This document shows, piece by piece, positions 1 through 64,000 of a DNA stretch of 64,000 bases; within the stretch, counting starts at the first letter, position 1; every line of letters begins with the position of its first letter. The stretch comes from Lingula anatina. Taxonomy: Eukaryota > Animalia > Brachiopoda. Below the pieces are notes generated by a model that saw only the letters and a program-made list of their open reading frames with translations, ran no database searches and was not told the origin of the DNA. The stretch covers positions 15,686,001-15,750,000 of the forward strand of contig CM120645.1 of the NCBI GenBank assembly GCA_051362555.1, given 5' to 3'. The position numbers and the translations under genes were made by a program.

Positions 1-41
1 TCCTCTTTGGCTGGTTACAGAATGCTTATAAAAGGGCAGCA

Positions 42-1120
42 GTGCTGCAGAATAAGTCTCTATATTTCGGCAATGTCCAGTCAAATAGTTTGATATTTTG
101 CAGACTGTTAGCTTATCTTACGGTATGTGAACTAACGGCAGCAACTTGCCACACTATTGTTGCATTATGCCAGAATGGACTGAAGCAGACTGCTATTGCC
201 AAACAACTGCATGTGTCCCAGGGTGCAGTTTCTAACGTCTTACAAAAACACGCCCAGACTGGTACATTAACACAGAGACCACGGCCAGGACGTCCTAAAG
301 TCACCACCAGAAGGGTAGACCGCACATATGCTTCTGCGGTTATGTCGCAACAACCGGACAAAGACAACTCTTGCTGTAAAAAATGAGTGGCAAATTACCA
401 TTCAAAAGTATGTTTCTAGAACTCTAGTGAATGCAAGGCTACTTTTAGTTGGCTACCTCTATTAACAGAGCAACACCAACATCTGCGTCTGGGGTGGGCT
501 AGACACCATTTGCGGTTCCAGGCACAGCACTGGGTTCATGTTGATTTTTACAGATGAGGCAGGGTTTGAGTTCCACCACCGTGATGGCTAAATCAGTCAG
601 TAGGCTTCCAGACGAGTTACTGCACGAGGATTGTGTCACACTAGTGACTTGTGGCCGTGGCAGTATCTGTGTATGGGCCGGTTTCCACACTGGAGCCAAA
701 ACACTATTGGTGGCAATTGATGGAAACCTCAACCAGATAAAATAAAAGGACATTTTAGAGAATACTTGCTTGCAATTTGCAAGAAGGTGCTTCCAGGACA
801 ACTTCATCCTGCAAGATGACAATGCCCGACCACATGTACACCGTGCCCATGCAATGGCTGCTTTTCTGCAAAACCAAGAGGTAAACCAGTTGCCTTGGCT
901 GACGGAATTCCCCTGACATGAATTCTATAGAAAACCTGTGGGCATAAATCGCTAGCAGAATCAACAGCTAACCCGTCCAGCCTACAAATCGGCACAAGCT
1001 TAGGCAAGCTCTGACTAATGCGTGTAACACAATACTGGATCAAACTCTCAGAAACCTCTCTGCATGGATCCCTGGCCGAGTGAGGGCTCTGGTTGCAGCT
1101 AGAAGAGGCTGCATGCGTTC
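42..1120 (+). pseudogene. Decayed Tc1/mariner-family transposase (frameshifts and stops)
   Basis: N-terminal HTH-like IAKQLHVSQGAVSNVL...RPRPGRPKVTT; catalytic-domain fragments GRGSICVWAGF, FILQDDNARPH (about 823-853) and LPW..SPDMNSIENLW (about 890-942) spread over different frames. Confidence 0.85.
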
Positions 1121-1659
1121 TTATCAGTTCCCATTTTTCACATTTGTCTTGATGATTCTGTTGTGTAAGAGAAAATCCTTACCAACTGATATTCTTGATA
1201 ATATCGAGTTCATAAGTATTTAATACTTTGTTGTTATCAGCTATAAAATTATCCGTGCGCTGTTTATAACGCTGATTTGAATACGCGTTTTTAAATTAAA
1301 TTTTTGATGATGTATTCACATGGATTGATTTATTAAAGCCATATCGAACATGATAACAAGTGTTTTTTCATCCATTACTTATATATGGGAAAAAATCAAA
1401 GAAAATATGTTTGAAAAAAATCCATTTAAATGTCAAGTCCGTACATTGCATCACATGAATTACTTGATTCAGCAAATCCCTCCATTGCATAAATAAGGAA
1501 ATCTTTTTTAAATCTAGGTAAAAGGGGCAGTTGTGTGATCCAATATGTTTACATCCCAATGGCAGCGCAGTGTTTAATTGCAAAATTCAATTCAGATTCG
1601 AATAATTGCTACAGTGTGACAGTGTAGCACTCATTGCTGATTTGATTATAGTGAAAATG

Positions 1660-2298
1660 TCTTAACCACTTTCCCTAACGCTGAAAACATAGGTGTGGGC
1701 ACTTCATATGTCATGTCTGCTTGCCTAGTTAACATATGAGCAGTTCTGAAGACAGGTTCTAACTATCAGCAGATTGACTTGTGTTTGACGGATACAGGGA
1801 AGAAACAATAAAGGTGATACTCGGGCACGATTCACAAAGTTAGTGCTACCCATCAGACAAGACATCTGATTTATCACATTCCCTGACCCTGAGAACATAG
1901 GTGTAGACACTTCTTTTGTCATATTTGCTTGCCTAGTTACAGAGATACAGAAGTAAAACGGTTTTTCAGTAATGGCGATCCTAATTTGCATATTTAGGAA
2001 AATTACGTAAATCTGATTGTAACAGAAACATCTTAATAATGTTCCTCGACCCTGAAAATATAGGTAAAGACACTTCATTTGTCATATTTGCCTGTCTAGT
2101 TCCAGAGATATTGCAGAAAATAGGAAATCTGGCGGCCATTTTGTTTTTTGCAAATTAGACCGTTAAAAACGCAAAATTTCGCTTGGGAACCGGGTTAATC
2201 GGATTCAGCATCCCAAAATTATGCTAATAAACCTGGTTTCCAACTTTTACCCCAAAATGCCCCTACTATTCATCTTTTGTGGAAATCCCACTAGACTA
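1660..2298. mobile_element. End of a non-autonomous DNA transposon with three subterminal ~65-bp repeats (possibly Academ-like terminus)
   Basis: Repeat ccctga..ctgaaaacataggtgt.gacacttc..ttgtcatatttgcttgcctagtt at about 1672, 1881 and 2044; ends in cccactagacta exactly where homology to the duplicated unit (taatgctcctagaatgtg) begins. Family assignment is from memory of the terminus only. Confidence 0.4.
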
Positions 2299-2501
2299 TA
2301 ATGCTCCTAGAATGTGGATCCTACTATAGTACCAGACATTGAACGAGCAGGTATGGAAAACAATTTTGACCAAGCTCCATTCAGTGTACCGACATACAAA
2401 AAGATTAATAAGGCTTCAGCATAAGTGTGTGTGGCTTCGGCAAATGAGAGATAAAGAAAAATACAAAAAACAAATATAAAGAACATTCCCAAGTAATTTA
2501 T

Positions 2502-2686
2502 TGAAATTATAATTTTAACTACCTGAATCATAGTTCTAAATCGCACCAAATGGCACCATTCGCCCTCTAAAATACAAATTTTAAAGCGGGCCCCGAACCC
2601 CACGCCAAGGGGAGAGGAGGGTCGGCTTCGCATCCGCCGCCCCCCCCCCCCCCCCCCCCCTTCAAATAATCCTGGATCCGCCCCTG
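2502..2686 (-). mobile_element. Partial MITE of the caggggcggatccagg family
   Basis: Reverse complement of the 5' part of the element at 10396-10671; terminus ggatccgcccctg. Confidence 0.65.
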
Positions 2687-3088
2687 AACTCGTGACAGGC
2701 AGCCACTGTCAAAAAAAGAATGCTAGTATTCATTGCAGACAGAATACATTTTTCTTCTTCTATGCTTGTCAAGTTATGTCATAAGCTAAGATTCAGTTAG
2801 TGTGGAAATTAATTAACACGTAAATTATAATTATCAAGTCGACCTGCCACAAAAATTACCTCTGTGTCTACCCAGCTTCTTATGGTAATCACTGACAAAT
2901 ACAAGAAAAATGAAGGTGAACTGTAATATCTTTCGAATTTTGTTTAGTGAAAGAGCACCGTTTCAGCTTTGGGACGAGTTTTTGGTGTGGATTGTTTACG
3001 TATGTTATTGACTTCAAACTTACAGGTTTGGGACCGAAGCTTGGAGTGAACATCACATACTAATTGTAGATTAATTAGCGTATAATAT

Positions 3089-3850
3089 CAGAAGGAAAAG
3101 AAGAGTTAAAATCGATGTGTAATCAGAAGAGAGGTTGTCAGGTAAGTTATTAATATAAAGGTGAAAGAGCAGTGGACCGAGGATGCTACCTTGAGGGACG
3201 TTGGCTTCAATATGGCCTTCTTCAGTTGATTCGGATAACGTGCCATTAACAGATACATGTACCCTCACCTTTCTGTTCTGCAGGTATGACGGTAAAGTGA
3301 AAATAAATTACCTTCAAACCCGTATGCTGACAATTTAAGTAATAACAGTTTATGCTTGACTCTGTCGAAGGCTTCCGAAACAAACAAATCAAGAAATATT
3401 CTCTAATGTCCCGTCCTTTTTTCTAAGGTTACTTCTTATCAAATTTTGAATTGCCAGTAGCTGATGCTATGGCCTTTGAGAAATCCAGATTGTCCATTAA
3501 ACAGTAAATTGTTATTTATAACATGATTGATCATATTTTTATATATTATTTTTTCTTACATCTTTGATACCACACTTAGTAGTGAAACATGCCTATAATT
3601 TTCGATGCAGCTTTTATTACCTTTTTTATAAATCGGGCATATGTAAGTCGTTTTCCATATATCCGGAAAAGGTACTGCTCTGTAAAATGTATTCCAATAG
3701 AACACGTAATGGTTTCGCAATAATATCTCTGCTGATTTTGAGCATTGTAATCGTTACAGAGTCTGGAACACTTGCCTTTGAGGTATCCAAGCTAGCAATT
3801 ATTGATCTGATCTCCGTATCAGTCACATCCACCTCAGTTTCACTTGTTCT
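3089..3850 (-). mobile_element. Decayed non-LTR retrotransposon reverse transcriptase fragment (CR1/L2-like)
   Basis: VTDTEIRSIIASLDTSKASVPDSV, PIYKK.N..ENYR.VSLLSVVSK, AFDRV.HKLLLLKL and VPQGSILGPLLFHLYINNLP motifs across broken frames; absent from the paralogous positions (about 11695 and 15325). Confidence 0.85.
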
Positions 3851-4827
3851 GGGGGGGGGGGGGGGGGGGGGTGAGAGAGAAGAATAGCGTTGCAATGTCA
3901 GTCTCATCGTCAGAGTGATCTTTCTGTGAGAAATGCTTCAGAAATTTTTCCAACCCAGTATATGCAAAGAGGTGACCAAGTGATCTCAGCAGAGATCAAA
4001 TATGGCCGACCCACTAGAATGCTAACTGTTAACAGAACTCTCAAAGGTCTTGTCACCAGTGACAATCGCTGAAAAGTAGCACCGGTCTCACATCACTCTT
4101 GCTAGGTAAGGTTTGAGGAATTTTTCATCTGCATGACAGAGAGCTTATGGCTTCATGTGAATTGCTTAAGCGATCAAAGCTGAGCACTACCGACTCGGGA
4201 CAGTTCCCAAAATTTAGTGATCGCCGTGCAGGCCTTGAAAGGATATCAGTAATATTCGGCATATCCCAACACGTTCTTACCTGTATCTCAATAATCTCTT
4301 CACTAAATGCCATGAGGTTTACTTCAAATTCTGAATCATAATATGACAGAGTGTAGCAAAAGTGAAAAGATCAACACGAGTTTCGACATCATTACCTGCA
4401 TACGAATAATGTTACTTTCTATACAGCAGTGTCGAAGGGAATATTCACGACAGGGACCCTGGGAGGCAATTTGATTTTGTTGGACAATATAATGGAACTG
4501 AAAGTTTTTTTACTAATTGACCGATTGATACTGATGGATAATCAAACTACTGACGATATTTCAACGTGACCACCATGAGATACTTGAGACTCTAGCTCCA
4601 TCCCACTCCTCTGATGGTGTATATGCAGATTATGCTTGTTGCAAGATTGCCCAATCAAATTCAGTAGCAACTTTCATCTGTTAAAGCAACTGTCGTCAGT
4701 TAGATGATATGAAAATGTTTTACATATACCTAGTTTTGGCCTAACAGATAGTAGGAAAGCGCGTCTATCAGTGTAACTAATATGAAAAACAGAAATATAC
4801 TAAAGAGAGTTGAGATTTAATGTTTTA

Positions 4828-5051
4828 GGGTGCATTCTCAGAGATTTAGATCGATCCAGAGATTTAGATTTAGATCGACCTAACTCCTGGGGGTTCACGC
4901 TAAATTGCAGTCAGCCGAGCGCGCACCATAGTTAATTACCCCCTTACAGCTTTTAGTAGGCGGAACAGACGCTTAAGCCGGCTAAGCTGACAGTAATCTA
5001 GTGAGAATCCCCACAGGGATATATCGATCTAAAATCTATGGGAATGGGGTC
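4828..5051. mobile_element. PIF/Harbinger-type MITE
   Basis: Imperfect TIRs gggtgcattc / gaatggggtc; TTA target duplication (4825-4827, 5052-5054); empty site in copy B near 17980; near-identical copy at 6207-6432. Confidence 0.75.
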
Positions 5052-5099
5052 TTAGACCATTATGAAAATCAATGACGTCCCAAAACGTAGCTGTGCATC

Positions 5100-5225
5100 G
5101 ATTTATTGGACAAATAGGGAGTTTTCTGCCAAAGAATATGATTGGATAATTCATGTAAAGCAGTCACAGCCGACACTGAGTATTCTCATTTAAAGGTGCA
5201 GTCCGCCAAACGTTTCATCAGACCA
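5100..5225 (+). promoter_or_regulatory. Putative core promoter of secreted gene A
   Basis: Two ATTGG (reverse CCAAT) boxes near 5106 and 5141; TATA-like catttaaag 5187-5195 about 31 nt before Inr-like tcAgac (A5220); 83 nt upstream of the ATG; same layout in copy B. Confidence 0.45.
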
Positions 5226-5302
5226 ACAGACTCGATCTGACATCCAACAGACCTGCAATTTTCCAGAAATTAATTCATCAGCGGTAGAACTATCGTCTGA
5301 AG

Positions 5303-8300
5303 ATGAAGATCACAAGTACCATGCTCGTTTGTGTTGTTTTGATGATGGCGAAACTTTGTGCAGTCGGCGATGCTCGTAAGTACTAAACTTATCGTTTTAG
5401 CTGGATCGATCCAACTTTGCAGGAGATTTTCTCTAAGTGTTGGGGGTGGTCGGCTCATGCCCTAGTTAGATTCCACTTTACCAAAATAACACGATTCAGA
5501 GCTGGGCCTCCGAAGACGTGTGTTTTGACAGCGCCCCTTGCAGAGTTGAGGGCGGCTTTTAGAGTGTGTTAGGCTTCTCGCCTTTATTATGAGGAAAGAT
5601 CGTTTCTGATAGGTAGGTAGATAGGTGTCTTGTCTACCTAGTATGAGATTTATATATATATATAGGGTGCCCTGAAAAGGTCATTCCGTGATTGGTACGA
5701 TAGAGGCGTGTCGCCTGTTGAGGGAAGGGGGAGGGTGCACTAGTTGCAGATAGCAATATTTTCCATCTACAGTTCTCCGCTCTACCAACTGAGCTATCGC
5801 GAGTCGACCGCCGACTCTTGAGCCATTCATACCGTCCAGCTCGTATCCCATTTGTTGTGGAGGAGAACTCCTCAACAGGATAAAGCATCTTAGACTGAAC
5901 GGAGACACCTTTGCTGACCGCCTCCGTCCCTAAATGTTTTTTTTTTATCTCGGACTCTGCAGCTGATGAAAGTCACTTGTTGACCGAAAAGCGATTTCTG
6001 CAACCAGTCCACCCTCCCCCTTCCCTCAACAGGCGAGACGCCTCTATCGTACCAATCACGAAAAGCCCTTTTCAGGGCACCCTATATATATATATATATA
6101 TATCGGTATCTATAAATCTCATACTAGGTAGACGAGACACCTATCTACCTACCTATCAGAAACGATCTTTCCTCATAATAAAGGCAAGAAGCCTATCACA
6201 CTCTAAGGGTGCTTTCCCAGAGATTTAGATCGATCTAAAGATTAAGTTTTAGATCGACCTAACTCCTAAGGGGTTCACGCTAAATTGCAGTCAGCCGAGA
6301 GGGCACCATAGTTAATTACCCCCTTACAGCTTTTAGTAGGCGGGACAGACGTTTAAGCCGGCCAAGCTGACAGTAATCTAGTGAGACTCCCCGCAGGGAT
6401 AGATCGACCTACAAATCTATGGAAATGGGCTGTAAAAGCCGCTCTCAACTCTGCAAGGGGCGCTGTCAAAACACACGTCCTCGGAGGCCCAGCTCTGAAT
6501 CGTGTTATTTTGGTAAAGTGGAATCTAACTAGGGCATAAGCCGACCACCCCCATCACGTAAGTGCAATCACTGTTATTGGCTTAAATGCCAGACACAACT
6601 CTAGCTGCTAGGGGCTAATAAGCCGCGCGCACACGAAAGTGAATTATCCCCTAGCATCAAGGAATCGTGTCATACAATTAAACTGATTACACTATCAGCA
6701 ATTAAGCGGGGTTGGATCGATCCAGGTGGTACGATGTTTGAATCTTTATACATTGCTACAAGGTACTCATAGATTTAATATTAAGTACAGGGGCGATCCA
6801 GGATTATTTGATGGGGGGTCCGGAACGACAGGCCTCGGATGCGAAGCCGACCATCGCCCCCTTGGTGTGGGGTTTGGGGTCTGCTCAAGGGTCCTGTAAA
6901 CAGTGCCCTTTGGTACGGTTTAGAACTTAAAAAAAATGGCGTTTTAAACACTTTTATCTAAACACAGAAACTATATAACTTGTCTGCATCTATCCTTAAA
7001 AGTTCAGGTCTGTGTATTGCTTTGTGAAAGTTAAGTTTTCGCTGATTTATCTTTTTTCCTTTTCAACATGAAATGTTTTTCACTGTTCTGGTTCTCACCC
7101 AAGGGTTTCATTCTTTTAATCACCTAATCGATAATTTTCATATTTTTCACTGCAGCTCTGATGATAGAATCCCATTTCCATTGTTCATCTGGCATGCTGT
7201 TGTGTAAAAGTCATTTATTCATTCACTACAGAACCATGTGTTACATTACTAAGAAAATCACCCAGCCCTTCGGGCTTATAAGACGCTTAATGTACATAAC
7301 CGTTCTTGTCATTTATGATATATTGTGGCTATATATTTTGCGAGTACATTTTTGCTTTTTTTTTTCCTTCAGAGGCAGCGGGATGTTGTAAGTAGAACAT
7401 CAAACTTCGTATATTATGATCTACAGTTTGTTTCCAATCTATAGAGAGAAATCACACTGGTTTTATCATTTTTAAAGAAAGCGTTACAGCAATGAATTAT
7501 AGTTCACTTATCACGTTATAGGCTCTTTCAAAGTGCATAGCAAACAGGAAAACTTCATATTGTGAAATGTTGTGTATTTTGGTGTCGAAATAAAGATTTT
7601 TACTCAAATAAATCAAAATCTATTTAAAATGCATGCATTTTCAAAGTATCTCATCCTTTTTTAATTTTTCAGCTCAACTTCCACAACGGTGCTGTGAGTA
7701 TGGTATTGCATTAAGCGAGAAGTAAATTTAAATCTCAGTTATTTTCTGTCTGACAAGCTTTTATTTTATTCCATTAGATTGCATTTCAGTTATAAGGTAT
7801 GGAAATGCATGTTTTCCCGTGCTACAGTATTTATATCAGTAAAGACCGCAATCATTAAGTGGCATTAGGAGCCTCACAGATATAATGGTCATATCCTCGG
7901 GTTCATCTTCAATAAGCATACATAAAGTGTATTAAAAAAAACAGATAAAATGATGTAACATTATGCAGCTTGACATGTAAAAGGGATGAAGCTTATTTTG
8001 TGCTTTCCTTCTTTTTTGCAGCATATCCGTTAATTTTGCGACCGTTTTGAAAGTAAATTAAACAGTATGTTTTCACTTCCAGCGTACATTCAGGAAATCG
8101 AGTGTGACGGCACAACTCACTCGTTCTCCGGCAGCTATCATCCCACGGATGCGGATCTGACATCGCTGCGATACTCCATCACTTCCTATGGCAATAGGAA
8201 CATCGTTGTATCCACTTGCAACACCGCCGACTTCGACACACAACTGGCTCTTTTTGAGTGTTCTGCGTTAGTTCAAGTTGAATCAGCTTGGAATGGGACA

Positions 8301-8468
8301 TGCGGCAAATACATCCGGGACAGTCTGTACCACAATGACGACGCCACCGGGTGCGACATGACCTCTAAACTCATGATCCGTCCAATCCAGATAGAAAGTG
8401 GGACGTACATAATAGGTGTGGGCGCGTATAGTGTTGGCGGGGACTTTAACGTCACCATCTCTTGTTAG
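5303..8468 (+). CDS. Secreted cysteine-rich protein A (164 aa): signal peptide, two micro-exons and a PPC-like beta-sandwich domain
   Basis: Exons 5303-5375 (MKITSTMLVCVVLMMAKLCAVGDA, donor gtaagt), 7373-7387, 7673-7693 (donor gtgagt) and 8083-8468; all GT-AG and phase 1; 495 nt open to TAG; AATAAA at about 8488 and 8669; splice sites conserved in paralogue B. Confidence 0.75.
5767..5803 (-). pseudogene. 5' half of tRNA-Tyr(GTA), truncated
   Basis: Reverse complement ctcgcgatagctcagttggtagagcggagaactgtag has the A-box/D-arm and the anticodon loop CTGTAG; followed by intron-like atggaaaatattgct; no T-arm or B-box. Confidence 0.75.
5958..6002 (+). ncRNA. Minimal type I hammerhead ribozyme (Penelope-type)
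   Basis: tgcag-CTGATGA-a-agtca cttgt tgacc-GAAA-a gcga t-TT-ctgca: stem I tgcag/ctgca, stem II gtca/tgac, very short stem III; one A.C mismatch at the base of stem II. Confidence 0.65.
6207..6432. mobile_element. PIF/Harbinger-type MITE nested in the right inverted arm
   Basis: TAA duplication (6204-6206, 6433-6435); the left arm shows the empty site; same family as 4828-5051. Confidence 0.8.
6788..6927 (+). mobile_element. Partial MITE of the caggggcggatccagg family
   Basis: Matches the 5' part of 10396-10671. Confidence 0.55.
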
Positions 8469-8931
8469 AGATGCCATGGCCCAGCGTAATAAAACTGAGA
8501 GTGACTTGCTCGAGACCAGCAAAGTTGCTTAAGACTCCAGTTTTATGGCCAGATTTATTCCAGAACATATTAAGCTCATAAGCCAACACAGTCACAGATT
8601 TATTAACTGCAAAAAAAAAAAAAAAAATGATCAAGTTGAAATGACGATTGTATCTCTTCTTAAGTCATGAATAAAATGTCTACTGCTTTAAAATCTATTT
8701 CGTTAGTTTTATTTGAAAGCAAAACTTCACACTGATGTTTTATAAAGGAAAAATGTGTTCAATTTAAATTGTCATGAATTAAAAAAATTCTGTCAAAGGT
8801 TAAAATAATAATAATAACATATTTTCTGCAATTCCAACCCCGAGGTTGAGGTTTTTACAAAGAATGCAATCATCTCTTATTAATATATATATACGTCATT
8901 AGCATGTATAAGAAAAACAATATAGGTCAAT

Positions 8932-9387
8932 GAGGCCTTCTTTTTGGTTCGGAAATTGTCGCGAACGGACAACAAAAATGGATTATAAATTCAAATCCAC
9001 CCTTGTGTATATATCTCATACACTTTGCTTGTTATATAATCTAGACTCGGAGAATAAAGCAAGTCCTCACAAGGTGCTCATATTAAGAAGAATTTTGATT
9101 TAGTCTGTTCCAAATTCTGGGCAAATCAGGCCCACTGTTTTATGTTCGTTGTAAGAAAAATCTTTAAAGTATTTGTTAGTCTAGACGGAGCTCCTCTAAA
9201 TCGTTTCAAACCATTTCCAAGATTGCGAGTATAATGTATGTATATAGATCTTTTGAAAAGAGTCTAAATAGTAAATATTGAAAACCGTTTACCACACTGA
9301 ATGCGACAATTCTTTGTTAGTGGTATTTCAAAGGCATAACATTTTTGTTGTCCGTGCGCGACAATTTCCAACCAAAAAGAAGGCCTC
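8932..9387. mobile_element. Element bounded by ~48-bp inverted repeats (8932-8980 and 9340-9387)
   Basis: gaggccttctttttggttcggaaattgtcgcgaacggacaacaaaaatg and its reverse complement; the left arm is missing in copy B (about 21425). Confidence 0.45.
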
Positions 9388-9391
9388 TATA

Positions 9392-9607
9392 AAACCCCCT
9401 TTACACTGGAGGGCGTCCTTTGTGCGTCCTTTCTGACGCACATATAACTGGCATCTCAGTGGTCGTAAAAAGGAGGCACAAGCATCACTTTGGTTGCAAA
9501 ATGAATGCTCAATGATCGGCCAGTAGTCGGCACGTCAAGTATTTTTTTCTCTCAAACGAGGCCGTACTACGGACACAGAAAGGATGCCGCCCAGTGTAAA
9601 TGGGGCT
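9392..9607. mobile_element. MITE with TIRs (Harbinger-like); paralogous copy at about 21827-22041
   Basis: cccctttacactggagggcgtcctt ... aaggatgccgcccagtgtaaatgggg. Confidence 0.6.
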
Positions 9608-10395
9608 TAAAGCGTAGACCCAAAGTGTGTGTGTGAGCCGGGGGGGGGTCTACCTTGATCGATGGCAGCCTCATCGATGGCAGCCACAGTCTCATCAAAA
9701 GATATTTCTTTGTTTGATTTTCTTAAACCAGAATAATGATTACATTCATAATTAAAATATTAATTATCTTCAACCCCAGTGCAACGGTCACAATTTTTCT
9801 CACTATACTATGTATGTATCTCTCTTTTCTGTCATTTTAAAACGTATGAACCAAAGTTCAGAACTTGGCATACACCAGTGTAATACATGTACACTGTTTT
9901 GGCAAGTTTGTCCCACCGTCCTAATACAGTATTCCAAAAGGCAAAAAGTTCGTCTTGGTATTGGCCTAAGTTACGTCATTAACTTTGACATATTTTAATA
10001 GAGTACTATGATTGTGTACTTTGATTTGGTACAAAAATCCCGCAAATGTTACCATAAACAAACTACATGTACCTCTACAAAATCTTTTTAAATCTAAGTA
10101 ACTTTTTTGAAAATAATGAAAAAAACTGGAGTCAGAAAAAAAATCTCGTATATGCAAAATAACCCCCTCCCCCTCCCCTCTCCCCCCGCCCCACTTTAGT
10201 AGGCTAATATATGATTGGCAGGAAGTAATGTTCATATGAGAGATTTGTTATGGTGATGATCTTAATGGCCTTGATGATCTTAGTGTTGATTAAATAATCT
10301 TATCAAAGTTTTCGGTTGTCAACTGGTGAGAAAGAAATTTTCTGCACTAACAATCTTTCCACTTCAGAGATGCTCTGCACATGACATGGCTTTTA

Positions 10396-10671
10396 CAAGG
10401 GCGGATCCAGGATTATTTGAAGGGGGGCTCAGCGGATGCAAAGCACCCTCTTCCCCCCCCCCCCCCCCCCCCCCCCCTTGGCGCTGGGTTTGGGGCCCGC
10501 CGAAGGACCCCGAACATTTTGGGTATTTTAAAGGGCGAACGGTGCCATTTGGTATGGTTTAAAAATATGATTCAGCTAGTCAAAATTCTAATTTCAAGAG
10601 GGGCCATTGGTGTGATTTTTTCAGAAATCGAAGGGATGGGGGGGGGGAAGGACCCCCTGACACCGCCACTG
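10396..10671 (+). mobile_element. MITE with CAG(G/T)GGCG termini; 3' remnant also at about 14112-14237
   Basis: caagggcgg ... ccgccactg termini with G/C homopolymer runs; four related pieces in the window. Confidence 0.6.
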
Positions 10672-10673
10672 TA

Positions 10674-13600
10674 TAATGCTCCTAGAATGTGAATCCTGCT
10701 ATAGTATCAGACATTGAACGAGTGGGAATTTAATCTAAGGGGGGGGGTCAGGTATAGAAAACAATATTGGCCAAGCTCCATTCAGTATTCAGTCATGCAG
10801 AACAGATTTGTAAAGGGTTCAGCATAAGTGTGTGCGTTTGACAAATGAGAGTAAAGAAAAATTCATGGAACAAATATAAAGAACAATTTCCAAGAATTTT
10901 TTGGGAAAATTTATTTGAATGCCTTCAGCACTCCAATCCTTTAATGGCAGTGTCATTCGGTGCAAAATAAAAAATATTTTATTGCATGCTTCATCTTTTA
11001 AAGCAACAGGCACCTGTCTCAAAATCAATAAAATTAATTGAAGTTGCTTATGATTATACTTATTCTTGGCATAAAAAGAGACATAAATGCACTGATATCA
11101 GAATAAATAATATGACAATCATTCTGATACACAAAAATAATGCACAGTTACAAAAGAAAAAAACAGGCAAACAACCGTCGCATACACTTGTGTAAGGTCA
11201 GTTATTTTATTCCCAATTTGGAGTTGTTATGAAAAAGAGTTTTCAAGCAATCAAAGGAGTCATGTCCGAGATTTTTCATTTCAGATTAGTTTTCTATCAA
11301 CTCATATGCAAGTCAGACACTGTCAAAAACAGAATGCTGGTATTCACTGCAGACAGAATACATTCTTCTTCTTCTATGTTCGTCAAGTTATGTGATATGC
11401 GTAAGATGCAAGTAGTGTGGAAATTAATTATCAAATAAAATCGAACTGCCACAAAATTACCTCTGTCTTAGTATTCCTATCTACCCAGCCAACTCCGATA
11501 ATCACTGACAAATACAAAAAATGAAAGTGGGGTTGTAAAATCTTTCGAATTTTGTTCTGTGACAGAGCACCCTTTCTTTGGAACGAATTTTTGGTGTGGA
11601 TTGTTTACGTTTGTTGTTGACTTCAAACACAGGTTTGGAACTCAAGCTTGGGGTTAACATATCAGATTAATTGTAGATTTACTAGCGTATAATATACATT
11701 TCTATCAGACTCCAACATTATTTCAAAACTTTTGGACAAAGGCAACACATAAACAGGACAGATCTTAAACAAGGAAAATCAAAGATACAATAAATAATAC
11801 CAATGCAAGTTATATCGTGATATAATCAGTAATAATAATAATAATAATTTATTAAGCCAATAAAATACAAATGTATAAAATCGGGAATCTTTTGCCCTGT
11901 AGTAGCGCCATTGAAATATAAAAAATGAAAATGAAAATTACATGTTAGAGTTAAAAATAGTTACTGCCGAAGGATAAAAGCTATTTAAAAATCGCTTACT
12001 ACCCTTAAAAGCTAAGAGTCTCGAATTGCTAGGTAAAAATTTAAAAAGGGTATGGGCTGGATGGGAACTGTCTGTCATTATTGATAATGTTTTCTTTTTA
12101 GTCCTGTCTAGATATATAGTATGGACGGGAGTTAAGTAAGTAGCCTACACATGTGTTTATTGAAACACAATAATTGTCCCTTTACAAAGGTAGTATGGAA
12201 AGGTAGTAAGTAGCCTACACATGTGCATTTCCACATAATGAAACACAATAATTGTCCCTTTACAAAGGTATATGACCGATGCTTTTCAGCTGGAAACAGA
12301 TAATTTTTAGAGAGACAAAAGTTCCATGGTACAAAAAAATTCTTAAGCATGCAATTGCGTGTGTGTGTGTGTGTGTGCGCGCGCGTTTGGATATTGGGGC
12401 ACTAAAGGCCATACAACATTGGTCAAAAAGGTTGTCCCACCCCCATTTCCATGTACTTTTATTTACAAATGATCACCTTACAGGTGTACATTGTTATAAA
12501 CGATGCTTTTTATTCTAGATACCATGTCTAACATGTTTAATGGTTCAAAAAATACAAAATAGTGGTGTGAATATGCACATTTTATACCATTTAGTCAAAT
12601 TTATAACAGGTACCCCCTCAAATCTAATGTTTCACTGTGTTTTCTACAGTTGTAAAGAAGTGTCTATTAAAAAATTGAAAAGACGCCATCAAATGTCACC
12701 AAATTTACACATAATTAGCATTAGGATGTGCTCGTTAAAGGTCACGTGCCTAATAACGTGTGCGTCTACCGCCTACTGCAATTATCTCCTGTAGTTGGCG
12801 GGACAAGCCTTCAACAAGGGTAAAAATTCTGTTTCGAGGGATATTATCCCATTCTTCCTAAACAGCTTGGGGGAGTTGGTGCACTTTTTTTTATGGGATT
12901 GGTTCTCCTCTGCATTGCACACTCCAATTCATGTCACAGGTGATTAGTAAGGTTAATATCAGGGCTCAAAGATGGTGGTTCCATCCTTAGAATATTGTGT
13001 TTCTACAACAAATGCACTAGTTATAACAATTTACACCTGTGAGCTGATCATTTGTAAATAAAAGTACATGGAAATGGGGGTGGGACAACCTTTTTGACCA
13101 ATGTTGTATGACATAAGACCTTCGCGCAAGTTTATAAAAGAGAAAAGAATTGAACCAATTTACATGCTTCATGTATTAGTAACAAGCTATAGAAAAAGCT
13201 GAAGAGAACTACATACTTATGTGTGTTTGACAGTTTAACTGTTGGACATGAAATAATGCATTACTGTTTTAAATAACTGTGTAACGTCTAAACTGAATCA
13301 AAGACTGAATCAAATGTCTGGAATAGACACAAACTAACTTTCTTATCATTCTGCACTTGTTGACACGATGTTTTTCTCACGTGCAACTACATAGAATGTG
13401 GGTCGATTAGAAAGAGTAGGCCTATATGACTGAGTAAACCCGACCTACCAATGTGTTCTCATTTTTACTGTATTGCAAGCAGATGCGTGTCTACATAATA
13501 TACGTAACACCTATTACAGTGGCAAGCACTGAAAAGATCGTTCCCTTATTATTAAGACTTTTAAATCTTGACAAAAATAGCTGAAGTTTCCTTTACAATA

Positions 13601-14112
13601 TAAGCTGAGACCTTTATGCGTCCTTTCTACGACTAAAGATATACCCAGGACACCTAATGGGCTCCAAAGCAAAAAAAAAAATAAATATGAAGGCGACACT
13701 TGAGCGATGTTTGAGCAACCACTGAGCGTCCTCTTTGCCTTCTCTGTACATAGCATCATTGGCAGACAAAGTCGACCAGTAGTGATCATTCTTAAATCTT
13801 TTTGCCTCCTACGAGGCTGATTAACTTCTATGCTCGTCAAGTTGTCATATGCATAAGATGCAGGTAGTGTTGGAATTTTAAAATTCTCAAGTAAAAACAA
13901 CCTGCCACAAAAATTACCTCTAAGTCTTAGTACTGGGCATTCCTATCTACCCAGCCACCTACGATAATTACTGACAAATACAAGAAAAATCAAAGTGGAC
14001 TTGTAATATCTTTTTAATTTTGCTCAGTGACAGAGCAATGTTTCAGCTTTGGGACGGTTTTTTTGGTGTGGATTGTTTAAGTAAGTCATTGACTTCAAAT
14101 TTACAGGTTTGG
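10674..14112 (+). repeat. Third, partial copy of the duplicated upstream region (no exons)
   Basis: 10674-13500 is colinear with 14240-16508; 13826-14112 repeats 14966-15270, 11370-11638 and 2756-3030. Confidence 0.85.
12414..13106 (-). mobile_element. Internally deleted Tc1/mariner element
   Basis: ~60-bp perfect TIRs caacattggtcaaaaaggttgtcccacccccatttccatgtac...; TA duplication; empty site in the paralogue near 15882; transposase C-terminal relics PSLSPDINLTNHL.HELE and LQEIIAVGGRRTRY on the - strand. Confidence 0.9.
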
Positions 14113-15802
14113 GTTAAGAATATGATCCGGCTAGTCAAAATTCAGTTTTCAAGAGTGGGCCATTGGTGTGATATTTTTACAGAAATCAAGGGGGGGGCGG
14201 TCAGGACCCTCTCTGAGACACCCTAAATCCGCTATTGTATTGCTCCTAGAATGCATATCCCACTGTAATATCAGACATTGAACGAGTCAGAATTTCATCA
14301 TAAGAAGGGAGGGGGGCAGGTATAGAAAACAATTTTGACCAAGCTCCATTCAGTCTACCGTCATGCAAAAAGATTAATAAAGGCTTCAGCATAAGTGTGT
14401 GCGTGATTGGCAAATGAGAGATGAAGAAAAATACAGAAAACAGATATAAAGAACAATTTCGAAGTAATTTATGGGAAATTTATTTGAATGCCTTCAACAC
14501 TTCACTCCTTCAATGGTAGTGTCATTTGGAACAGTTTTTACTGCAAAATAAAATAATGTTTTATTGTATGCTTCATCTGTTAAAGCAACAGGCATCTGTC
14601 TCAAAATTATTTTAATAAATCAATTGCAGTGGCTAATGATTATACTTATTCTTGGCATAAGAAAAGAAATAAATGTTATGATATCAGAATAAATAATATT
14701 ACAATCACCTTAATGCATTAAAATAATGCACAGTTACAAAAGAAATAAACGGGCAAAGAAATTGTACGGCCACTCATACTTGTGTAAGGTCAATTCTTTT
14801 ATTCCTAATTCCGAGTATTTATGAAAAAGTGTTATAAATCGAACAAAAGAGTCATGTCCAAGATTTTTTCTTTTAAAATATTATAAGTTCTCTATCAACT
14901 CGTGATAGGCAGCCAGTGTCAAAAACACAATGCTAGTATTCACTGCAGACAGAATACAGTATTCTTCTTCTATGCTCGTCAAGTTGTCATATGCGTAAGA
15001 TGCAGGTAGTGTCACTGTGGGAATTAATTATCAAGTTAAAACAACCTGCCACAAAAATTACCTCTATGTCTTATAATTCCTATCTTCCCAGCCAGCTACT
15101 CAGTACAGTAATCACTGGCCCCGTGAAAAGTACAAGAAAAATGAAGGTGGGTTTGTAAAATCTTTCGAATTTTACTCAGTGACAAAGTACCGTTTCAGCT
15201 TTGGGACGAGCTTTTGGTGTGGATTGTTTACGTATAAGGGAAGATTTTACTTTAAACTTACAGGTTTGGGGCTGAAACTTGGGGTGAACATCACAGACTA
15301 ATTGTAGATTTACCACCGTATAATATGCATTTCTGTCGGACTTCAACATTATTTCAAAAAATTTGGATATAGGTGACACATAAACAGTACATATATTAAA
15401 CAAATTCAAAGACATAGAATAAAAAATGCTAAGGCAAGTTATATCGTGAAAGTTTATCCCCCCCCCCCCCAAAAAAAAATCAGATTTTTCACCAAAACTA
15501 AACAAAAAAGAAATGATCTGTTAGAGGGTGAAAGATACAGAAATGCCTCAATAAACATATAATAGGGAATAATATTAGAAAAAAATAGTCAAATTTGACT
15601 ACAGGGAGACTTATATTAGTTTTCAACATAAATCGATACATACATATACATGATAAAGTGTACATGTGCATTTCCACATAATGAAACACAATAATTGTCC
15701 CTTTACAAAGGTATATAACCGATGCTTTTCAGATGGGAACAGATAATTTTTGGAGAGACAAAACAAGTTCCATGGTACAAAAAAATAATTTCTTAAGCAT
15801 GT

Positions 15803-15844
<42 letters not shown>

Positions 15845-16510
15845 ACGCGCCCGCGTGTTTGGTCTTGGGGCACTAAAGGCCATAAGATATAAGCTCTTCG
15901 CTTTATTTTATAGAAGAAAATAAAACAATTGAACCAATATACATGCTTCATGTATTAGTAACAACCAATAAAAAATCTATAGCTGAAGAAAAATACACGC
16001 ATGTGTGTGTTTAACAGTTTAACTGTTTGACATTAAATAATGTATTGCTGTTTTAAATAACTTTACAACGTCTAAAATTTTAACTTCAAAGAGTGGTCAA
16101 ATGTCTGGAATGGACACAAACTAACTGTCTTATTATTGTGCATTTGTTGACACGATGTTTTTCCCACGTGCAACTACATAGAATGTGGGTACATTAGAAA
16201 GAATACATAATTGAGTAAACCCAACCTGCCAATGTGTTCTCATTATTCCCAGAAATGCGCTGCATGACGTCACGCCTAGCCCACTGCGCATGCGTGCATT
16301 TTTAATGAGATGCTAGATGAACGGGTTCGCGATTCGTGAATATTACTTCCATCGCGGAAGTGTGGGATGACATTGTTGTGCTGTGATTGGCTAGTTGAGT
16401 CACGTGAAGCCCTACTGTTGCGCCCTCGCGTATCGCGTGAATGCTGCGCATTTCTAGCCTTGTTTTTACCGTATTTACTTTGCAAGCAGATGCGTGTCTA
16501 CATAATATAC

Positions 16511-16724
16511 TCCCTGTAGGGAGTCTCACTAAATTGCTACCAACCTAACCGGCTTAAATGTCTGTCACACCCAGCAAAGCTGTGAGGGGGTAATTATCTT
16601 TACCCCCCAGCTGATTCGGTAGGTGTGACAGACATTTAAGCCGCTTAAGTTGATAGCAATTTAGTGAGACTCCCCAGGGAGTTAGACCGATCCAGAAGGA
16701 TCGATCTAGTCATGGGAACCCAGT
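16511..16724. mobile_element. Hairpin MITE related to the 4828/6207 family
   Basis: gggagtctcactaaattgcta..ggcttaaatgtctgtcacacc and its reverse complement; shared gatcgatc terminal motifs. Confidence 0.6.
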
Positions 16725-18024
16725 CATCAGCTACACCTGCGTTTTCTTTAAAATTTATTTATTTATTTTTTTTTTAATTTTGGGATAAAGGATACAAATA
16801 CACATGCAAAAACCTTCAGCAAGATGCATTTTTGACATGTAACCTTTTTTGATATTTAACGCAAAAGTTTAAACGTTTGAGTCACGGAGCACTATATGAC
16901 CAAACCTCCTTTTATTTGAACTGAACTTGCGTCCGCTTGGAGAACCATTTTGCCCGTCCTCGCAATCCGTGGCAGAAAATCGTATTCGGATGCGTTGCAA
17001 AGAGGTGTCCAAGTGATATCGATGATGTCTCCCAAGCCACCTCTCTTGGTCTTAATCACTCTTCATCGTGTGAACATGTGTCTATTAGTGTATGTAACTG
17101 TTAACAGAACTCTCAAAGGTCTTGCCACCAGTGTCAATCGCTGAAAGGATTCATAATAGCGAAGAAAGTAGCACCGGCCTCAGGTTTCTTTCCAGTGGGT
17201 CTCATCGTTCATAGACTCGCAAGTCGCCCAACATGCGTACAGGTAGCGTCTTGCTGGGTTACTTTTGACGAAATCTTCACTTGCAAACCTAACAGAGAGC
17301 TTTTGGTTTAATGTGAATTGGATAAAACGATCAAAGCTGAGCACTGCCGATTTGGGACAATTCCAAAAAATTACTGAATGCCGTGGCCTTGAAAGAATAT
17401 CAGTATTTTTCCACATCCCACCACGTTTTTACTTTCATCTCATTATTCCCGTCACTAAATGCCATGATGTTTACTTCAAATTCTGAATTATAATGTGGCA
17501 GTGTGTAAGAGGAGTGGAAAGAATAACTTATCAACACGAGTTTTGACATCATTACCTGCATACGAATAATGTTACTTTCTATTAAGCAGTGTCGAAGGGA
17601 ATATTCACGACAGGGACCCTGAGAGGCAATTTGATTTTGTTGGACAATACAATGAAACCGAAAGCTTTGTTACTAATTGACCGATTGATACTGATGGATT
17701 ATCTAACGACTTTCGATATTTCAACCATGAGATACTTGAGACTCCAGCTCCATCACACTCCTCTGATGGTGTATATGCAGATTATGCTTCTCGCAATATT
17801 GCCCATTCAAATTCAGCAGCAACTTTCATCTGTTTAAGAAAATGTCGTCAGTTAAATTGATATGGAAGTGTTTTAAATATACCTAATTTTGGCCTTACAG
17901 AAGGTAGGAAAGCACGTCCATCAGTGTAACTAACATGAAAAAATTAATATACAAAAGAGAGTTAATATTTAATGTTTTTAGATCACTATGATAATCAAAG
18001 ACGCCCCAAAACGTAGGCGCAGAT

Positions 18025-18150
18025 CGTTGTATTGGACCAATAGGGAGTTTTCTTTCCCAAGCAAATGATTGGTTTATTCCTCTAAAGCAGACGCAGCCGA
18101 CACTGGGAATGCTCTATGAAAGGCACAGTCCACCAAGCGTTTCATCAGAC
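18025..18150 (+). promoter_or_regulatory. Putative core promoter of secreted gene B
   Basis: ATTGG at about 18031 and 18068; TATA-like tatgaaag 18115-18122, 32 nt before tcAgac (A18147). Confidence 0.45.
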
Positions 18151-18219
18151 CAACAGACTGACAGCCAGCAGACCAGCAACTTGCCAGAAATTCATCAACC
18201 GTAGAACTATCGTCTGAAG

Positions 18220-18714
18220 ATGAAGATGACTAGACCCATGCTCGTTTGTGTTGTTTTGATGATGGTGACACTTTGTGCAGTCGGCGGTGCTCGTAAGTGC
18301 TAAACTTATCGTATACTAGCTGGTTCGATCCAGGAGATTTTCTCTAAGGTCGGGTTCCCATGCTTAGATCGATTCATCTAAACCCCCATCTTTTCAGCTC
18401 TACTGGTTTAGGTGAAGATAGCTAAAATAACAAACGTACAGACAGCCGGACGGAAGGGAGGGATAACAGGATCCCAGACTTTGTAACAAAAAAAAAAAAA
18501 TAGATAGATAGAATTTTAAAATATAACTCCAGGGAATGATTTTTGAGTTTGTTACACACAACTGTAAGCCTGTAAGCATTTTCCACCGTTGAAAGCCAAT
18601 AAAACGACACGGTTTCCTTGAATACATGAGACAAAGCCAGTGGCGTGTCGGGTTGAGGATGACAACGTGGCTTTCACCCCGAACGGTGTTTGGTATTTAC
18701 TGTAATACCTTTGC

Positions 18715-18757
<43 letters not shown>

Positions 18758-20697
18758 TCTTCGCTGAAGTCCATCACGCTAATTATTAGCAGTTTGTTAT
18801 TCATTTCGAAGACGCGTGTGTATATACAGTATCTTCTTTTTTATTTCAAGCAATGGACGATAAACCACCGGTGTGCGGGAATAATACACTATGCTGTAGG
18901 GTGGACAAAGAGAACGTGACTCGCTGCAAGAATATTCCCAGTGAAAAGGGTCAAGGTATATTAGCTTGTCCTTGGCCTTGGTCTTGTATTTGTGAGGAGG
19001 GATACGTGTTGGACCCGTATGTTGAGGATTCCGAAACTTGTGTTCCAGGTGAGAATGGCAAAGACTGCTGTAATGTGCATAATGATAAACATGTAAAAAA
19101 AGATGAGTCTTATACAGTTTAATCTAAACACGCTTTAATCTAAACACAGAAACTTACTTGTCTGCATCTATCTTTTAAAAGTTCAGGTTTGTGTATTGGT
19201 TTGTGAAAGTTAAGTTTTCGCTGATTTCTCTTTTTTCGTTTAGTGATTCAACATGAAACATTTTCCACTGTTCTGGTTTTTACCCAAGGGTTTAATTCTT
19301 GTATTCACCTAATCGATAATTATCATAGAATGTTTTCACTGCAGCTCTGATGATAGAAACCCCAATTCCATTGTTCATCTGGCATACTGTTGTGTAAAAT
19401 TTATTCATTCATTCATTAGAGAACCATGTGTTACATTGCTAAGAAAATCACCCAGCCCTTCGGGCTTCTAAGACACTTTTAAGTACATTAAAATGTACAT
19501 AACCGTTCTTGTCATATATGATATATTGTGGCTGTTTATTTTGCAAGTATATCTTTGTTTTATTTTTTCCTCAGAGGTACCGGGATGTCGTAAGTATAAA
19601 ACTTAGAAAATTATGACTTACATCAAACTTAGTAAATTATTATCTACAGTTTGTTTCCAATCTATAGATAGAAATCACACTGGTTTTATCATTTTTAAAG
19701 AAAGCGTTACAGCAATGAATTATAGTTCACATTTCACGTCATAGGCTCTTTCAAAATGCATAGCAAACAGGAAAACTTCATATAGTGAAATATTTTTTGG
19801 TGTATTTTGGTGTCGAAATAAAGATTTTTACTCAACTAAATCAAAATCTATTTAAAACGATGCATTTTCAAAGTATCTCATCTTTTTAATTTTTCAGCTG
19901 AAATTACAGAACAGTGCCGTGAGTATGGTATTGCATTAAGCGAGAAGGAAATTTAAATCTCAGTTATTTTCTATCTGACAAGCTTTTATTTTATTCCATT
20001 AGTTTGCATTTCAGTTATAAGGTATGGAAATGCATGTTTTCCCGTGCAACAGTATTTACATCAGTAAAGACCGCAATTAGTAAGTGGCATTAGGAGCCTC
20101 ACAGATATAATGGTCATATCCTCGGGTGCATCTTTAATAAGCATACATAAAGTGTATGAAAACAAACAGATAAAAATGATGTAACATTATGCAGCTTGAC
20201 ATGTAAAGGGGATGCAGCTTATTTTGTGCTTTCCTTCTTTTTTGCAGCATATCCGTTAATTTTGCGACCAATTTGAATGTAAATTAAAAAGTATGTTTTC
20301 GCTTCCAGCGTACATTCAGCAAGTCGTGTGTGACGGCACAAATTACTCGTTTTCCGGTAGCTATCAATACGTGGTAGAGGATCTGGCATCGCTGCGATAC
20401 TCCATCACTTACTATGGCAATAGGAACATCGTTGTATCCACTTGCAACGCCGCCGACTACGACACACAGCTGGCTATTTTTGACTGTGCTGCGTTAGCCT
20501 ATGTTGAACCAGCTGCGAATGGGACATGCGGCATTGCCGAGGAGTACAGTTTGTACGACAATGACGACGGTAGGGGGTGCGGCCTCACCTCTCTACTCCA
20601 GATCCCTGAAGGCGAGCTAGCCAGTGGGACGTACATAATAGGTGTGTTCGGGTATCGTAGCAAAGAAGGGAACTTTATAGTCACTATCTCTTGTTAG
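18220..20697 (+). CDS. Secreted cysteine-rich protein B (231 aa): signal peptide, EGF/TIL-like domain, two micro-exons and a PPC-like domain
   Basis: Exons 18220-18292 (MKMTRPMLVCVVLMMVTLCAVGGA), 18851-19048 (VCGNNTLCC...SCICEEGYVLDP...TCVP), 19575-19589, 19898-19918 and 20309-20697; all GT-AG and phase 1; 696 nt open; AATAAA at about 20888. Confidence 0.8.
18713..18756. repeat. (ATT)n microsatellite at the end of a probable interspersed repeat
   Basis: Direct reading. Confidence 0.9.
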
Positions 20698-21032
20698 AGA
20701 TGCCATGGCCCAGCGAAATGAAACTGAGAGTGACTTGCTCGAGACTAGCAAAGTTGCTTAAGACTCCAGTTTTATGGCCAGGTTTATTCTAGAATATATT
20801 AAGCTCATAACCCAACACAGATTTATCAACTGCAAGAAAATAAAATGATCAAGTTGAGATGACGATTGTATCTCTTCTTAAGCAATGAATAAAATGTCTA
20901 TTGCTTTAAAATCTATTTCGTTAGTTTTGTTTGAAAGCAAAACTTCACACTGATGTTTTATAAAGGAAAAAATGTGTTCCATTTAAATTTTCATCAATTA
21001 AAAAAAATCTGTCAAAGGTTAAAATAATGATT

Positions 21033-21308
21033 ACTAGAAAAGCACAGACCTCCGATAAGACAGCAAAGTCTCCATCCAATGCCGTATCACCCCTAAATTT
21101 TCATTCTATAATGATTTAGCTTTTTGATTTTTGATTATTGATTGATTATTCATCCGGATCACCACCAAAAACTAATCACTTCTAAGTTAACCCATTTCTA
21201 ACCTACCCTGAAAATTCCATCGAAATCCATCCATAACTTTTGAGTTATGTTGATGACAAACAGACAGACAAACAAGGGTGAAAACATAACCTCCTTGGCG
21301 GAGGTAAT
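21033..21308 (+). mobile_element. Helentron-associated (HINE/DINE-1-like) non-autonomous element
   Basis: actag start, (caga/caaa)n tract, 3' hairpin aacataacctccttggcggaggtaa; absent from copy A (about 8810). Confidence 0.75.
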
Positions 21309-22042
21309 TTAACATATTTTCTGCAATTCCAACCCCGAGGTTGAGGTTTTACAACGAATGCATTCATGTCTATTATTATATATAAACATCATCAACCTGT
21401 ATAAGAAAAACGATGCAGGTCAATGTACAGTTCAACATGGATTATAAATTCAAATCCACCCTTGTATTTATCTGATACACTTTGCTTGTTATATAAACTA
21501 GACTCAAAGAATGAAGTAATTCCTCAACAGGTGCCCATATTAAGAATTTTGATTTATTCTGTTCCAAAGTCTGGGCAAATCAGGCCCACTGTTTTATGTT
21601 GGTTGTAAGAAAAATCTTCAAAGCATATATTAGTCTAGATCCTCGAAATAGTTTCAAACCATTTTCAAAATTGCGAGTGTAATTTACGTATATAGATCTT
21701 TCGAAAGCAGTATAAAATAGTAAATATTGAAAACCGTTAACCACACTGAATGCGGCAATTTTTCGTTGGTGGCCATTTTTGTTGTCCGTGGGCGAAAATT
21801 TCCGAACCAAAAAGAAGGCCTCTATAAAACCCCCTTTACACTGGAGGGCGTCCTTTCTGCGTCCTTTGTGCGCCCGTGAAACTGACATCTCAGTGGGAGT
21901 AAAAAGGAGTCACAAGCATCGCTTTGGTTGCAAAATGAATGCTCATCGATTGGTCAGTAGTCGGCACGTCAAGTATTTTTTTCTCTCAAACAGGGCCGTA
22001 CTAAGGGACACAAAAGGACGCCGTCCAGTGTAAATGGAGCTG

Positions 22043-22490
22043 AAGGATATTGTCACCCTTCGCCCAAAATTATTAACTGGCTTATATACAATCTTTTGGA
22101 TAATAGATAAACCTTCAGTGTTCAGTGACTAAATTTATTAATATTTAAACAAATGTCATCTTACGGGTGATGTCATAATTGCGATTTTGGGGTAAAAATG
22201 AAAATAAATCGGTTACTCAAATTTCTCCTTAACCTGAGCACCCACGATCACCATTGCAACGCTGATTTAATGACACCATTTAGTACTCCAAAACTCTGCC
22301 AGCGATATTTTTTAAGTCTTAGTTCAGATTTTATCGTTGATAAAGTACAAGAATGCCTTGTTTAATGAAAATCTGTAATTAGGGGCTCATAACTCCATAA
22401 CAATAAAGATATATGCATTATTGAATAATCAGATGCAGGAAAAACCTCCTTTTCGGTATCTGGATAATAATAAAGGGTAACAATATCCTT
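22043..22490. mobile_element. Non-autonomous TIR element (possibly Kolobok-like)
   Basis: TIRs aaggatattgtcaccctt / aagggtaacaatatcctt; copy-B-specific. Confidence 0.55.
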
Positions 22491-22570
22491 AGGGCAATAA
22501 AGTTTACGGCTAATTTGAGCATGACCTTTTTGAATGGACGTCTGTGGAGCCAAAGTGTGTGTTTCGGTGT

Positions 22571-22601
<31 letters not shown>

Positions 22602-25045
22602 GTCTTCCTTGATCGAATCGGCCTCATATTCACAGTCTCAACAAAAGTTATTACCTCTTTGGTTTTTTAATACCAAAATAATGATGGTATTCATAATTCA
22701 AATAATAATTATTTTCCAGCCCAGTGCTACAGTAAAAAAAAAATTCTCACTATACTATGCATGTATCTCCCTTATCTGTCATTTTAAAACGTGTGAACCG
22801 AAATTTAGAATTTACTGGCAGATACCAGTATAACACATGTACACTGTTCTCGCACTTTTGTCCCACCGTCCTAATACAGTATTCCAAAAGGCAAAAGTCG
22901 GTCTTGCCAGTTGGTATTGGTCTATACGTAATTCAACTTTGCATGTTTAATAGAGTTCTAAGATGGTGCACTTTAATATTTGATTCGGTACAAAAAGCCC
23001 AGAAATGGTACCATTAATTAACAAACTATCTCAACAAAAACTTTTTGAATCTAAGGGGGATGGTAAAATCTAGGTCTTATTTTCTTTGTACCTGAGGGTT
23101 GAATTAAAAACAAACCAAACACTTGTTTTCCAGCCATTTATTGTTCATAGGCCATGAAAAGCCAAAGACCCAAAAAGTAATTAATGAATATAAAACTGTT
23201 AAAACTGGCTTGCAGCTTGCAATATATAAATTTGGCCTTGAAGATTGTAGCAACTAGGTATAAAACTATTGGCCGAGCATTCTACATCATTCGATCCATC
23301 TAAACAACTTATCTATCCAAAGTCCTCGCTGGCTCCTATGATTTACAAAATGTACTCATAAAAATTGCTTTCTAGTTCTGCTGGGTGAAAAAGGATCTTG
23401 ATCATTAAGCTGCATTTTTTTTAATAGTGCGGAGATTTTTAATAATAAATAACATACTCGGTGTTCGGAAAGTTTATGAACTGTGATAAACTTCAATCTA
23501 CGAGAAGGTTGAAAAATGCAAAAATCAAACTAAAAACTGTCAATAAAATCATTTTAAAATAACACATTCTGGTACATTATATTATTACCTCCGACTCCAA
23601 TTTTAATTCTAATTTATTAAATCAGGTTTTCATTCATAAATAATACAGTTTCTCACTGCAAAAGCAGCTATGCTGAATTGAAGCTTTCTTGTTCCATGAT
23701 TCAGTTTATTTTTAAAAGAATAAACAACAACAATCCAACTTACATATATCAATAAGATGCATATTATAAGCCTCATGAGCATATGGTCTTTGCCAGATAT
23801 ATTACCTGTAAATATCCTTAATATTAAATTTCAAAATTTTGCAACCTCTAATACCTACAAAAATGATTATTAGTATCACGGCCTTTCAATAAAAACATGC
23901 AGTGCTTATATGAATTGTTAGACATTTGCTTGAGAAAGAATATTGCCTTTGCCATGTTTTGAGATATATTTATATGTATATATGAATTTATATATGAAGT
24001 ACTAAACCACAGGAGCATATGAAGACATATATAAAGCTTGTATATGGCAGAAGTGTGCAGTACCAGGGCCACCATCCAACATGCTTAAAGCAAGTTATTT
24101 ATGTGGATTTCTTCCTCGAGATGCATCATCACAGAGCAGCCATCTTCCCTCGGTTTTGATTCACTGACTGTTGTGTTTCAATATTCTCCAATGTAAAAAA
24201 AAAGTCAACATTTCCTGCTTTAAGAAATGATCATTTTTTGTTTCCTGCATCATAATTTTTTTCTGTCAGTTTTCTTGGTTTTGCTTTAAAAAAAAGGACA
24301 GTTGTCTGAAAAATCTAGATACATGTGGCTGCATACCGGAGACAGCACTCTGTGTGAAAAAATCCTCCACAAAATTCAAGACCACATCTGCTGCATAAAT
24401 TGTTCTTCTTCTTAGAAGCCATTTACAGCAACTGTAAAAAAAGTGCACACAAACCACGTTAAATGTGCCTTCTCATCATAAAACTGAAACCTTTTTAATT
24501 CCTTTTTCAAACCAAACATACGGAGTATGTTCTTAGAGCTTCAATCATTATGCAAAGCATAAATGTCAAGTCTTTAATTTTTTTTATTTATGCAGCAGAT
24601 ATGAGCGAGGAATATGGTGGTCCCCTGCACACTCTCTATAACGTGGAGATATCATAAAGATCAGGACTCCTAGCCCGCAATAATAATACACCAGATTTGG
24701 TGTTAGCCTGTAAAAAAACAGTATCCACCAATACAGCAGCAATGCTAAAAGCAAATTGGCTATAATACATTATGATATAATCCAATACCTCGATCCCTCC
24801 CCCCTTGAGAAAAAAAACTTGGTAACTGAACAACATAAAACAAGCAGCTCCGCCGTATTCACTGAGTGCATTTTGTTTTTGTTACTGTTCCACAATGTGA
24901 CTTGTGTCCGTACAACAACATGGAAGTCTTAAACTGTGTTAACAATGAGCCCAGTCTACAGCAAAGTACTCGTTTCTCAACAGATGAGCAATATCATCAT
25001 AGTTTTATTTTATTTTTTTTCAATTTAGAGAAAAATGTCGAGTGC

Positions 25046-25239
25046 TTATATCACGTCAATCGTGAAGGGGCTGCCTGGTATGTGATCTTCGCCCCACTTC
25101 ACCATAAGGAGGTACTGCCCTTTCTCTTTGACGCTATAGTTAACGGTGTATGTGTTCCTGCCTGTGAGACGGATGTTAATTTCTTCACACGGCGCTACGC
25201 CCTTAGGACCCATTACTCCCACAAACAACATGTTCTGAC
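25046..25239 (-). CDS. FLN: Filamin terminal exon (Ig24 dimerisation domain)
   Basis: [12 protein letters not shown]...[20 protein letters not shown]; AG acceptor. Confidence 0.95.
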
Positions 25240-28200
25240 CTGTAATTTACAATAAATTCACACAGTTAGCACCATCATGTTAAACCACCCATCAACAAAA
25301 ATATACACAGCACATATTATATGACATGATTAAAAATGGGCTCCACTTTTTTGAAACAAATATGTGCTCTGATGATACAATAAATTCCAGCATGAACAAA
25401 CTGCAATCAAAGGTATTTAAATAGCACACATTATCTTTGTCAAAGACACTTAACTGTACTTAAATTATGTAATTAGGTGAAAAAATTCAGTTTATTTCAC
25501 ACATTGCCATATTCTTATCAATATAATGGTCATACAGCAAGTCAGACATGTACTTGTTACCACAAACGGCATCAAGTCTCACAAATAAGGTTGGATTTCA
25601 TACAAAAATACTAGTGCTCAAAAAAAGAAGGGAATAAACAAAAAACTGATAGATCACTCAGGAATTTGTGAGAAGGCACGTTTGAGAGTAGTCACCAATG
25701 AATAGGCCTCGCCAAATGTCATTCACGAGAGTGGACGACTCACCTGCATCCTTGGTGTCCACAGAGAATTGAGCCTTCTTGTTGACCATGGCTTTCTTCA
25801 AGCCGTTGCCCTTGGCAGTGACCTTGTTGGCATCTGAGGGGAAGTGTGGGATTCTCAGGCGGTCAGCGCCAGTCTTTGTGGTGGTCTCCATACGCATGGA
25901 TGTGTGCTCTGTCACCTGTGAGGGTTGACCTGGGCCTGGAAAGTACAGGGATGAAATAATATACATAAATAAATATATTCAGAATGAATAAATATAGCCA
26001 AACATGTTGGCTTTTTATTTTCCTTCTCTTTTCCCCTTGAAGCCAATAAAATATATTTAGATATAACCAGTTTTGGATTAATTCCCAATATGTAGAGCAG
26101 GGCTGTTCATTAAGCCTGAAAGGTAGAGTGATCAATTTTAAAACAGGCCTTTCAAAAAATAAAGGTGCATGTACCAACATGCCTTATGGCATGCTGTTTA
26201 TCATGATATTAACATAATTGCTTTAAAAAAGTTATTCTTTTACATCAAGCAAATATGTATACACTGATAGAGATATGATAACTTAAACAAATGAGATCAT
26301 GTCACTTTAAAATTCAATATGTATCTATGATGGAAAAAAAAAGTGATTAATGATTGAAGAACATCAGTTGGCTAAAAGAAACCTTTTCAGACTGAGTTAA
26401 TGTCATGTTGTAGTATGCACCATACACGTGCCCACCATGTGCAAATTAACTTACAGTATTTAGTCCACCTTTTCTTAGGACTGTCATCCTTGTGTTCCTG
26501 GACTGAGAATGTCCATATTACATAGTCCTGCTTCATTGTTATAACTCTGTGTACATAAACTTAACCTTAATGGCCTTGCGATGTTCAAAATATGAAATAA
26601 CTTTTGGCAAAATCCAAGAATCCAATCCAATCCAACCGATTCCTTTCCTTTTTCACTTCAAGGTAAACTGTATCCAATATTAAAATGTCTCCATTAAAAC
26701 CTATCCTGCTTATCTTTCCAGCCTTCTCTGTTTATTTAGCTTATAAAATAACCCAAATCTGCCAAACTCTTGTGTTTCAAGGCAATTGATTCTATAGTAA
26801 TATTACATAGAGGATACTCGTAATCCAGTTTTAGTAAAATAAATATATTGGACTAAAAGAGAACTGCTCTACTGCCTCCACAATGTTCTTTCCACAGCTC
26901 AAATACATACACACATCCTAGTTACCCAACTGGTATTGATAAAAACTGATAGTCAACTTTTATCACTCAGTGAAATCAGTTATTTGTGTGGTTTCCGTGT
27001 CCTACAATCTCCTCAGCTGTGTGAGTGTCACTGAATTATAATGGAGACAGATTCATATCTGAGAGATCACAAACTCGGATACAATATAAGCCAGATGGTT
27101 GTAACTCAGCCAACTGTTTATATTACCTGCATATTTTCAACTGATTACGTAGGGGAGTTCACACCATAGGTAATTCAGTTACGACCTGAATCTGCTTTAT
27201 GCTATTAAATATAAATGGTTCATGGATGACACCATTTGAAATATAGGTACATAGCAGGTGGTAAAGCATGTAATCTCAATCTCATGCCAATGCAACCGGT
27301 TTAATGGAGACAAAATGTGTACCGTTCCAGACTTGGACTTGTGTGAACGGTGACATGTTGTATGAGTCAGAGAAGTCAAGTATACACTGTGCATACTGTT
27401 TGAAGGCACAGCCTGCTGATTTCTCCTGCTTTTTATTACAGTATCGCCCATTTTGAACTGAGGTAATAAATGACTCAGGTCTGTTGACAGAATGGGATTA
27501 TTACCTGGTGTACCTTGAGAATGTCGGAATTTAATATGGCAGCAACTATAAAAGAACTGTTATACTCTTTAAAAACTGTGATAATGGAGTACTGTTATGA
27601 AATCAGAGTATTTGCCAACATATGATTGTTTGTAAGGAAAGTTTGTATAATAATGTCATCACTTTCTTTTATTGGTAAATTTTATGCAAAACTGGCTTTG
27701 GCTGATAATTTTCTTCAGCAACACTGTTTTTTAATGTACAAAATATCACTTTATGTCTTAAACAGGTTATGAACGATGTGGGCAAAAATGCTGGCTTTCT
27801 CTTTTTCCCCTGAAGTCAAATGTGCCTTGCCAATCTTATCATATAAATTTCTGTTATCAAAAGCTCATTTATCTTCTGAGATTAGGTGACACATGTAGAA
27901 CAAGTTTATTCCACTCCATATTTGGTTGCTACACTGCCAAATTATTTTGTCATGTAAGCTATTATTGTACCAAATAGGTCAGCAATTTTACAAGTAGTCA
28001 AATATTATGAGGCATGAGAGTTGAAGAAAAGAGTATATTAGTCGTTTCTTTCTTTTCTGAAAAATACTGTGATGATTTACAAACAAATTTTATCAAAATA
28101 ACTATGAAACGTACTTTATATAAAAAAAAAAACTGCAAATGTTAACATCATAGTATCATAAATTTGATGATTTAATTTGAGATGTCATTTTTCATTTACA

Positions 28201-31200
28201 ACCAGTCTAGACAATTCAATATGTATTATTTAATGTTAGATAAACAATTTTTCAGTCAATATTAAAATTCACCAAAAACTGAAGTGTACATGTACTTCAG
28301 ACAGCAGATAAGTTGAACCTGCTTTATTTTCAACCAGTGCATTTAGCGCCCTATCCAGAATAGGGGACTAACTAGTCTGAGAGTTTAATATGGCTAACCC
28401 ACTGAATACGGGATATCCATTCAGCGTCTATTAGCAGATTAGATGGCAAGCTTTGTGGTGGGTCACCATCTTTGACCCTCAGACCCCCTTTTCTGAATGG
28501 GGCCTAAAATGATGACAACCACTGCATTCAACATCTCAACTACTGCATTCAAATATCAAATTCAGTGTTCCTTCCAGAGACTAACAACATCTGGTCTTTC
28601 CTTTTCAGTAAACTTGTGATGAATATGAGTATTTCTTGTAGGATCATGTAAACGGGCTTCCAACAAGTATTCTGCTATCAAAACAAGAAATCGGACATTC
28701 CTAGGAAATTGGGCGGTACGTGTCTAAAACATGCTCATGTACAAGGATGTGGAATTCGGATTCTTATCTCAAATGGTCTTTTAATTAGGTTTCTGGGATT
28801 ATGACTGAGCTTGCTCTCTACATGTACTCCTTCAGAGAGGAAAGGTACTAAAATTAAACACGACTTGTATCTTGACTCAATATTCATACTGAGTTTTGCT
28901 TAAAAAAAAAAAAAAAAAAAAAACTCCTAATTTTAGTACCAAAGTTTAGCGATCATTTCGTATGCGGATCTCTGGGTTTCAAAGGTTGGTTCTTATCTAG
29001 AATACCTCCACCCAATTACCACACATACAAGAGAGGTTCCTGTGGTTAATGGTACCCTTTATCTGTAACATCCACCTTGAATGAGATAAAAATACCTCTG
29101 AGGTAACCAACCTCATGAAAAGACTGGGCTAGTTTATCTCATTTTGAGCATGAAGGTTCCTTGTGTACTTTCTTGTGTGTATTAATTCTAAAGTCTGCAT
29201 TGAGGTTTTACATGTGTGTAGCATAACCATTTTAACATTGGAGATGTATAATTACTGCAAAACTAAAAGTACTATTAAGGTCACGGTCAAAATTAATACT
29301 GCCATATCATAAATTCAGGAACTATAAATCATTAGTATCAGCCCTTTTTGTTAAGCAAGACATCTAAGCTGTGCTATTCACAACATTTCGTTTTACTTAG
29401 ATTGCAGTAATTGTATCACTGGATATGTTCAATGACATGATCAGAAATGTCAATCCTATGTGGTGATATTAAGTGTTGCTTGATCCATTATCTCATTTGT
29501 TACATGGTTTGTAGTTATGAAGAAATCTGTCCATAAGATGATTTTGTCACAACTACAATCTTTTTGTGACCTGAACAACTTAAGAACTTCTACTGTATGA
29601 ACTTCAAAACGTGGTACACATAAATAAAGGCAACATTTTGGTATTCATAGAAAGAAGTGGAATAACGGAAACTTAATAGTTGTTTTTATCATCATATTAC
29701 ACATGATTTGTCCTATATCAGCCACATTACCTGTAATATTAGCCTTGAATGGACTTCCTACAATGTGGTAGTTGCCAGCAAACTTGATGGCGATAAGGTA
29801 ACCTCCAGGGGACGTGGGCGTGTATGAGAACTCGTAACCCTCTTCTACCTCTTTGCACTGTAGATCTACTTTGGATGGCCCATCTATTGTCACAGACAGG
29901 GCACCTGCTCCTGCATTCATTGTATTCACAATAAACTTAGCTACTTTGTCTGAAAAAGAAAACAGATAATATATATATATAATTATGTATACTGTAAGTC
30001 ACCATTTAGTTTGGCTGGATAATAGAAGAACTGGAAAAAAGAAAAAGAGAATTTCCCATGCAAATCTGATAAATGTACAATTAAAGTACCTTGCAAACAA
30101 TGACAGAGGCCTCCAAAATGCTGAGCCTGACTCTATTTTATTTAAATAATTCAAAGATGTCAGCTTTCTGGTCCAAAAGTACATATAATATCTGTTTACC
30201 TTCTGTCTTTTAGCATGCCAAAGATAAATCCACCTGAACCTTTTCATACCAGGTCTTCTTTATTCCATAAAGTAAGCTAGACAATTATAAAATGTTGAAT
30301 ATGGCAGCACTTAAGAGAACTTACTTGTCTCTCCCTTGACCAGTCCCTGACCATAGGCCTGAACCATGCCAGGATCAGCGTCCAGTTTGCCTACCATGAC
30401 AACAAATGGACTGCCTGGGATGTGGTTGCCGTTGTATAGCACATGGATGTAATGGCGGCCATTTTCTCTGGGGATAAACCTAACAGCATAGTGGCCTGGA
30501 GGTGAGAGACAATAGATAAAAAAGTGTCGAATTAATGTAAAAGTAAAGTTTTAAAACGTGAAGCAAATCTTCTAAACAACATCGATAAATATATGGCATA
30601 GTGATGCAGACTTTACACTTAACAAGTGTGGCTTTAATTTTGGTTACTAGTCAACAATGCTTTCCACCCCCGTTTTGTTTGAGTAGTTTAAAATGTAATC
30701 TGTTAAATAAATATCCATGCATTCCACTAGGTGCTAAGTTGGGTTCAACTTGGCAAGTTTGGAAAAATGCCCTTGCCTTCATCAATCTCTTGGATGAACG
30801 CATTATCTTCGGCACCAGATGGCGCAGTTACTCTGGCTTCAAGACGTCCCACCTTGGCTTCATTCAAGTTAACAGAGAATGTGCTTGGTTTGCCAATCTG
30901 AGTACAGAAAGGAAAAAAAAACATGAAACCAAATGAAAGTGCATTTGATACAAGACCAGTGACCACTTATCTGAATTTGAATCTTTGTATTTCCTTTAAA
31001 AAAAAATCACAGGTTTTTACAAAAATTATGTACTGCATAACATTCAGGCTATTCCATAAAAATACAGTATCAATTAAAAAAAAAAAAAACTTGAAAAACT
31101 GTGATTGAATTTTAAGCCAAATCTCTTTGTACTCCGGGTTCGCCCTAAATTCTGGTAACTCTTCACATCCAAGTGTGTCCCACTTATCAGGAAGTAGTAA

Positions 31201-34200
31201 CCTATTAGACTCTTACCACAAGTCCCGCCTGTTCTAGACTTGCTACAGTGACCGTCTTGGCCTCTCCACTGGAGGCTGACATGTACACTTTGAATGGAGA
31301 GTCAGGGATGTGCTCATCATTAAACTTGATAGACACCATGTATTCACCTGAAACAGATGGAATTTTTTTTTCATTTTGTTTCTGTATTCTTTTTTTTTCA
31401 GAATATTTTTTTTTTTGTTCACAATAAACATCCTGAAGATTTAAATTTTTTTGAAGAAAGTATAAATCATAAGAAGTACTTTCATCTGTAATTGGCAGCA
31501 CATATAATTGTTAGTACATTTTTAAATTCAAAAATTGAAAAAACTTACTTATTCATACAACAAAAATGAGCCTGCATGTAGATATATTACATAAAGCTTC
31601 TCACTTCTTCCAATCCTCACTTTTGTCAAACTCAAATGTAAAACACAAGTCCATACATCAAATCATCCATGTACTTTAGAGCTTATAGTTAATGCACAAC
31701 AATGTCGTACCAGGTTCTGTGCACTCGTAGGACACTCCACACGACCCGTCCTTGCGGTCTGCAAAGTCAATCTCTGCCTTGGATGGTCCTTCAATTGCAA
31801 TCGACAGACCTCCAGCACCTGCCTCACGTGTGTAGATGTTGAATTCGCCTGAAATAGACGTAATAAATGTTTTCAGTTAAACTTTTAAAATACGTACCGT
31901 GCTCAACATTTTGGGGGTACTTTACTACATCTGATTACCCTTTTCCTTCTTTATTTTGCATGAATGAAAAAAGAACGGTTTTATAATCAACATTTTCAGT
32001 TAGGTAATAGTTCAAAATACAATTAGATTGCCTTTAATCATTTACAGCAATATTCTGACAGTTAAAATTAAGTGAAACATGTTTATTTCTTTAATTTACT
32101 CATCACATTTCAAATATCAAATTATTTGCATTGAAACATAGGTATGATGCCATACAAAGATGTGATAATATATAATTATAATACTTACATTTCTCGTTGA
32201 CCTCTCCCTTCTCCAAGCCAGGGCCAGCAGCATGAACCTTGTGTGAGCCGCCTTCTGTGATAGGACCAACTGTGAACTGGAATGGGCTGCCTATTTTGGG
32301 GAAAGGAGAGGAGAAACAATGTAAGTGAGAAAAACACGCCCCTCTTATTCCCCTATATAAATGGACTTTAAAATGTACTAGTTTTACAAATGAATATTTC
32401 AATATGTTGCATGATGTATAACTTTAAAATAACACATTCATTCTGCTTCTCACTCTTAGAAACACTGGGATCATATATATAACAAATTCACATTAAAAAC
32501 AAAGATCCATCAAAATACATGCAAACAGAATGCAAAAATATACCGGCTAGAGTATACATAACTATAATTGCAAATTGACTGAGTGAGCTTTCTTACTAAC
32601 CAGGTATATGCATATCTTTGTGTTTCACGCTAACAGTATGGACTCCCATTTCCTTGGGGATAAACTTGATGCTATAGTGGCAGTCGTCCAAGTCGATGAT
32701 TTCACACAACTCGGTCACTCCAGATGGACTGGTCACTGAGGCATTCATGTCCACAGGGCTGGAGCCTACAATTACAGTACAATAACATGACAATGTGATG
32801 GTACAAAACTATGTGTGAAGATACAATTACTGTACAATACCATGGCAATGTGATGGTACAAAACTATGTGTGAAGATACAATTACTGTACAATAACATGA
32901 CAATGTGATGGTACAAAACTATGTGTGAAGATACAATTACTGTACAATAACATGACAATGTGATGGTACAAAACTATGTGTGAAGATACAATTACTGTAC
33001 AATAACATGACAATGTGATGGTACAAAACTATGTGTGAAGATACAATTACAGTACAATAACATGACAATGTGACAGAACAAAAGAGTGTGAAAAGATACA
33101 ATTACAGTACAATAACATCATTATGTGATGGTACAAATGTGTGTGAAGATAAAATTACAGTACAAAAGCAATACAGTTAATTTTTTTTATAATAATCAAA
33201 TTACACATATACATCCATATTGAAGTATGAACTTCAATAAATTAACAGATTTCAATTTATTCTTGTCAAAGATGTTGTCTCCATTCTATCATGTTGCCAC
33301 AGATTATGCAACTGTTCAAGATTTAAGGTCACTTTACACTAACTCCTCATAGGAAATCTTAATCAAACTTGTCCTAAATTTTAGCCAAGCTCTGATCTTT
33401 ACCTGGGATCTTAAGGCTAAGTTCACACTGGCTCCCGACATGTGTGACATCCACGGCCTGCGCCTGGCGCATGATCTTCTCCACCAGCTTGTCTGATGGC
33501 TCTCCGCGGATCTTGACAGCAAATGGACTGCCTGAAAGCAGAGACAGGGTCAAGGTCACACAAAGCCCTTTATATAGGTCAGGGTCATCCTCCCAAGGTG
33601 AAGGTCATAGAGGCAAACTTAAAAGGCCACATAAGTATGTTGTAAACTTAAATCCTAATTATCTGTATAAAATGGAATAAAAACAAGAAATATGCATACA
33701 TCTCTCTGAAATTATTTTATCTTCAAACCTATGGTTTACTTATAATATGACAAATATGTCTTATCTTAACCATAATGTGCTTAAATATAGAGGCACATTC
33801 ATTCATATATCCAATAATATCTTCATCTATTACTTATTATTATTAATCTTTTTTACAGCATGCCATCTAAAAAAGTCACAAATTTTAGTGTCCATCCCAG
33901 TTGAAAATATTGAACTCGAAGAATAGAATTTTCACCCATAAGAAAAATAAAAGAACTGATTAAATTAAGACTGAAAAAAATCACTTCCTGAATGAGGCCC
34001 TGATTTGATTGTAACTGTTTGTGCTACCATTTGTACATGCATTCTAAAAGAAATGTCTGTGCTGTTAATATAAAATGTGGGTACAGAACTGGACCAAATC
34101 TGTTCAGGATTTAAAAAGGACTGCAATGCATTTATAATCAGCTTGTTTTTGTTATGAAGTTAACTTGGGTTGTTCGTTGGGGTGGCTCACATCAAAGGTC

Positions 34201-37200
34201 GCGTTTACACTGCATACAGGTCAACCACTTTCCAAGGGTCTCTACTCTATGGGGCATCTAGTCTAATTATGTTCAGTGTAAATGCGACCTCAATGTAAAT
34301 GCAAACCTCTGTGCCTGATAACTCTTTACCATAACCCTCCCTTTCTCTCTCTCTCTCTCTACCTTTCTCTCTCGGCCTAGTGGTCTACTGGGTAATCCTC
34401 TACAACTATTCTACTTGGTTGTTGAAGAAAACTTAAAAATTTGCTAGTTACGAAACCCTGAACCCAAGTTGGATAAAGTATTACAAGGTTCTCAAGACAG
34501 GTGTATTCTGAAGAAGATTGAACTGTGTTGTCTAATCAAAACTGTAGTTGAACGTTTTTTTACTGAAATTCTACAGGTTTTATTCTTTCTTCTAAAGAAC
34601 AAACCTGACTTTCCAGTGAACCTTTATGTAAACCTTCTAAATTTTGAAGAGAATTATTGAAAATAAGTGAATCAGACAAATGGCAATACCTTACCCGGAA
34701 TTTCAACTTAAAATAAGAACAGGCTAGTATTAGGAGATATTGTACATATTAGCTGCTGCATATATATTGGGTGATATTTGTTTTAATAAGTGAAACAGGG
34801 CACAGTTTTTACAAAAGGAAGGTCTGAACAAATCTTTGGAAGATAGAGATATTTAAGTCAAAATACTTTCGCAAACTTCAAAGAAAATTGCCAACAAAAG
34901 TTGTTGTGGGAGACATGTATGAAAATCCCCCTCCTTTAAAGAAAAACTTAGCAGATTAACAAAACTACTTTATTCTATAACAGTAATAACAAAAAACACC
35001 TACACAACAACAACCAACGTTTCAACCTCACGTCTACCAAATCACACTGGACTGGTGTTATAACATCAGGTGTTTTACGCTAGCCTTTCCCAATTTCTTT
35101 TATTTCTTCTCTAAACACGTAAAAGTCTATCGAAAGGTCAAAGTGATTTCTACAGGTGACCCAGGGTCGAGGCTCTGTACTGAACTTTACCTTAATAAGG
35201 CACAGAGATACTGAGGCATATGTGGCAACCCAGGATACCTATTAAGATACTGTTGCTGGAGAGTGATGAAGTCAAGTAAGCTGAAGCAATGCTTTTTTTT
35301 TTCTGTTTTGAGAATTCCGAATCAGTTTTAATTATCTGGAGTGATTCTCTTATGCCTAATATCTGTGTATGTAGGTTAGTTGATGCAGAATTTCCAAAAT
35401 ATTGTACTTTTTTATTCAAATGGTCTTCTTTGTTTTATATATGTTCTTTAAATGTGCTTTTTCCACTGCTGTTAAAATAATTTGTTAGAGATCTTGTTTG
35501 TGCGTGTGTAGTGCTGATTTCATCAGTGTTTCTATGTTTACAGTTGCTGTTGTACTAAGCTCAAACTAGCATTTAACTTTCTCTTTTTTTCTCTTTTGGC
35601 AAATACAGAGACACTTCAGAATTCCTGTCTGAATAAAAAAAAGACACATTTTCCAAACTTCCATGAATTCAGCGAGAATGGTTAAAATTAGTCACACAAC
35701 TGAATTCAAACACAATCTTGCCAGTTGTGTTCACTGTGGATTCAGAGTAATAGACTGGCATGGTGGCATAAGATATGGATTTTTTTCAAGTTTTGCCATT
35801 TCAAAGAAAATACTGCACAAAATTTATCGTAAAAAAAAACAAAAAAAAAAAAAAAAAAAAAAAACATGTAAATACTGCAAACTACAATATAGGTTATCTC
35901 AGCAGAAAAGTGAAAAAATCTTTTTTGAGTGTGATCAACATTTGACAAAAAAACTGAAAATGTAGTGCTATAATGGGTGATGGGTATATTTATTTTGAAG
36001 CACGTCCAACCTTTTTGCACCTTGTTATACCAGGCAAAATGTTTGTCCAGGCCAGCACTCCTACAGAGCAGCGTCCAGTCACAAATTTGGCCTTGGCTTT
36101 TTCCAACTAAGATAACCAGATGACCAACTGGCTTGACCAGTAATCAAAGCGCACATTCAGAACAGCGGACTAACAGATCCACGGATCAAATATGGCCGAT
36201 CCACTTGAATACGTGTTGCGAAGTCCCCATATGGAATCTATTCAGTGTCAAAATGTTGAATAAAGCAGCAAGCTTTTTAGTAGGTTGCCATATTTGATCC
36301 GCGGATCTGTTAGTCTGCTGTTTTGAATGCCCCCGCTGGGCCCTGACAATTTTCTAACCTTTAAACACAGGTGATGTTAGTCACTTATTGCTTAACACTT
36401 TTATTTATCATTTTTTTTTATTAAGACAATTGTCCTAATGGAGGGCAGTCTTTAATGAGCTCCCTCTAGGTACAGAGTACTAGATCACCTGTACATTAAC
36501 AGATCATCTGGTGGCATTGTTTAGACCAAAACCGTTCTCGGTATAAGGTTAAGAGCTGTCTGAATACACCTTCAACAGTTTTTTCTTTGCCATTTAGACA
36601 GAAGAAAATTAATGGGCTTATACAGACGTAGATCTGGATAAACTACCATTTCCTGGTGTTTTAAATCAGGTTTTGATAAAATGTTCAACTGCTGGTTGCC
36701 AGGAATCTGACACATTTTACTGCTCTCAGATGCTGCCTATATATTTCACTGCACATTTTATTGGCTTTATGGATTTGGGTAGATGTAAAAATCTTAGGCT
36801 CATTTTTGGTTTGGAAAATGCAGAGGCAGATGAGGAATTATGTTACACATCCACTACCAAAATGATTTCGGGGTGGAGGGGGGGGAGGGGGCAGACAACA
36901 TTACAGCAGAAAATCCCCTACTAAAACATGACACTGTGTATTAGAAAAGGATAAAGATGGATAATCAGAAGAGGTTCACTGAAAGTTTTTATCCTCTCAT
37001 AGGCATATGATAATTGGGTGAAAAATTCATGCTACCTTTCTGGCTTAAACTTGAGCTTAGATTTAGCATAAAGCTGTGTTTTTTCTTCAACCAACAGCTA
37101 TAGTACTGAAATCATTTACCTCTCACAATATGTTGTCTAACGAAAAATAAATTCATAAGGAAATGAGGATATCCAGGTAGAAAGACACACACACTCGTAT

Positions 37201-40200
37201 ACAAACACCCAAGCAAAGACTGACTTACCTGGAACATGTTCATCCGCAAACTTAATATTGATGATATAGGTTCCTGGTTCAGTGGGTTTATAGGAGACCA
37301 AACAGTTTCCGTCTGGTGTGTCTTGACAGTCAATGTCTGCCTTGCTGGGGCCTTCAATGGACAAACTGAGTCCACCATATCCTAAAACAGAACAGAGATT
37401 GAATTTTTATTTCTTTTTCCTCCTATTTTAAATGTATATATAACATCAGGTAATACCTTTCTATATAAATTATATTATCAGAAAGATGGCTCGCATTATC
37501 TGAAATGCAAGAATGAATGTTTTTTTACTGTTTCAATACATGTCTCTCAATGAATTTAAACATAAAACATCAATAATAATAAAATTTTATTATTATTATA
37601 ACTGATAAAATGCCCTGATAAATATGTCTTGCTCAAGTCTTCGATTGGAGTCAGTCCTAAAATGCAAAGAAGACTTTTTTTTTCTGATTATTAAATTGTA
37701 GATCTCAAAATCTACTTCTGCTCCATGTATTGAGTCACAACAGCATGGAACCACGAGAAAAACCTAATCACTGTAAAAATCAAGAAGTTAATAAGACCAT
37801 ATCAAATCACCTGCCTTCTAGAATGTGAGACTCTCCATTCAGCGCCATTCTGCTATACCGTTCCTCTGCAATAACCATGTAACTCTACACATCCGTATCT
37901 GTTTTCTCACCTCAAAAATTTCTCTAATGATGGAGTCTCAAGGTGTGAGGGACATTTATTTTCCTGTGCCAAACATATTAATTTTCTCCCGAGTTCAATG
38001 AAAGTAGAATTTTTTTAAAGCAGGCATTTATAATCCTCAGCCATGAATCAGACTGGGATCTAAGCATGGCCCGTAGCAGCAGGCACAGCTGTTAAACCAT
38101 TCCTTTGAAAAGACACCAAACTGGGATTGAAGATATAGAGGAAGGAACAGTGTCCTCGTTAATATGTTTTATAGGCCCAATGTATATACATTTCAATTTT
38201 TTCCTGCCCAGCTGGACACTCACAGTCAATTTATTTCAAAAATCACAGTGTCTCCTATCAAAGATGAAAGAAAGAGTGAGGAGGATGAGCAAGTGAATGT
38301 ATTTCCTAGAGCTTATGGTAAACAAATAGTTGGCTCTAGAATTTTGAAATTTTGACTTGAATCTGACCATAGTTTCTGTTGGGTTTCAGATCATCAGCTC
38401 CATTCAAGACTTAAAGCACAAACTTTGCAGTTTGCATGCTGAAAGACATTTTATTCACTTGTTTCATAATATCCCCAATATGCTACCTAGTTGTTTCCAA
38501 ATCAACTATTCATTCTTTTGGATATTTTACTTTATGTGCACAGCCTCCACGAATTATGCACCTGGAAATTTCCATCTCAAGAAAAACTTTTTAGGAAAGT
38601 AGGTATTAATAAATTTTTGAAAAAAAAAAATAGCAAGCCCAAAACTTTGCATCTTGTGGTCCCTTAAAACACACATTTTTTCCACTCACATACACAAATA
38701 TACAACCAAATTACAACACAAGAACTATACATCATTTCTAGCCTAATAATACCTCTCCATGCTTAAAAAACTTATTCACCAGCCACGGGAGCCTTGCTAA
38801 GATAGAAAAAAGAAGTGAGGCAGATAAGTGTTTCCTGTGCTCGGCTCATCTCATATTTCTTTCAGATTTGCTAGTATCCAGGTGTAAGTTGTCCTTGCCA
38901 ACTATCATCATAAAAGGAAGCAGCAAAAACCAGGGACTTTCCTCCCTCTCTCCCTAACATCTTTCCCCCCCAATCAATCAATTTTGACAGTTCTATATTA
39001 ATACAACAGATATATCTGATGGGGATGTAGGCATCTAAAGTCTTTAATTAGCTTCTGTGGGTATTCTGGAGCCAATTTACCTGCATATCTTCAATTAATG
39101 AGATGAGCAGGTGCCTTATTGTTCTGTAGACAACTACAGGTGAACGAGTAATTAACTTTTGTGTAGTTGCCATCAACTCCTGCAATTCTCCCACCTGCAA
39201 TTTTTATGATTGTCTAAAATAAAAAGATTGGAGTAGTGGGCACACTGGTATGGGGATAGTGCACAAATACATCTAAATTTTTTCAACCGAAGAGCTCAGG
39301 TGTGTTGGACAGGCTATTAAGATAACAAGAGATGGCATACCCACCTGCAAGGAGCTTCTTAACCTTTACTCTGAAGTCAAATAAATATTATTTTGACCAC
39401 AAGTCAAGTCTTTAAGGGGGAAAAATGGAAAACAAATAAATATACAGTTTCACTGTCTATTTCAGCAATTCAAATCTGTCTAATTGGCTGAATTTTGACA
39501 TTTTGTCATCAAGGGTCAAGAACTGTCCAAAAATGCTTCTTGGTAAATTTCAGAATCAAATAATTTTCTTTCCAGCAGCAATTCCAAAACCACAAAGCAA
39601 ACAGATCCTTGTTTTGCCTCTCAGATTCTGTTTCAAAACCCCCTGCCAGGACAATTTCAGCATTTTTGATAAACTGTCACTAAAAGAGAAGTTTGAAAAG
39701 AAACTTATGTATGTATGTCAAAATATCTTCAGTGCAAAAGATGATATCAAAAACATCTTCACTGAGGAATTTTGAACTTGATATGAAAACCTGCTTGGCA
39801 TAGTGGGCCATCTTAGGACCATCTTATAAAAACAACTCATCTTATTTAGTATCTCTTCCCATGAAAACAAGTAAGGGGGGAGGGTGTAATTTATTGTAAA
39901 ATAACTTCATGCAGTAAACAACAAACTACATCATAATAGTTGCCGCCAAGTTTAAAAGAACAGATATATATGAAAGAGCAAATAAACAACTTACAAAGAA
40001 AATTATTTTTTAAAAATTCTTATGCTTACAAATTTTTAATGGTTCATTGCTTGTTAAGTCAATTCAAACTTTCAAACCCTGAAGAGCATGGAAGCTGTCT
40101 CTGAGTTGGCTTAACTCTGTGAGAAGAAATTAAAAAGTGAAAACTTCATTTCACTTGGAAACTCTACACTTTATTTTATCAGAGGTAGAAAAAAAAAAAA

Positions 40201-43200
40201 AACGACCAGAGGAGCTAAAACCTATACTGAACTGCTCATCCCTTTAGGGGTTTTTACTCCAAAAATATTACGTTTCACCATGGGAAAGAAAAATTCCAAA
40301 CAAATTAAGCTTGAGGTTGGAAGAAACTTATCCCAACTCCCACATAAGGCTAGAAACAGTGGAGGTTGAAATTGAACAAAAATTGGGAGAAATTGCCCCC
40401 TAACAAGTAGTAGACCTCAGCAGCTGGGAGCTGTTAGTCTAAAGAGCAAACAGCCATCTATAACTTTGCTGAATAACAGAAACAAGGGGATATTCCCATA
40501 TTACTAAAAAACCCAAGTCAACTTATCCACATTCTAAATGTTTGAGAAATCGTGGAGTTATATTCTAATTTTTCAACTCACAAGATGTTTGTTTTTGTAT
40601 TTGAGGGAGATTGAACCCAGCTAAGTAACAGAACACAAATGCATCCGGCCAATGTTCACAAATCTTTTAAACAAGAAAACAACAGCATATTTAAACCCAC
40701 GTAAGTAACACCAAACATAGGTTTAACATTTTTACAAGTGTTTGACGTCAGGTAAACCGGGTTCGACTTGTTGGGTATATCACTGTAATACTTATGTACA
40801 GAAAAGAAGTCTTGTATGTGTGCACTGATGTGGCATAGGTATCATAAATATTTAGAAAAGTGCCACGCTGCTTTTTAGATGTATTTCATTTAGGGATCTA
40901 TGTTGTGAAAAATCCCATCTAGTCTTTACTTCCTTTAATTTCTAGGTGTTGAAAGACTGATAGATTCTTTATCACTTTTGAAGGCAAATAAGGCATCTTC
41001 AAATAAAAAACTTTTAAGTAGGTATCTGGTTTTATCCATCAAAACAGAATAACAGCTGATCGAACCCTTGCAAAAACAGATTCTGGATCTCTGATTAAGT
41101 TCTTCCAGTCAAAAGTCATCAGGACTTCATGGCATTTCACTGCAAACTACTGCAAAACAATACAAATTTCACAATGCAAATTAATAACATCTTCAAGAAT
41201 GTCAAAGTATTAAGTGGCTATCCCCTTTTTACCTTCAACCTCTAAAGTACCCCATTAAAAACCTTATTTTCTTCATTTGGTGTAAGCCAATTTAACAGCC
41301 ACTGAATTCAATGCATGGCTCAGCCTATGAAAGAATGCATTTCATCCATTATGCAATTTGGATGTAAAAAGTCTTTGCAATATAAACACAGGGCCACTAG
41401 CATATGATAGGAAGATTTCGAGAAAAATCTAATGACTAGTCTGTTAAATCAGAACTAGAAAACTGAGTTTAGATTATGAAAGATAGCAACTTAAGCTGCA
41501 AGGCAGTTTGACTCTCTCTAATTCAATAAACCCCAATAAACGAGATAATTATTCATATTGAACAAATCTTGGGGCAATGCAACTTCAATTTCCTTCAAAA
41601 GTTAAGAGCAGAACAACATCAACTTTTTAAATATGCCACACCCGGACTACAGAAAATACCTCCCATCATGTGACTTTATACTTCTCACAAAACTTTCTAT
41701 ATAGTGTAGTTATAATGTTCCTCAATGACATTAAATAAATACTCACTCTTGGTTTTTTCATTCGCATAGAATGACATAGACCTCACCAAGGGTTTCTTGG
41801 GATTTCTGGAGCTTTTTCTCGCAGACATCTTAGAGCCTGATAATCCAACCAAAGTTGACGCTTAATCCTGATAACTATACCCTGAGAGACGGGAGAGACT
41901 GAAATGCAATGCTCCTCCTTTGAAAACACAGGGCAAAGGTGTTTTAATCTTCTCAATGGCAGTCACTCCACTCTGTTCATATGCCTGAGAAAAAGTACTT
42001 TTGGCAAAAGCAATATTCCAAGAGTAGTTCTGCTAAAAATATTGTGCAACTCAAAACACCTGAGACAAATTCCACAGTAGAAGCTTCACAAAAAATCTTC
42101 TACAAGAATACTGTACAAAATGACAGAAGTTTTTTTTTTTTTATATATATAAATCTATCTCCAGTGGATGATAATCTTTCTTCCAGCACCAAAGTAACTT
42201 CCGCAGATGAAATCTGAGCAAATCAAGCCAAATGTTTGTTCAGTCCGAGAAAAGTTTCCCCTAGTGCTATATGACAACTGGGAAGGTTTGAACTGCTTGC
42301 CTATAGCCCTCTCCACAACACTGACCCAATACCTCCAGTTCCCCTGGTGAACTGCTTGGTCCCAGATGGAATACAAGGCTGCTATTGACACCACTATCTC
42401 ATTTGTTAAATCAGTAAACTCTCACCAGGGGGACCTAGTGTAGCCAAAGGTGCTCAGGAGAGCCGCACAACAGAGGAAGATGCACACACACACCTGCTGT
42501 TTTGAACCAAGATGAGCAGATATACGAGGGACTGAATTCCAAGATTCCAGATCATTGGCGTAATTGACTTAGTTAACTGCACGGCTGCAGTTACGTTACA
42601 ACTCGTCATAATCCATCCCCTCGAGCGAGCTCCTTCAGTCGTATCCTCCTCTAAAAATACCCCGCTGTCCAAATGAGGAGGGATTTATTCCTTGGCACGC
42701 TCAGCCACTGACAGATCACAGGCGTTCCCTCTCCAAACTATTCCAATGAGCACACACAAGTGTTTTGTTTGCTCTTTTTAAAGGTCTATTTTAGAATTTG
42801 AGATCAAATATATCTGAGTGGCCAAAATTTGCTGGAACCGACCTGCAAACAGTTTTGGGGTTTGCAGACAAGGACTGTAGAATTAGTATTCAAGACACAG
42901 CATCAAGTTCATTCACAAAAGGCAAACCATAAGACAATTCCAGATTGTTCTTTTTGAAATCAGACTGTTTTTTTAATGTTACAGTTGCAAGCCCAGCTGG
43001 AAACCACCTGAACAACATGAATCAGCAGTGACCCATTACTTGCCTAATACCATCACACTAAATAACAAGGAACCTGTTCATAACTTTACCAGTGTAAACA
43101 CACCTCAACAGTCAAGTTAAAAACATTTTTGAAAGACATTTACATTTCATTCCTGAGTGATCATTTCTTGGATTGGTCTGTGTTGTTTTTGGACACAGGC

Positions 43201-45070
43201 AGGCTATCTAGTTGCACAACATTAGCTGAAAGATAAACAACAACACGAGTGCCTTGGATGCCTTATTTATGCATCTGCCCACTTCAAATTTTTCACCCCT
43301 TTTTTTTAAACCCGCTCCCAGCTGCTGTTACAGTATTTGTCTAAGTTATTTGCCTGTACATTTGCAAAATTGATGAAAACATCTTTTCTTTTTCTTACAT
43401 AAGTTCAGCATGTTGTAACATTTTACATCATCAATTAATAAATATCAATGATCTATCACATAATTTTGGAACTCTACTGGTCTGATCTTTGATAAAATCC
43501 ATAAAATCGATATTTTGAGAACTCTTTTTGGGAGCAAGATCCCACTGGATTAGCCATTCACTCTTGACCTGCTGTCGTAAGTGACGGGAGAGTAAACAAC
43601 TGGGCAGAATTCTTGTGCCATGGACGGAATTTTCACATTATCATTTCTATCATTTTCTTCATAATGAAATCATCATCTTCTGAGAGTTGTGTGCATTTCT
43701 GGACTATTTTTACTCTAAGACTAATTATAGGGGGCTGGGATTTAGGAAATCAGAATTTCTTTCACCTTTGAACTTGAACATCCCCATCTTTCTATCAAAG
43801 GTTCAGAAATTTGGCATACAGATTAAAGCCCACCTAAGTGCAAAAGAAAAAAAACATTGCTCTTTTTAAGTTTACTTTTTCGTGGTTATATTCACAGATA
43901 TAGCAAATCAATTATCAACAATTTTGTAATGCAGTTTGTTTCAATATTACATCATGAAATACTGATCAGTTGTACTCAGGGTATAGACATTTACTATGGT
44001 AACTCCAATATGTCATTGGAATACCCTTCAAAATGCGCATGTCTAATTTCTGTTATTTTTTCATTTATAAAACCAGTACAACTTGTTGTAAAACAAGACA
44101 ACTTAATTTCTGACACCACCCCGCCATGCTATAAATCCTTCCTTAAAAAACTTACAGGTGAAGACGAAGCTGAAGTAAGGGAAGATAAGATGTTGCCTAA
44201 AATTGCCAGAGGAGAGGGTTTTTTCTCTAGCTCAAGTGCACCAGAAGTATATAGGAAGCTATCCCACTGTCTGCATATGTGGATTGCAAGACATCTGGAA
44301 TCTGACGGAGAAGTTAATGCGTGGTGATATACACAGCTTCGTTTTTTCCTACGGGCCGATGGTGCTTTAAAAAAGCAACTTTTTGAAGTTCTTGTTTCAC
44401 GCGTTTAAATGTCTGATTTGCCCCAAAGGATCAAAATGCTTTGGAAAGAAGGGCACTTTTTGAAGTTATGGAGTCATGTAGAATTTTGGACTATCTTGCC
44501 ATATTAGGTTTGCCATTCCTACAGTTACTTCTTTTATGAAGTCACTGCCCTTCACAGTCTCCTGGTGTTAAAGATTAATCTTATTGGATGGAAAAAATGC
44601 AACTTTTGAGTCAAATTTTCCGGAAATATCAATTTAATTTCAACTTCAGAAAAAGACTAAAAAATAAAAAAAAAGGTTTATTGAAACCACATACCTCTAA
44701 AATCTACGTTAGTTTGAAGATTATTTTTGTGAGTTAACATTTTGAGTGAGACAAATTAATCAATTGGTCAACAGAAAAAGGCCTTACCATACGTTGCATA
44801 TAAAGAAGCAATGGTAAGAAATGGATAGCTGGCATTCACAAAACCCATTCTAAAGAGATGGGCCAAAGATGAGACTGCCGTTTAGTAAAAAAGTCACAGA
44901 TGATATGGCTTAGGTCCAGGGGGCCACCTTGGCCAATTACATTTTTGGCTCCCAAAAAGTTGGAAATCTGCTGATAGTCAAATATCATTTTCATTCCTGA
45001 AAGAATGATGGGCAGATGAACAGATGGCATGGGAGAGATGTGTGTGTGTGTGTGTGTGTGTATGTGTGTG

Positions 45071-45127
<57 letters not shown>

Positions 45128-48100
45128 GGGGGGGGGAGAACACATTCAAACATATTTAAGTCTAATCTCCACAGTTGCTGCTATAAATTTCAAACAGAAC
45201 CACTCTCACCGGGCAACAACTCCATCACCACACCCGATTTCATGGAACTATTTATTAACCATGTATCCTAATTAATTTGACTCCAACTTGACCTCTAGAT
45301 CACCCCTGCTTCCAGGTACACATCTGGTCTGGGAGTAACTTTCTCTTACCTGTGCTGAAATTCCCAATGCCAGAAGTTCCCCAATAATTTTCAGAGCTTC
45401 ATTGTTTCAACACTTATATGATCAATATTTTTTACATATCCCCTTTAGGAAAACCTTACTTTCTAAATTATACTTAACTTTTTTTTTTTTGGGGGGGGGG
45501 GGGAGGCAAGAGTCGAGGGAGTGGCATTAACCAGCTGTGCACCCCCTCCCTCCTAGATGCATCATAATTCTTAATATCCATCCAGGTAATAAAAATTTCA
45601 TATCCAAGAATCTGGATATTCGGGTGATAAGGCAGAAGATAAATTAAAAAATACTACTGGAAACTCCTCATATGCATCCAGGGAAAAATCCCATATCCAT
45701 GATTCCAATTTCCTTTCATCTTATTTTTCCAAAAAAGAGATAAATTACAATGGCATTCTGACATACAGAATCATGCCAAGAATCCCATATCAAGTCTTTT
45801 CTGTCAAAGATTTGGATGGATGATTAAATTACTGTGGACTGATATCTTACTCATATACATCCGGGTGTCACACCATCAGCTGAAAAGTTGGACTCCCAGA
45901 AATGCATTACTTTAAGTGCTTCTGAGAATCTCTAGAAAAAGTTTTCTGTGTGAAATGTGCGTGTCATTTCTGCTTTCTACCAATGCGAGGGCCACAGACT
46001 GTGCTGCATGCGTGTAATGTTGATAGTTAATTAAAGCGTCTGGGTGTAGGCAGTGAGTGAGATTTAACGGCATACCTGTATGGTCTTTCAGTGTTTTTTT
46101 TCTTAATAATACAAACAGATGTGTCTTTCCTACATATATATCTGTCTACTGACTCAAACTAAAAAATTAACAATTTTTCTAGAGCTGATATTTGATATTT
46201 GATCTGAAAGCAGATCTGATCTCCCCCCCCCCCCCCCCTCTCTCTCTCTCTTCACCTCTGCATGTCAGAAAAAAACAAGTTTTACTCAAGGCTACATTTC
46301 AGGCCTGTGCCAGCATCTCCAAAGGGGGGGGATCTTTCTGATATAGTGAAACTTTTTTACCCCCTTAGTTGATTTAAATAAAATTTAGATCAAATTTTGA
46401 TTCAGTGTGAATTTTTTTCCAGCCAGAAGAGCCATAGTTTTGAACCCCTAAGTTTATGTGCCTGCATTTATTCTTCAGTACCTGTATTTCTCATAGCATG
46501 ATCAGAAGACTTTGATCCACTTTTTTTCTCCAAGAAGCAAAATCAAAACAGCACATAAATCACATTACTCACCAGAATAAATGTGCAAATCAGACATATC
46601 TCACCAATCGCTTCACAAACTATAACTAATGTCAAACGTCCACCTCTGAAATCATACCAAGCCAGTGACCGATGACTGTGACGCCTACATGATTACAGTG
46701 TATTTGCCATACACTTATTTTTATTAGCTATTTTGATTTCCCCCTGTTTCATTCACCGCCAGTTCCCCCAGTATAATTTGAAGAAAGCTTTTAGGCAGTC
46801 TGGTAAATCCAGTGATGTGCCTTCTGCCAGAGTTAATGCACTTCTTATTCACCTGTGCTGACCCTAAGGTCACTCTGTGTTTGCAAAGCACCATTCATAT
46901 GTTTGCTCTCTGTCAAACAATTTTGAGAAACAGGACTGGTGCTGCACTCTGGTGGAGATGATATAAACTTAACGCAAAATATTTCACACGATTTAAAACC
47001 AAAAAATGTAAAAAAAAAAATAAAATAAAAATAAATCCCAATGTGGTACAAGTTTATTCTAACAAAAACATTTTGAAAGAATTTATAATAATAACTGCAC
47101 AGTAGGATTCTTTTGTTAATTATGTCAAAAATGTTCTGAGACTGGACTGGTGCTGTGCTCTAGTGAGAATTTTTTCAAACTACAGGCACCACCTCTTTAA
47201 TATAACAAATGCTGTTGAATAATTATTTCTTTATAATTGAGCAAGAGATATAAAAAACAGCTGCAAAATGATGGCAGAGGTGGAATTAGGATTACTTTGA
47301 TTCAGCCATCTTTGATGCATTGTGCTGCACTCTGGTGAGGAATCAGTTAACTACATTTAAAGATCTACTTTGCAATATTGGAAAAAAGGATAGCAGAAAA
47401 CAGGCAAGCAAAGTTTTAATGCAAAATCATTTTGACCTGCATGTGGATTTAATGCTCATTTAAATGACATAAGATGCCGCCTTTTTTCTTAATAATACTA
47501 TAAAATATAAAAACTTTGAAAATGGAAATCTGAAAACATGTTTATAAACAATATAGAACAAACAAAAATATAACATCTGAAAGTGCATAAAGTTTTCAAA
47601 TCAATCTCAAGTAAAATGTTATGAGAAACCCTAAATATAAAACAATCATCACATCCACATCCCTTTTTTTAACCTTCAAAATTTCTGTCTCACCATTATA
47701 CACTATAATACATTTAAACATGCATGTTTAGATATGAGAGCACAAACATGTTGCTAGAACACAGCAGGTGGGTATATGCAAATCAGCAAATAAGGGATCT
47801 GTAAATAAAGAATCTTTAACAGGGGAGCCATGAAAATAAATTCTTGCACATTACACTCTCCCTCTCTCTCTCTCTCACGAACACACAAACACACACATGC
47901 AAGCACACACCAAAAACTGTCACATACCTGCATCTTTAGTATTCACGGTGAATTGATTCACTTCGTTGGCCATGCCTTCCTCCAGTCCTTTCCCAGAAAC
48001 CTTCACCCTGCTGGCATTTCCCAGCTCTTTCTCGCCCACGCTGATAATAAAAGGACTGTTGCGAATGGGTTGCCCATTCTTGTAGACATTCACCTTGTGG

Positions 48101-51100
48101 TCGCCTTTCTCTTGGGGAGTAAATGAGATTCCTGGAAAATAGAAAACAGGGTCAATCTGTCAAATATTTTGAATTTTTGTTTGTTTGTCTCTCTTTCGCT
48201 TTTTTTTCGCAAATAGGAGTGGCTGCATCAACACATACATGCCCATCCCAGTCAAAGTGTTGAATATTTTACCTTCATTTTGCATTGTAATTTGAAAAAA
48301 AAAAAAATTAGTAAAACATGTCTTCAACAACCCGGAACATCTGGGACTCCTCTATGTTGACTGTGGGGTCAAAGTGGTACTTATTTTTACAAGGCTGCTT
48401 TCTGCAAAATTTGAAAATTAATTTATAAGGACAAGGCGTCAAATATTTTTAGGCTCTCTTTTTTGCCAAGTTTTTGTGATTTTCTTTCACCTTCAAGAAA
48501 ATCAGTAAAATATGTATTCAAAGATCTTCAACAGATGCAAGTGATTGATCATTTTGCATTTGAAAGTGACATTATCAAGTCATTAGTTTCAGCAAATTAG
48601 TTTCAGAGGAAAAAATATGCCTGGGGTATGTTAAGGTCTGATAAAATAACCGATAACAAATGAAACAGCAGCAAATAATTATTACTCCCAAAATGCTGGA
48701 ATTTCAAACATAATCCATACTCAGGTAAGATTAACACACACGTCTGTAAGCAAAGAAACTGGAGGTGAGGTAGTTTTGCTTCAGAAACAGGTCAGGTTTG
48801 GCCAGATCAGACATGGTTGGGCTAGGCACAATCTCTGAGCTCAACTAACGCAATCTCAACCTGACACATTTTAACCTTCCAATGAAATTTGATTTTGATG
48901 ACACAAAACATTTTCATGTGTACACCGCTTCCCCAGTATAATTCTTCTTTCATTTCATAGCATTAAGCCTAAAAAAGGATCTATTCGCTCAAACAGATCA
49001 GCATGAAATGAAATCTCAGAACAATACAATGCAGAATGCCTCAATGAATATCTCATCTAGTTATATTCAACAGCAAATAGTTGTTTTTGCATAAGTCAGT
49101 ACAGATATAGTGGGACAAAACATTTCCTCTTACTTCTTATTTATCTTTGAAGGAAATTACCCCACTAATTCTTACCAAGATGTCCATTGGGCAGTCTCTT
49201 GAGGATACAGGGCTGCTCTTTCCCAGATGGACTAATAATATTGGCTGTGAGAGTGGAGATGTCCACGTCCTTGATGTCCAGGGAGATGTCACTGCTGGTA
49301 CCTACGGACACCTGCGACTTCTTCTTGCCCTCTCCTAGAACATACAATATGGTGGGTTGAAATACAAATTCCGTTTGGTGGCAAAAGTGGTATGAGAACA
49401 AGTGCAACTCTGACCGATAAGACTTTCACAATGTTTTTTTTTTTTTTTTGCTTTAATTGAAAACCTTTATTATCATACTAGTATGATAGAAATCCATTTC
49501 TGTTTGCTACCTTGAGCACAAAATATTAATTATACTGAAAATTATACATCTGATATGTTTCAACAATACTATTTCTACTTCATGGATGGAAAAAAGTTAC
49601 ATACTGCAATAACAAGGGGGGAATAAGAAAAATTAACACTAATGACAACAATATAAGACTGACCACAAGTAGCCACGATCAACAGACAAATTCTGACAAA
49701 GACACACAGCCTTAATAACAGCATTAAGGTTTAAACATACAATAATATCCAACAACATTACAAACACCTGAACCCAACAATCTCAACATACAAACATACA
49801 AACAAACAAACATCCATCCATACAAACATCCATCTTTCCACCTCACAAATGATAATGCAACACATCACTGAATCACTGTTGAAACATACAAAGAATAAAT
49901 ACTTACATATTTGTGTGTCCATCTACCAAAGCATTGATAAAAAATACAATAGTATGTAAAACAGCAGAGAAAGAGAAGATTTATTCAGAAGAATTGAGTT
50001 AAAATACAAGAAGAAATATTTATTCAGGAGAAACAATGCAATGGAAGAGAAGGAAGCCCTCTGATATAGCATTCATAACTATTCAGATTTGAAAGTAACA
50101 CATCTAATTATCAGTGAGTTTCTGAAGCTTTTGCTTGAACTATTCAAGTAGAGAAAGAGAGAGAAGCCTATTATAAAGTTTTTAACAATGGCTACTATTA
50201 ATCACAAATGGCCCATAAGAGCATTCATACAAAAGCCAAAAATTTTGCATACTAAGCATTAACATGCTCTTTAAAACTTCTGCAGTTAAATAACAATACA
50301 TTATTTACAAGGAGCACAACTTCAACTCCTGTATCTTTTGATATGGAATGAAAGAGAAAGTAGAAAGATAAAAGATCTAAAATTTAAAAAATCACGTTCA
50401 AATACACCTACGGAAAAAAGCAGTTTTCAGTGAGAAAAAAAAGCCGGAAAATGCACGAGTCTGTTTCAGATACTGGTTACCTGCAGGGGCTCCCTGGGTG
50501 GGTCTTGTTCGTCTACGTCTTGGCTCTCTTTTCCGAGCCTCACCCACTGGCACCATTTTCTCCCCTTCTGAGCCTCTCTGTGGCCCTGCTTCATCTCCCG
50601 GGTAATACCCATCAGGAGATTCAGGGGGAAACTTCCCCCCATCTTTATATTGAGCCGCAACTGGCACCCTCTCCCCTTCAGTGCCTCTCTGTGGTTCCAC
50701 ATTATCCCCAGGGTAATATCTATACACAAAAGGGGTATCTTGGGGTAACCTAACCCCACTCCCATGAGGAGGTTGTTCACTTTCCCCCTCCTGGCCATCT
50801 CCAGGCACTGACCCTACTGGACGGTCATATAAGTAGGTGGACACTGGCTGGCCACTGGGTATGGGTGATGGAGACCGGTCACGTGCTGATGGCATGACAA
50901 TGAACTTGACTGGGTCTCTCTGCTCCCATTTACCCTCTTTGGGTTCAGCTGGGGATGGAGTAGTATCAGACACAGGGACTGTATATCTCACTGGGATGCT
51001 ATTGTCCCCCTGAGGGCCTGAATCTGGCTTTTCAACCCTGGGGGTCCCGTGACTGCTTCTTGGTTTAGCAGACTCTGGGGCACTCTTTCCTGGTTTATCT

Positions 51101-54100
51101 TGCTCAGGAGTGATATCTTGGTAAATGACATTAGGTTTCTGTGGAGTTGGAAATTTATCATCTTTATCTGGTTTGTCACCCTGTTTTCTGTCTTGTCTAG
51201 TTCTTGGCTCTTTGGACTCAGGAGTGACATCTTGGTATGTGATGATGGCTCTCTGTGGGGTTGGAAATTCATCACTGCCTGCTGCTTTATCTTCACCTGG
51301 TCTGTGTTGCCTTCCTTCTCTATCGCCCTCTGGTGTTCTGTCTTCACCTGGCCTACGACGCCTTCTCTCTCTGTCACCCTCTGGTGTTCTGTCATCTTCG
51401 GGTCTATCAAGCCTTCCCTCTCTGTCGCCTTCTGGTGTTCTATCTTCTGGCCTACGACGCCTTCCCTCTCTGTCACCCTCTGGTGTTCTGTCATCTTCCA
51501 GTCTGAGATGCCTTCCCTCTCTGTCGCCTTCTGGTGTTCTATCTTCTGGTCTACGACGCCTTCCCTTTCTGTCAACCTCTTGTGCTTTATTTTCAGGTCT
51601 ATGCAGCCTTCCCTCTCTGTTGTCCTCTAGTGTTCTGTCCTCTCCTGGTCTGTGACGCCTTCCCTCTTTGGCATCTGAAGGTTGTGCAGAAGGTTGTGGC
51701 TGTTTTCTTGCTGAAGGTAATTCATATGCTGTCATAGCCCTCTGTGGGACTGGAAATTCCTCATCAAATCCCTTTTTAGTAGGACTAGAGTCAGGCACCT
51801 TATCTGGCCTTCCCTCATAACTCTGCTTTGCTCGCTGAGGCCTTGGGAAGCTCTGTTCACAAATATAGGGGGCGACACTGTAGCCAACAGGTTCAGATTC
51901 TGCACTGCCTGGAAATGATGTGCTTTGTGGATTTTTATGTAGATACTTGTCTTCATTCACTGGGATTTTCTTATCCATTTGGATGTTTCCCTCCCTTGGT
52001 CTTTTAGGTTCTGGGCTGACACCTTGGTACAAAACAGTTACTTTCTGAGGAGTTGGAAATTCATCATCTCTGTTGTCTGGCCCTTGTCGATCATCCTGGG
52101 GCCTTCCTTGTTGGTCTCTAGGCCTTCTAGGTTCTGGGGTTACATCTTGGTACACCAGAGTCACTTTTTGAGGAGTTGGTAATTCATTATCTCTGTTGTC
52201 TGGTCTTTGCTTTTCATCCTGGGGCCTTCCTTGTTGGTCTCTAGGCCTTCTAGGTTCTGGGGTTACATCTTGGTACACCAGAGTCACTTTTTGAGGAGTT
52301 GGTAATTCATTATCTCTGTTGTCTGGTCTTTGCTTTTCATCCTGGGGCCTTCCTTGTTGTTCTCTAGGCCTTCTAGGTTCTGGGGTTACATCTTGGTACA
52401 AAACAGTTACTTTTTGAGGAGTTGGAAATTCATCATCTCTTTTGTCTGGTCTTTTTCTATCATCCTGGGGCCTTCCTTGTTGGTCTCTAGGCCTTCTAGG
52501 TTCTGGGCTGACATCTTGGTACAAGTCGGTAACTTTCTGGGGAGTTGAAAATTCATCATCTCTGTCATCTGGTCTTTTTCTATCATCCTGGGGCCTTCCT
52601 TGTTGGTCTCTAGGCCTTCTAGGTTCTGGGCTGACATCTTGGTACAAAACAGTTACTTTTTGAGGAGTTGGAAATTCATCTCTGTCATCTGGTCTTTTTC
52701 TACCATCCTGGGGCCTTCCGTGTTGGTCTCTTGGCCTTCTAGCAGGCTCTGGGCTGACATCTTGGTACAAGACGGTAACTTTTTGAGGAGTTGGAAATTC
52801 GTCATCTCTGTTGTCTGGCCCTTGTCTATCATCCTGGGGCTTTCCTTGTTGTTCTCTAGGCCTTCTAGGTTCTGGGGTTACATCTTGGTACAAAACGGTT
52901 ACTTTTTGAGGAGTTGGAAATTCATCATCTCTTTTGTCTGGCCTTTGTCTATCATCCTGGGGCCTTCCTTGTTGGTCTCTAGGCCTTCTAGGTTCTGGGG
53001 TTACATCTTGGTACACCACAGTAATTTCCTCGGGTTTTGGAAATTCACCTCCTCGTCCAGGTCTGTCATTCTGGGGCCTTCCATGTTGATCTCTTGGTTT
53101 TCTAGGTTCTGGAGATACATCTTGGTACAACACAGAGACATTATCGGAAGTTGGAAAGTCATCATCTGGTCTAGGTCTGTCACCATGAGATGGTTTTTGC
53201 CTTTCATCCTGGGGTCTCCTTTGCTGGTCTCTTTGCCTATTAGGTTCCGGGGTTATATCTTGGTACAGGACAGTAACTTTCTGAGGAGTTGGAAACATAT
53301 CATTGTCTGTGCCTGGTCTTTTTGCTGGGTAACTGTTTCCCTTGCCATATTGTTTGTCACCTGGTATACCTGCTTCAGGGGTCATGTCTTGATATGAAAC
53401 AGTAGCTTTCTGAGGGGTTGGAAACTTGTTTTCCCCACCAGTTGGTGGCCTGAAACCACGTGATTCACCTTTCCTGTCTCTGGGTTTCCTGGGCTCTGGA
53501 GTCACATCTTGATATAGGACACTAGCTTTCTGAGGGATTGGAAAAGCATCATCCCCAAAGCCTGGGCTGTCTGTGTAGGGACTTTCTGGCCTTTTTCTCG
53601 GAAGTTCAGGAGTCACATCTTGGTAAAAAATAGCTGCTTTCTGTGGCGTTGGAAATTCATCATCATTCTCTGGACTTCTTTTACCCTTACTAGGACGTCC
53701 TTGTGGTCTACTACGTTTGCCATCCTGTCTATGTTGTGGTAAATATTCCTCCCCTGGGCCTAGTCTATCAGCAGGAAATCTTTCTGGCCCTCTGCCAGGT
53801 GGTTCAGAGATGAAAATTTGGTTTGTGACAGTAGCTACCTGTGGTGTTGAAAAATCATCATCCTTTTCTGGCTTTCCCTTCCCATAAGCTCTGTCATCTT
53901 GTGGTCTTACCTGTCCAACATCTCGTCTGTCGATCTGGGTGCTCGATTCTGGGGTAATATCCTGATACAGTACAGCAGCTTCTCGAGGAATAGGAAACTC
54001 ATCATCTTCTTCACTACCTGGGGTATATTTATGAGGTCTCTTCACCTGGTGTCTGCCTTGTTCATCAACATTTGGAGTAGTATATTGATATGTGACAAAT

Positions 54101-57100
54101 GGTTTTTGTGACGTAGGATATTCCTCATTGCCAGCATCTGGCTTTCGACCCTGGGGTCTGCTTTCTTTTCCCATTGGTTTACCAGACTCTGGGGTGAAAT
54201 CCCGATATGCGATAGTAGCTTTTTGTGGGGTTGGAAACCTATCATCATCAGAGCCAACTCCTTTATCCACAGGTATGCGTTGTTTCACTCTGGTATTTTG
54301 AGGCTCTGGAGTAACAACTTGATATATTATATTTGCTCTCTGTGGTGCAGGAAACTCATTTTCACCATCCCCTGGTCTTTTGTCCTGGGGTTTATACTGT
54401 CTGTCCCCTAGTCTTTTTCTCTCTGGGGTAATATCTTGATACATGACATTTGCTCTCTGTGGCATTGGGAACTCATCATCATCTTTTACTCTTCTGTCTA
54501 CTACAGGGATGTCACTTTGAGGGCCCTGTGGTGTGCCCTTCTCTTTGTCTAATGTTCTAGGCTCTGGGACCATATCTATATATGAAACCATGTGTTTCTG
54601 TGGTACTGGGGACTCAACATACTCATTCAGTTCAGGCTTTTTCTGATAACCAGGTTCTCTATCCCCAGGGATATATTTTCGATCCCTTGGGATTCCACTC
54701 TCAGGGGTGACAACTTCATTCTTCACATTAGCCTTCTGTGGTGCTGGTGACTCATCATCACCATCAGTGCCAGGGCGTGGCCTGTCACCCTGTGGTTTCC
54801 TAGGTGTGTCCTGTGGTTTTAATGGTAAAGCTGAAGCCACCACAATCACCTGCTGGGGTTCTAACACCTCACCCCCTGGTGGGATGAAACTCTGTTCTTT
54901 TCTATCTTTAGGTGTAGGCATTCCCTTACCTTTCTGGCCAGGAACCTGTCCAATACCTTCATATACTCTAGGCTGCCTGACAAGCTTTGGTACTGCTTTT
55001 CCTGGGCCTCTGGGTTTTGCCTTCATATTTGGGCCACTGATGTTCCCAGGCTGGGGCCCAGGTTTTCTATCAACAGGCCCAGAATATGGATGTCCATCAG
55101 GATAATCCTCTTGGTGAATTATATGTACAGGCTGAGATTCAGGTTTTCTATCAGTAGGACCAGAATAAGGATGACCAGCAGGACTCATATCTTGATAAAC
55201 GATGTTCACTGCCTGAGGCCCAGGTCTTTTATCAGTAGGGCGAAAATGTGGATATCTATCTGGGCTCATATCTTGGTGAATGATATTGACCACTTGGGGT
55301 TCAATTTTTCTATCATAAGGAGAAGCACTAGGTATGTCACGTTTTCTACTTTTCTGTGTGATTTCCTGGGGTCTGTTTCTCTCAGTTATATCAGGAACTC
55401 CAACCACCTGTTCCCCAGGGTGTGACCTATCCCTAGGGGTGGGGTGGCCAGGTCTGCCATCTTGGTGAATGATCCGAATTTCCTGTGGCACTGACTGGGG
55501 TGCTTCTTCTGAGGAAATGGGTTCACCTGGAAAGGTCGCCAGCGAAATAACTTGTGGCACCTGTCCCTCCAATTTTGGGGATGGGCGCTGATAATCATGG
55601 TCTTCTTTTGGCCTACCAGTACCTTTAACTGGCTCATCTGGTTCAAAGGAAGCAATTAACCTTTGTGGAGTGGGAAATTCATCATCAAAGGGTGGCACAG
55701 GCTGACCTGCCCTTTGGTCGGGTTTTTGTCTTCCCTTCTCTGGCTGGGGAGGTTTCACTTCACTTTTAAATGACTGTGCAGGAATCTCCATTGACTTAGT
55801 GCTAATTGGAACATCTGGGTGGCCAGAGTATGGTATCCAGTCATAGTCTGGGGCACCTGATCCTGGAGAAACAGTACTGGGGCTTTTGGTATCTGGTTTT
55901 CTTGATGCTGGAGATTCTAAACCACTTTTTGGTTTCTTCAACGGTTGCTGTGCTTTTTTAGGGATGTCACAATGACGAGTTAAGGAAGCCTGTTGGGGTT
56001 CTGGAAAATCACTCTCAAACCCTGGTTTATCAGAACCCAATTGGATTTTCTGTGGGACGGGTAAACTCTCTTCATGCACAAAAGGTTCCACACAAAATCT
56101 CATTGGTTCTGATTCTTTAAGCATTTCAGGTTTACCTTTCAAATCCTTTTCTATGACATTTGGAGGCTGCTTGGTCTCTTGTTGTTTGTCAGGAGGTTGC
56201 TGGCCAGACTTACTGGCATCAGGTTTCTTTTTACCAGGTTCAGCAGGGACCCATTGGGCTTTTTGTGGGGAAGGAAATATTTCATCCTCAGCAATGGGCT
56301 TCATGTTAATCAGCAGGGGCTCTTGTACTTTAACACCATCAACACCTTTGGTATCTGTTTTTGGGGGTACCTCAGTGCCTGCAGGGGTTGGACCCGGAGA
56401 CTTAGAGAATACAGGTATCAAGTTTGGCTGATCTGGTTTACCAGGAGGGGTCGGATACAAACCAGGCCCATCTTCAAAATCAATTGGCACAATTTGAAAT
56501 TTGAGTGTTTCTGGTGGACGTTTTGGGAAACTGGAGAGTGAATCAGAAATGTTAGTTGTATATGTCTTCCGCGTCTCGGTGATTTTTTGTATGATCTGTG
56601 AGGACGGCAATGACATACGCCTCTCCACTAGTCTGACTGGGATATTCACATCAAATATATCCTGGCCTTGACTATAGGGGGCAGCAGTAGTACTATCACG
56701 CTGTAAAGGAAGAGTGTAGTACCTCTCTTGAACATTTTCTGAAAGTGATGTTTGCAAATTTGAAGTTGGACCAGTTTTAAATACCCCTGGTGAAGTAGAC
56801 TGCCCAATGGGTAAAACATAGAAACTTCTCCCTAAATTTTGAACTTGGGGTGGACTTGTGCCCTGTGTCACAGTTCTGCGTACCCTGCGAGTCGTGGTTT
56901 TAGTCCTTTTGGTCTGAGTTCCAGTATCGGGATTGTACTCTATGGAGCAAGTTTGGGTTTCCTCCACAGGGTGACTATTTCCATCAGCCAGGTGCTCCGT
57001 ATGAAAGCGCTGAATTTCTGAAGACGGGAGAGAGTATCTCCGCAGAAAATGCCTCTGTGTTCTGTTCTCTGTGACATATCTTCTTGTGGTCGTAGAAGAC

Positions 57101-60100
57101 TCTCTGACTGTAGTTGTTGTGGTTTTCACAGATGCCATGATGTGAACTGTTTCCTATAAAAGCTGTCTGATGTTTCTCTTTTCTATATTATTAAGAAGTG
57201 TTGCAAAAAAGTCAAAAAAATTACCACAAGTACAAATTGTACATTGCCTGTCTGCCCAGTCTGTTATGCTGATAGAGTCTAACTCTCATAAGGCTACCAA
57301 TGCTGAACATGAAAAGCCTCCTCTTTAACACGAATAAGTACAAGTAAACATTGTAGCTGTATAGAGCAGGGTTATCTCCAGCAAAAACCCCAGCATTCCT
57401 GTCTGTATAACTGAGAGATACTGTTGCCAGTGCGGCTCAAAGAAAGTTCTACTTCATCGTCTTCCTCTCACACAAGACTAAATCACCTTGTATTTATGTG
57501 GGCTGAGGGAGTCACTCTCTGTTTAAGCCTGAGCCAGAAATACATACTTCAACAAGCTCCAGGAATTCAAAGGTTAAACTAAAAAACGGCTCAAAACACC
57601 ATCTCCAAGTTTAGGCAAAATTACACTTCAATGATGACTCAGGCTAACATTCCCTGGAGAAACTGCGAAGATTTAAGTCGTTAGATGCTAGAACTGACAA
57701 GATATTCTCAAGTCTCGGGTTTTTTCGTGATGCAATTTATAGATCACTGTAATTAACTGTGCCATGGATTTCCCTTGATTACATGTTCAGATGCTGCGTA
57801 TTTTTAGAGAGTGAGCCGAGAATCCTGCGGTGAACTGGCTAGGAGTATCTTCACCTGGAAATGTCATGGCTTGTTTAACAGAAGGTGGGGGGAAGTTAAG
57901 GGGAGAATTGCCTCCTCAGACCTTTTCTATCTCAGCAAGAACATCCCCATCCCCGCCGGATCCACTTTGTTTGAGCACTTAGTAAAATGACAGCTACGCT
58001 TATAATGTAGTACATTATGACGTTAAATATAAGATGAATCAAATAAAAGGGAGACAACTTCTAGAATCTACCTGGCAGTTCCAGCAAAGAATCAATCAGT
58101 ACCTGTAGGACTTGAGCCAAAGCTGTAGCATTCTTGGAATTCCTACCAGGTAAGTCTGTGGGATGAGTTTAAGCACATAATTCAAAATAATATCATTCCC
58201 AAGTAGGTGGTTAATGTATCTGTGGGGTACAAAATAACACCTCTTGAGACATTCGCCAACACCTACTAACGTAAGTTTTACAGTAAATTATCATTCTAAG
58301 TGTTTAATAGCTTTACAAACACCCAGTTGGAAATGCTAGGCAAGGTACATTTGTTTTCATTAAACTGTAATATTACTCTTATGTATCAGCAGCATACTTT
58401 TCAAAAATGAACCTAGGGTCAACTGCTGTTTATCATTACACTTATTTTTCTACTGGGTGAATTCTTGCAAATGACGATTCCTCTAAGAGCAATTATGAAA
58501 TTTCAATACAAAATATGCTTTTAGAAAACCTGTCATGCTAAGTGTTTTTTCGCTGATCACAACCTCAATGCTTTAGCAATTTAAAAACACAACACTGGGT
58601 TTTAAATAACTTTATTTTCAATTAAAAACCTGACACAAGTTACAAAAACGTAGAGGGGAGAAACTTCAAAACACCGTTAAGCACTGATGCAAAGATGAAC
58701 AGAAGAGGCTACATCTGGATACTGCAAGACTTGTACAGGAAAAGAGCTACAAGAAAAAACGCTGTTGGTTTTGAATGCTCCACCCATGGTCTGAAGGCAG
58801 ATGATGATTTATAGAGAGCACCGTATGACCCATCACTCCATGCTGGTAGTCTGTAGCTAATAGGCTTATTCATTCATATAGCATTACTCAATGCTTCAGC
58901 ATGAATGATAAACTACAGTGCCTTCAAAAAGGATGTAAAATTTTGTCATCTTTTTAGTCTTTTTTCATGTTCTTTTGCTGTTAGAAAAATATGGCATGTA
59001 ATAGATAATTTGTTAAATTTTATCTTATAAACCAGAGGTATTTGAGGCCTGTATGTTATAAAACAAAAATACAGTTCATTATAAAAACAAAAACAAAGCA
59101 ATATTGATTCTAATAAATAATAAATTCTGTATGTGCTGCTTCAGATTTTTCCTTATTTTCTTTTTCTAAGTTCTGATGGATACCAAGTATTTCCTTTTCC
59201 CTTTCGTTTCATTACAACAAAATGGGTGCTAATGAATAAATAAACCAACAAATACTGTATGTGCTATTTATTCAATTATAGATTATTTTCCTACTTTCAG
59301 GTAAGATTGGATGTACTTGGATATCAAGTACAAATGGCTTGAAAATACATCTGCATGTCTATCAAAGGTTAAGCATCAATTTCTAACTTCAATTTATATA
59401 GTTTTTTCCATGTACTGATCCTATTGAGATATTTACAAAAAAACAGTATTCTGAATTAACATGGACAAGGAAAAAACTAATAATGAGACTGACAAAAATA
59501 ATCTGAAAGATATATCTGCCACTGTAGTCTAAAACAACGCTGATTCAGACAGATAAAATTCATTAGTCTAGCATTTAAATAAAAAAACTGCCAATAAAAC
59601 AGTGTAATGAGCAAATGCCAGCAAGATGATATATTGAAATATAATGAAAGATGCAGAAATATAGAAAACCAGGTACAAAAGTCAAATATACACATATGAA
59701 ACACATACTGCTATACCACACTCCTTCACAGACACACATATCATACAAATATACCTGTGTGCTATAGTGTTTTGCTATTTATTATCATAATATAAATCAG
59801 TCTAGCACAAATATATCAGAAACACCAACCAAATATATGTGTAGCACAAAGACTTTAACAAAAAGCATGCCGGGTCTAAGATGAATACATTTCAGGTGAT
59901 TTGCTCACATTCATAGCACACAGTAAAACATGGGGTGTATATTTATGACATGTAACCTATACAAATAAAATGCATCTATCACCTACCTGCTGCAAGGGTG
60001 ATCCAGAAATATATACCATGACAAAGATCTCATACGTATACATACCCACATACAGCTATGTAATTATACAAGCTGGCACCATTTTTACCATTCTATTCAT

Positions 60101-60435
60101 ATACATTACAAACAAATATATGTATTCACATATACGTACATTATACAAATACACTTCACTTTCATATACCTATACATATACACACATATATACGACATAT
60201 ACAGTCATATACTTTACACAGACATATATACATATACCACATATATTATATAGATTCCTACCTGCAATCTGTGCTGTGAATGGTGAGCCAGAGATGTGTT
60301 TGTTGTCAAACTTCACCGCAATCTGGTACTCTCCCGGAGCTGTGGGGTAGTAGCACACGGAGCACGTGCCATCTTTATTGTCCTTGCAGACAATCTCTGC
60401 TTTAGACGGACCCTCTACTGCCAGTGACAGGCCTC
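25046..60435 (-). CDS. FLN: Filamin, 3' half (Ig repeats 17-24); the gene continues beyond the window
   Basis: 14 phase-compatible exons encoding filamin Ig repeats ([74 protein letters not shown]); repeat numbering is by similarity to human FLNA from memory. Confidence 0.97.
25744..25935 (-). CDS. FLN: Filamin exon (hinge 2 and start of Ig24)
   Basis: [16 protein letters not shown]...FSVDTKDAG; AG / gtgag. Confidence 0.93.
28349..28505. mobile_element. Short MITE with degenerate TIRs
   Basis: ccctatccagaatagggg ... cccccttttctgaatgggg. Confidence 0.4.
29731..29949 (-). CDS. FLN: Filamin exon (Ig23)
   Basis: [23 protein letters not shown]...[14 protein letters not shown]. Confidence 0.95.
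30325..30495 (-). CDS. FLN: Filamin exon (Ig22/23)
   Basis: [30 protein letters not shown]...[12 protein letters not shown]. Confidence 0.95.
30777..30897 (-). CDS. FLN: Filamin exon (Ig22) with GC donor
   Basis: [40 protein letters not shown]; ends gaag|gcaagg. Confidence 0.88.
31217..31347 (-). CDS. FLN: Filamin exon (Ig21/22)
   Basis: [20 protein letters not shown]...[11 protein letters not shown]. Confidence 0.95.
31711..31848 (-). CDS. FLN: Filamin exon (Ig21)
   Basis: [40 protein letters not shown]. Confidence 0.95.
32189..32290 (-). CDS. FLN: Filamin exon (Ig20/21)
   Basis: [33 protein letters not shown]. Confidence 0.95.
32601..32765 (-). CDS. FLN: Filamin exon (Ig20)
   Basis: [11 protein letters not shown]...[26 protein letters not shown]. 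Confidence 0.95.
32767..33165. repeat. 55-bp minisatellite, about 7 copies
   Basis: Unit tacaattactgtacaataacatgacaatgtgatggtacaaaactatgtgtgaaga starting at 32767, 32822, 32877, 32932, 32987, 33042 and 33097. Confidence 0.95.
33403..33531 (-). CDS. FLN: Filamin exon (Ig19/20)
   Basis: [11 protein letters not shown]...[15 protein letters not shown]. Confidence 0.95.
34196..34290. mobile_element. Tiny Harbinger-like MITE
   Basis: TIRs aggtcgcgtttacactg / cagtgtaaatgcgacct with CAA on both flanks. Confidence 0.6.
36152..36332. mobile_element. MITE / fold-back element
   Basis: cattcagaacagcggactaacagatccacggatcaaatatggc and its reverse complement at about 36287-36330. Confidence 0.7.
37229..37381 (-). 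CDS. FLN: Filamin exon (Ig19)
   Basis: [51 protein letters not shown]. Confidence 0.95.
41747..41828 (-). CDS. Candidate alternative first coding exon of a short filamin isoform
   Basis: [27 protein letters not shown] plus 1 nt; donor gtgagt; phase 1 matches the exon at 37381. Confidence 0.35.
45038..45136. repeat. Compound (GT)n(GA)n(G)n microsatellite
   Basis: Direct reading. Confidence 0.95.
47928..48131 (-). CDS. FLN: Filamin exon (Ig18/19)
   Basis: [27 protein letters not shown]...FTVNTKDAG. Confidence 0.95.
49176..49334 (-). CDS. FLN: Filamin exon (Ig18)
   Basis: [14 protein letters not shown]...[20 protein letters not shown]. Confidence 0.95.
50481..57138 (-). CDS. FLN: Giant alternative filamin exon, about 2,219 aa of P/Q/E/D/R-rich disordered repeat protein
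   Basis: Uninterrupted 6.7-kb ORF on the filamin strand; ATG in atcATGg context; donor gcag|gtaacc at 50481 in phase 1, matching the Ig18 exon; the ORF tail beyond the donor looks intronic. Confidence 0.8.
51290..51670 (-). repeat. Coding repeat of 16-17 aa ([16 protein letters not shown]), about 7-8 copies
   Basis: Visible in the translation and in the DNA (ccttccctctctgtc.ccctctggtgttct). Confidence 0.9.
52005..53130 (-). repeat. Coding 123-bp (41-aa) tandem repeat [38 protein letters not shown], about 9 copies
   Basis: Period of 123 nt (e.g. gttctgggg at 52131 and 52254). Confidence 0.93.
60262..60435 (-). CDS. FLN: Filamin exon (Ig17)
   Basis: [58 protein letters not shown]; donor gtagga, phase 1. 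Confidence 0.95.
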
Positions 60436-63400
60436 CTAGAATGGCGAAACAGAGATGTTTGAAAACAATGGTTAACTGCTTGAAAACAGCAATATGACAT
60501 AAAATATTACTGAATGGTGTGGAGTTTCTTTATAAACTAAGGAGGTTACTGATTCCACATTAATATGAAGGTAGTTTTAGTTGATTCTCTGGTAAAAAAA
60601 GGATTTTTATTATTTATGAAAAGGAATAAGTTGATTTAGTATGTCAAGCCTTGTTTGTGTTATTGATCAAAAATAAATAGCCCTTGTTATATCTAATCAG
60701 CCCTTGTTACCAATATACCTCTAAACCATAGATAAAGGCAACATAATGAACAGGCTGCATATGAATGCCTGCTTATACACAATTTCATATAGTTTAGTTT
60801 TGAAGTTTGCATATGATCTAGATGTGTATTCATGTAGATACACATATGCACTTATTTGCACACATATGCATGATCGTAGGCACACATGTATATATGTGAC
60901 TTTTACTAGCTTTATGATGAAACACTTTATCTTATATTTGTACAAATACTTGTACAAACTGTCAACAAAAACTGCTACATTAATTTTTAAACACTTATGA
61001 CAGTCTTACCTGGAAACCCTAGTTTAACAAATTCTGATTTTCCCATAGAAGCTACATGATACATCCTATCCTATGTGTGACATTCCTAACTGTAGACATC
61101 TGTGTCTTTATGTGTCAGTGTAAGATACTTCCAACGCACCAAGGATTTTCCAAGAAAGTCATTACATTTTCCCCAAAACAACCGTACCATGTTTCTATTT
61201 CAGATCCTTTGAGTAGTTCTCATATATTAATATTAAAAAGTTTCAAAAGGTACCATTCATTCACTCTTGCTGCAATATCTGAGAGAACAGAAGTTAAACA
61301 AAATTTAAGTCTGAACCTAGATGAAAAGATGCAACAGCAGTGGCCACAGCTGAGAAATCTATCCTTATGCAGTGATACAATTGTCTTCAGCAGTGAACTT
61401 GAAAACAATTAAATAAAGCTGTCTCACAAATAAACTGAGACAATTGACCCACAGAAAAACACTGTCTAGCTGTCTTCATCGCCACTCCCAATACCATAAT
61501 AGGATAACCCATGCATTCAGTCTGTGCATGCAAGGGGGGAGAGGGTGTGAACAGCCATAAATCTGGCTGGCCTCGTGGTCAATGAGATAGGTAAGTGGTC
61601 AGTGTGCCTCAGGACATCAGTTTAACCCAACTGGACATTAAGTCGGGAGGAAATTGACCAAAACTTAGTGGTCAGTCTGCAGCCAAACTGGACACACATC
61701 CCATCTGATTTTGTCTTTGTTTACCAATACTGTTCAAAAATGATTATTGCAATATCCAAAGTTGATGGTCTTGCAAAGTTAAGAGGTAGGTCACTTAGCC
61801 CAAGGATGGCGATCTGGACATAAATGTGGTCACTCAATGGTTAGAAAGCCGTTTGGTCACCACATCCTTTGACAGAACTGGACATGCATTTGGATTGTTG
61901 CTGTTGATACTATTGTAATCTGACGTGAGATGGGAAGTGGGTTAATACCACACCTTGAATTAGGCAGGTGAATTCAGTAGAAGCTGGACTGTATTTCTTG
62001 TCCTTTCACAAAGATTTCACTGCAGAAATGGTGAATCAACGTCCATAAATCTGAGCACTCAATGAAACACCACTGGTCACCAAACTGGACATGAATTCAG
62101 GAAAATCAAAATGCTATGAACTAGACAACCAGTCTGCCACCTTAAATACCACGCCTTCCTTCTGGTAATTATTTCTGTTAACTGGACATTCCAATGGGAT
62201 GAAATATTAGATAAACTTGTGTTTGATATCATGTGATACCTGACCCAATCCTGATCTCTTCAACTAGATTAATAGGTGAGATATATAATTATCCGTCTGT
62301 GAGCCAAAATAATATTAATAACCTTCCTCTTTTGCTATCAATTTCTCCCTGTCAGGAAAAGTTACATATCGCTTGGTCTAAATATGGAGCTAATTTTACT
62401 GCGGGTAAAATTGTTTGTCTTCAATGAGAATAATAAATATGCCCCATATATGTTGAAACTTCAGTGTAGAGCATTCAAACTACCAGCAGGTTTTCCCCAC
62501 ATATGTATGGATGGTTTGGGTGAATTCTAATGTATAAAGGTTTTGTAGGATATAAAAGTGCATATCCATTCTAACCAAATTGATAAAAAATAAATAAATA
62601 AATAAACAATACTAAAATTTAACAGCAAACAAGTCCATAAATTTTACTTTATGCATAGAAAAAAAATAAACATTTTTTATCAACCCTGGGTTTATATATC
62701 AGCGCACCACCCCACCCCACCCACTTTTCTTTCTCTTCAAGCTATCATTTAGAGAGCAATCAAGTTCTCCAGCTGTAAGGTATGAGCAGTATTATATCTG
62801 TATACTCTGAAAGTGCATGCTGAGATATTATGTAGGGAAATATTGGTAATATCCATATTTATCCTGGAAAGGAGAAAGGAAGGAGAAACAAGGTAATGCA
62901 ATATAATGGTAGGTTTCTTTTATACAAATAAATAGCTATATTGGGAAGGTTATAGGTGAAGACATGGGGTATATTTCTGACACAACCTCATTTGAAGTTC
63001 ACAGACATTTAATAATTTTGGTGTTATATAACAGGAACCAAAAATTAAGTAGCCCCACCAGGTAAATTACAATGAAAGCCCTGTAATTATTGTAGCATAT
63101 AGCGCATTTATCGACAAACCCCTCCCAATTGTTGTAAGTGGTTTGAAAGCCCCTGGCCCCATAGCTGTTAGGTAACTATTAATACATATTGGGTAGGAAG
63201 AAAGAAATACAAGTATTAATATATGCTGATCCATGCTTTGTTCTCTGCCTTCCATATAATATGATAGTTCGTATTATTCGAAAATAAAATAAATGAAGAA
63301 TATAAATAAAACAAGGCACAGTAAGCAATGATAAAGGTAGAGGAGAGGAGGGAATTTGTATGTCTCGTGTATTTGCATGCTTGAATATCTACTATTCTGC

Positions 63401-64000
63401 TTCTCAGGCATATCTCTGGATATAAAGCACAATAAAATAAATATATGTCCATATGTACATTGTACATCTATAAGACAGGATTGAGCTCAGAGGCTCATAC
63501 TTACTAAGTCCTTCTATGTCTGTAAAAGTAAGTAAAAAGTCTTTGTTTTCTGTACAATATTAATATTTTGATGTTGTCCTGGTTATCTTGTTGTTGTCTT
63601 AGGGTGTTTTTAGCCTTAAGTTTTAGTTACAAGATGTCCTAACTGAACTTGGTAAGACAAAAGAGAAACAGGCCTGTCACATTCTTACAAAAATTAAATG
63701 AAAAAATCTTAAAACTGCCTTGGCCAAATTAATATCAGAAATATTTTTCTAGTGCCCACTGCCCTTCCTTTAATAGTCATAAAGAATTGTTAAAATATAT
63801 ATTTTGGTTGCTAGGTGACATTTAAAATAAAAGAAAAATTTTACTAGGTGGTAAACTGTGACTTGGACCTATATACCTATATTTTAATTCTAATTTAAGA
63901 AAAAAAAAAGGCAGCTTTTATTAATGCCTTACTGAGGTAGATATTTGACTGCATTGTGTTACACACCAGCATGAGCCTGAAACTATACACTAATTAACAT

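What the first reader, a model, noticed from the sequence alone, without database searches (positions are those of the whole stretch)
5437..5803. tRNA-Tyr 5' half fused to a retroelement exactly at its hammerhead cleavage site
Seen: read on the - strand, the left arm is tRNA-Tyr 5' exon (to CTGTAG), then intron-like atggaaaatattgct, then at, then ctgcaactagtgcaccc. Homology with the right arm starts at t|ctgca, the predicted hammerhead cut (between 5997 and 5998). Established: hammerhead cleavage leaves a 5'-OH; tRNA endonuclease leaves a 2',3'-cyclic phosphate; RtcB joins such ends; tRNA-Tyr genes are the typical intron-bearing tRNAs in animals. Inference: a fossil of RNA ligation, or of an RT template jump, between a pre-tRNA splicing intermediate and a self-cleaved Penelope-like RNA. 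Targeted insertion into a tRNA gene is an alternative.
Basis: partly seen in the sequence, partly recalled or inferred. Interest (0 to 1): 0.7.

Follow-up and report, generated by a model that had tools for sequence, protein, structure and literature searches.

The report
Unspliced tRNA joined at ribozyme cut
Inside one two-armed jumping-gene insertion, a piece of an unspliced tyrosine tRNA sits within one base of where the element's small ribozyme is predicted to cut, likely because the copying enzyme ran off the cut RNA end and switched onto the tRNA precursor, a single-copy hint that such ribozymes do cut in living cells.

Summary
5440-6558 is one insertion with a 6-bp target duplication, made of two outward-facing copies (4% apart) of a high-copy, hammerhead-bearing, Penelope-like terminal repeat. 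The right copy keeps the ribozyme; the left stops at the predicted cut (±1 nt) and continues into tRNA-Tyr sequence. That piece is 5' exon + a complete 15-nt intron + the first 1-3 bases of the 3' exon, so it ends 2 nt past the 3' splice site and 17 nt past the 5' one: not a tRNA-endonuclease end, which weakens the 'splicing intermediate + RtcB' reading. It is not a family head (depth about 10,300 falls to 41.5) and the element did not land in a tRNA gene here. Best reading: ribozyme-cut RNA copied to its end, then a template switch onto pre-tRNA (0.4); copying from tRNA-gene DNA (0.3) and ligation (0.2) remain open. No genome was available, so recurrence at other copies and the origin of the 133-nt spacer are untested; two RNA runs showed no reads at the junction. 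New variant of known small-RNA/retroelement chimeras; one locus.

The parts
5434..5439 (+). left copy of the 6-bp target-site duplication (TAAGTG); its last 3 bases also match the element's 3' end
   Evidence: empty-site continuation seen in other copies of the target repeat
5437..5749 (-). left arm: terminal repeat from the first base after the predicted ribozyme cut (5749) to the family's recurrent AC-rich 3' end (5437)
   Evidence: 6 contigs of X1 and 10 of X3 end at 5437 with dissimilar flanks
5749..5751 (-). junction: A38 (5751), U39 (5750; also equals ribozyme H17), C (5749; first base after the cut, also C40 of a standard tRNA-Tyr)
   Evidence: 3' exon start from the mouse primer; bulge geometry
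5752..5766 (-). complete 15-nt tRNA intron; G third from its end (5754) can pair with C32, upstream bases pair with the anticodon
   Evidence: sequence read against the A-I pair and 3-nt bulge rule (PMC10539383)
5767..5803 (-). tRNA-Tyr(GUA) 5' exon, positions 1-37; identity to the mouse primer starts at position 5 (5799), positions 2-4 differ; position 30 is A
5804..5936 (.). spacer of unknown origin (tRNA-gene 5' flank, element sequence upstream of the ribozyme, or a third template); 52% GC; open frames on both strands without homologues
5937..5946 (+). run of 10 T upstream of the ribozyme
5952..6010 (+). type I hammerhead motif: helix I 5+5 bp with internal loop, helix II 4 bp, helix III 2 bp with 4-nt loop; predicted cut 5997|5998; 10.1/11.1 is A.C, not G-C, in this copy
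5998..6558 (+). right arm: inverted second copy of the terminal repeat, continuous with the uncut ribozyme
6207..6432 (.). later MITE insertion in the right arm, TAA duplication (6204-6206, 6433-6435); second copy at 4828-5051
6559..6564 (+). right copy of the 6-bp target-site duplication
5401..6725 (.). the host repeat that was interrupted: 15-bp inverted ends at 5401-5415 and 6711-6725

Best explanation
The tRNA piece lies inside one two-armed insertion of a hammerhead-bearing repeat, and it was likely captured when the reverse transcriptase reached the ribozyme-cut 5' end of the element RNA and switched onto an unspliced tRNA-Tyr precursor. Steps: (1) shown: one event, because a 6-bp duplication encloses both arms and the tRNA piece; (2) inferred from PMC11167929: both target strands were nicked and each primed a cDNA at the element's AC-rich 3' end, giving two outward-facing arms; (3) inferred: the right cDNA read an uncut RNA through the ribozyme, the left cDNA read a cut RNA and stopped at 5749; (4) inferred: its 3' end paired through 1 nt (C40 or the shared T) with pre-tRNA just 3' of the splice-site bulge and copied U39, A38, the intron and the 5' exon; an unspliced precursor would lack the base modifications that stop reverse transcriptases in mature tRNA (own knowledge); (5) inferred: the two cDNAs were joined in or beside the spacer. 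The product is a dead fossil: no B box, no tRNA 3' half.
For: Single insertion with 6-bp duplication; other copies of the target repeat run from 5439 straight into sequence matching 6565-6594 at 26 of 30 bases (6 contigs X1, 13 contigs X3, 6 reads X10). Join within +/-1 nt of the cut; about 0.9% if truncation were uniform over 330 nt (post hoc). Same orientation of tRNA and arm, as expected for template switching or ligation and not for twin priming (10.1101/2025.02.02.635956). tRNA end is not at either splice site and overlaps the element by 1-2 nt; 1-3-nt microhomology marked the RT-made, non-ligated U6/L1 products in PMC6789731. Junction is single-copy level (41.5 against 10,328 in X1; 0 against 2,234 in X3). 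A purified Penelope-type protein cuts and extends both strands and starts at AC-rich internal sites.
Against: One locus only; no genome, so no second junction was examined. A 1-2-nt overlap arises by chance in roughly 16-44% of joins (own arithmetic), so it does not separate switching from ligation. Whether the spacer is tRNA-gene flank is unknown; if it is, a short pre-tRNA cannot be the template. The only ribozyme copy seen has A.C at 10.1/11.1, U at position 17, folds no better than shuffles (z -1.49) and has no Rfam hit. No RT or endonuclease of the family was found. In the anole element no RNA reads began or ended at the cut and uncut RNA was the main substrate; here 0 of 151 (X10) and 0 of 55 (X13) laid reads reached 5718-5764 and no pile of ends was listed.
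Confidence: 0.4

Rival explanations
1. DNA-level capture: the cDNA ended at the ribozyme cut, then its 3' end copied about 50-190 nt from a tRNA-Tyr gene (exon, intron and upstream flank) before joining the other arm; or an earlier copy inserted into a tRNA-Tyr gene elsewhere and the flank was carried along in a later jump. The ribozyme cut still defines the element side, but no RNA-RNA event is needed.
For: Explains the retained intron and an end that is at no processing site without extra assumptions; the spacer has no match to the element, to Rfam or to proteins and could be gene flank; position 1 of the exon is C, the usual first base of eukaryotic tRNA-Tyr.
Against: Positions 2-4 of the exon differ from the mouse sequence, which may mean the tRNA copy stops at nt 5 with no flank; the spacer has a + strand frame ending in a stop 30 nt before the ribozyme core, as an element's own ORF end would (weak, not significant). 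No direct evidence.
Confidence: 0.3
2. RNA ligation first: RtcB (tRNA ligase) joined a pre-tRNA fragment with a cyclic-phosphate end at U39 to the 5'-OH ribozyme product; the chimeric RNA was then reverse-transcribed.
For: Sense orientation; element side fits the 5'-OH end; RtcB joins such ends for U6/L1 and circularises hammerhead-cut animal retrozyme RNAs in vitro (PMC7229834); earlier scan notes report U6 at Penelope ribozyme cuts in another genome (unchecked lead).
Against: The donor end is 2 nt past the 3' splice site and 17 nt past the 5' site; reported 5' pre-tRNA-Tyr fragments end at or beside the 5' exon end. A 3'-site splicing intermediate would need two added bases that equal A38-U39 by chance (1 in 16). 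U39 is base-paired in the precursor. No chimeric read seen (shallow).
Confidence: 0.2
3. Coincidence: the left cDNA was truncated near the ribozyme for an unrelated reason (stalling at helix I) and joined to the tRNA sequence; the ribozyme never cut.
For: Join is only resolved to +/-1 nt; the finding was selected from many windows; the ribozyme copy seen is imperfect; uncut RNA is the main substrate in vitro.
Against: About 0.9% under uniform truncation; a stall at helix I would be expected at its 3' side (6010-6002), not after the strand had been copied.
Confidence: 0.07
4. The tRNA piece is a fixed head of a tRNA-derived SINE family.
For: tRNA-retroelement fusions give rise to SINEs (passage).
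Against: Depth falls about 250-fold exactly after 5750 in X1 and to 0 in X3; no B box; the right arm carries the ribozyme at this place. Caveat: the laying tool drops records that resemble human DNA, which may include tRNA-bearing contigs.
Confidence: 0.03

Closest known systems
tRNA/LINE-1 chimeric insertions (Law and Burns, 10.1101/2025.02.02.635956; abstract, outline and passages read)
   Same: 5' tRNA fragment co-inserted with a retroelement inside one target-site duplication
   Different: There 21 human loci, tRNA halves (nt 1-37), mostly antisense, ascribed to twin priming; here sense, unspliced precursor with intron, Penelope-like partner, join at a ribozyme cut
U6/LINE-1 chimeras made by RtcB ligation (PMC6789731; passages read)
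   Same: small Pol III RNA 5' of and sense to a retroelement fragment with an expected 5'-OH end
   Different: U6 ends at its natural cyclic-phosphate end; the tRNA piece here does not end at a known such end; L1 has variable breakpoints, here the breakpoint is a ribozyme site
Penelope-like elements with inverted pseudo-LTRs and minimal hammerheads (PMC8557442 passages; PMC4209133 parts 1-2 of 4; PMC11167929 parts 1-2 of 4)
   Same: type I hammerhead with short helix III and an extra base after A9 at the start of the terminal repeat; inverted copies a few hundred bases apart; AC-rich 3' ends at both borders
   Different: no RT/GIY-YIG frame in this copy; a captured tRNA fragment between the arms was not found in the passages read
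Animal non-LTR retrozymes (PMC7229834 passages; 10.64898/2026.07.22.740005 passages)
   Same: non-coding repeat of a few hundred bases with a type I hammerhead; RtcB acts on such cut ends in vitro
   Different: retrozymes are head-to-tail tandems; this is an inverted pair with a target duplication

Membership tests
Type I hammerhead ribozyme | core CUGANGA...GAAA...UH with helices I-III | tested here: met
   1 hit in the window, 0 in 30 shuffles; pairings listed
Type I hammerhead ribozyme | G10.1-C11.1 closing pair of helix II | tested here: not met
   A.C in this copy; conserved G-C per PMC4209133; family consensus not seen
Type I hammerhead ribozyme | match to an Rfam hammerhead model | tested here: not met
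   no hammerhead family among 8 and 2 weak matches
Type I hammerhead ribozyme | self-cleavage activity | not testable with these tools
   no pile of read ends listed in two shallowly covered RNA runs
Penelope-like element | ORF with telomerase-like RT and GIY-YIG endonuclease | tested here: inconclusive
   no RT or GIY-YIG Pfam hit in 81 of 86 listed frames of 80 aa or more scanned (two more; three microsatellite-rich frames left out); this copy is terminal repeat only and the family's coding part could not be reached
Penelope-like element | hammerhead at the start of the pseudo-LTR, short helix III, extra base after A9 | tested here: met
   against PMC4209133
Penelope-like element | inverted 5'-truncated copy forming terminal inverted repeats | tested here: met
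   against PMC8557442
Intron-containing tRNA-Tyr(GUA) precursor fragment | A box, D arm, GUA anticodon, intron after nt 37, C32:intron G pair, 3-nt bulge ending in A38 | tested here: met
Functional tRNA gene | 3' half with B box | tested here: not met
   ARAGORN 0 genes; no B-box motif in the window
tRNA-derived SINE | tRNA head shared by family copies, with A and B boxes | tested here: not met
   depth 41.5 against 10,328 (X1), 0 against 2,234 (X3); no B box
RtcB-type ligation chimera (U6/L1 kind) | 3' partner starts at a 5'-OH end | tested here: inconclusive
   join within +/-1 nt of the predicted cut; shared bases blur it
RtcB-type ligation chimera (U6/L1 kind) | 5' partner ends at a known 2',3'-cyclic-phosphate end | tested here: not met
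   2 nt past the 3' splice site, 17 nt past the 5' splice site
RtcB-type ligation chimera (U6/L1 kind) | chimeric RNA exists apart from the genomic copy | tested here: inconclusive
   0 of 151 and 0 of 55 laid reads reach the junction; about 6 in 100 of each run read

The most novel reading that the evidence does not exclude
Ribozyme-cut Penelope RNAs are routinely joined by the tRNA ligase to broken pre-tRNAs (and U6) in the germ-line nucleus, so genomes hold a fossil map of in-vivo hammerhead cleavage and a route by which tRNA promoters become fused to Penelope 3' ends, the raw material for Penelope-driven SINEs.
Probability: 0.15. Interest if true: 0.7.

Novelty: new variant of a known kind. 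Interest (0 to 1): 0.42.

Why it matters
Whether Penelope hammerheads cut in vivo is open: they are weak in vitro (PMC4209133), and for the one element studied biochemically no RNA reads began or ended at the cut and uncut RNA was the main substrate (PMC11167929). An insertion whose two arms came from one uncut and one apparently cut RNA is a DNA record that cut RNA is used as template, and suggests a cheap genome-wide test (count 5' ends at the cut, list the partners). It also extends small-RNA/retroelement chimeras to an unspliced tRNA precursor. With one locus and the spacer unresolved it is a hint, not a demonstration.

Tried and rejected
No whole genome is held. Two exact-pattern scans of metagenome contigs and one of viral contigs gave 0 loci, so no other full copy could be read. 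No RNA holder was listed by the run search; this is no evidence on expression. The paralogous segment 17249-18348/19125-20226 shares the left flank up to 5437 but differs after it, so it is not a clean empty site. Idea that the spacer is the start of a sister element's reading frame (S-R-P-P-T-L like the arm's M-S-R-P-P-P-T): rejected as unsupported; 708 of 10,000 shuffles scored as well at protein level, 3,414 of 10,000 at DNA level (one search had this peptide in the wrong frame and that part is discarded; its whole-arm tests gave 403 and 248 of 2,000). Spacer frames: no Pfam family, no homologue, no Atlas hit, no Rfam family, folding z -1.46. The deeper protein search was never run because its queue was full. 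The bacterial promoter scan was uninformative. The stem drawn for helices II and III was mis-numbered; one search is the corrected one. Literature: searches listed no paper on tRNA or U6 fused to Penelope elements at the ribozyme cut (0 papers with all four terms); only titles and abstract starts were seen for most, subscription papers and preprint supplements were not searchable.

Full report
1. Observation. Two inverted arms face outward; apart from a later MITE and a TA tract they align with 300 matches and 13 mismatches. The right arm is continuous with a type I hammerhead motif (5952-6010, + strand): core at 5963-5969 and 5986-5989, helix I of 5+5 bp with an internal loop, helix II of 4 bp, helix III of 2 bp, predicted cut 5997|5998. 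A strict descriptor finds it once in the window and never in 30 shuffles. Weak points of this copy: A.C instead of G-C at 10.1/11.1, U at position 17, folding z -1.49, no Rfam hit. The left arm's homology ends at 5750, matching 5997.

2. The tRNA piece. On the - strand, 5803-5767 reads as tRNA-Tyr(GUA) positions 1-37; its last 21 of 25 compared bases equal a mouse tRNA-Tyr primer printed in PMC12239594, while positions 2-4 differ. 5766-5752 is a complete 15-nt intron: the G third from its end can pair with C32 and is followed by two intron bases and A38, the three-base bulge of the 3' splice site described in PMC10539383 (passages). The next bases, A, T, C (5751-5749), equal the start of the mouse 3' exon as read from the reverse primer. 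The tRNA ends at A38, U39 or C40; only the middle choice puts the element's start exactly on the cut. None of the three is a tRNA-endonuclease end: U39 is 2 nt past the 3' site and 17 nt past the 5' site. (Position 30 is A here; if that is the species' real base, position 40 would be U and the overlap is one base.) There is no tRNA 3' half or B box in the window.

3. One insertion. TAAGTG occurs at 5434-5439 and 6559-6564. In public contigs and reads, other copies of the interrupted repeat run from 5439 directly into sequence matching 6565-6594 at 26 of 30 bases (6 contigs in X1, 13 in X3, 6 reads in X10), which is the empty site. The interrupted repeat has 15-bp inverted ends at 5401-5415 and 6711-6725. 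Hence 5440-6558, with tRNA piece and spacer, arrived together, and the element did not land in a tRNA gene here. 5437 is a recurrent family end (6 contigs in X1, 10 in X3, dissimilar flanks), and the right arm ends at the equivalent place, so both borders are element 3' ends.

4. Not a family head. Summed contig depth is 10,328 (X1) and 2,234 (X3) at 5731-5743 and 41.5 and 0 at 5757-5764; the mixed bin puts the drop after 5750.0 and 5748.8. The junction thus exists in X1 at single-copy level; X1 holds 0.48 of the sampled words and may or may not be the source sample, and the tool drops human-like records, so absence in X3 is not proof of polymorphism. The drop does not show that other copies end at the cut: it is expected whatever follows. 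The listed loose ends (24 shown, 140 not shown) include none at 5750, so pile-up of 5' ends is untested.

5. RNA. In X10 (151 reads laid of 12.4 million records) and X13 (55 of 9.5 million), most reads were under 90% alike, none reached 5718-5764, and no place with many starts or ends was listed. About 6 in 100 of each run was read and X10 is poly(A)-selected, so this neither shows nor excludes cleavage.

6. Mechanism. Penelope-type insertions often carry an inverted truncated copy (PMC8557442), and hammerheads occur in their terminal repeats, sometimes as opposite-strand pairs 100-700 bp apart (PMC4209133). The purified anole protein cuts and extends both strands and initiates at AC-rich internal sites (PMC11167929). 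That accounts for two outward-facing arms (inferred). The right cDNA passed through an uncut ribozyme; the left stopped within 1 nt of the cut (about 0.9% under uniform truncation; post hoc). I put about 0.9 on ribozyme cleavage or its site defining the element side among the readings considered, and split the tRNA side: template switch onto pre-tRNA 0.4, copying from tRNA-gene DNA 0.3, ligation 0.2. Against ligation of a splicing intermediate: the donor end is at no splice site, and known 5' pre-tRNA-Tyr fragments end at the 5' exon border. For ligation: orientation, the 5'-OH end, and RtcB's known action on U6/L1 and on hammerhead-cut retrozyme RNA. The deciding unknown is the 133-nt spacer: nine tests gave it no identity.

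7. Relation to what is known. tRNA-fragment/LINE-1 chimeras are described (21 human loci, halves, mostly antisense) and U6/L1 ligation is established. I found no paper on a tRNA or U6 fragment at a Penelope ribozyme cut in searches, within a library that lacks most subscription papers. Two unchecked notes of this scan report U6 at such cuts in another genome; they are a lead and were not tested. The element works like a Penelope terminal repeat; membership is not proven because no coding region was reached. What I saw of each paper: PMC11167929 and PMC4209133 parts 1-2 of 4; passages of PMC8557442, PMC6789731, PMC12239594, PMC10539383, PMC7229834, 10.64898/2026.07.22.740005; abstract, outline and passages of 10.1101/2025.02.02.635956; no supplements. 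Hammerhead numbering, tRNA numbering, modification blocks to RT and the TAA/TTA = Harbinger-type label are recalled, not from a call.

8. Verdict. Real, unusual, single-copy. New variant of a known kind; interest 0.42. It would rise if a genome-wide count showed many partners at the cut.

Noticed in passing
window 4828-5051, 6207-6432, 16505-16692: MITE family with TTA/TAA duplications (Harbinger-type by that mark, recalled); two copies 92% alike, one in the right arm; a related palindromic copy near 16.6 kb
   Followed up: partly
window 4097-8591 versus 17249-20820: old tandem segmental duplication, 12-13 kb period, 82-94% alike, including paired 144/145-aa frames at 8034-8465 and 20260-20694 with no Pfam family
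   Followed up: partly
window 25661-37406 and 60173-60529 (- strand): exons with filamin repeats (Pfam PF00630)
   Followed up: no
window 50398-57153 (- strand): 2,251-codon open frame rich in P/R/D with 41-aa (123-nt) tandem repeats, lying between filamin exons: possibly a giant internal exon of a filamin-like gene
   Followed up: no
window 3-383 (+ strand): paired-box/HTH hit (PF00292, 6e-08), probably a transposase fragment
   Followed up: no
window 6059-6103 (+ strand): the arm holds a hairpin with a weak match to the histone 3' stem-loop (22 bits, below the cut-off of 34), between a CCAAT motif and a TATA tract
   Followed up: no
run X3, joint 5716 to 5436: one contig shows a head-to-tail junction of the arm family, as in partial tandems of Penelope-like elements
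   Followed up: no
window 5431-5439 and 6550-6564: both target ends resemble the element's own sequence just beyond its 3' end (near-palindrome around TAAG), hinting at homology-aided priming; rests on two discordant contigs
   Followed up: partly

What the first reader, a model, noticed from the sequence alone, without database searches (positions are those of the whole stretch)
8083..8468. Terminal domain resembles a bacterial or protist PPC-type module, a possible horizontal acquisition
Seen: pattern VSTC.xADFDTQLALF.C...C...NDD..GC..TS.L...GTYIIGV..Y...G.F.VTISC in one uninterrupted, CpG-rich exon. From memory, STC...FDT.L...NDD.C..S...G.Y.I.V.GY..G.F typifies pre-peptidase C-terminal (PPC)-like beta-sandwiches of secreted proteins in myxobacteria, planctomycetes, bacteroidetes and some protists, and is not a familiar animal domain. 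Inference: a laterally acquired substrate-binding (possibly Ca-binding) domain fused to an animal signal exon and an EGF/TIL module.
Basis: inference. Interest (0 to 1): 0.7.

Follow-up and report, generated by a model that had tools for sequence, protein, structure and literature searches.

The report
Microbe-type binding domain in brachiopod proteins
The brachiopod Lingula has a small family of spliced genes for predicted secreted proteins that end in a domain whose genuine named matches elsewhere were bacteria and protists, likely gained by horizontal transfer, and two neighbouring copies differ three times more in coding exons than in introns, which suggests selection for new binding targets.

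Summary
The exon is real: it is the last exon of Lingula anatina LOC106172232 (164 aa: predicted signal peptide, two micro-exons, this domain), and its splicing is seen in RNA. The domain belongs to a cysteine-bearing PPC-like jelly-roll family (TC..FDT..NDD..C..S) of planctomycetes, Bacteroidota, myxobacteria and several protists. A Lingula-only profile, a bacteria-only HMM, the ESM Atlas and an AlphaFold model agree. It is not CUB, and it does not reach Pfam PPC's cut-off. At least five Lingula loci carry it; no other animal with the domain turned up. Corrections: this copy has no EGF/TIL exon (the tandem copy 10 kb downstream does), and CpG richness is not a sign of foreign origin. Trees do not identify a donor and do not exclude old inheritance with loss. 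New: the two tandem copies differ at 20% of mature-coding sites but 6% of intron sites (omega about 2, p 0.04), a pattern that suggests a ligand-binding protein under diversifying selection. Calcium binding is inferred from acidic residues resembling DeCLIC's site. The scan's index held no look-alike on other DNA.

The parts
5303..5375 (+). Copy 1 (LOC106172232), first coding exon: predicted signal peptide, 24 residues, phase-1 donor
   Evidence: Matches the start of P0001; its 3' end is joined to the micro-exon in an RNA contig. Signal peptide judged by eye from the hydrophobic stretch, no predictor run
5434..6560 (.). Nested inverted-repeat (transposon-like) insertion in intron 1 of copy 1, where copy 2 has its EGF-like exon
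   Evidence: Self-blast inverted matches 5434-5564/6430-6560 (95%) and 5559-5750/5997-6206 (87%); no EGF exon remnant
7373..7387 (+). Copy 1 micro-exon, 15 nt, one Cys
   Evidence: AG/GT ends; present in the loose end of the RNA contig
7673..7693 (+). Copy 1 micro-exon, 21 nt, one Cys
   Evidence: Joint 7693>8083 GT..AG in runs X14 and X2
8083..8468 (+). Copy 1 terminal exon: PPC-like jelly-roll domain, 127 aa from 8085; six Cys and D51, N84-D85-D86 invariant in five Lingula paralogues
18220..18292 (+). Copy 2 (LOC106172231), signal-peptide exon
   Evidence: Matches P0003
18851..19048 (+). Copy 2 EGF-like exon (eight Cys, phase 1-1), absent from copy 1
   Evidence: the same module precedes the domain in P0014 and P0015
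19575..19589 (+). Copy 2 micro-exon, 15 nt
   Evidence: AG/GT ends, matches P0003; no RNA laid on copy 2
19898..19918 (+). Copy 2 micro-exon, 21 nt
   Evidence: AG/GT ends, matches P0003
20309..20697 (+). Copy 2 terminal exon: same PPC-like domain, 64% identical in protein to copy 1

Best explanation
This exon ends a spliced Lingula gene for a predicted secreted, non-enzymatic protein whose single domain is a PPC-like beta-sandwich shared with bacteria and protists, likely acquired horizontally by an ancestor of Lingula, and likely acting as a calcium- and disulfide-stabilised binding module whose variable surface is under diversifying selection. Shown: the gene structure, splicing, homology to the microbial family, at least five Lingula loci, and the excess of amino-acid-changing differences between the tandem copies. 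Predicted: the fold. Inferred: (1) one old entry of the domain as an intron-free exon behind animal signal and EGF-like exons, all joined in phase 1; (2) duplication, with loss of the EGF-like exon in copy 1; (3) Ca2+ held by D51, D85 and D86, by analogy with site 1 of DeCLIC NTD1; (4) a conserved core with variable loops that bind an outside ligand. The ligand I think most likely is a microbial or other foreign surface or protein (defence or recognition), about 0.45 given the rest. Odds by step: homology 0.97, horizontal origin 0.7, calcium site 0.7, positive selection 0.75.
For: Non-circular search: a profile of three Lingula sequences against 1.84 billion proteins gave 80 hits; 4 are Lingula, and 71 of the other 76 hold the same domain (over 25 bits to the bacterial HMM). 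Named non-Lingula hits with the domain: Chitinophagales, Bacteroidota, Phycisphaerales, Breviolum, Picozoa, Cyanophora, one EukProt record without species shown. Score gap: the five Lingula domains (part of the profile) 185-217 bits, best outsider 54 bits, a Bacteroidota T9SS protein. Bacteria-only HMM (128 domains): 46, 49, 37 bits; motif-kept shuffles at most 19.4, 19.7, 14.5 in 1000 each. Unselected columns conserved in the bacterial rows and in Lingula: C73 83%, C90 94%, S94 97%, Y108 83%, G119 98%. Atlas: first hits 0.96 and 0.95 are clusters carrying PPC in 12% and 39% of members; taxa bacterial where recorded. Model pLDDT 81.5; best matches PliG Z 10.0, ColG collagen-binding domain 9.9, PPC domain 5sv5 9.9, Tk-SP 9.4, DeCLIC NTD 8.8 with the highest identity, 22%. 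The single-sequence model also ranked 5sv5 first (Z 7.3). Animal context: GT-AG introns, filamin exons in the same window, exon held by 10 runs of 4 studies. Selection: mature coding 84 of 419 sites differ, introns 65 of 1053 (Fisher p 5e-14), 3' UTR 19 of 321, four-fold sites 2 of 38; ML omega 2.1, p 0.044 against 1. 31 of 45 changed residues lie outside strands.
Against: Donor unresolved: the careful tree puts Lingula on the side of Bacteroidota and dinoflagellate/diatom-like rows (98/93), but joining it to the protist group P0036/P0083/P0059/P0028 is not rejected (p-AU 0.40; with P0054 under LG+G4 that tree scored 14.5 log units higher). Only 27 of the 76 non-Lingula hits were looked up by name, and 19 of these gave no organism; the rest were classed by eye. 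No other brachiopod or phoronid genome could be searched. With the eight selected motif residues masked, copy 1 scores 8.0 bits, under the best shuffle (16.0); only copy 2 (14.5 against 6.0) stays clear. The good model was built on an alignment of the bacterial domains. Animal proteins share the fold at low identity (SIDT1 Z 9.2, 6%; calpain III Z 8.3, 12%). The omega test is marginal, uses one pair, and 22 of 127 codons differ at two or more positions, which could reflect exchange with other paralogues; the four-fold count is taken only from codons with the first two bases alike and so leans low. The residue pairing with DeCLIC was not obtained. No ligand or tissue evidence.
Confidence: 0.55

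Rival explanations
1. Old eukaryotic inheritance: the domain came down from a unicellular ancestor of animals and was lost in nearly all other animal lines.
For: Protists of several supergroups carry it. P0036 and P0028 are single-pass membrane proteins with NPxY-like tails that look choanoflagellate-like (my recalled reading, both unnamed). A preprint lists PPC among domains of Salpingoeca rosetta genes. Lingula plus that group is not rejected. The Lingula stem is long.
Against: No other animal with the domain among 80 hits (the scallop mucin P0073 lacks the motif and the domain). One clade of all eukaryote rows is rejected (p-AU 0.0007, LG+G4), although that may come from the protists alone, a test that did not finish. 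Best single-domain scores are bacterial by a small margin (54 against 44 bits). It needs many independent losses.
Confidence: 0.2
2. Same origin, other job: a gamete-recognition or other reproductive protein, diversified by sperm-egg coevolution.
For: Small, predicted secreted, fast-changing mature part; restricted expression: 4, 2 and 0 reads in three raw RNA runs of about 10 million records read, against contig depth 150-440 in X2. Fast evolution of gamete proteins in free spawners is recalled knowledge.
Against: No tissue is known for any run; a family of five or more loci with 0 to about 7 EGF-like repeats fits a recognition repertoire at least as well.
Confidence: 0.12
3. Same origin, structural job: a calcium-binding shell or extracellular-matrix protein.
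For: Acidic (pI 4.05-4.77), putative Ca2+ site, EGF-like partners; PPC domains bind and swell collagen (PMC7426729); Lingula shell matrix is rich in collagen and EGF proteins.
Against: None of the 14 no-homology shell proteins of Luo et al. has the length of a family member (weak, the gene models differ); no accession or PPC hit in the 2026 biomineral proteome supplement (identifiers may differ). Excess amino-acid change is not expected of a plain structural protein.
Confidence: 0.1
4. Contamination or chance likeness.
For: Identity to microbial domains is only 19-37%.
Against: Spliced, intron-bearing, beside filamin, in four studies, at five loci; shuffle controls, Atlas and fold agree.
Confidence: 0.02

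Closest known systems
Bacterial pre-peptidase C-terminal domain (PPC, Pfam PF04151; PDB 5sv5, 2luw) and clostridial collagen-binding domain (1nqd, 5iku)
   Same: Predicted jelly-roll, Z 9.4-9.9, rmsd 2.6-2.7 over 98-101 residues; non-catalytic, C-terminal, in secreted proteins; the family profile's only PDB sequence hit is 2luw (E 0.31)
   Different: No Pfam match in Lingula; no peptidase in the protein; six conserved Cys and a helical insertion at about 60-72
Unnamed TC..FDT..NDD..C..S repeat family of Planctomycetota, Bacteroidota (T9SS cargo), Myxococcota, Solirubrobacterales and protists; neighbours PF23759 GBD_T9SS_assoc and NF038127 DVUA0089
   Same: End-to-end homology, same motif and strand pattern; 19 of 129 alignment rows match NF038127, P0002 weakly (E 0.014)
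   Different: Microbial members mostly carry the domain in several copies within long proteins; Lingula has one copy behind a signal peptide with or without EGF-like repeats, and an extra Cys59 with an insertion that 99% of bacterial rows lack
DeCLIC N-terminal domain NTD1 (PDB 6v4b)
   Same: Z 8.8, rmsd 2.6 over 99 residues, 22% identity; its Ca2+ site 1 uses Asp76, Pro77 carbonyl, Asp123, Asp124 (PMC12664993), a pattern like D51-T52 and D85-D86
   Different: A lobe of a bacterial ion channel; the residue pairing is my inference, not an output
PliG lysozyme inhibitor (4dzg) and the receptor-binding C-terminal domain of C. perfringens enterotoxin
   Same: Same fold used alone as a protein-binding module; top rows of VIA (Z 10.0) and Foldseek (E 7e-7, TM 0.46)
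   Different: 9-15% identity, no shared motif shown; a shared fold shows no shared function
Microbial genes domesticated by marine invertebrates (msp130, centipede venom genes) and venom genes with accelerated mature-exon evolution
   Same: Patchy distribution with microbial relatives (search listing and abstract starts); mature coding region less conserved than UTR and signal region, as described for snake venom proteases (PMC8078745 passages)
   Different: Unrelated families; nothing here points to venom

Membership tests
PPC, Pfam PF04151 | Score at or over the gathering cut-off (25.9 bits) | tested here: not met
   No match at E up to 10 for copy 1, copy 2, P0001, P0002, none at 0.01 for P0014, P0015. 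Relatives: 7 of 15 bacterial domains match under the cut-off; P0036, P0066, P0083 pass on the whole protein
PPC, Pfam PF04151 | PPC-type jelly-roll beta-sandwich | tested here: met
   Predicted model pLDDT 81.5; 5sv5 Z 9.9, ColG CBD Z 9.9, Tk-SP Z 9.4
PPC, Pfam PF04151 | Lies C-terminal to a peptidase domain | tested here: not met
   P0001, P0002, P0003, P0014, P0015 hold only signal, EGF-like, linker and this domain
PPC, Pfam PF04151 | Binds collagen or other insoluble substrate | not testable with these tools
   Needs a binding assay
Microbial TC..FDT..NDD..C..S PPC-like family (defined here) | Full-length match to a profile built without Lingula, above motif-kept controls | tested here: met
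   46, 49, 37 bits against shuffle maxima of 19.4, 19.7, 14.5; masked-motif scores weak for two of three
Microbial TC..FDT..NDD..C..S PPC-like family (defined here) | Reciprocal retrieval without motif selection | tested here: met
   71 of 76 non-Lingula hits of the Lingula-only profile hold the domain
DVUA0089 family, NF038127 | Score over the curated cut-off (29 bits) | tested here: not met
   P0002 15.8 bits; P0001 and P0003 no match
CUB or another familiar animal domain | Pfam match | tested here: not met
   No Pfam family at E up to 10
CUB or another familiar animal domain | Closest fold is CUB | tested here: inconclusive
   PPC-type domains rank first; no CUB among the 50 rows shown for the good model; CUB rows at Z 4.6-4.7 for the poor model
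Horizontally acquired gene | Integrated in the animal genome, spliced, expressed | tested here: met
Horizontally acquired gene | Best outside hits are non-animal, no animal homologue | tested here: met
   Within the library searched and the 27 of 76 hits looked up; sister phyla not checked directly
Horizontally acquired gene | Nested in a donor clade with support, vertical tree rejected | tested here: inconclusive
Calcium-binding site of DeCLIC NTD1 type | Asp on strand D plus Asp-Asp on strand E in matching places | tested here: inconclusive
   D51, D85, D86 invariant in five paralogues and the folds align, but no residue-level alignment was obtained

The most novel reading that the evidence does not exclude
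A brachiopod took a bacterial calcium-binding PPC-like module, placed it behind its own signal and EGF-like exons, and turned it into a family of small secreted recognition proteins that diversify their binding loops under positive selection: an invertebrate immune or inhibitor repertoire built on a microbial scaffold that no other animal uses.
Probability: 0.3. Interest if true: 0.75.

Novelty: new variant of a known kind. Interest (0 to 1): 0.55.

Why it matters
It gives five 'uncharacterized' Lingula proteins a fold, a family and a testable mechanism, and adds a likely case of a microbial extracellular module domesticated by exon shuffling in an animal. The contrast of conserved introns and fast-changing coding exons marks the family as a candidate for brachiopod recognition or defence, of which little is known. 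Horizontal gain of secreted proteins by marine invertebrates is a known kind of event, so the surprise is moderate unless the ligand proves to be microbial.

Tried and rejected
Pfam and PDB sequence searches with the single domain: nothing real; the parkin rows at E 0.5-1 are chance. Word-based homologue searches found only Lingula with the single sequence; with alignment A2, 13 hits, three Lingula and ten without organism names. The search for related loci found no close relative in GTDB genomes or metagenome contigs (its patterns were Lingula-specific, so this says only that no near donor is held). Plasmids: one match at E 7. CpG richness as a sign of foreign origin: rejected; 2-kb bins at 1-24 kb have o/e 0.50-0.92, those at 24-64 kb 0.12-0.44, and the introns of both copies 0.63-0.77, which fits an unmethylated region beside a methylated housekeeping gene (inference). 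P0073 (scallop mucin) rejected as a repeat-summed hit without the motif; four other hits also lack the domain (P0029, P0040, P0041, P0063). L082 and three duplicates were dropped from the 132 motif domains before the HMM, and L037 and L051 (apparent frameshifts) before alignment A2. P0054 was labelled bacterial in the first tree before its name, Cyanophora, came back. Attempts to get a sequence alignment to DeCLIC failed. No RNA holder was listed by the run search; X2 shows a spliced joint, so it is probably RNA. Two AU tests did not finish. No whole genome was held, so paralogues could not be counted on DNA. No complex was predicted: no partner is known. Paper searches for the gene and protein identifiers found 0 papers; searches on Lingula or brachiopod with transfer or bacterial origin and on PPC with eukaryotes or metazoa listed nothing on this family. 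Supplements of bioRxiv preprints are closed, so Table S5 of the S. rosetta preprint was not seen.
Full report
Observation. The stretch 8083-8468 is one open exon on the + strand, after a pyrimidine tract and AG, ending in TAG. The protein database holds it letter for letter as the end of LOC106172232 of the brachiopod Lingula anatina, 164 aa. Four window exons (5303-5375, 7373-7387, 7673-7693, 8083-8468), all with GT donors and phase-1 joins, reproduce that protein. RNA supports the structure: the joint 7693>8083 is seen in 2 reads of run X14 and in a contig of X2, whose loose end is the first exon's 3' end followed directly by the 15-nt micro-exon. Expression is uneven: 4, 2 and 0 reads in three raw RNA runs, depth 150-440 in X2. 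Ten runs of four studies hold the exon. Filamin exons lie on the other strand of the same window.

The EGF-like module belongs to a tandem paralogue at 18220-20697 (LOC106172231, P0003); tblastn finds it only at 18853-19047, and copy 1 has a nested inverted-repeat insertion in that intron. The module gives weak EGF-type Pfam matches under their cut-offs and no TIL match. Three more loci carry the domain: LOC106151705 (no EGF), LOC112042606 (two EGF-like repeats; about seven in the longer cluster member P0092) and LOC106167485 (one). Since the most divergent members have the EGF-like exon, its absence in copy 1 is best read as a loss (inference from the trees). The exon's CpG o/e of 1.07 is high for the window, but the whole 1-24 kb region, introns included, is CpG-richer than the filamin region, so it says nothing about origin.

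What the domain is. Pfam gives no match. 110 of the 124 loci gave 132 in-frame domains. An HMM from 128 of them, without Lingula, scores the three Lingula domains 46, 49 and 37 bits; 1000 shuffles each that keep the selected motif in place reach at most 19.4, 19.7 and 14.5; the best other frame among 1248 in the window scores 10.5. Against this: with the motif masked, scores fall to 8.0, 14.5 and 8.5, and only copy 2 stays above all its shuffles. The reverse search involves no motif selection: a Lingula-only profile against 1.84 billion representatives returned 80 proteins, 4 from Lingula and 76 others, 71 of which hold the same domain. The Atlas gives PPC- and GBD_T9SS-bearing bacterial clusters by features and, for paralogue P0015, by structure (TM 0.65-0.71). 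AlphaFold with the family alignment gives a beta-sandwich at pLDDT 81.5, closest to PliG, the ColG collagen-binding domain, the PPC domain 5sv5, CorA, Tk-SP, SIDT1 and DeCLIC NTD1 (Z 8.8-10.0, tied within about 1). Foldseek ranks the enterotoxin C-terminal domain first by E-value and the collagen-binding domains higher by TM-score. So it works like a PPC domain but is not a member of PF04151 by score or by context.

Origin. Of the 76 non-Lingula hits, 27 were looked up; 8 gave an organism or a eukaryote source: three bacteria, four protist records, and one scallop mucin that lacks the domain. The other 49 I classed by eye from their ends (secretion tails, repeat architecture); none looked animal, but that is inference. 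Best single-domain scores against a five-sequence Lingula profile are 54 and 50 bits for T9SS-tailed proteins and 44 for the best protist-like rows. Trees (117 rows quick, 54 rows careful) make Lingula one clade (98; 99/86) and scatter the eukaryote rows. One clade of all eukaryote rows with Lingula is rejected under LG+G4 (p-AU 0.0007). The careful tree places Lingula on the Bacteroidota and dinoflagellate/diatom-like side (98/93), but union with the other protist group is not rejected (p-AU 0.40; 0.78). With about 120 columns the donor cannot be named. Horizontal gain rests on distribution: about 0.7, against 0.2 for inheritance with loss.

Selection. The tandem copies align over 1.9 kb. Introns differ at 65 of 1053 sites, the 3' UTR at 19 of 321, the signal exon at 7 of 73, the 5' flank at 16 of 113, but the mature-coding exons at 84 of 419, micro-exons included. 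First and second codon positions differ at 56 of 254, four-fold sites at 2 of 38. Omega is 1.6 by counting and 2.1 by a pairwise codon model (p 0.044). Six Cys, D51, T52, N84, D85, D86 and the core strands are invariant in all five paralogues, while 31 of 45 changes between the copies fall in loops or the helical insertion (strands make up 52 of 127 residues, so the bias is mild). The result rests on one pair and could be inflated by exchange with other paralogues.

Mechanism. Shown: gene, splicing, homology, family, excess amino-acid change. Predicted: fold and secretion. Inferred: a Ca2+ site, since DeCLIC NTD1 binds Ca2+ through Asp76, the Pro77 carbonyl, Asp123 and Asp124, and Tk-SP has an overlapping site (PMC12664993); disulfides from the invariant Cys; ligand binding through variable loops, as PPC domains are non-catalytic binders of collagen and membranes (PMC7426729). 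I favour recognition or inhibition of foreign molecules; gamete recognition and shell matrix remain open.

Literature seen. PMC4595640: passages and supplement passages ('horizontal' does not occur in its main text). PMC12664993: passages and section 11. 10.1101/2020.06.28.176636: one passage; its journal version PMC7971027 does not mention PPC in the main text. PMC8078745 and PMC7426729: passages. PMC13425148: listing and a supplement search with no hit. PMC11878542, PMC7864903: listing and abstract start. No paper names these genes. Statements on choanoflagellate-like tails, gene-body methylation and gamete proteins are recalled. The scan's index had no look-alike by sequence or place and one unrelated bacterial PPC note.

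Verdict. Real, expressed, correctly recognised as PPC-like; origin probably horizontal but unproven; new variant of a known kind; interest 0.55.

Noticed in passing
window 50401-57153 (-): A 2251-codon open frame, repetitive and highly charged, between filamin-repeat exons at about 32.6 kb and 60.3 kb: probably a giant alternative exon of the filamin gene
   Followed up: no
window 24000-64000: CpG o/e drops from 0.5-0.9 to 0.12-0.44 at about 24 kb, over the filamin gene; fits gene-body methylation
   Followed up: partly
window 130-1120 (+): Broken Tc1/mariner-like transposase relic, judged by eye from the sequence
   Followed up: no
window 18851-19048: The window's EGF-like exon differs from RefSeq P0003 at one residue (D in the window, G in P0003)
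   Followed up: no
P0092 / P0014 (LOC112042606): Two models of a paralogue with about seven and with two near-identical EGF-like repeats: repeat number in this family may vary or be misassembled
   Followed up: no
P0036, P0028, P0083: Unnamed or unplaced eukaryote-like membrane proteins with four or more tandem copies of the same domain; two have NPxY-like tails, possibly choanoflagellate receptors
   Followed up: partly
L001-L124: The microbial family itself is large and has no Pfam model of its own: 0 of 15 domains tested reach a Pfam cut-off
   Followed up: partly
window 32767-33165: 55-base tandem repeat of about seven copies in a filamin intron
   Followed up: no

Follow-up and report, generated by a model that had tools for sequence, protein, structure and literature searches.

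A giant alternative first exon spliced onto Ig18 within the filamin gene of Lingula anatina

The question raised by the locus

In the 64,000 nucleotides of Lingula anatina DNA analyzed here (the window, whose positions are used throughout), a very long open reading frame lies in the intron that separates the exons encoding filamin Ig17 and Ig18. Such an arrangement raises the question of whether this sequence is the first coding exon of a separate filamin isoform, a cassette added to the full-length protein, or an independent nested gene, and of what the encoded protein might do. The elements on which the argument rests are the following:

50481..57138, minus strand: coding part of the giant exon, from the ATG at 57138 to a GT donor after 50481; 2,219 codons plus 1 nt
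49176..49334, minus strand: first shared exon, in which Ig18 begins (A strand included); both the giant exon and the Ig17 exon are spliced to it
25044..48131, minus strand: twelve further exons for the rest of Ig18 to Ig24, located by tblastn with 120 filamins and by splice sites
60262..60435, minus strand: Ig17 exon (strands C-G), Pfam Filamin E 1.2e-14; canonical filamin only
63505..63519, minus strand: microexon of 15 nt, encoding five residues before strand C of Ig17; AG/GT sites and reads

A long reading frame in a filamin context

The initial annotation was accurate in describing 2,219 codons plus 1 nt in frame with Ig18, as the 6,658 nt of coding sequence continue in frame into the exon starting at 49334, and also in assigning a strong Kozak context to the ATG at 57138 (A at -3, G at +4), with an in-frame TAG six codons upstream (57156-57154). 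At the base composition of the exon, the log10 probability of a stop-free run this long is about -52, and stops number 55-248 in the remaining five frames; therefore, the reading frame is not a product of chance. The size of 6.66 kb first proposed for the exon holds for its coding span, whereas the exon itself measures approximately 7.0 kb once a 5' UTR of about 330 nt is included.

Ig domains are named by vertebrate numbering, counted back from the C-terminus. Pfam PF00630 was recognized on 8 of the 11 upstream and downstream exon stretches examined, and the translation of exon 49334-49176 can be aligned to PDB 2K7Q (residues 9-57), which corresponds to FLNA Ig18-19 according to bioRxiv 10.1101/2025.05.02.651884. 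From 49334 onward, the filamin tail comprises 692 aa and seven Ig domains, is 67% identical to the full-length filamin P0144, and includes one GC-AG intron (after 30777); read support covers 49176-48131 and the beginning of the exon that follows, the remainder being placed by homology and splice sites. Ig24 is present by sequence (59-62% identical to its homologues), and its dimerization function is predicted. The 5' part of the canonical gene falls outside the window, and no tRNA or Rfam matches were found within its 64 kb.

The giant exon starts independently and is spliced to Ig18

Seven of nine raw-read RNA runs assigned by species label (X1, X2, X4, X5, X7, X8 and X9, out of X1 to X9) were then considered, with joints listed only when seen in at least three reads. 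They delimit the 5' end of the giant exon as follows:

57139..57480, minus strand: 5' UTR, defined by RNA depth, with transcription starting at about 57460-57480
57491..57498, minus strand: weak TATA-like box, lying some 25-30 nt upstream of where transcription is inferred to start

RNA coverage is unbroken from about 57470 in three runs, all from one study, and in X7 and X8 the exon is transcribed along its length. Depth in 120-bp bins over 57001-57480 is 39-61x in X7 and 17-32x in X9, compared with 1.0 and 0, respectively, in 57481-57600, and neither run shows joints or loose ends at this 5' edge. At the other end, covered for X7 and X8 among these three runs, the junction 50481-49334, which the initial annotation had suggested checking, is present in 31 reads of X7 and 24 of X8 (none in X1 and X4). 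Among the reads at the 3' end of the giant exon, 31 of 33 (X7) and 24 of 25 (X8) are spliced to 49334, and depth in 49701-50250, 3' of the donor, is zero in both runs. The Ig17 to Ig18 joint (60262-49334) is represented by 36, 318, 96 and 78 reads in X1, X4, X7 and X8, respectively, the giant exon accounting for approximately 24% of Ig18-entering junction reads in X7 and the same share in X8.

These data bear on two other ways of explaining the locus. The second option of the initial annotation, a cassette that inserts an internal spacer into full-length filamin between Ig17 and Ig18, draws on the fact that joining 60262 to 57146 leaves a frame that is stop-free through the end of Ig24; the acceptor phases had been correctly described, since 57153 is out of phase (a stop follows within about 55 codons once the Ig17 exon is joined to it) while 57146 is open. 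Nevertheless, the 60262-57146 junction, also put forward for checking, is not listed in any of the seven runs at the three-read threshold, nor is any other Ig17-to-giant-exon joint, and loose ends at the 3' end of the Ig17 exon (60261) all enter the Ig18 exon (98, 82, 290 and 55 reads). Moreover, coverage is unbroken across both acceptors, and the in-phase AG of 57146 reads AA in 47/47 reads of X7 and 30/31 of X9. The pyrimidine tracts of both candidates are weak; that of 57146 (0.40) ranks last among 17 acceptors (0.50 for 57153, 0.50-0.90 for 15 others). The cassette is thus largely refuted for the animals expressing the exon, and we regard it as very improbable. An independent, single-exon nested gene would agree with RefSeq XP_013408319.1 (P0121), 'titin-like' [Lingula anatina], a stand-alone protein of 1,196 aa annotated from the first half of the exon without a link to filamin, and with a stop of its own that the frame reaches at 50400-50398, 27 codons beyond the donor at 50481. 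However, the junction reads and the lack of depth 3' of the donor refute a nested gene as the main product, which makes this explanation hardly credible. In addition, XP_013408319.1, an independent prediction, shares the start methionine and is 99% identical over residues 1-1185, and its end corresponds to this sequence read in the +1 frame past an A-run near 53590, where no indel occurs among the read variants listed; it is a frameshifted model, wrongly separated from filamin. The initial annotation would have been abandoned for a nested gene or for a frame never spliced to 49334; neither was found, and the splice to 49334 was seen.

Given the unbroken depth from about 57480, near-zero depth upstream, no joint from 60262 and the loss of the in-phase AG, the giant exon is an alternative first exon, not a cassette, with its own start inside the Ig17-Ig18 intron of the filamin gene. 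The first option of the initial annotation, the first coding exon of an Ig18-24 isoform lacking the actin-binding domain (ABD), is therefore borne out by a coverage edge of its own and by the 50481-49334 reads. No CH domain was found in the arm by Pfam and no upstream exon is joined to it, leaving an isoform without the N-terminal tandem-CH ABD. The evidence consists of short reads, from which a single molecule spanning 7 kb through Ig24 is assembled by inference; we are highly confident of this gene structure.

Expression of the giant exon is sample-restricted and differs strongly between studies. Its depth is 1-5x or less in X1, X2, X4 and X5, where the shared Ig exons are deeply covered, and the 50481-49334 splice was observed in X7 and X8 only; the absence of such reads from the reference-like X1 and X4 is to be read against a giant-exon depth of 0-2 there. 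Reads of X7 and X8 differ from the window at many fixed positions, with 8 such differences within the first 138 nt of coding sequence, and these animals may belong to a diverged population or a sister species. Inclusion of the microexon also occurs mainly in giant-exon-expressing runs, with loose ends supporting inclusion versus skipping at 34 vs 53 (X7), 43 vs 45 (X9), 8 vs 243 (X5) and 0 vs 61 (X2), and 27 and 24 reads at the microexon acceptor in X7 and X8.

Regarding regulation, TATA-like matches occur about twice per 862 bp in the window, so that the box at 57491..57498 is suggestive by position alone. Scanning the promoter of the giant exon revealed nothing convincingly typical of muscle genes: enrichment was absent for MEF2, CArG and E-box motifs, and MCAT (2 vs 0.33 expected) is too weak for use. 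Six upstream ATGs in the 5' UTR, each opening a short ORF, could lower translation of the giant isoform.

The predicted protein carries a disordered, repetitive arm

The predicted product has 2,911 aa and approximately 326 kDa, consisting of a 2,219-residue arm (predicted mass about 251 kDa) followed by Ig18-24, without the ABD and Ig1-17. Four regions can be distinguished within the arm:

56449..57138, minus strand: first ~230 residues of the arm, rich in S/T/R and less disordered than the rest; two RRxSLPSS motifs
51091..55692, minus strand: 28 copies of a 26-residue motif, detected by iterated HMM, mostly 37-48 residues apart
52001..53167, minus strand: tandem array of 123-bp (41-aa) period, 9.6 copies, 87% matches (TRF)
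51309..51667, minus strand: second tandem array, of 51-bp (17-aa) period, R/D/E-rich, ~59% charged

The arm is predicted to be disordered, with FoldIndex below 0 in 93% of 51-residue windows. The core of the 26-residue motif reads F-P-T-P-Q-K-[VA]-T-[VI]-L-Y-Q-D-V-T-P-E, with Tyr in 24 of the 28 copies, the two Gln in 25 and 23, and two Pro in 26, and the spacers between cores are poorly conserved, charged and proline-rich; as a control, the HMM found no hits in 49 of 50 shuffles and a single hit in the other. The 123-bp array appears to be young and to vary in length between alleles, as four read joints in or beside it skip 141, 612, 366 and 138 nt, each preserving the frame without introducing a stop.

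The titin PEVK region contains about 70% Pro, Glu, Val and Lys, with PPAK repeats. The term 'PEVK-like' in the initial annotation does not fit the arm, in which these residues sum to 35% (at most 44% in any one segment) and Pfam found neither PPAK nor titin; its only match, to Pcc1, was spurious, with no stretch passing, and the N- and C-terminal arm parts gave no match. SH3, EVH1, YxxP and PKA motifs are not enriched in the arm. The RRxSLPSS motifs may be AGC-kinase/14-3-3 sites; RRx[ST] as such is not enriched (3 vs 4.2 in shuffles).

Selection maintains the reading frame

Read variants within the reading frame were classified by their effect on the protein. Among those listed, 29 of 48 were synonymous and 19 non-synonymous, against 22-29% synonymous expected (P 1e-8 to 5e-6, omega about 0.19-0.26); the 48 comprise 38 of the 40 listed (376 more exist) and 10 from the 5' region, counted after an identity filter and mixing polymorphism with divergence. 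In the first 46 codons, 9 of 10 variants are synonymous, and in the exon body 18 of 38 change a residue. Moreover, the frame is kept by all four joints and by a 3-nt indel inside the ORF, with 5' UTR indels being of 1, 2 or 10 nt; one frame-breaking 1-nt deletion, at 54872, was present in 4 of 42 reads of X7. Altogether, selection acts on the reading frame of the giant exon.

The arm has a single database relative

The only database relative of the arm is the above-mentioned P0121. Word-indexed searches, whose range extends to proteins of 3,884 aa, found no homologue among 4,213 candidates of 1,220-3,884 aa; arm residues 1-1200, compared with 1.84 billion representatives, and the repeat profile, compared with 7,991 candidates of 71-2,000 aa, matched P0121 only. 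The repeat region had no usable match in the ESM Atlas, the repeat profile none in the PDB, and the arm N-terminus no similarity to the FLNC Ig20 insertion.

No such arm was found in 144 filamins fetched, in which a short Ig run is preceded by at most 165 aa of non-Ig N-terminus (P0115), except for 514 aa in a low-quality bird model. Apparent inserts at the corresponding position of a Solemya model (449 aa) and of carp models (~600 aa) turned out to be mis-assigned Ig repeats. Internal-start filamins lacking the ABD are already known from fly (FLN90) and worm (FLN-1C). No description of this Lingula isoform was found in a search of open-access literature, and the words 'filamin' and 'titin' are absent from the main text of PMC4595640 and PMC13121700.

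What the arm may do

In filamin mechanosensing, force travels from actin via rod 1 to masked sites in Ig16-21. With somewhat better than even confidence, we propose that the disordered arm serves as a long multivalent tether on an ABD-less Ig18-24 filamin, in a restricted and probably contractile tissue; on the tethering mechanism itself we are nearly evenly divided, leaning slightly against. An internal start in the Ig17-Ig18 intron yields a first exon of about 7 kb, spliced in frame onto Ig18. The isoform would dimerize via Ig24 and keep both masked ligand sites (Ig18-19 and Ig20-21), with the arm attached right at the A strand of Ig18, which is the first latch to be released by force. The 28 conserved short motifs would grip a repeated partner, and load would reach the mechanosensor through the extensible arm (contour length about 800 nm), bypassing actin and rod 1. 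An elastic or scaffold role and muscle expression are what we infer for this isoform; contractile tissue is suggested by analogy with ABD-less isoforms of the FLN90/CherA and FLN-1C type, which are muscle-enriched and located at the Z-disc or postsynapse, a neural or other site being conceivable. Since no relative was found outside Lingula, function stands without comparative support.

The same isoform can be read in other ways. The arm might chiefly be a phosphorylation-controlled docking array, its repeated hydrophobic-Tyr-Gln-Asp-Val core serving SH2 domains and tyrosine kinases and its Thr-Pro-Gln-Lys part proline-directed kinases, for which the stretch-exposed substrate domain of p130Cas is a model. 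Retention of Tyr in most copies is in agreement with this, as are 17 [SIVL]xYxx[IVL] and 20 [ST]Px[KR] matches, against shuffle means of 1.4 and 6.6; yet repeat copies are non-independent, which inflates the contrast with shuffles, and a conserved Tyr is equally compatible with any binding strand, so that we consider docking rather unlikely. Alternatively, the cores could bind as beta strands to the CD faces of filamin Ig domains, or stack on each other, so that the arm would draw many filamins into a self-assembled network or condensate. They do show the alternating hydrophobic pattern described for filamin ligands in bioRxiv 10.1101/2025.05.02.651884, and in a single-sequence model all nine cores covered take the form of strands, although its mean pLDDT of 35 is too low to count as structure. 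Furthermore, alternating hydrophobics are common in general, and the core ends in Gln-Asp where, by comparison with filamin ligands, another hydrophobic residue would be expected; this, too, seems unlikely to us. It is also conceivable that the arm is a largely passive, lineage-specific expansion, tolerated as bulk on an isoform that matters as an ABD-less Ig18-24 scaffold or competitor. Homologues outside Lingula were not found in the database searches, repeat number is apparently allele-variable, and residue-changing variants reach nearly half in the exon body; nevertheless, omega is well under 1, constraint is strong over the first 46 codons, and the cores of the motif were kept while spacers diverged, making a passive arm decidedly unlikely.

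Known systems and significance

Several known systems resemble the Lingula isoform. Drosophila Cheerio FLN90/CherA is likewise ABD-less, derives from the 3' part of its locus, keeps the mechanosensory region and dimerization domain, and is a tissue-biased scaffold without actin binding; however, it has 90-100 kDa and 8-9 Ig repeats, while the Lingula form has 7 Ig domains plus a non-Ig arm of about 251 kDa (PMC5173320, PMC5521747). FLN90 predominates in body-wall muscle and serves as a scaffold (PMC5173320), and the last 8 Ig domains of CherA are enough for Z-disc localization, with Ig19-22 binding titin (PMC5521747). In C. elegans, FLN-1C, FLN-2C and FLN-2D lack the ABD through alternative transcription starts, as in Lingula, and FLN-2 reaches 3,747 aa with large low-homology regions; FLN-1C, unlike the Lingula isoform, is only the last 9 Ig repeats, and FLN-2 is a divergent, jitterbug-like filamin whose low-homology stretches lie among 20 or more Ig repeats rather than in a single giant first exon of a canonical filamin (PMC3143143). 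The giant ankyrin-B exon encodes approximately 2,085 disordered residues with short repeats and binds cytoskeletal scaffolds multivalently, but it belongs to another family and occurs in vertebrates as an internal cassette (the fly counterparts being 3' exons), so that the likeness is architectural (PMC7401806); the Lingula exon, by contrast, showed no upstream splice in the runs examined. Exon 15e of Zasp52 is also long, disordered and tissue-restricted, and stabilizes the Z-disc scaffold under load, although it is an alternative internal exon of a PDZ-LIM protein and replaces no domain (PMC13521563).

A bolder extension, which we find doubtful as a whole, is that the Lingula filamin might be a titin-like hybrid, with a dimeric Ig18-24 sensor and two arms of about 0.8 micrometres gripping a filament or other filamins, tuned by allelic length and co-switched with the Ig17 microexon in contractile tissue, as one example of a broader tendency among invertebrates to exchange the targeting domain of a scaffold for a giant orphan first exon.

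Overall, the finding corrects public annotation, in which half the exon is currently a separate 'titin-like' gene, and the orphan 26-residue motif gives a direct handle for a partner search. Moreover, an isoform that starts at the Ig18 latch and carries an arm in place of the actin-binding half may represent a natural test of alternative loading of the filamin sensor, and also of the role of ABD-less filamins.

Giant open reading frame in the filamin gene

A filamin gene runs along the minus strand of the window, which takes in its 3′ half, and the intron between Ig17 and Ig18 holds by far the longest stop-free stretch. The features concerned are as follows.

57153-50401, minus strand, stop-free stretch of 2,251 codons
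57138-50481, minus strand, coding part of the giant exon, from the ATG to a GT donor (6,658 nt, i.e., 2,219 codons plus 1 base), in frame with the exon starting at 49334
49334 to a stop near 25044, minus strand, 13 exons encoding 692 aa with seven Ig domains
63519-63505, minus strand, 15-nt microexon, a five-residue addition to the B-C loop of Ig17 ahead of strand C

A chance open frame is excluded, since log10 P for a run of this length is about -52 and 55-248 stops interrupt the five remaining frames. On re-reading the sequence, the strong Kozak context of the ATG, the in-frame TAG upstream of it and the phase of either candidate acceptor (57153 and 57146) were all found as described in the initial annotation. 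The sole database relative is a "titin-like" RefSeq protein of Lingula anatina (XP_013408319.1), which is 99% identical and shares the start methionine; past an A-run it is read in the +1 frame, up to its end at residue 1,196. This A-run lies at about 53590 (minus strand), where the RNA reads list no indel, and the shift is probably an error or allele of an older assembly.

The downstream exons were defined by tblastn with 120 filamins and by inspection of splice sites. The Ig17/Ig18 numbering, counted from the C-terminus, is correct, because the exon at 49334 aligns to the start of PDB 2K7Q, described as FLNA Ig18-19 (bioRxiv 10.1101/2025.05.02.651884). One of the 13 exons, 30897-30777 (minus strand), is followed by a GC donor (30777-30776), on which an open frame across Ig22 depends. 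A full-length unnamed filamin of 2,720 aa is 67% identical to the Lingula tail, and has 25 Ig repeats, vertebrate filamins having one fewer. An intronic minisatellite (32767-33165; 55-bp unit, 7.3 copies) extends up to the Ig20 acceptor.

Transcript structure

Seven of the nine RNA runs carrying the species label were aligned, using 6-30% of the reads of each: X1, X4, X7 and X8 to 47501-64000 at 95% likeness, and X7, X9, X5 and X2 to 57001-60600 at 90% likeness, with joints listed at 3 reads or more. X7 and X8 covered the giant exon in every bin, and the predicted joint to Ig18 (50481-49334) was found with 31 and 24 reads, respectively, where cover at position 50488 was 33 and 25. As the canonical Ig17-Ig18 joint (60262-49334) had 96 and 78 reads, about 24% of the junction reads into Ig18 come from the giant exon in these runs. 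X1 and X4 showed the canonical joint only (36 and 318 reads), with a giant-exon depth of 0-2.5, and the thin cover in X4 was mostly in the orientation of the filamin exons.

The initial annotation left open whether the giant exon starts an isoform lacking the actin-binding domain (ABD) or is a cassette between Ig17 and Ig18. No joint was listed within 57001-60600 in X7, X9, X5 or X2, the 60262-57146 joint that a cassette would give included; every loose end at the donor of Ig17 continues into Ig18 (98, 82, 290 and 55 reads); depth over 57001-57480 was 39-61x in X7 and 17-32x in X9, falling to 1.0 and 0 in the following bin; and at 57147 the in-phase acceptor has lost its G, which is A in 47/47 X7 and 30/31 X9 reads. 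For these reasons, the giant frame is assigned to a first exon, about 7.0 kb long, whose start falls around 57460-57480; a TATA-like box lies about 25-30 nt upstream of that start. A cassette within full-length filamin is thus largely excluded, as is an independent nested gene, given the joints into Ig18, and the alternative first coding exon is supported. These short reads record joints singly rather than one end-to-end molecule, and the full-length isoform is a predicted one.

The Ig17 microexon belongs to other, upstream-initiated transcripts. Its inclusion nevertheless tracks the giant exon between runs, as it reached 39% and 49% of informative reads in X7 and X9, compared with 3% in X5 and 0/61 in X2.

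Variation and selection

Reads of X7-X9 carry many fixed differences from the window, eight of them in the first 138 coding nt. This divergence exceeds the 1.6% heterozygosity reported in PMC4595640, and the animals may represent a diverged population or sister species. X7, X8 and X9 are labelled as the same species, and their fixed differences are commoner over the giant exon (50481-57480) than over the exon of Ig17.

Among coding variants, 29/48 were synonymous, against 22-29% expected (omega about 0.19-0.26), including 9/10 in the first 46 codons. The 48 comprise 38 giant-exon variants among the 40 listed for 47501-64000 (376 further ones lay outside the count and two in Ig exons were excluded) and ten coding variants from 57001-60600, the two changes in codon 12 being scored separately. 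Four joints inside the frame (141, 612, 366 and 138 nt), some of which may be mis-joins between repeat copies, all preserve it, as does a 3-nt deletion; a frame-breaking 1-nt deletion occurred in 4/42 reads, and indels of the 5′ UTR were of 1, 2 or 10 nt. The 612-nt skip (52437-53048; 5 reads in X7, 3 in X8) has GT-AG ends on the minus strand, and may mark a minor exitron, or else two repeat copies joined in error.

Other features of the window

A decayed transposase at ~100-1150 (plus strand) has a helix-turn-helix of the paired-like type (Pfam PAX, E 6e-08), the remainder being broken by stops and shifts; in appearance it is Tc1/mariner-like. A tRNA-like stretch at ~5740-5830 (minus strand), recognized by eye with no ARAGORN or Rfam call, is possibly a SINE head.

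Dispersed repeats downstream of the filamin gene (0.7-1.9 kb, 80-88% identity)
6945-8809 and 19125-21028
10551-11820 and 14106-15449
4136-4826 and 17292-17978

Predicted protein and possible function

The predicted isoform has 2,911 aa (~326 kDa). Its arm, the product of the giant exon, contains 14.9% Pro, 10.0% Arg, 8.8% Asp and 8.0% Gln (PEVK share 35%), and 93% of its windows are predicted unfolded, compared with 19% in the Ig tail. An S/T/R-rich head of ~230 aa bears two RRxSLPSS motifs, and a 26-residue motif recurs in 28 copies over residues 483-2016, nine to ten of them within a young 41-aa tandem array; a second array has a highly charged 17-aa unit. A single-sequence AlphaFold2 model of 400 array residues (pLDDT 35) drew every core as a strand, which is a hint at most of a strand-forming repeat core. 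Pfam, PDB, the Atlas and homologue searches yielded no arm relatives beyond the RefSeq protein; these collections probably include few brachiopod proteomes, and the result therefore says little on other lophophorates.

The isoform would retain the mechanosensory and C-terminal Ig parts, with the arm joined at the A strand of Ig18. In Ig18 and Ig20, the A strand is reported to cover the ligand site of the domain that follows (Ig19 and Ig21, respectively), and to be freed at a few pN (bioRxiv 10.1101/2025.05.02.651884, in fly numbering), and the Ig18-21 region to guard Z-discs against contractile damage (PMC11221683). Short ABD-less fly isoforms are described at Z-discs, their last Ig domains binding titin (PMC5521747), and one scaffolds the muscle postsynapse (PMC5173320). 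The arm, with a contour length of about 800-840 nm, might take over the anchor role of the actin-binding half. Its layout of short conserved motifs within variable, flexible spacers is that expected of a multivalent tether; giant ankyrin-B is a parallel, and its binding is reported to scale with repeat number (PMC7401806). The main rivals of the tether are an arm serving as a phospho-docking array and one acting as a self-ligand.

ABD-less filamins with internal starts have been reported in fly (PMC5173320, PMC5521747) and worm (PMC3143143). A comparable arm was absent from 144 filamin sequences, most limited to 2,000 aa, and our literature search found no published description of a giant-arm isoform. 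Altogether, the giant-arm filamin of Lingula is real and transcript-supported, and is a new form of ABD-less internal-start filamin.
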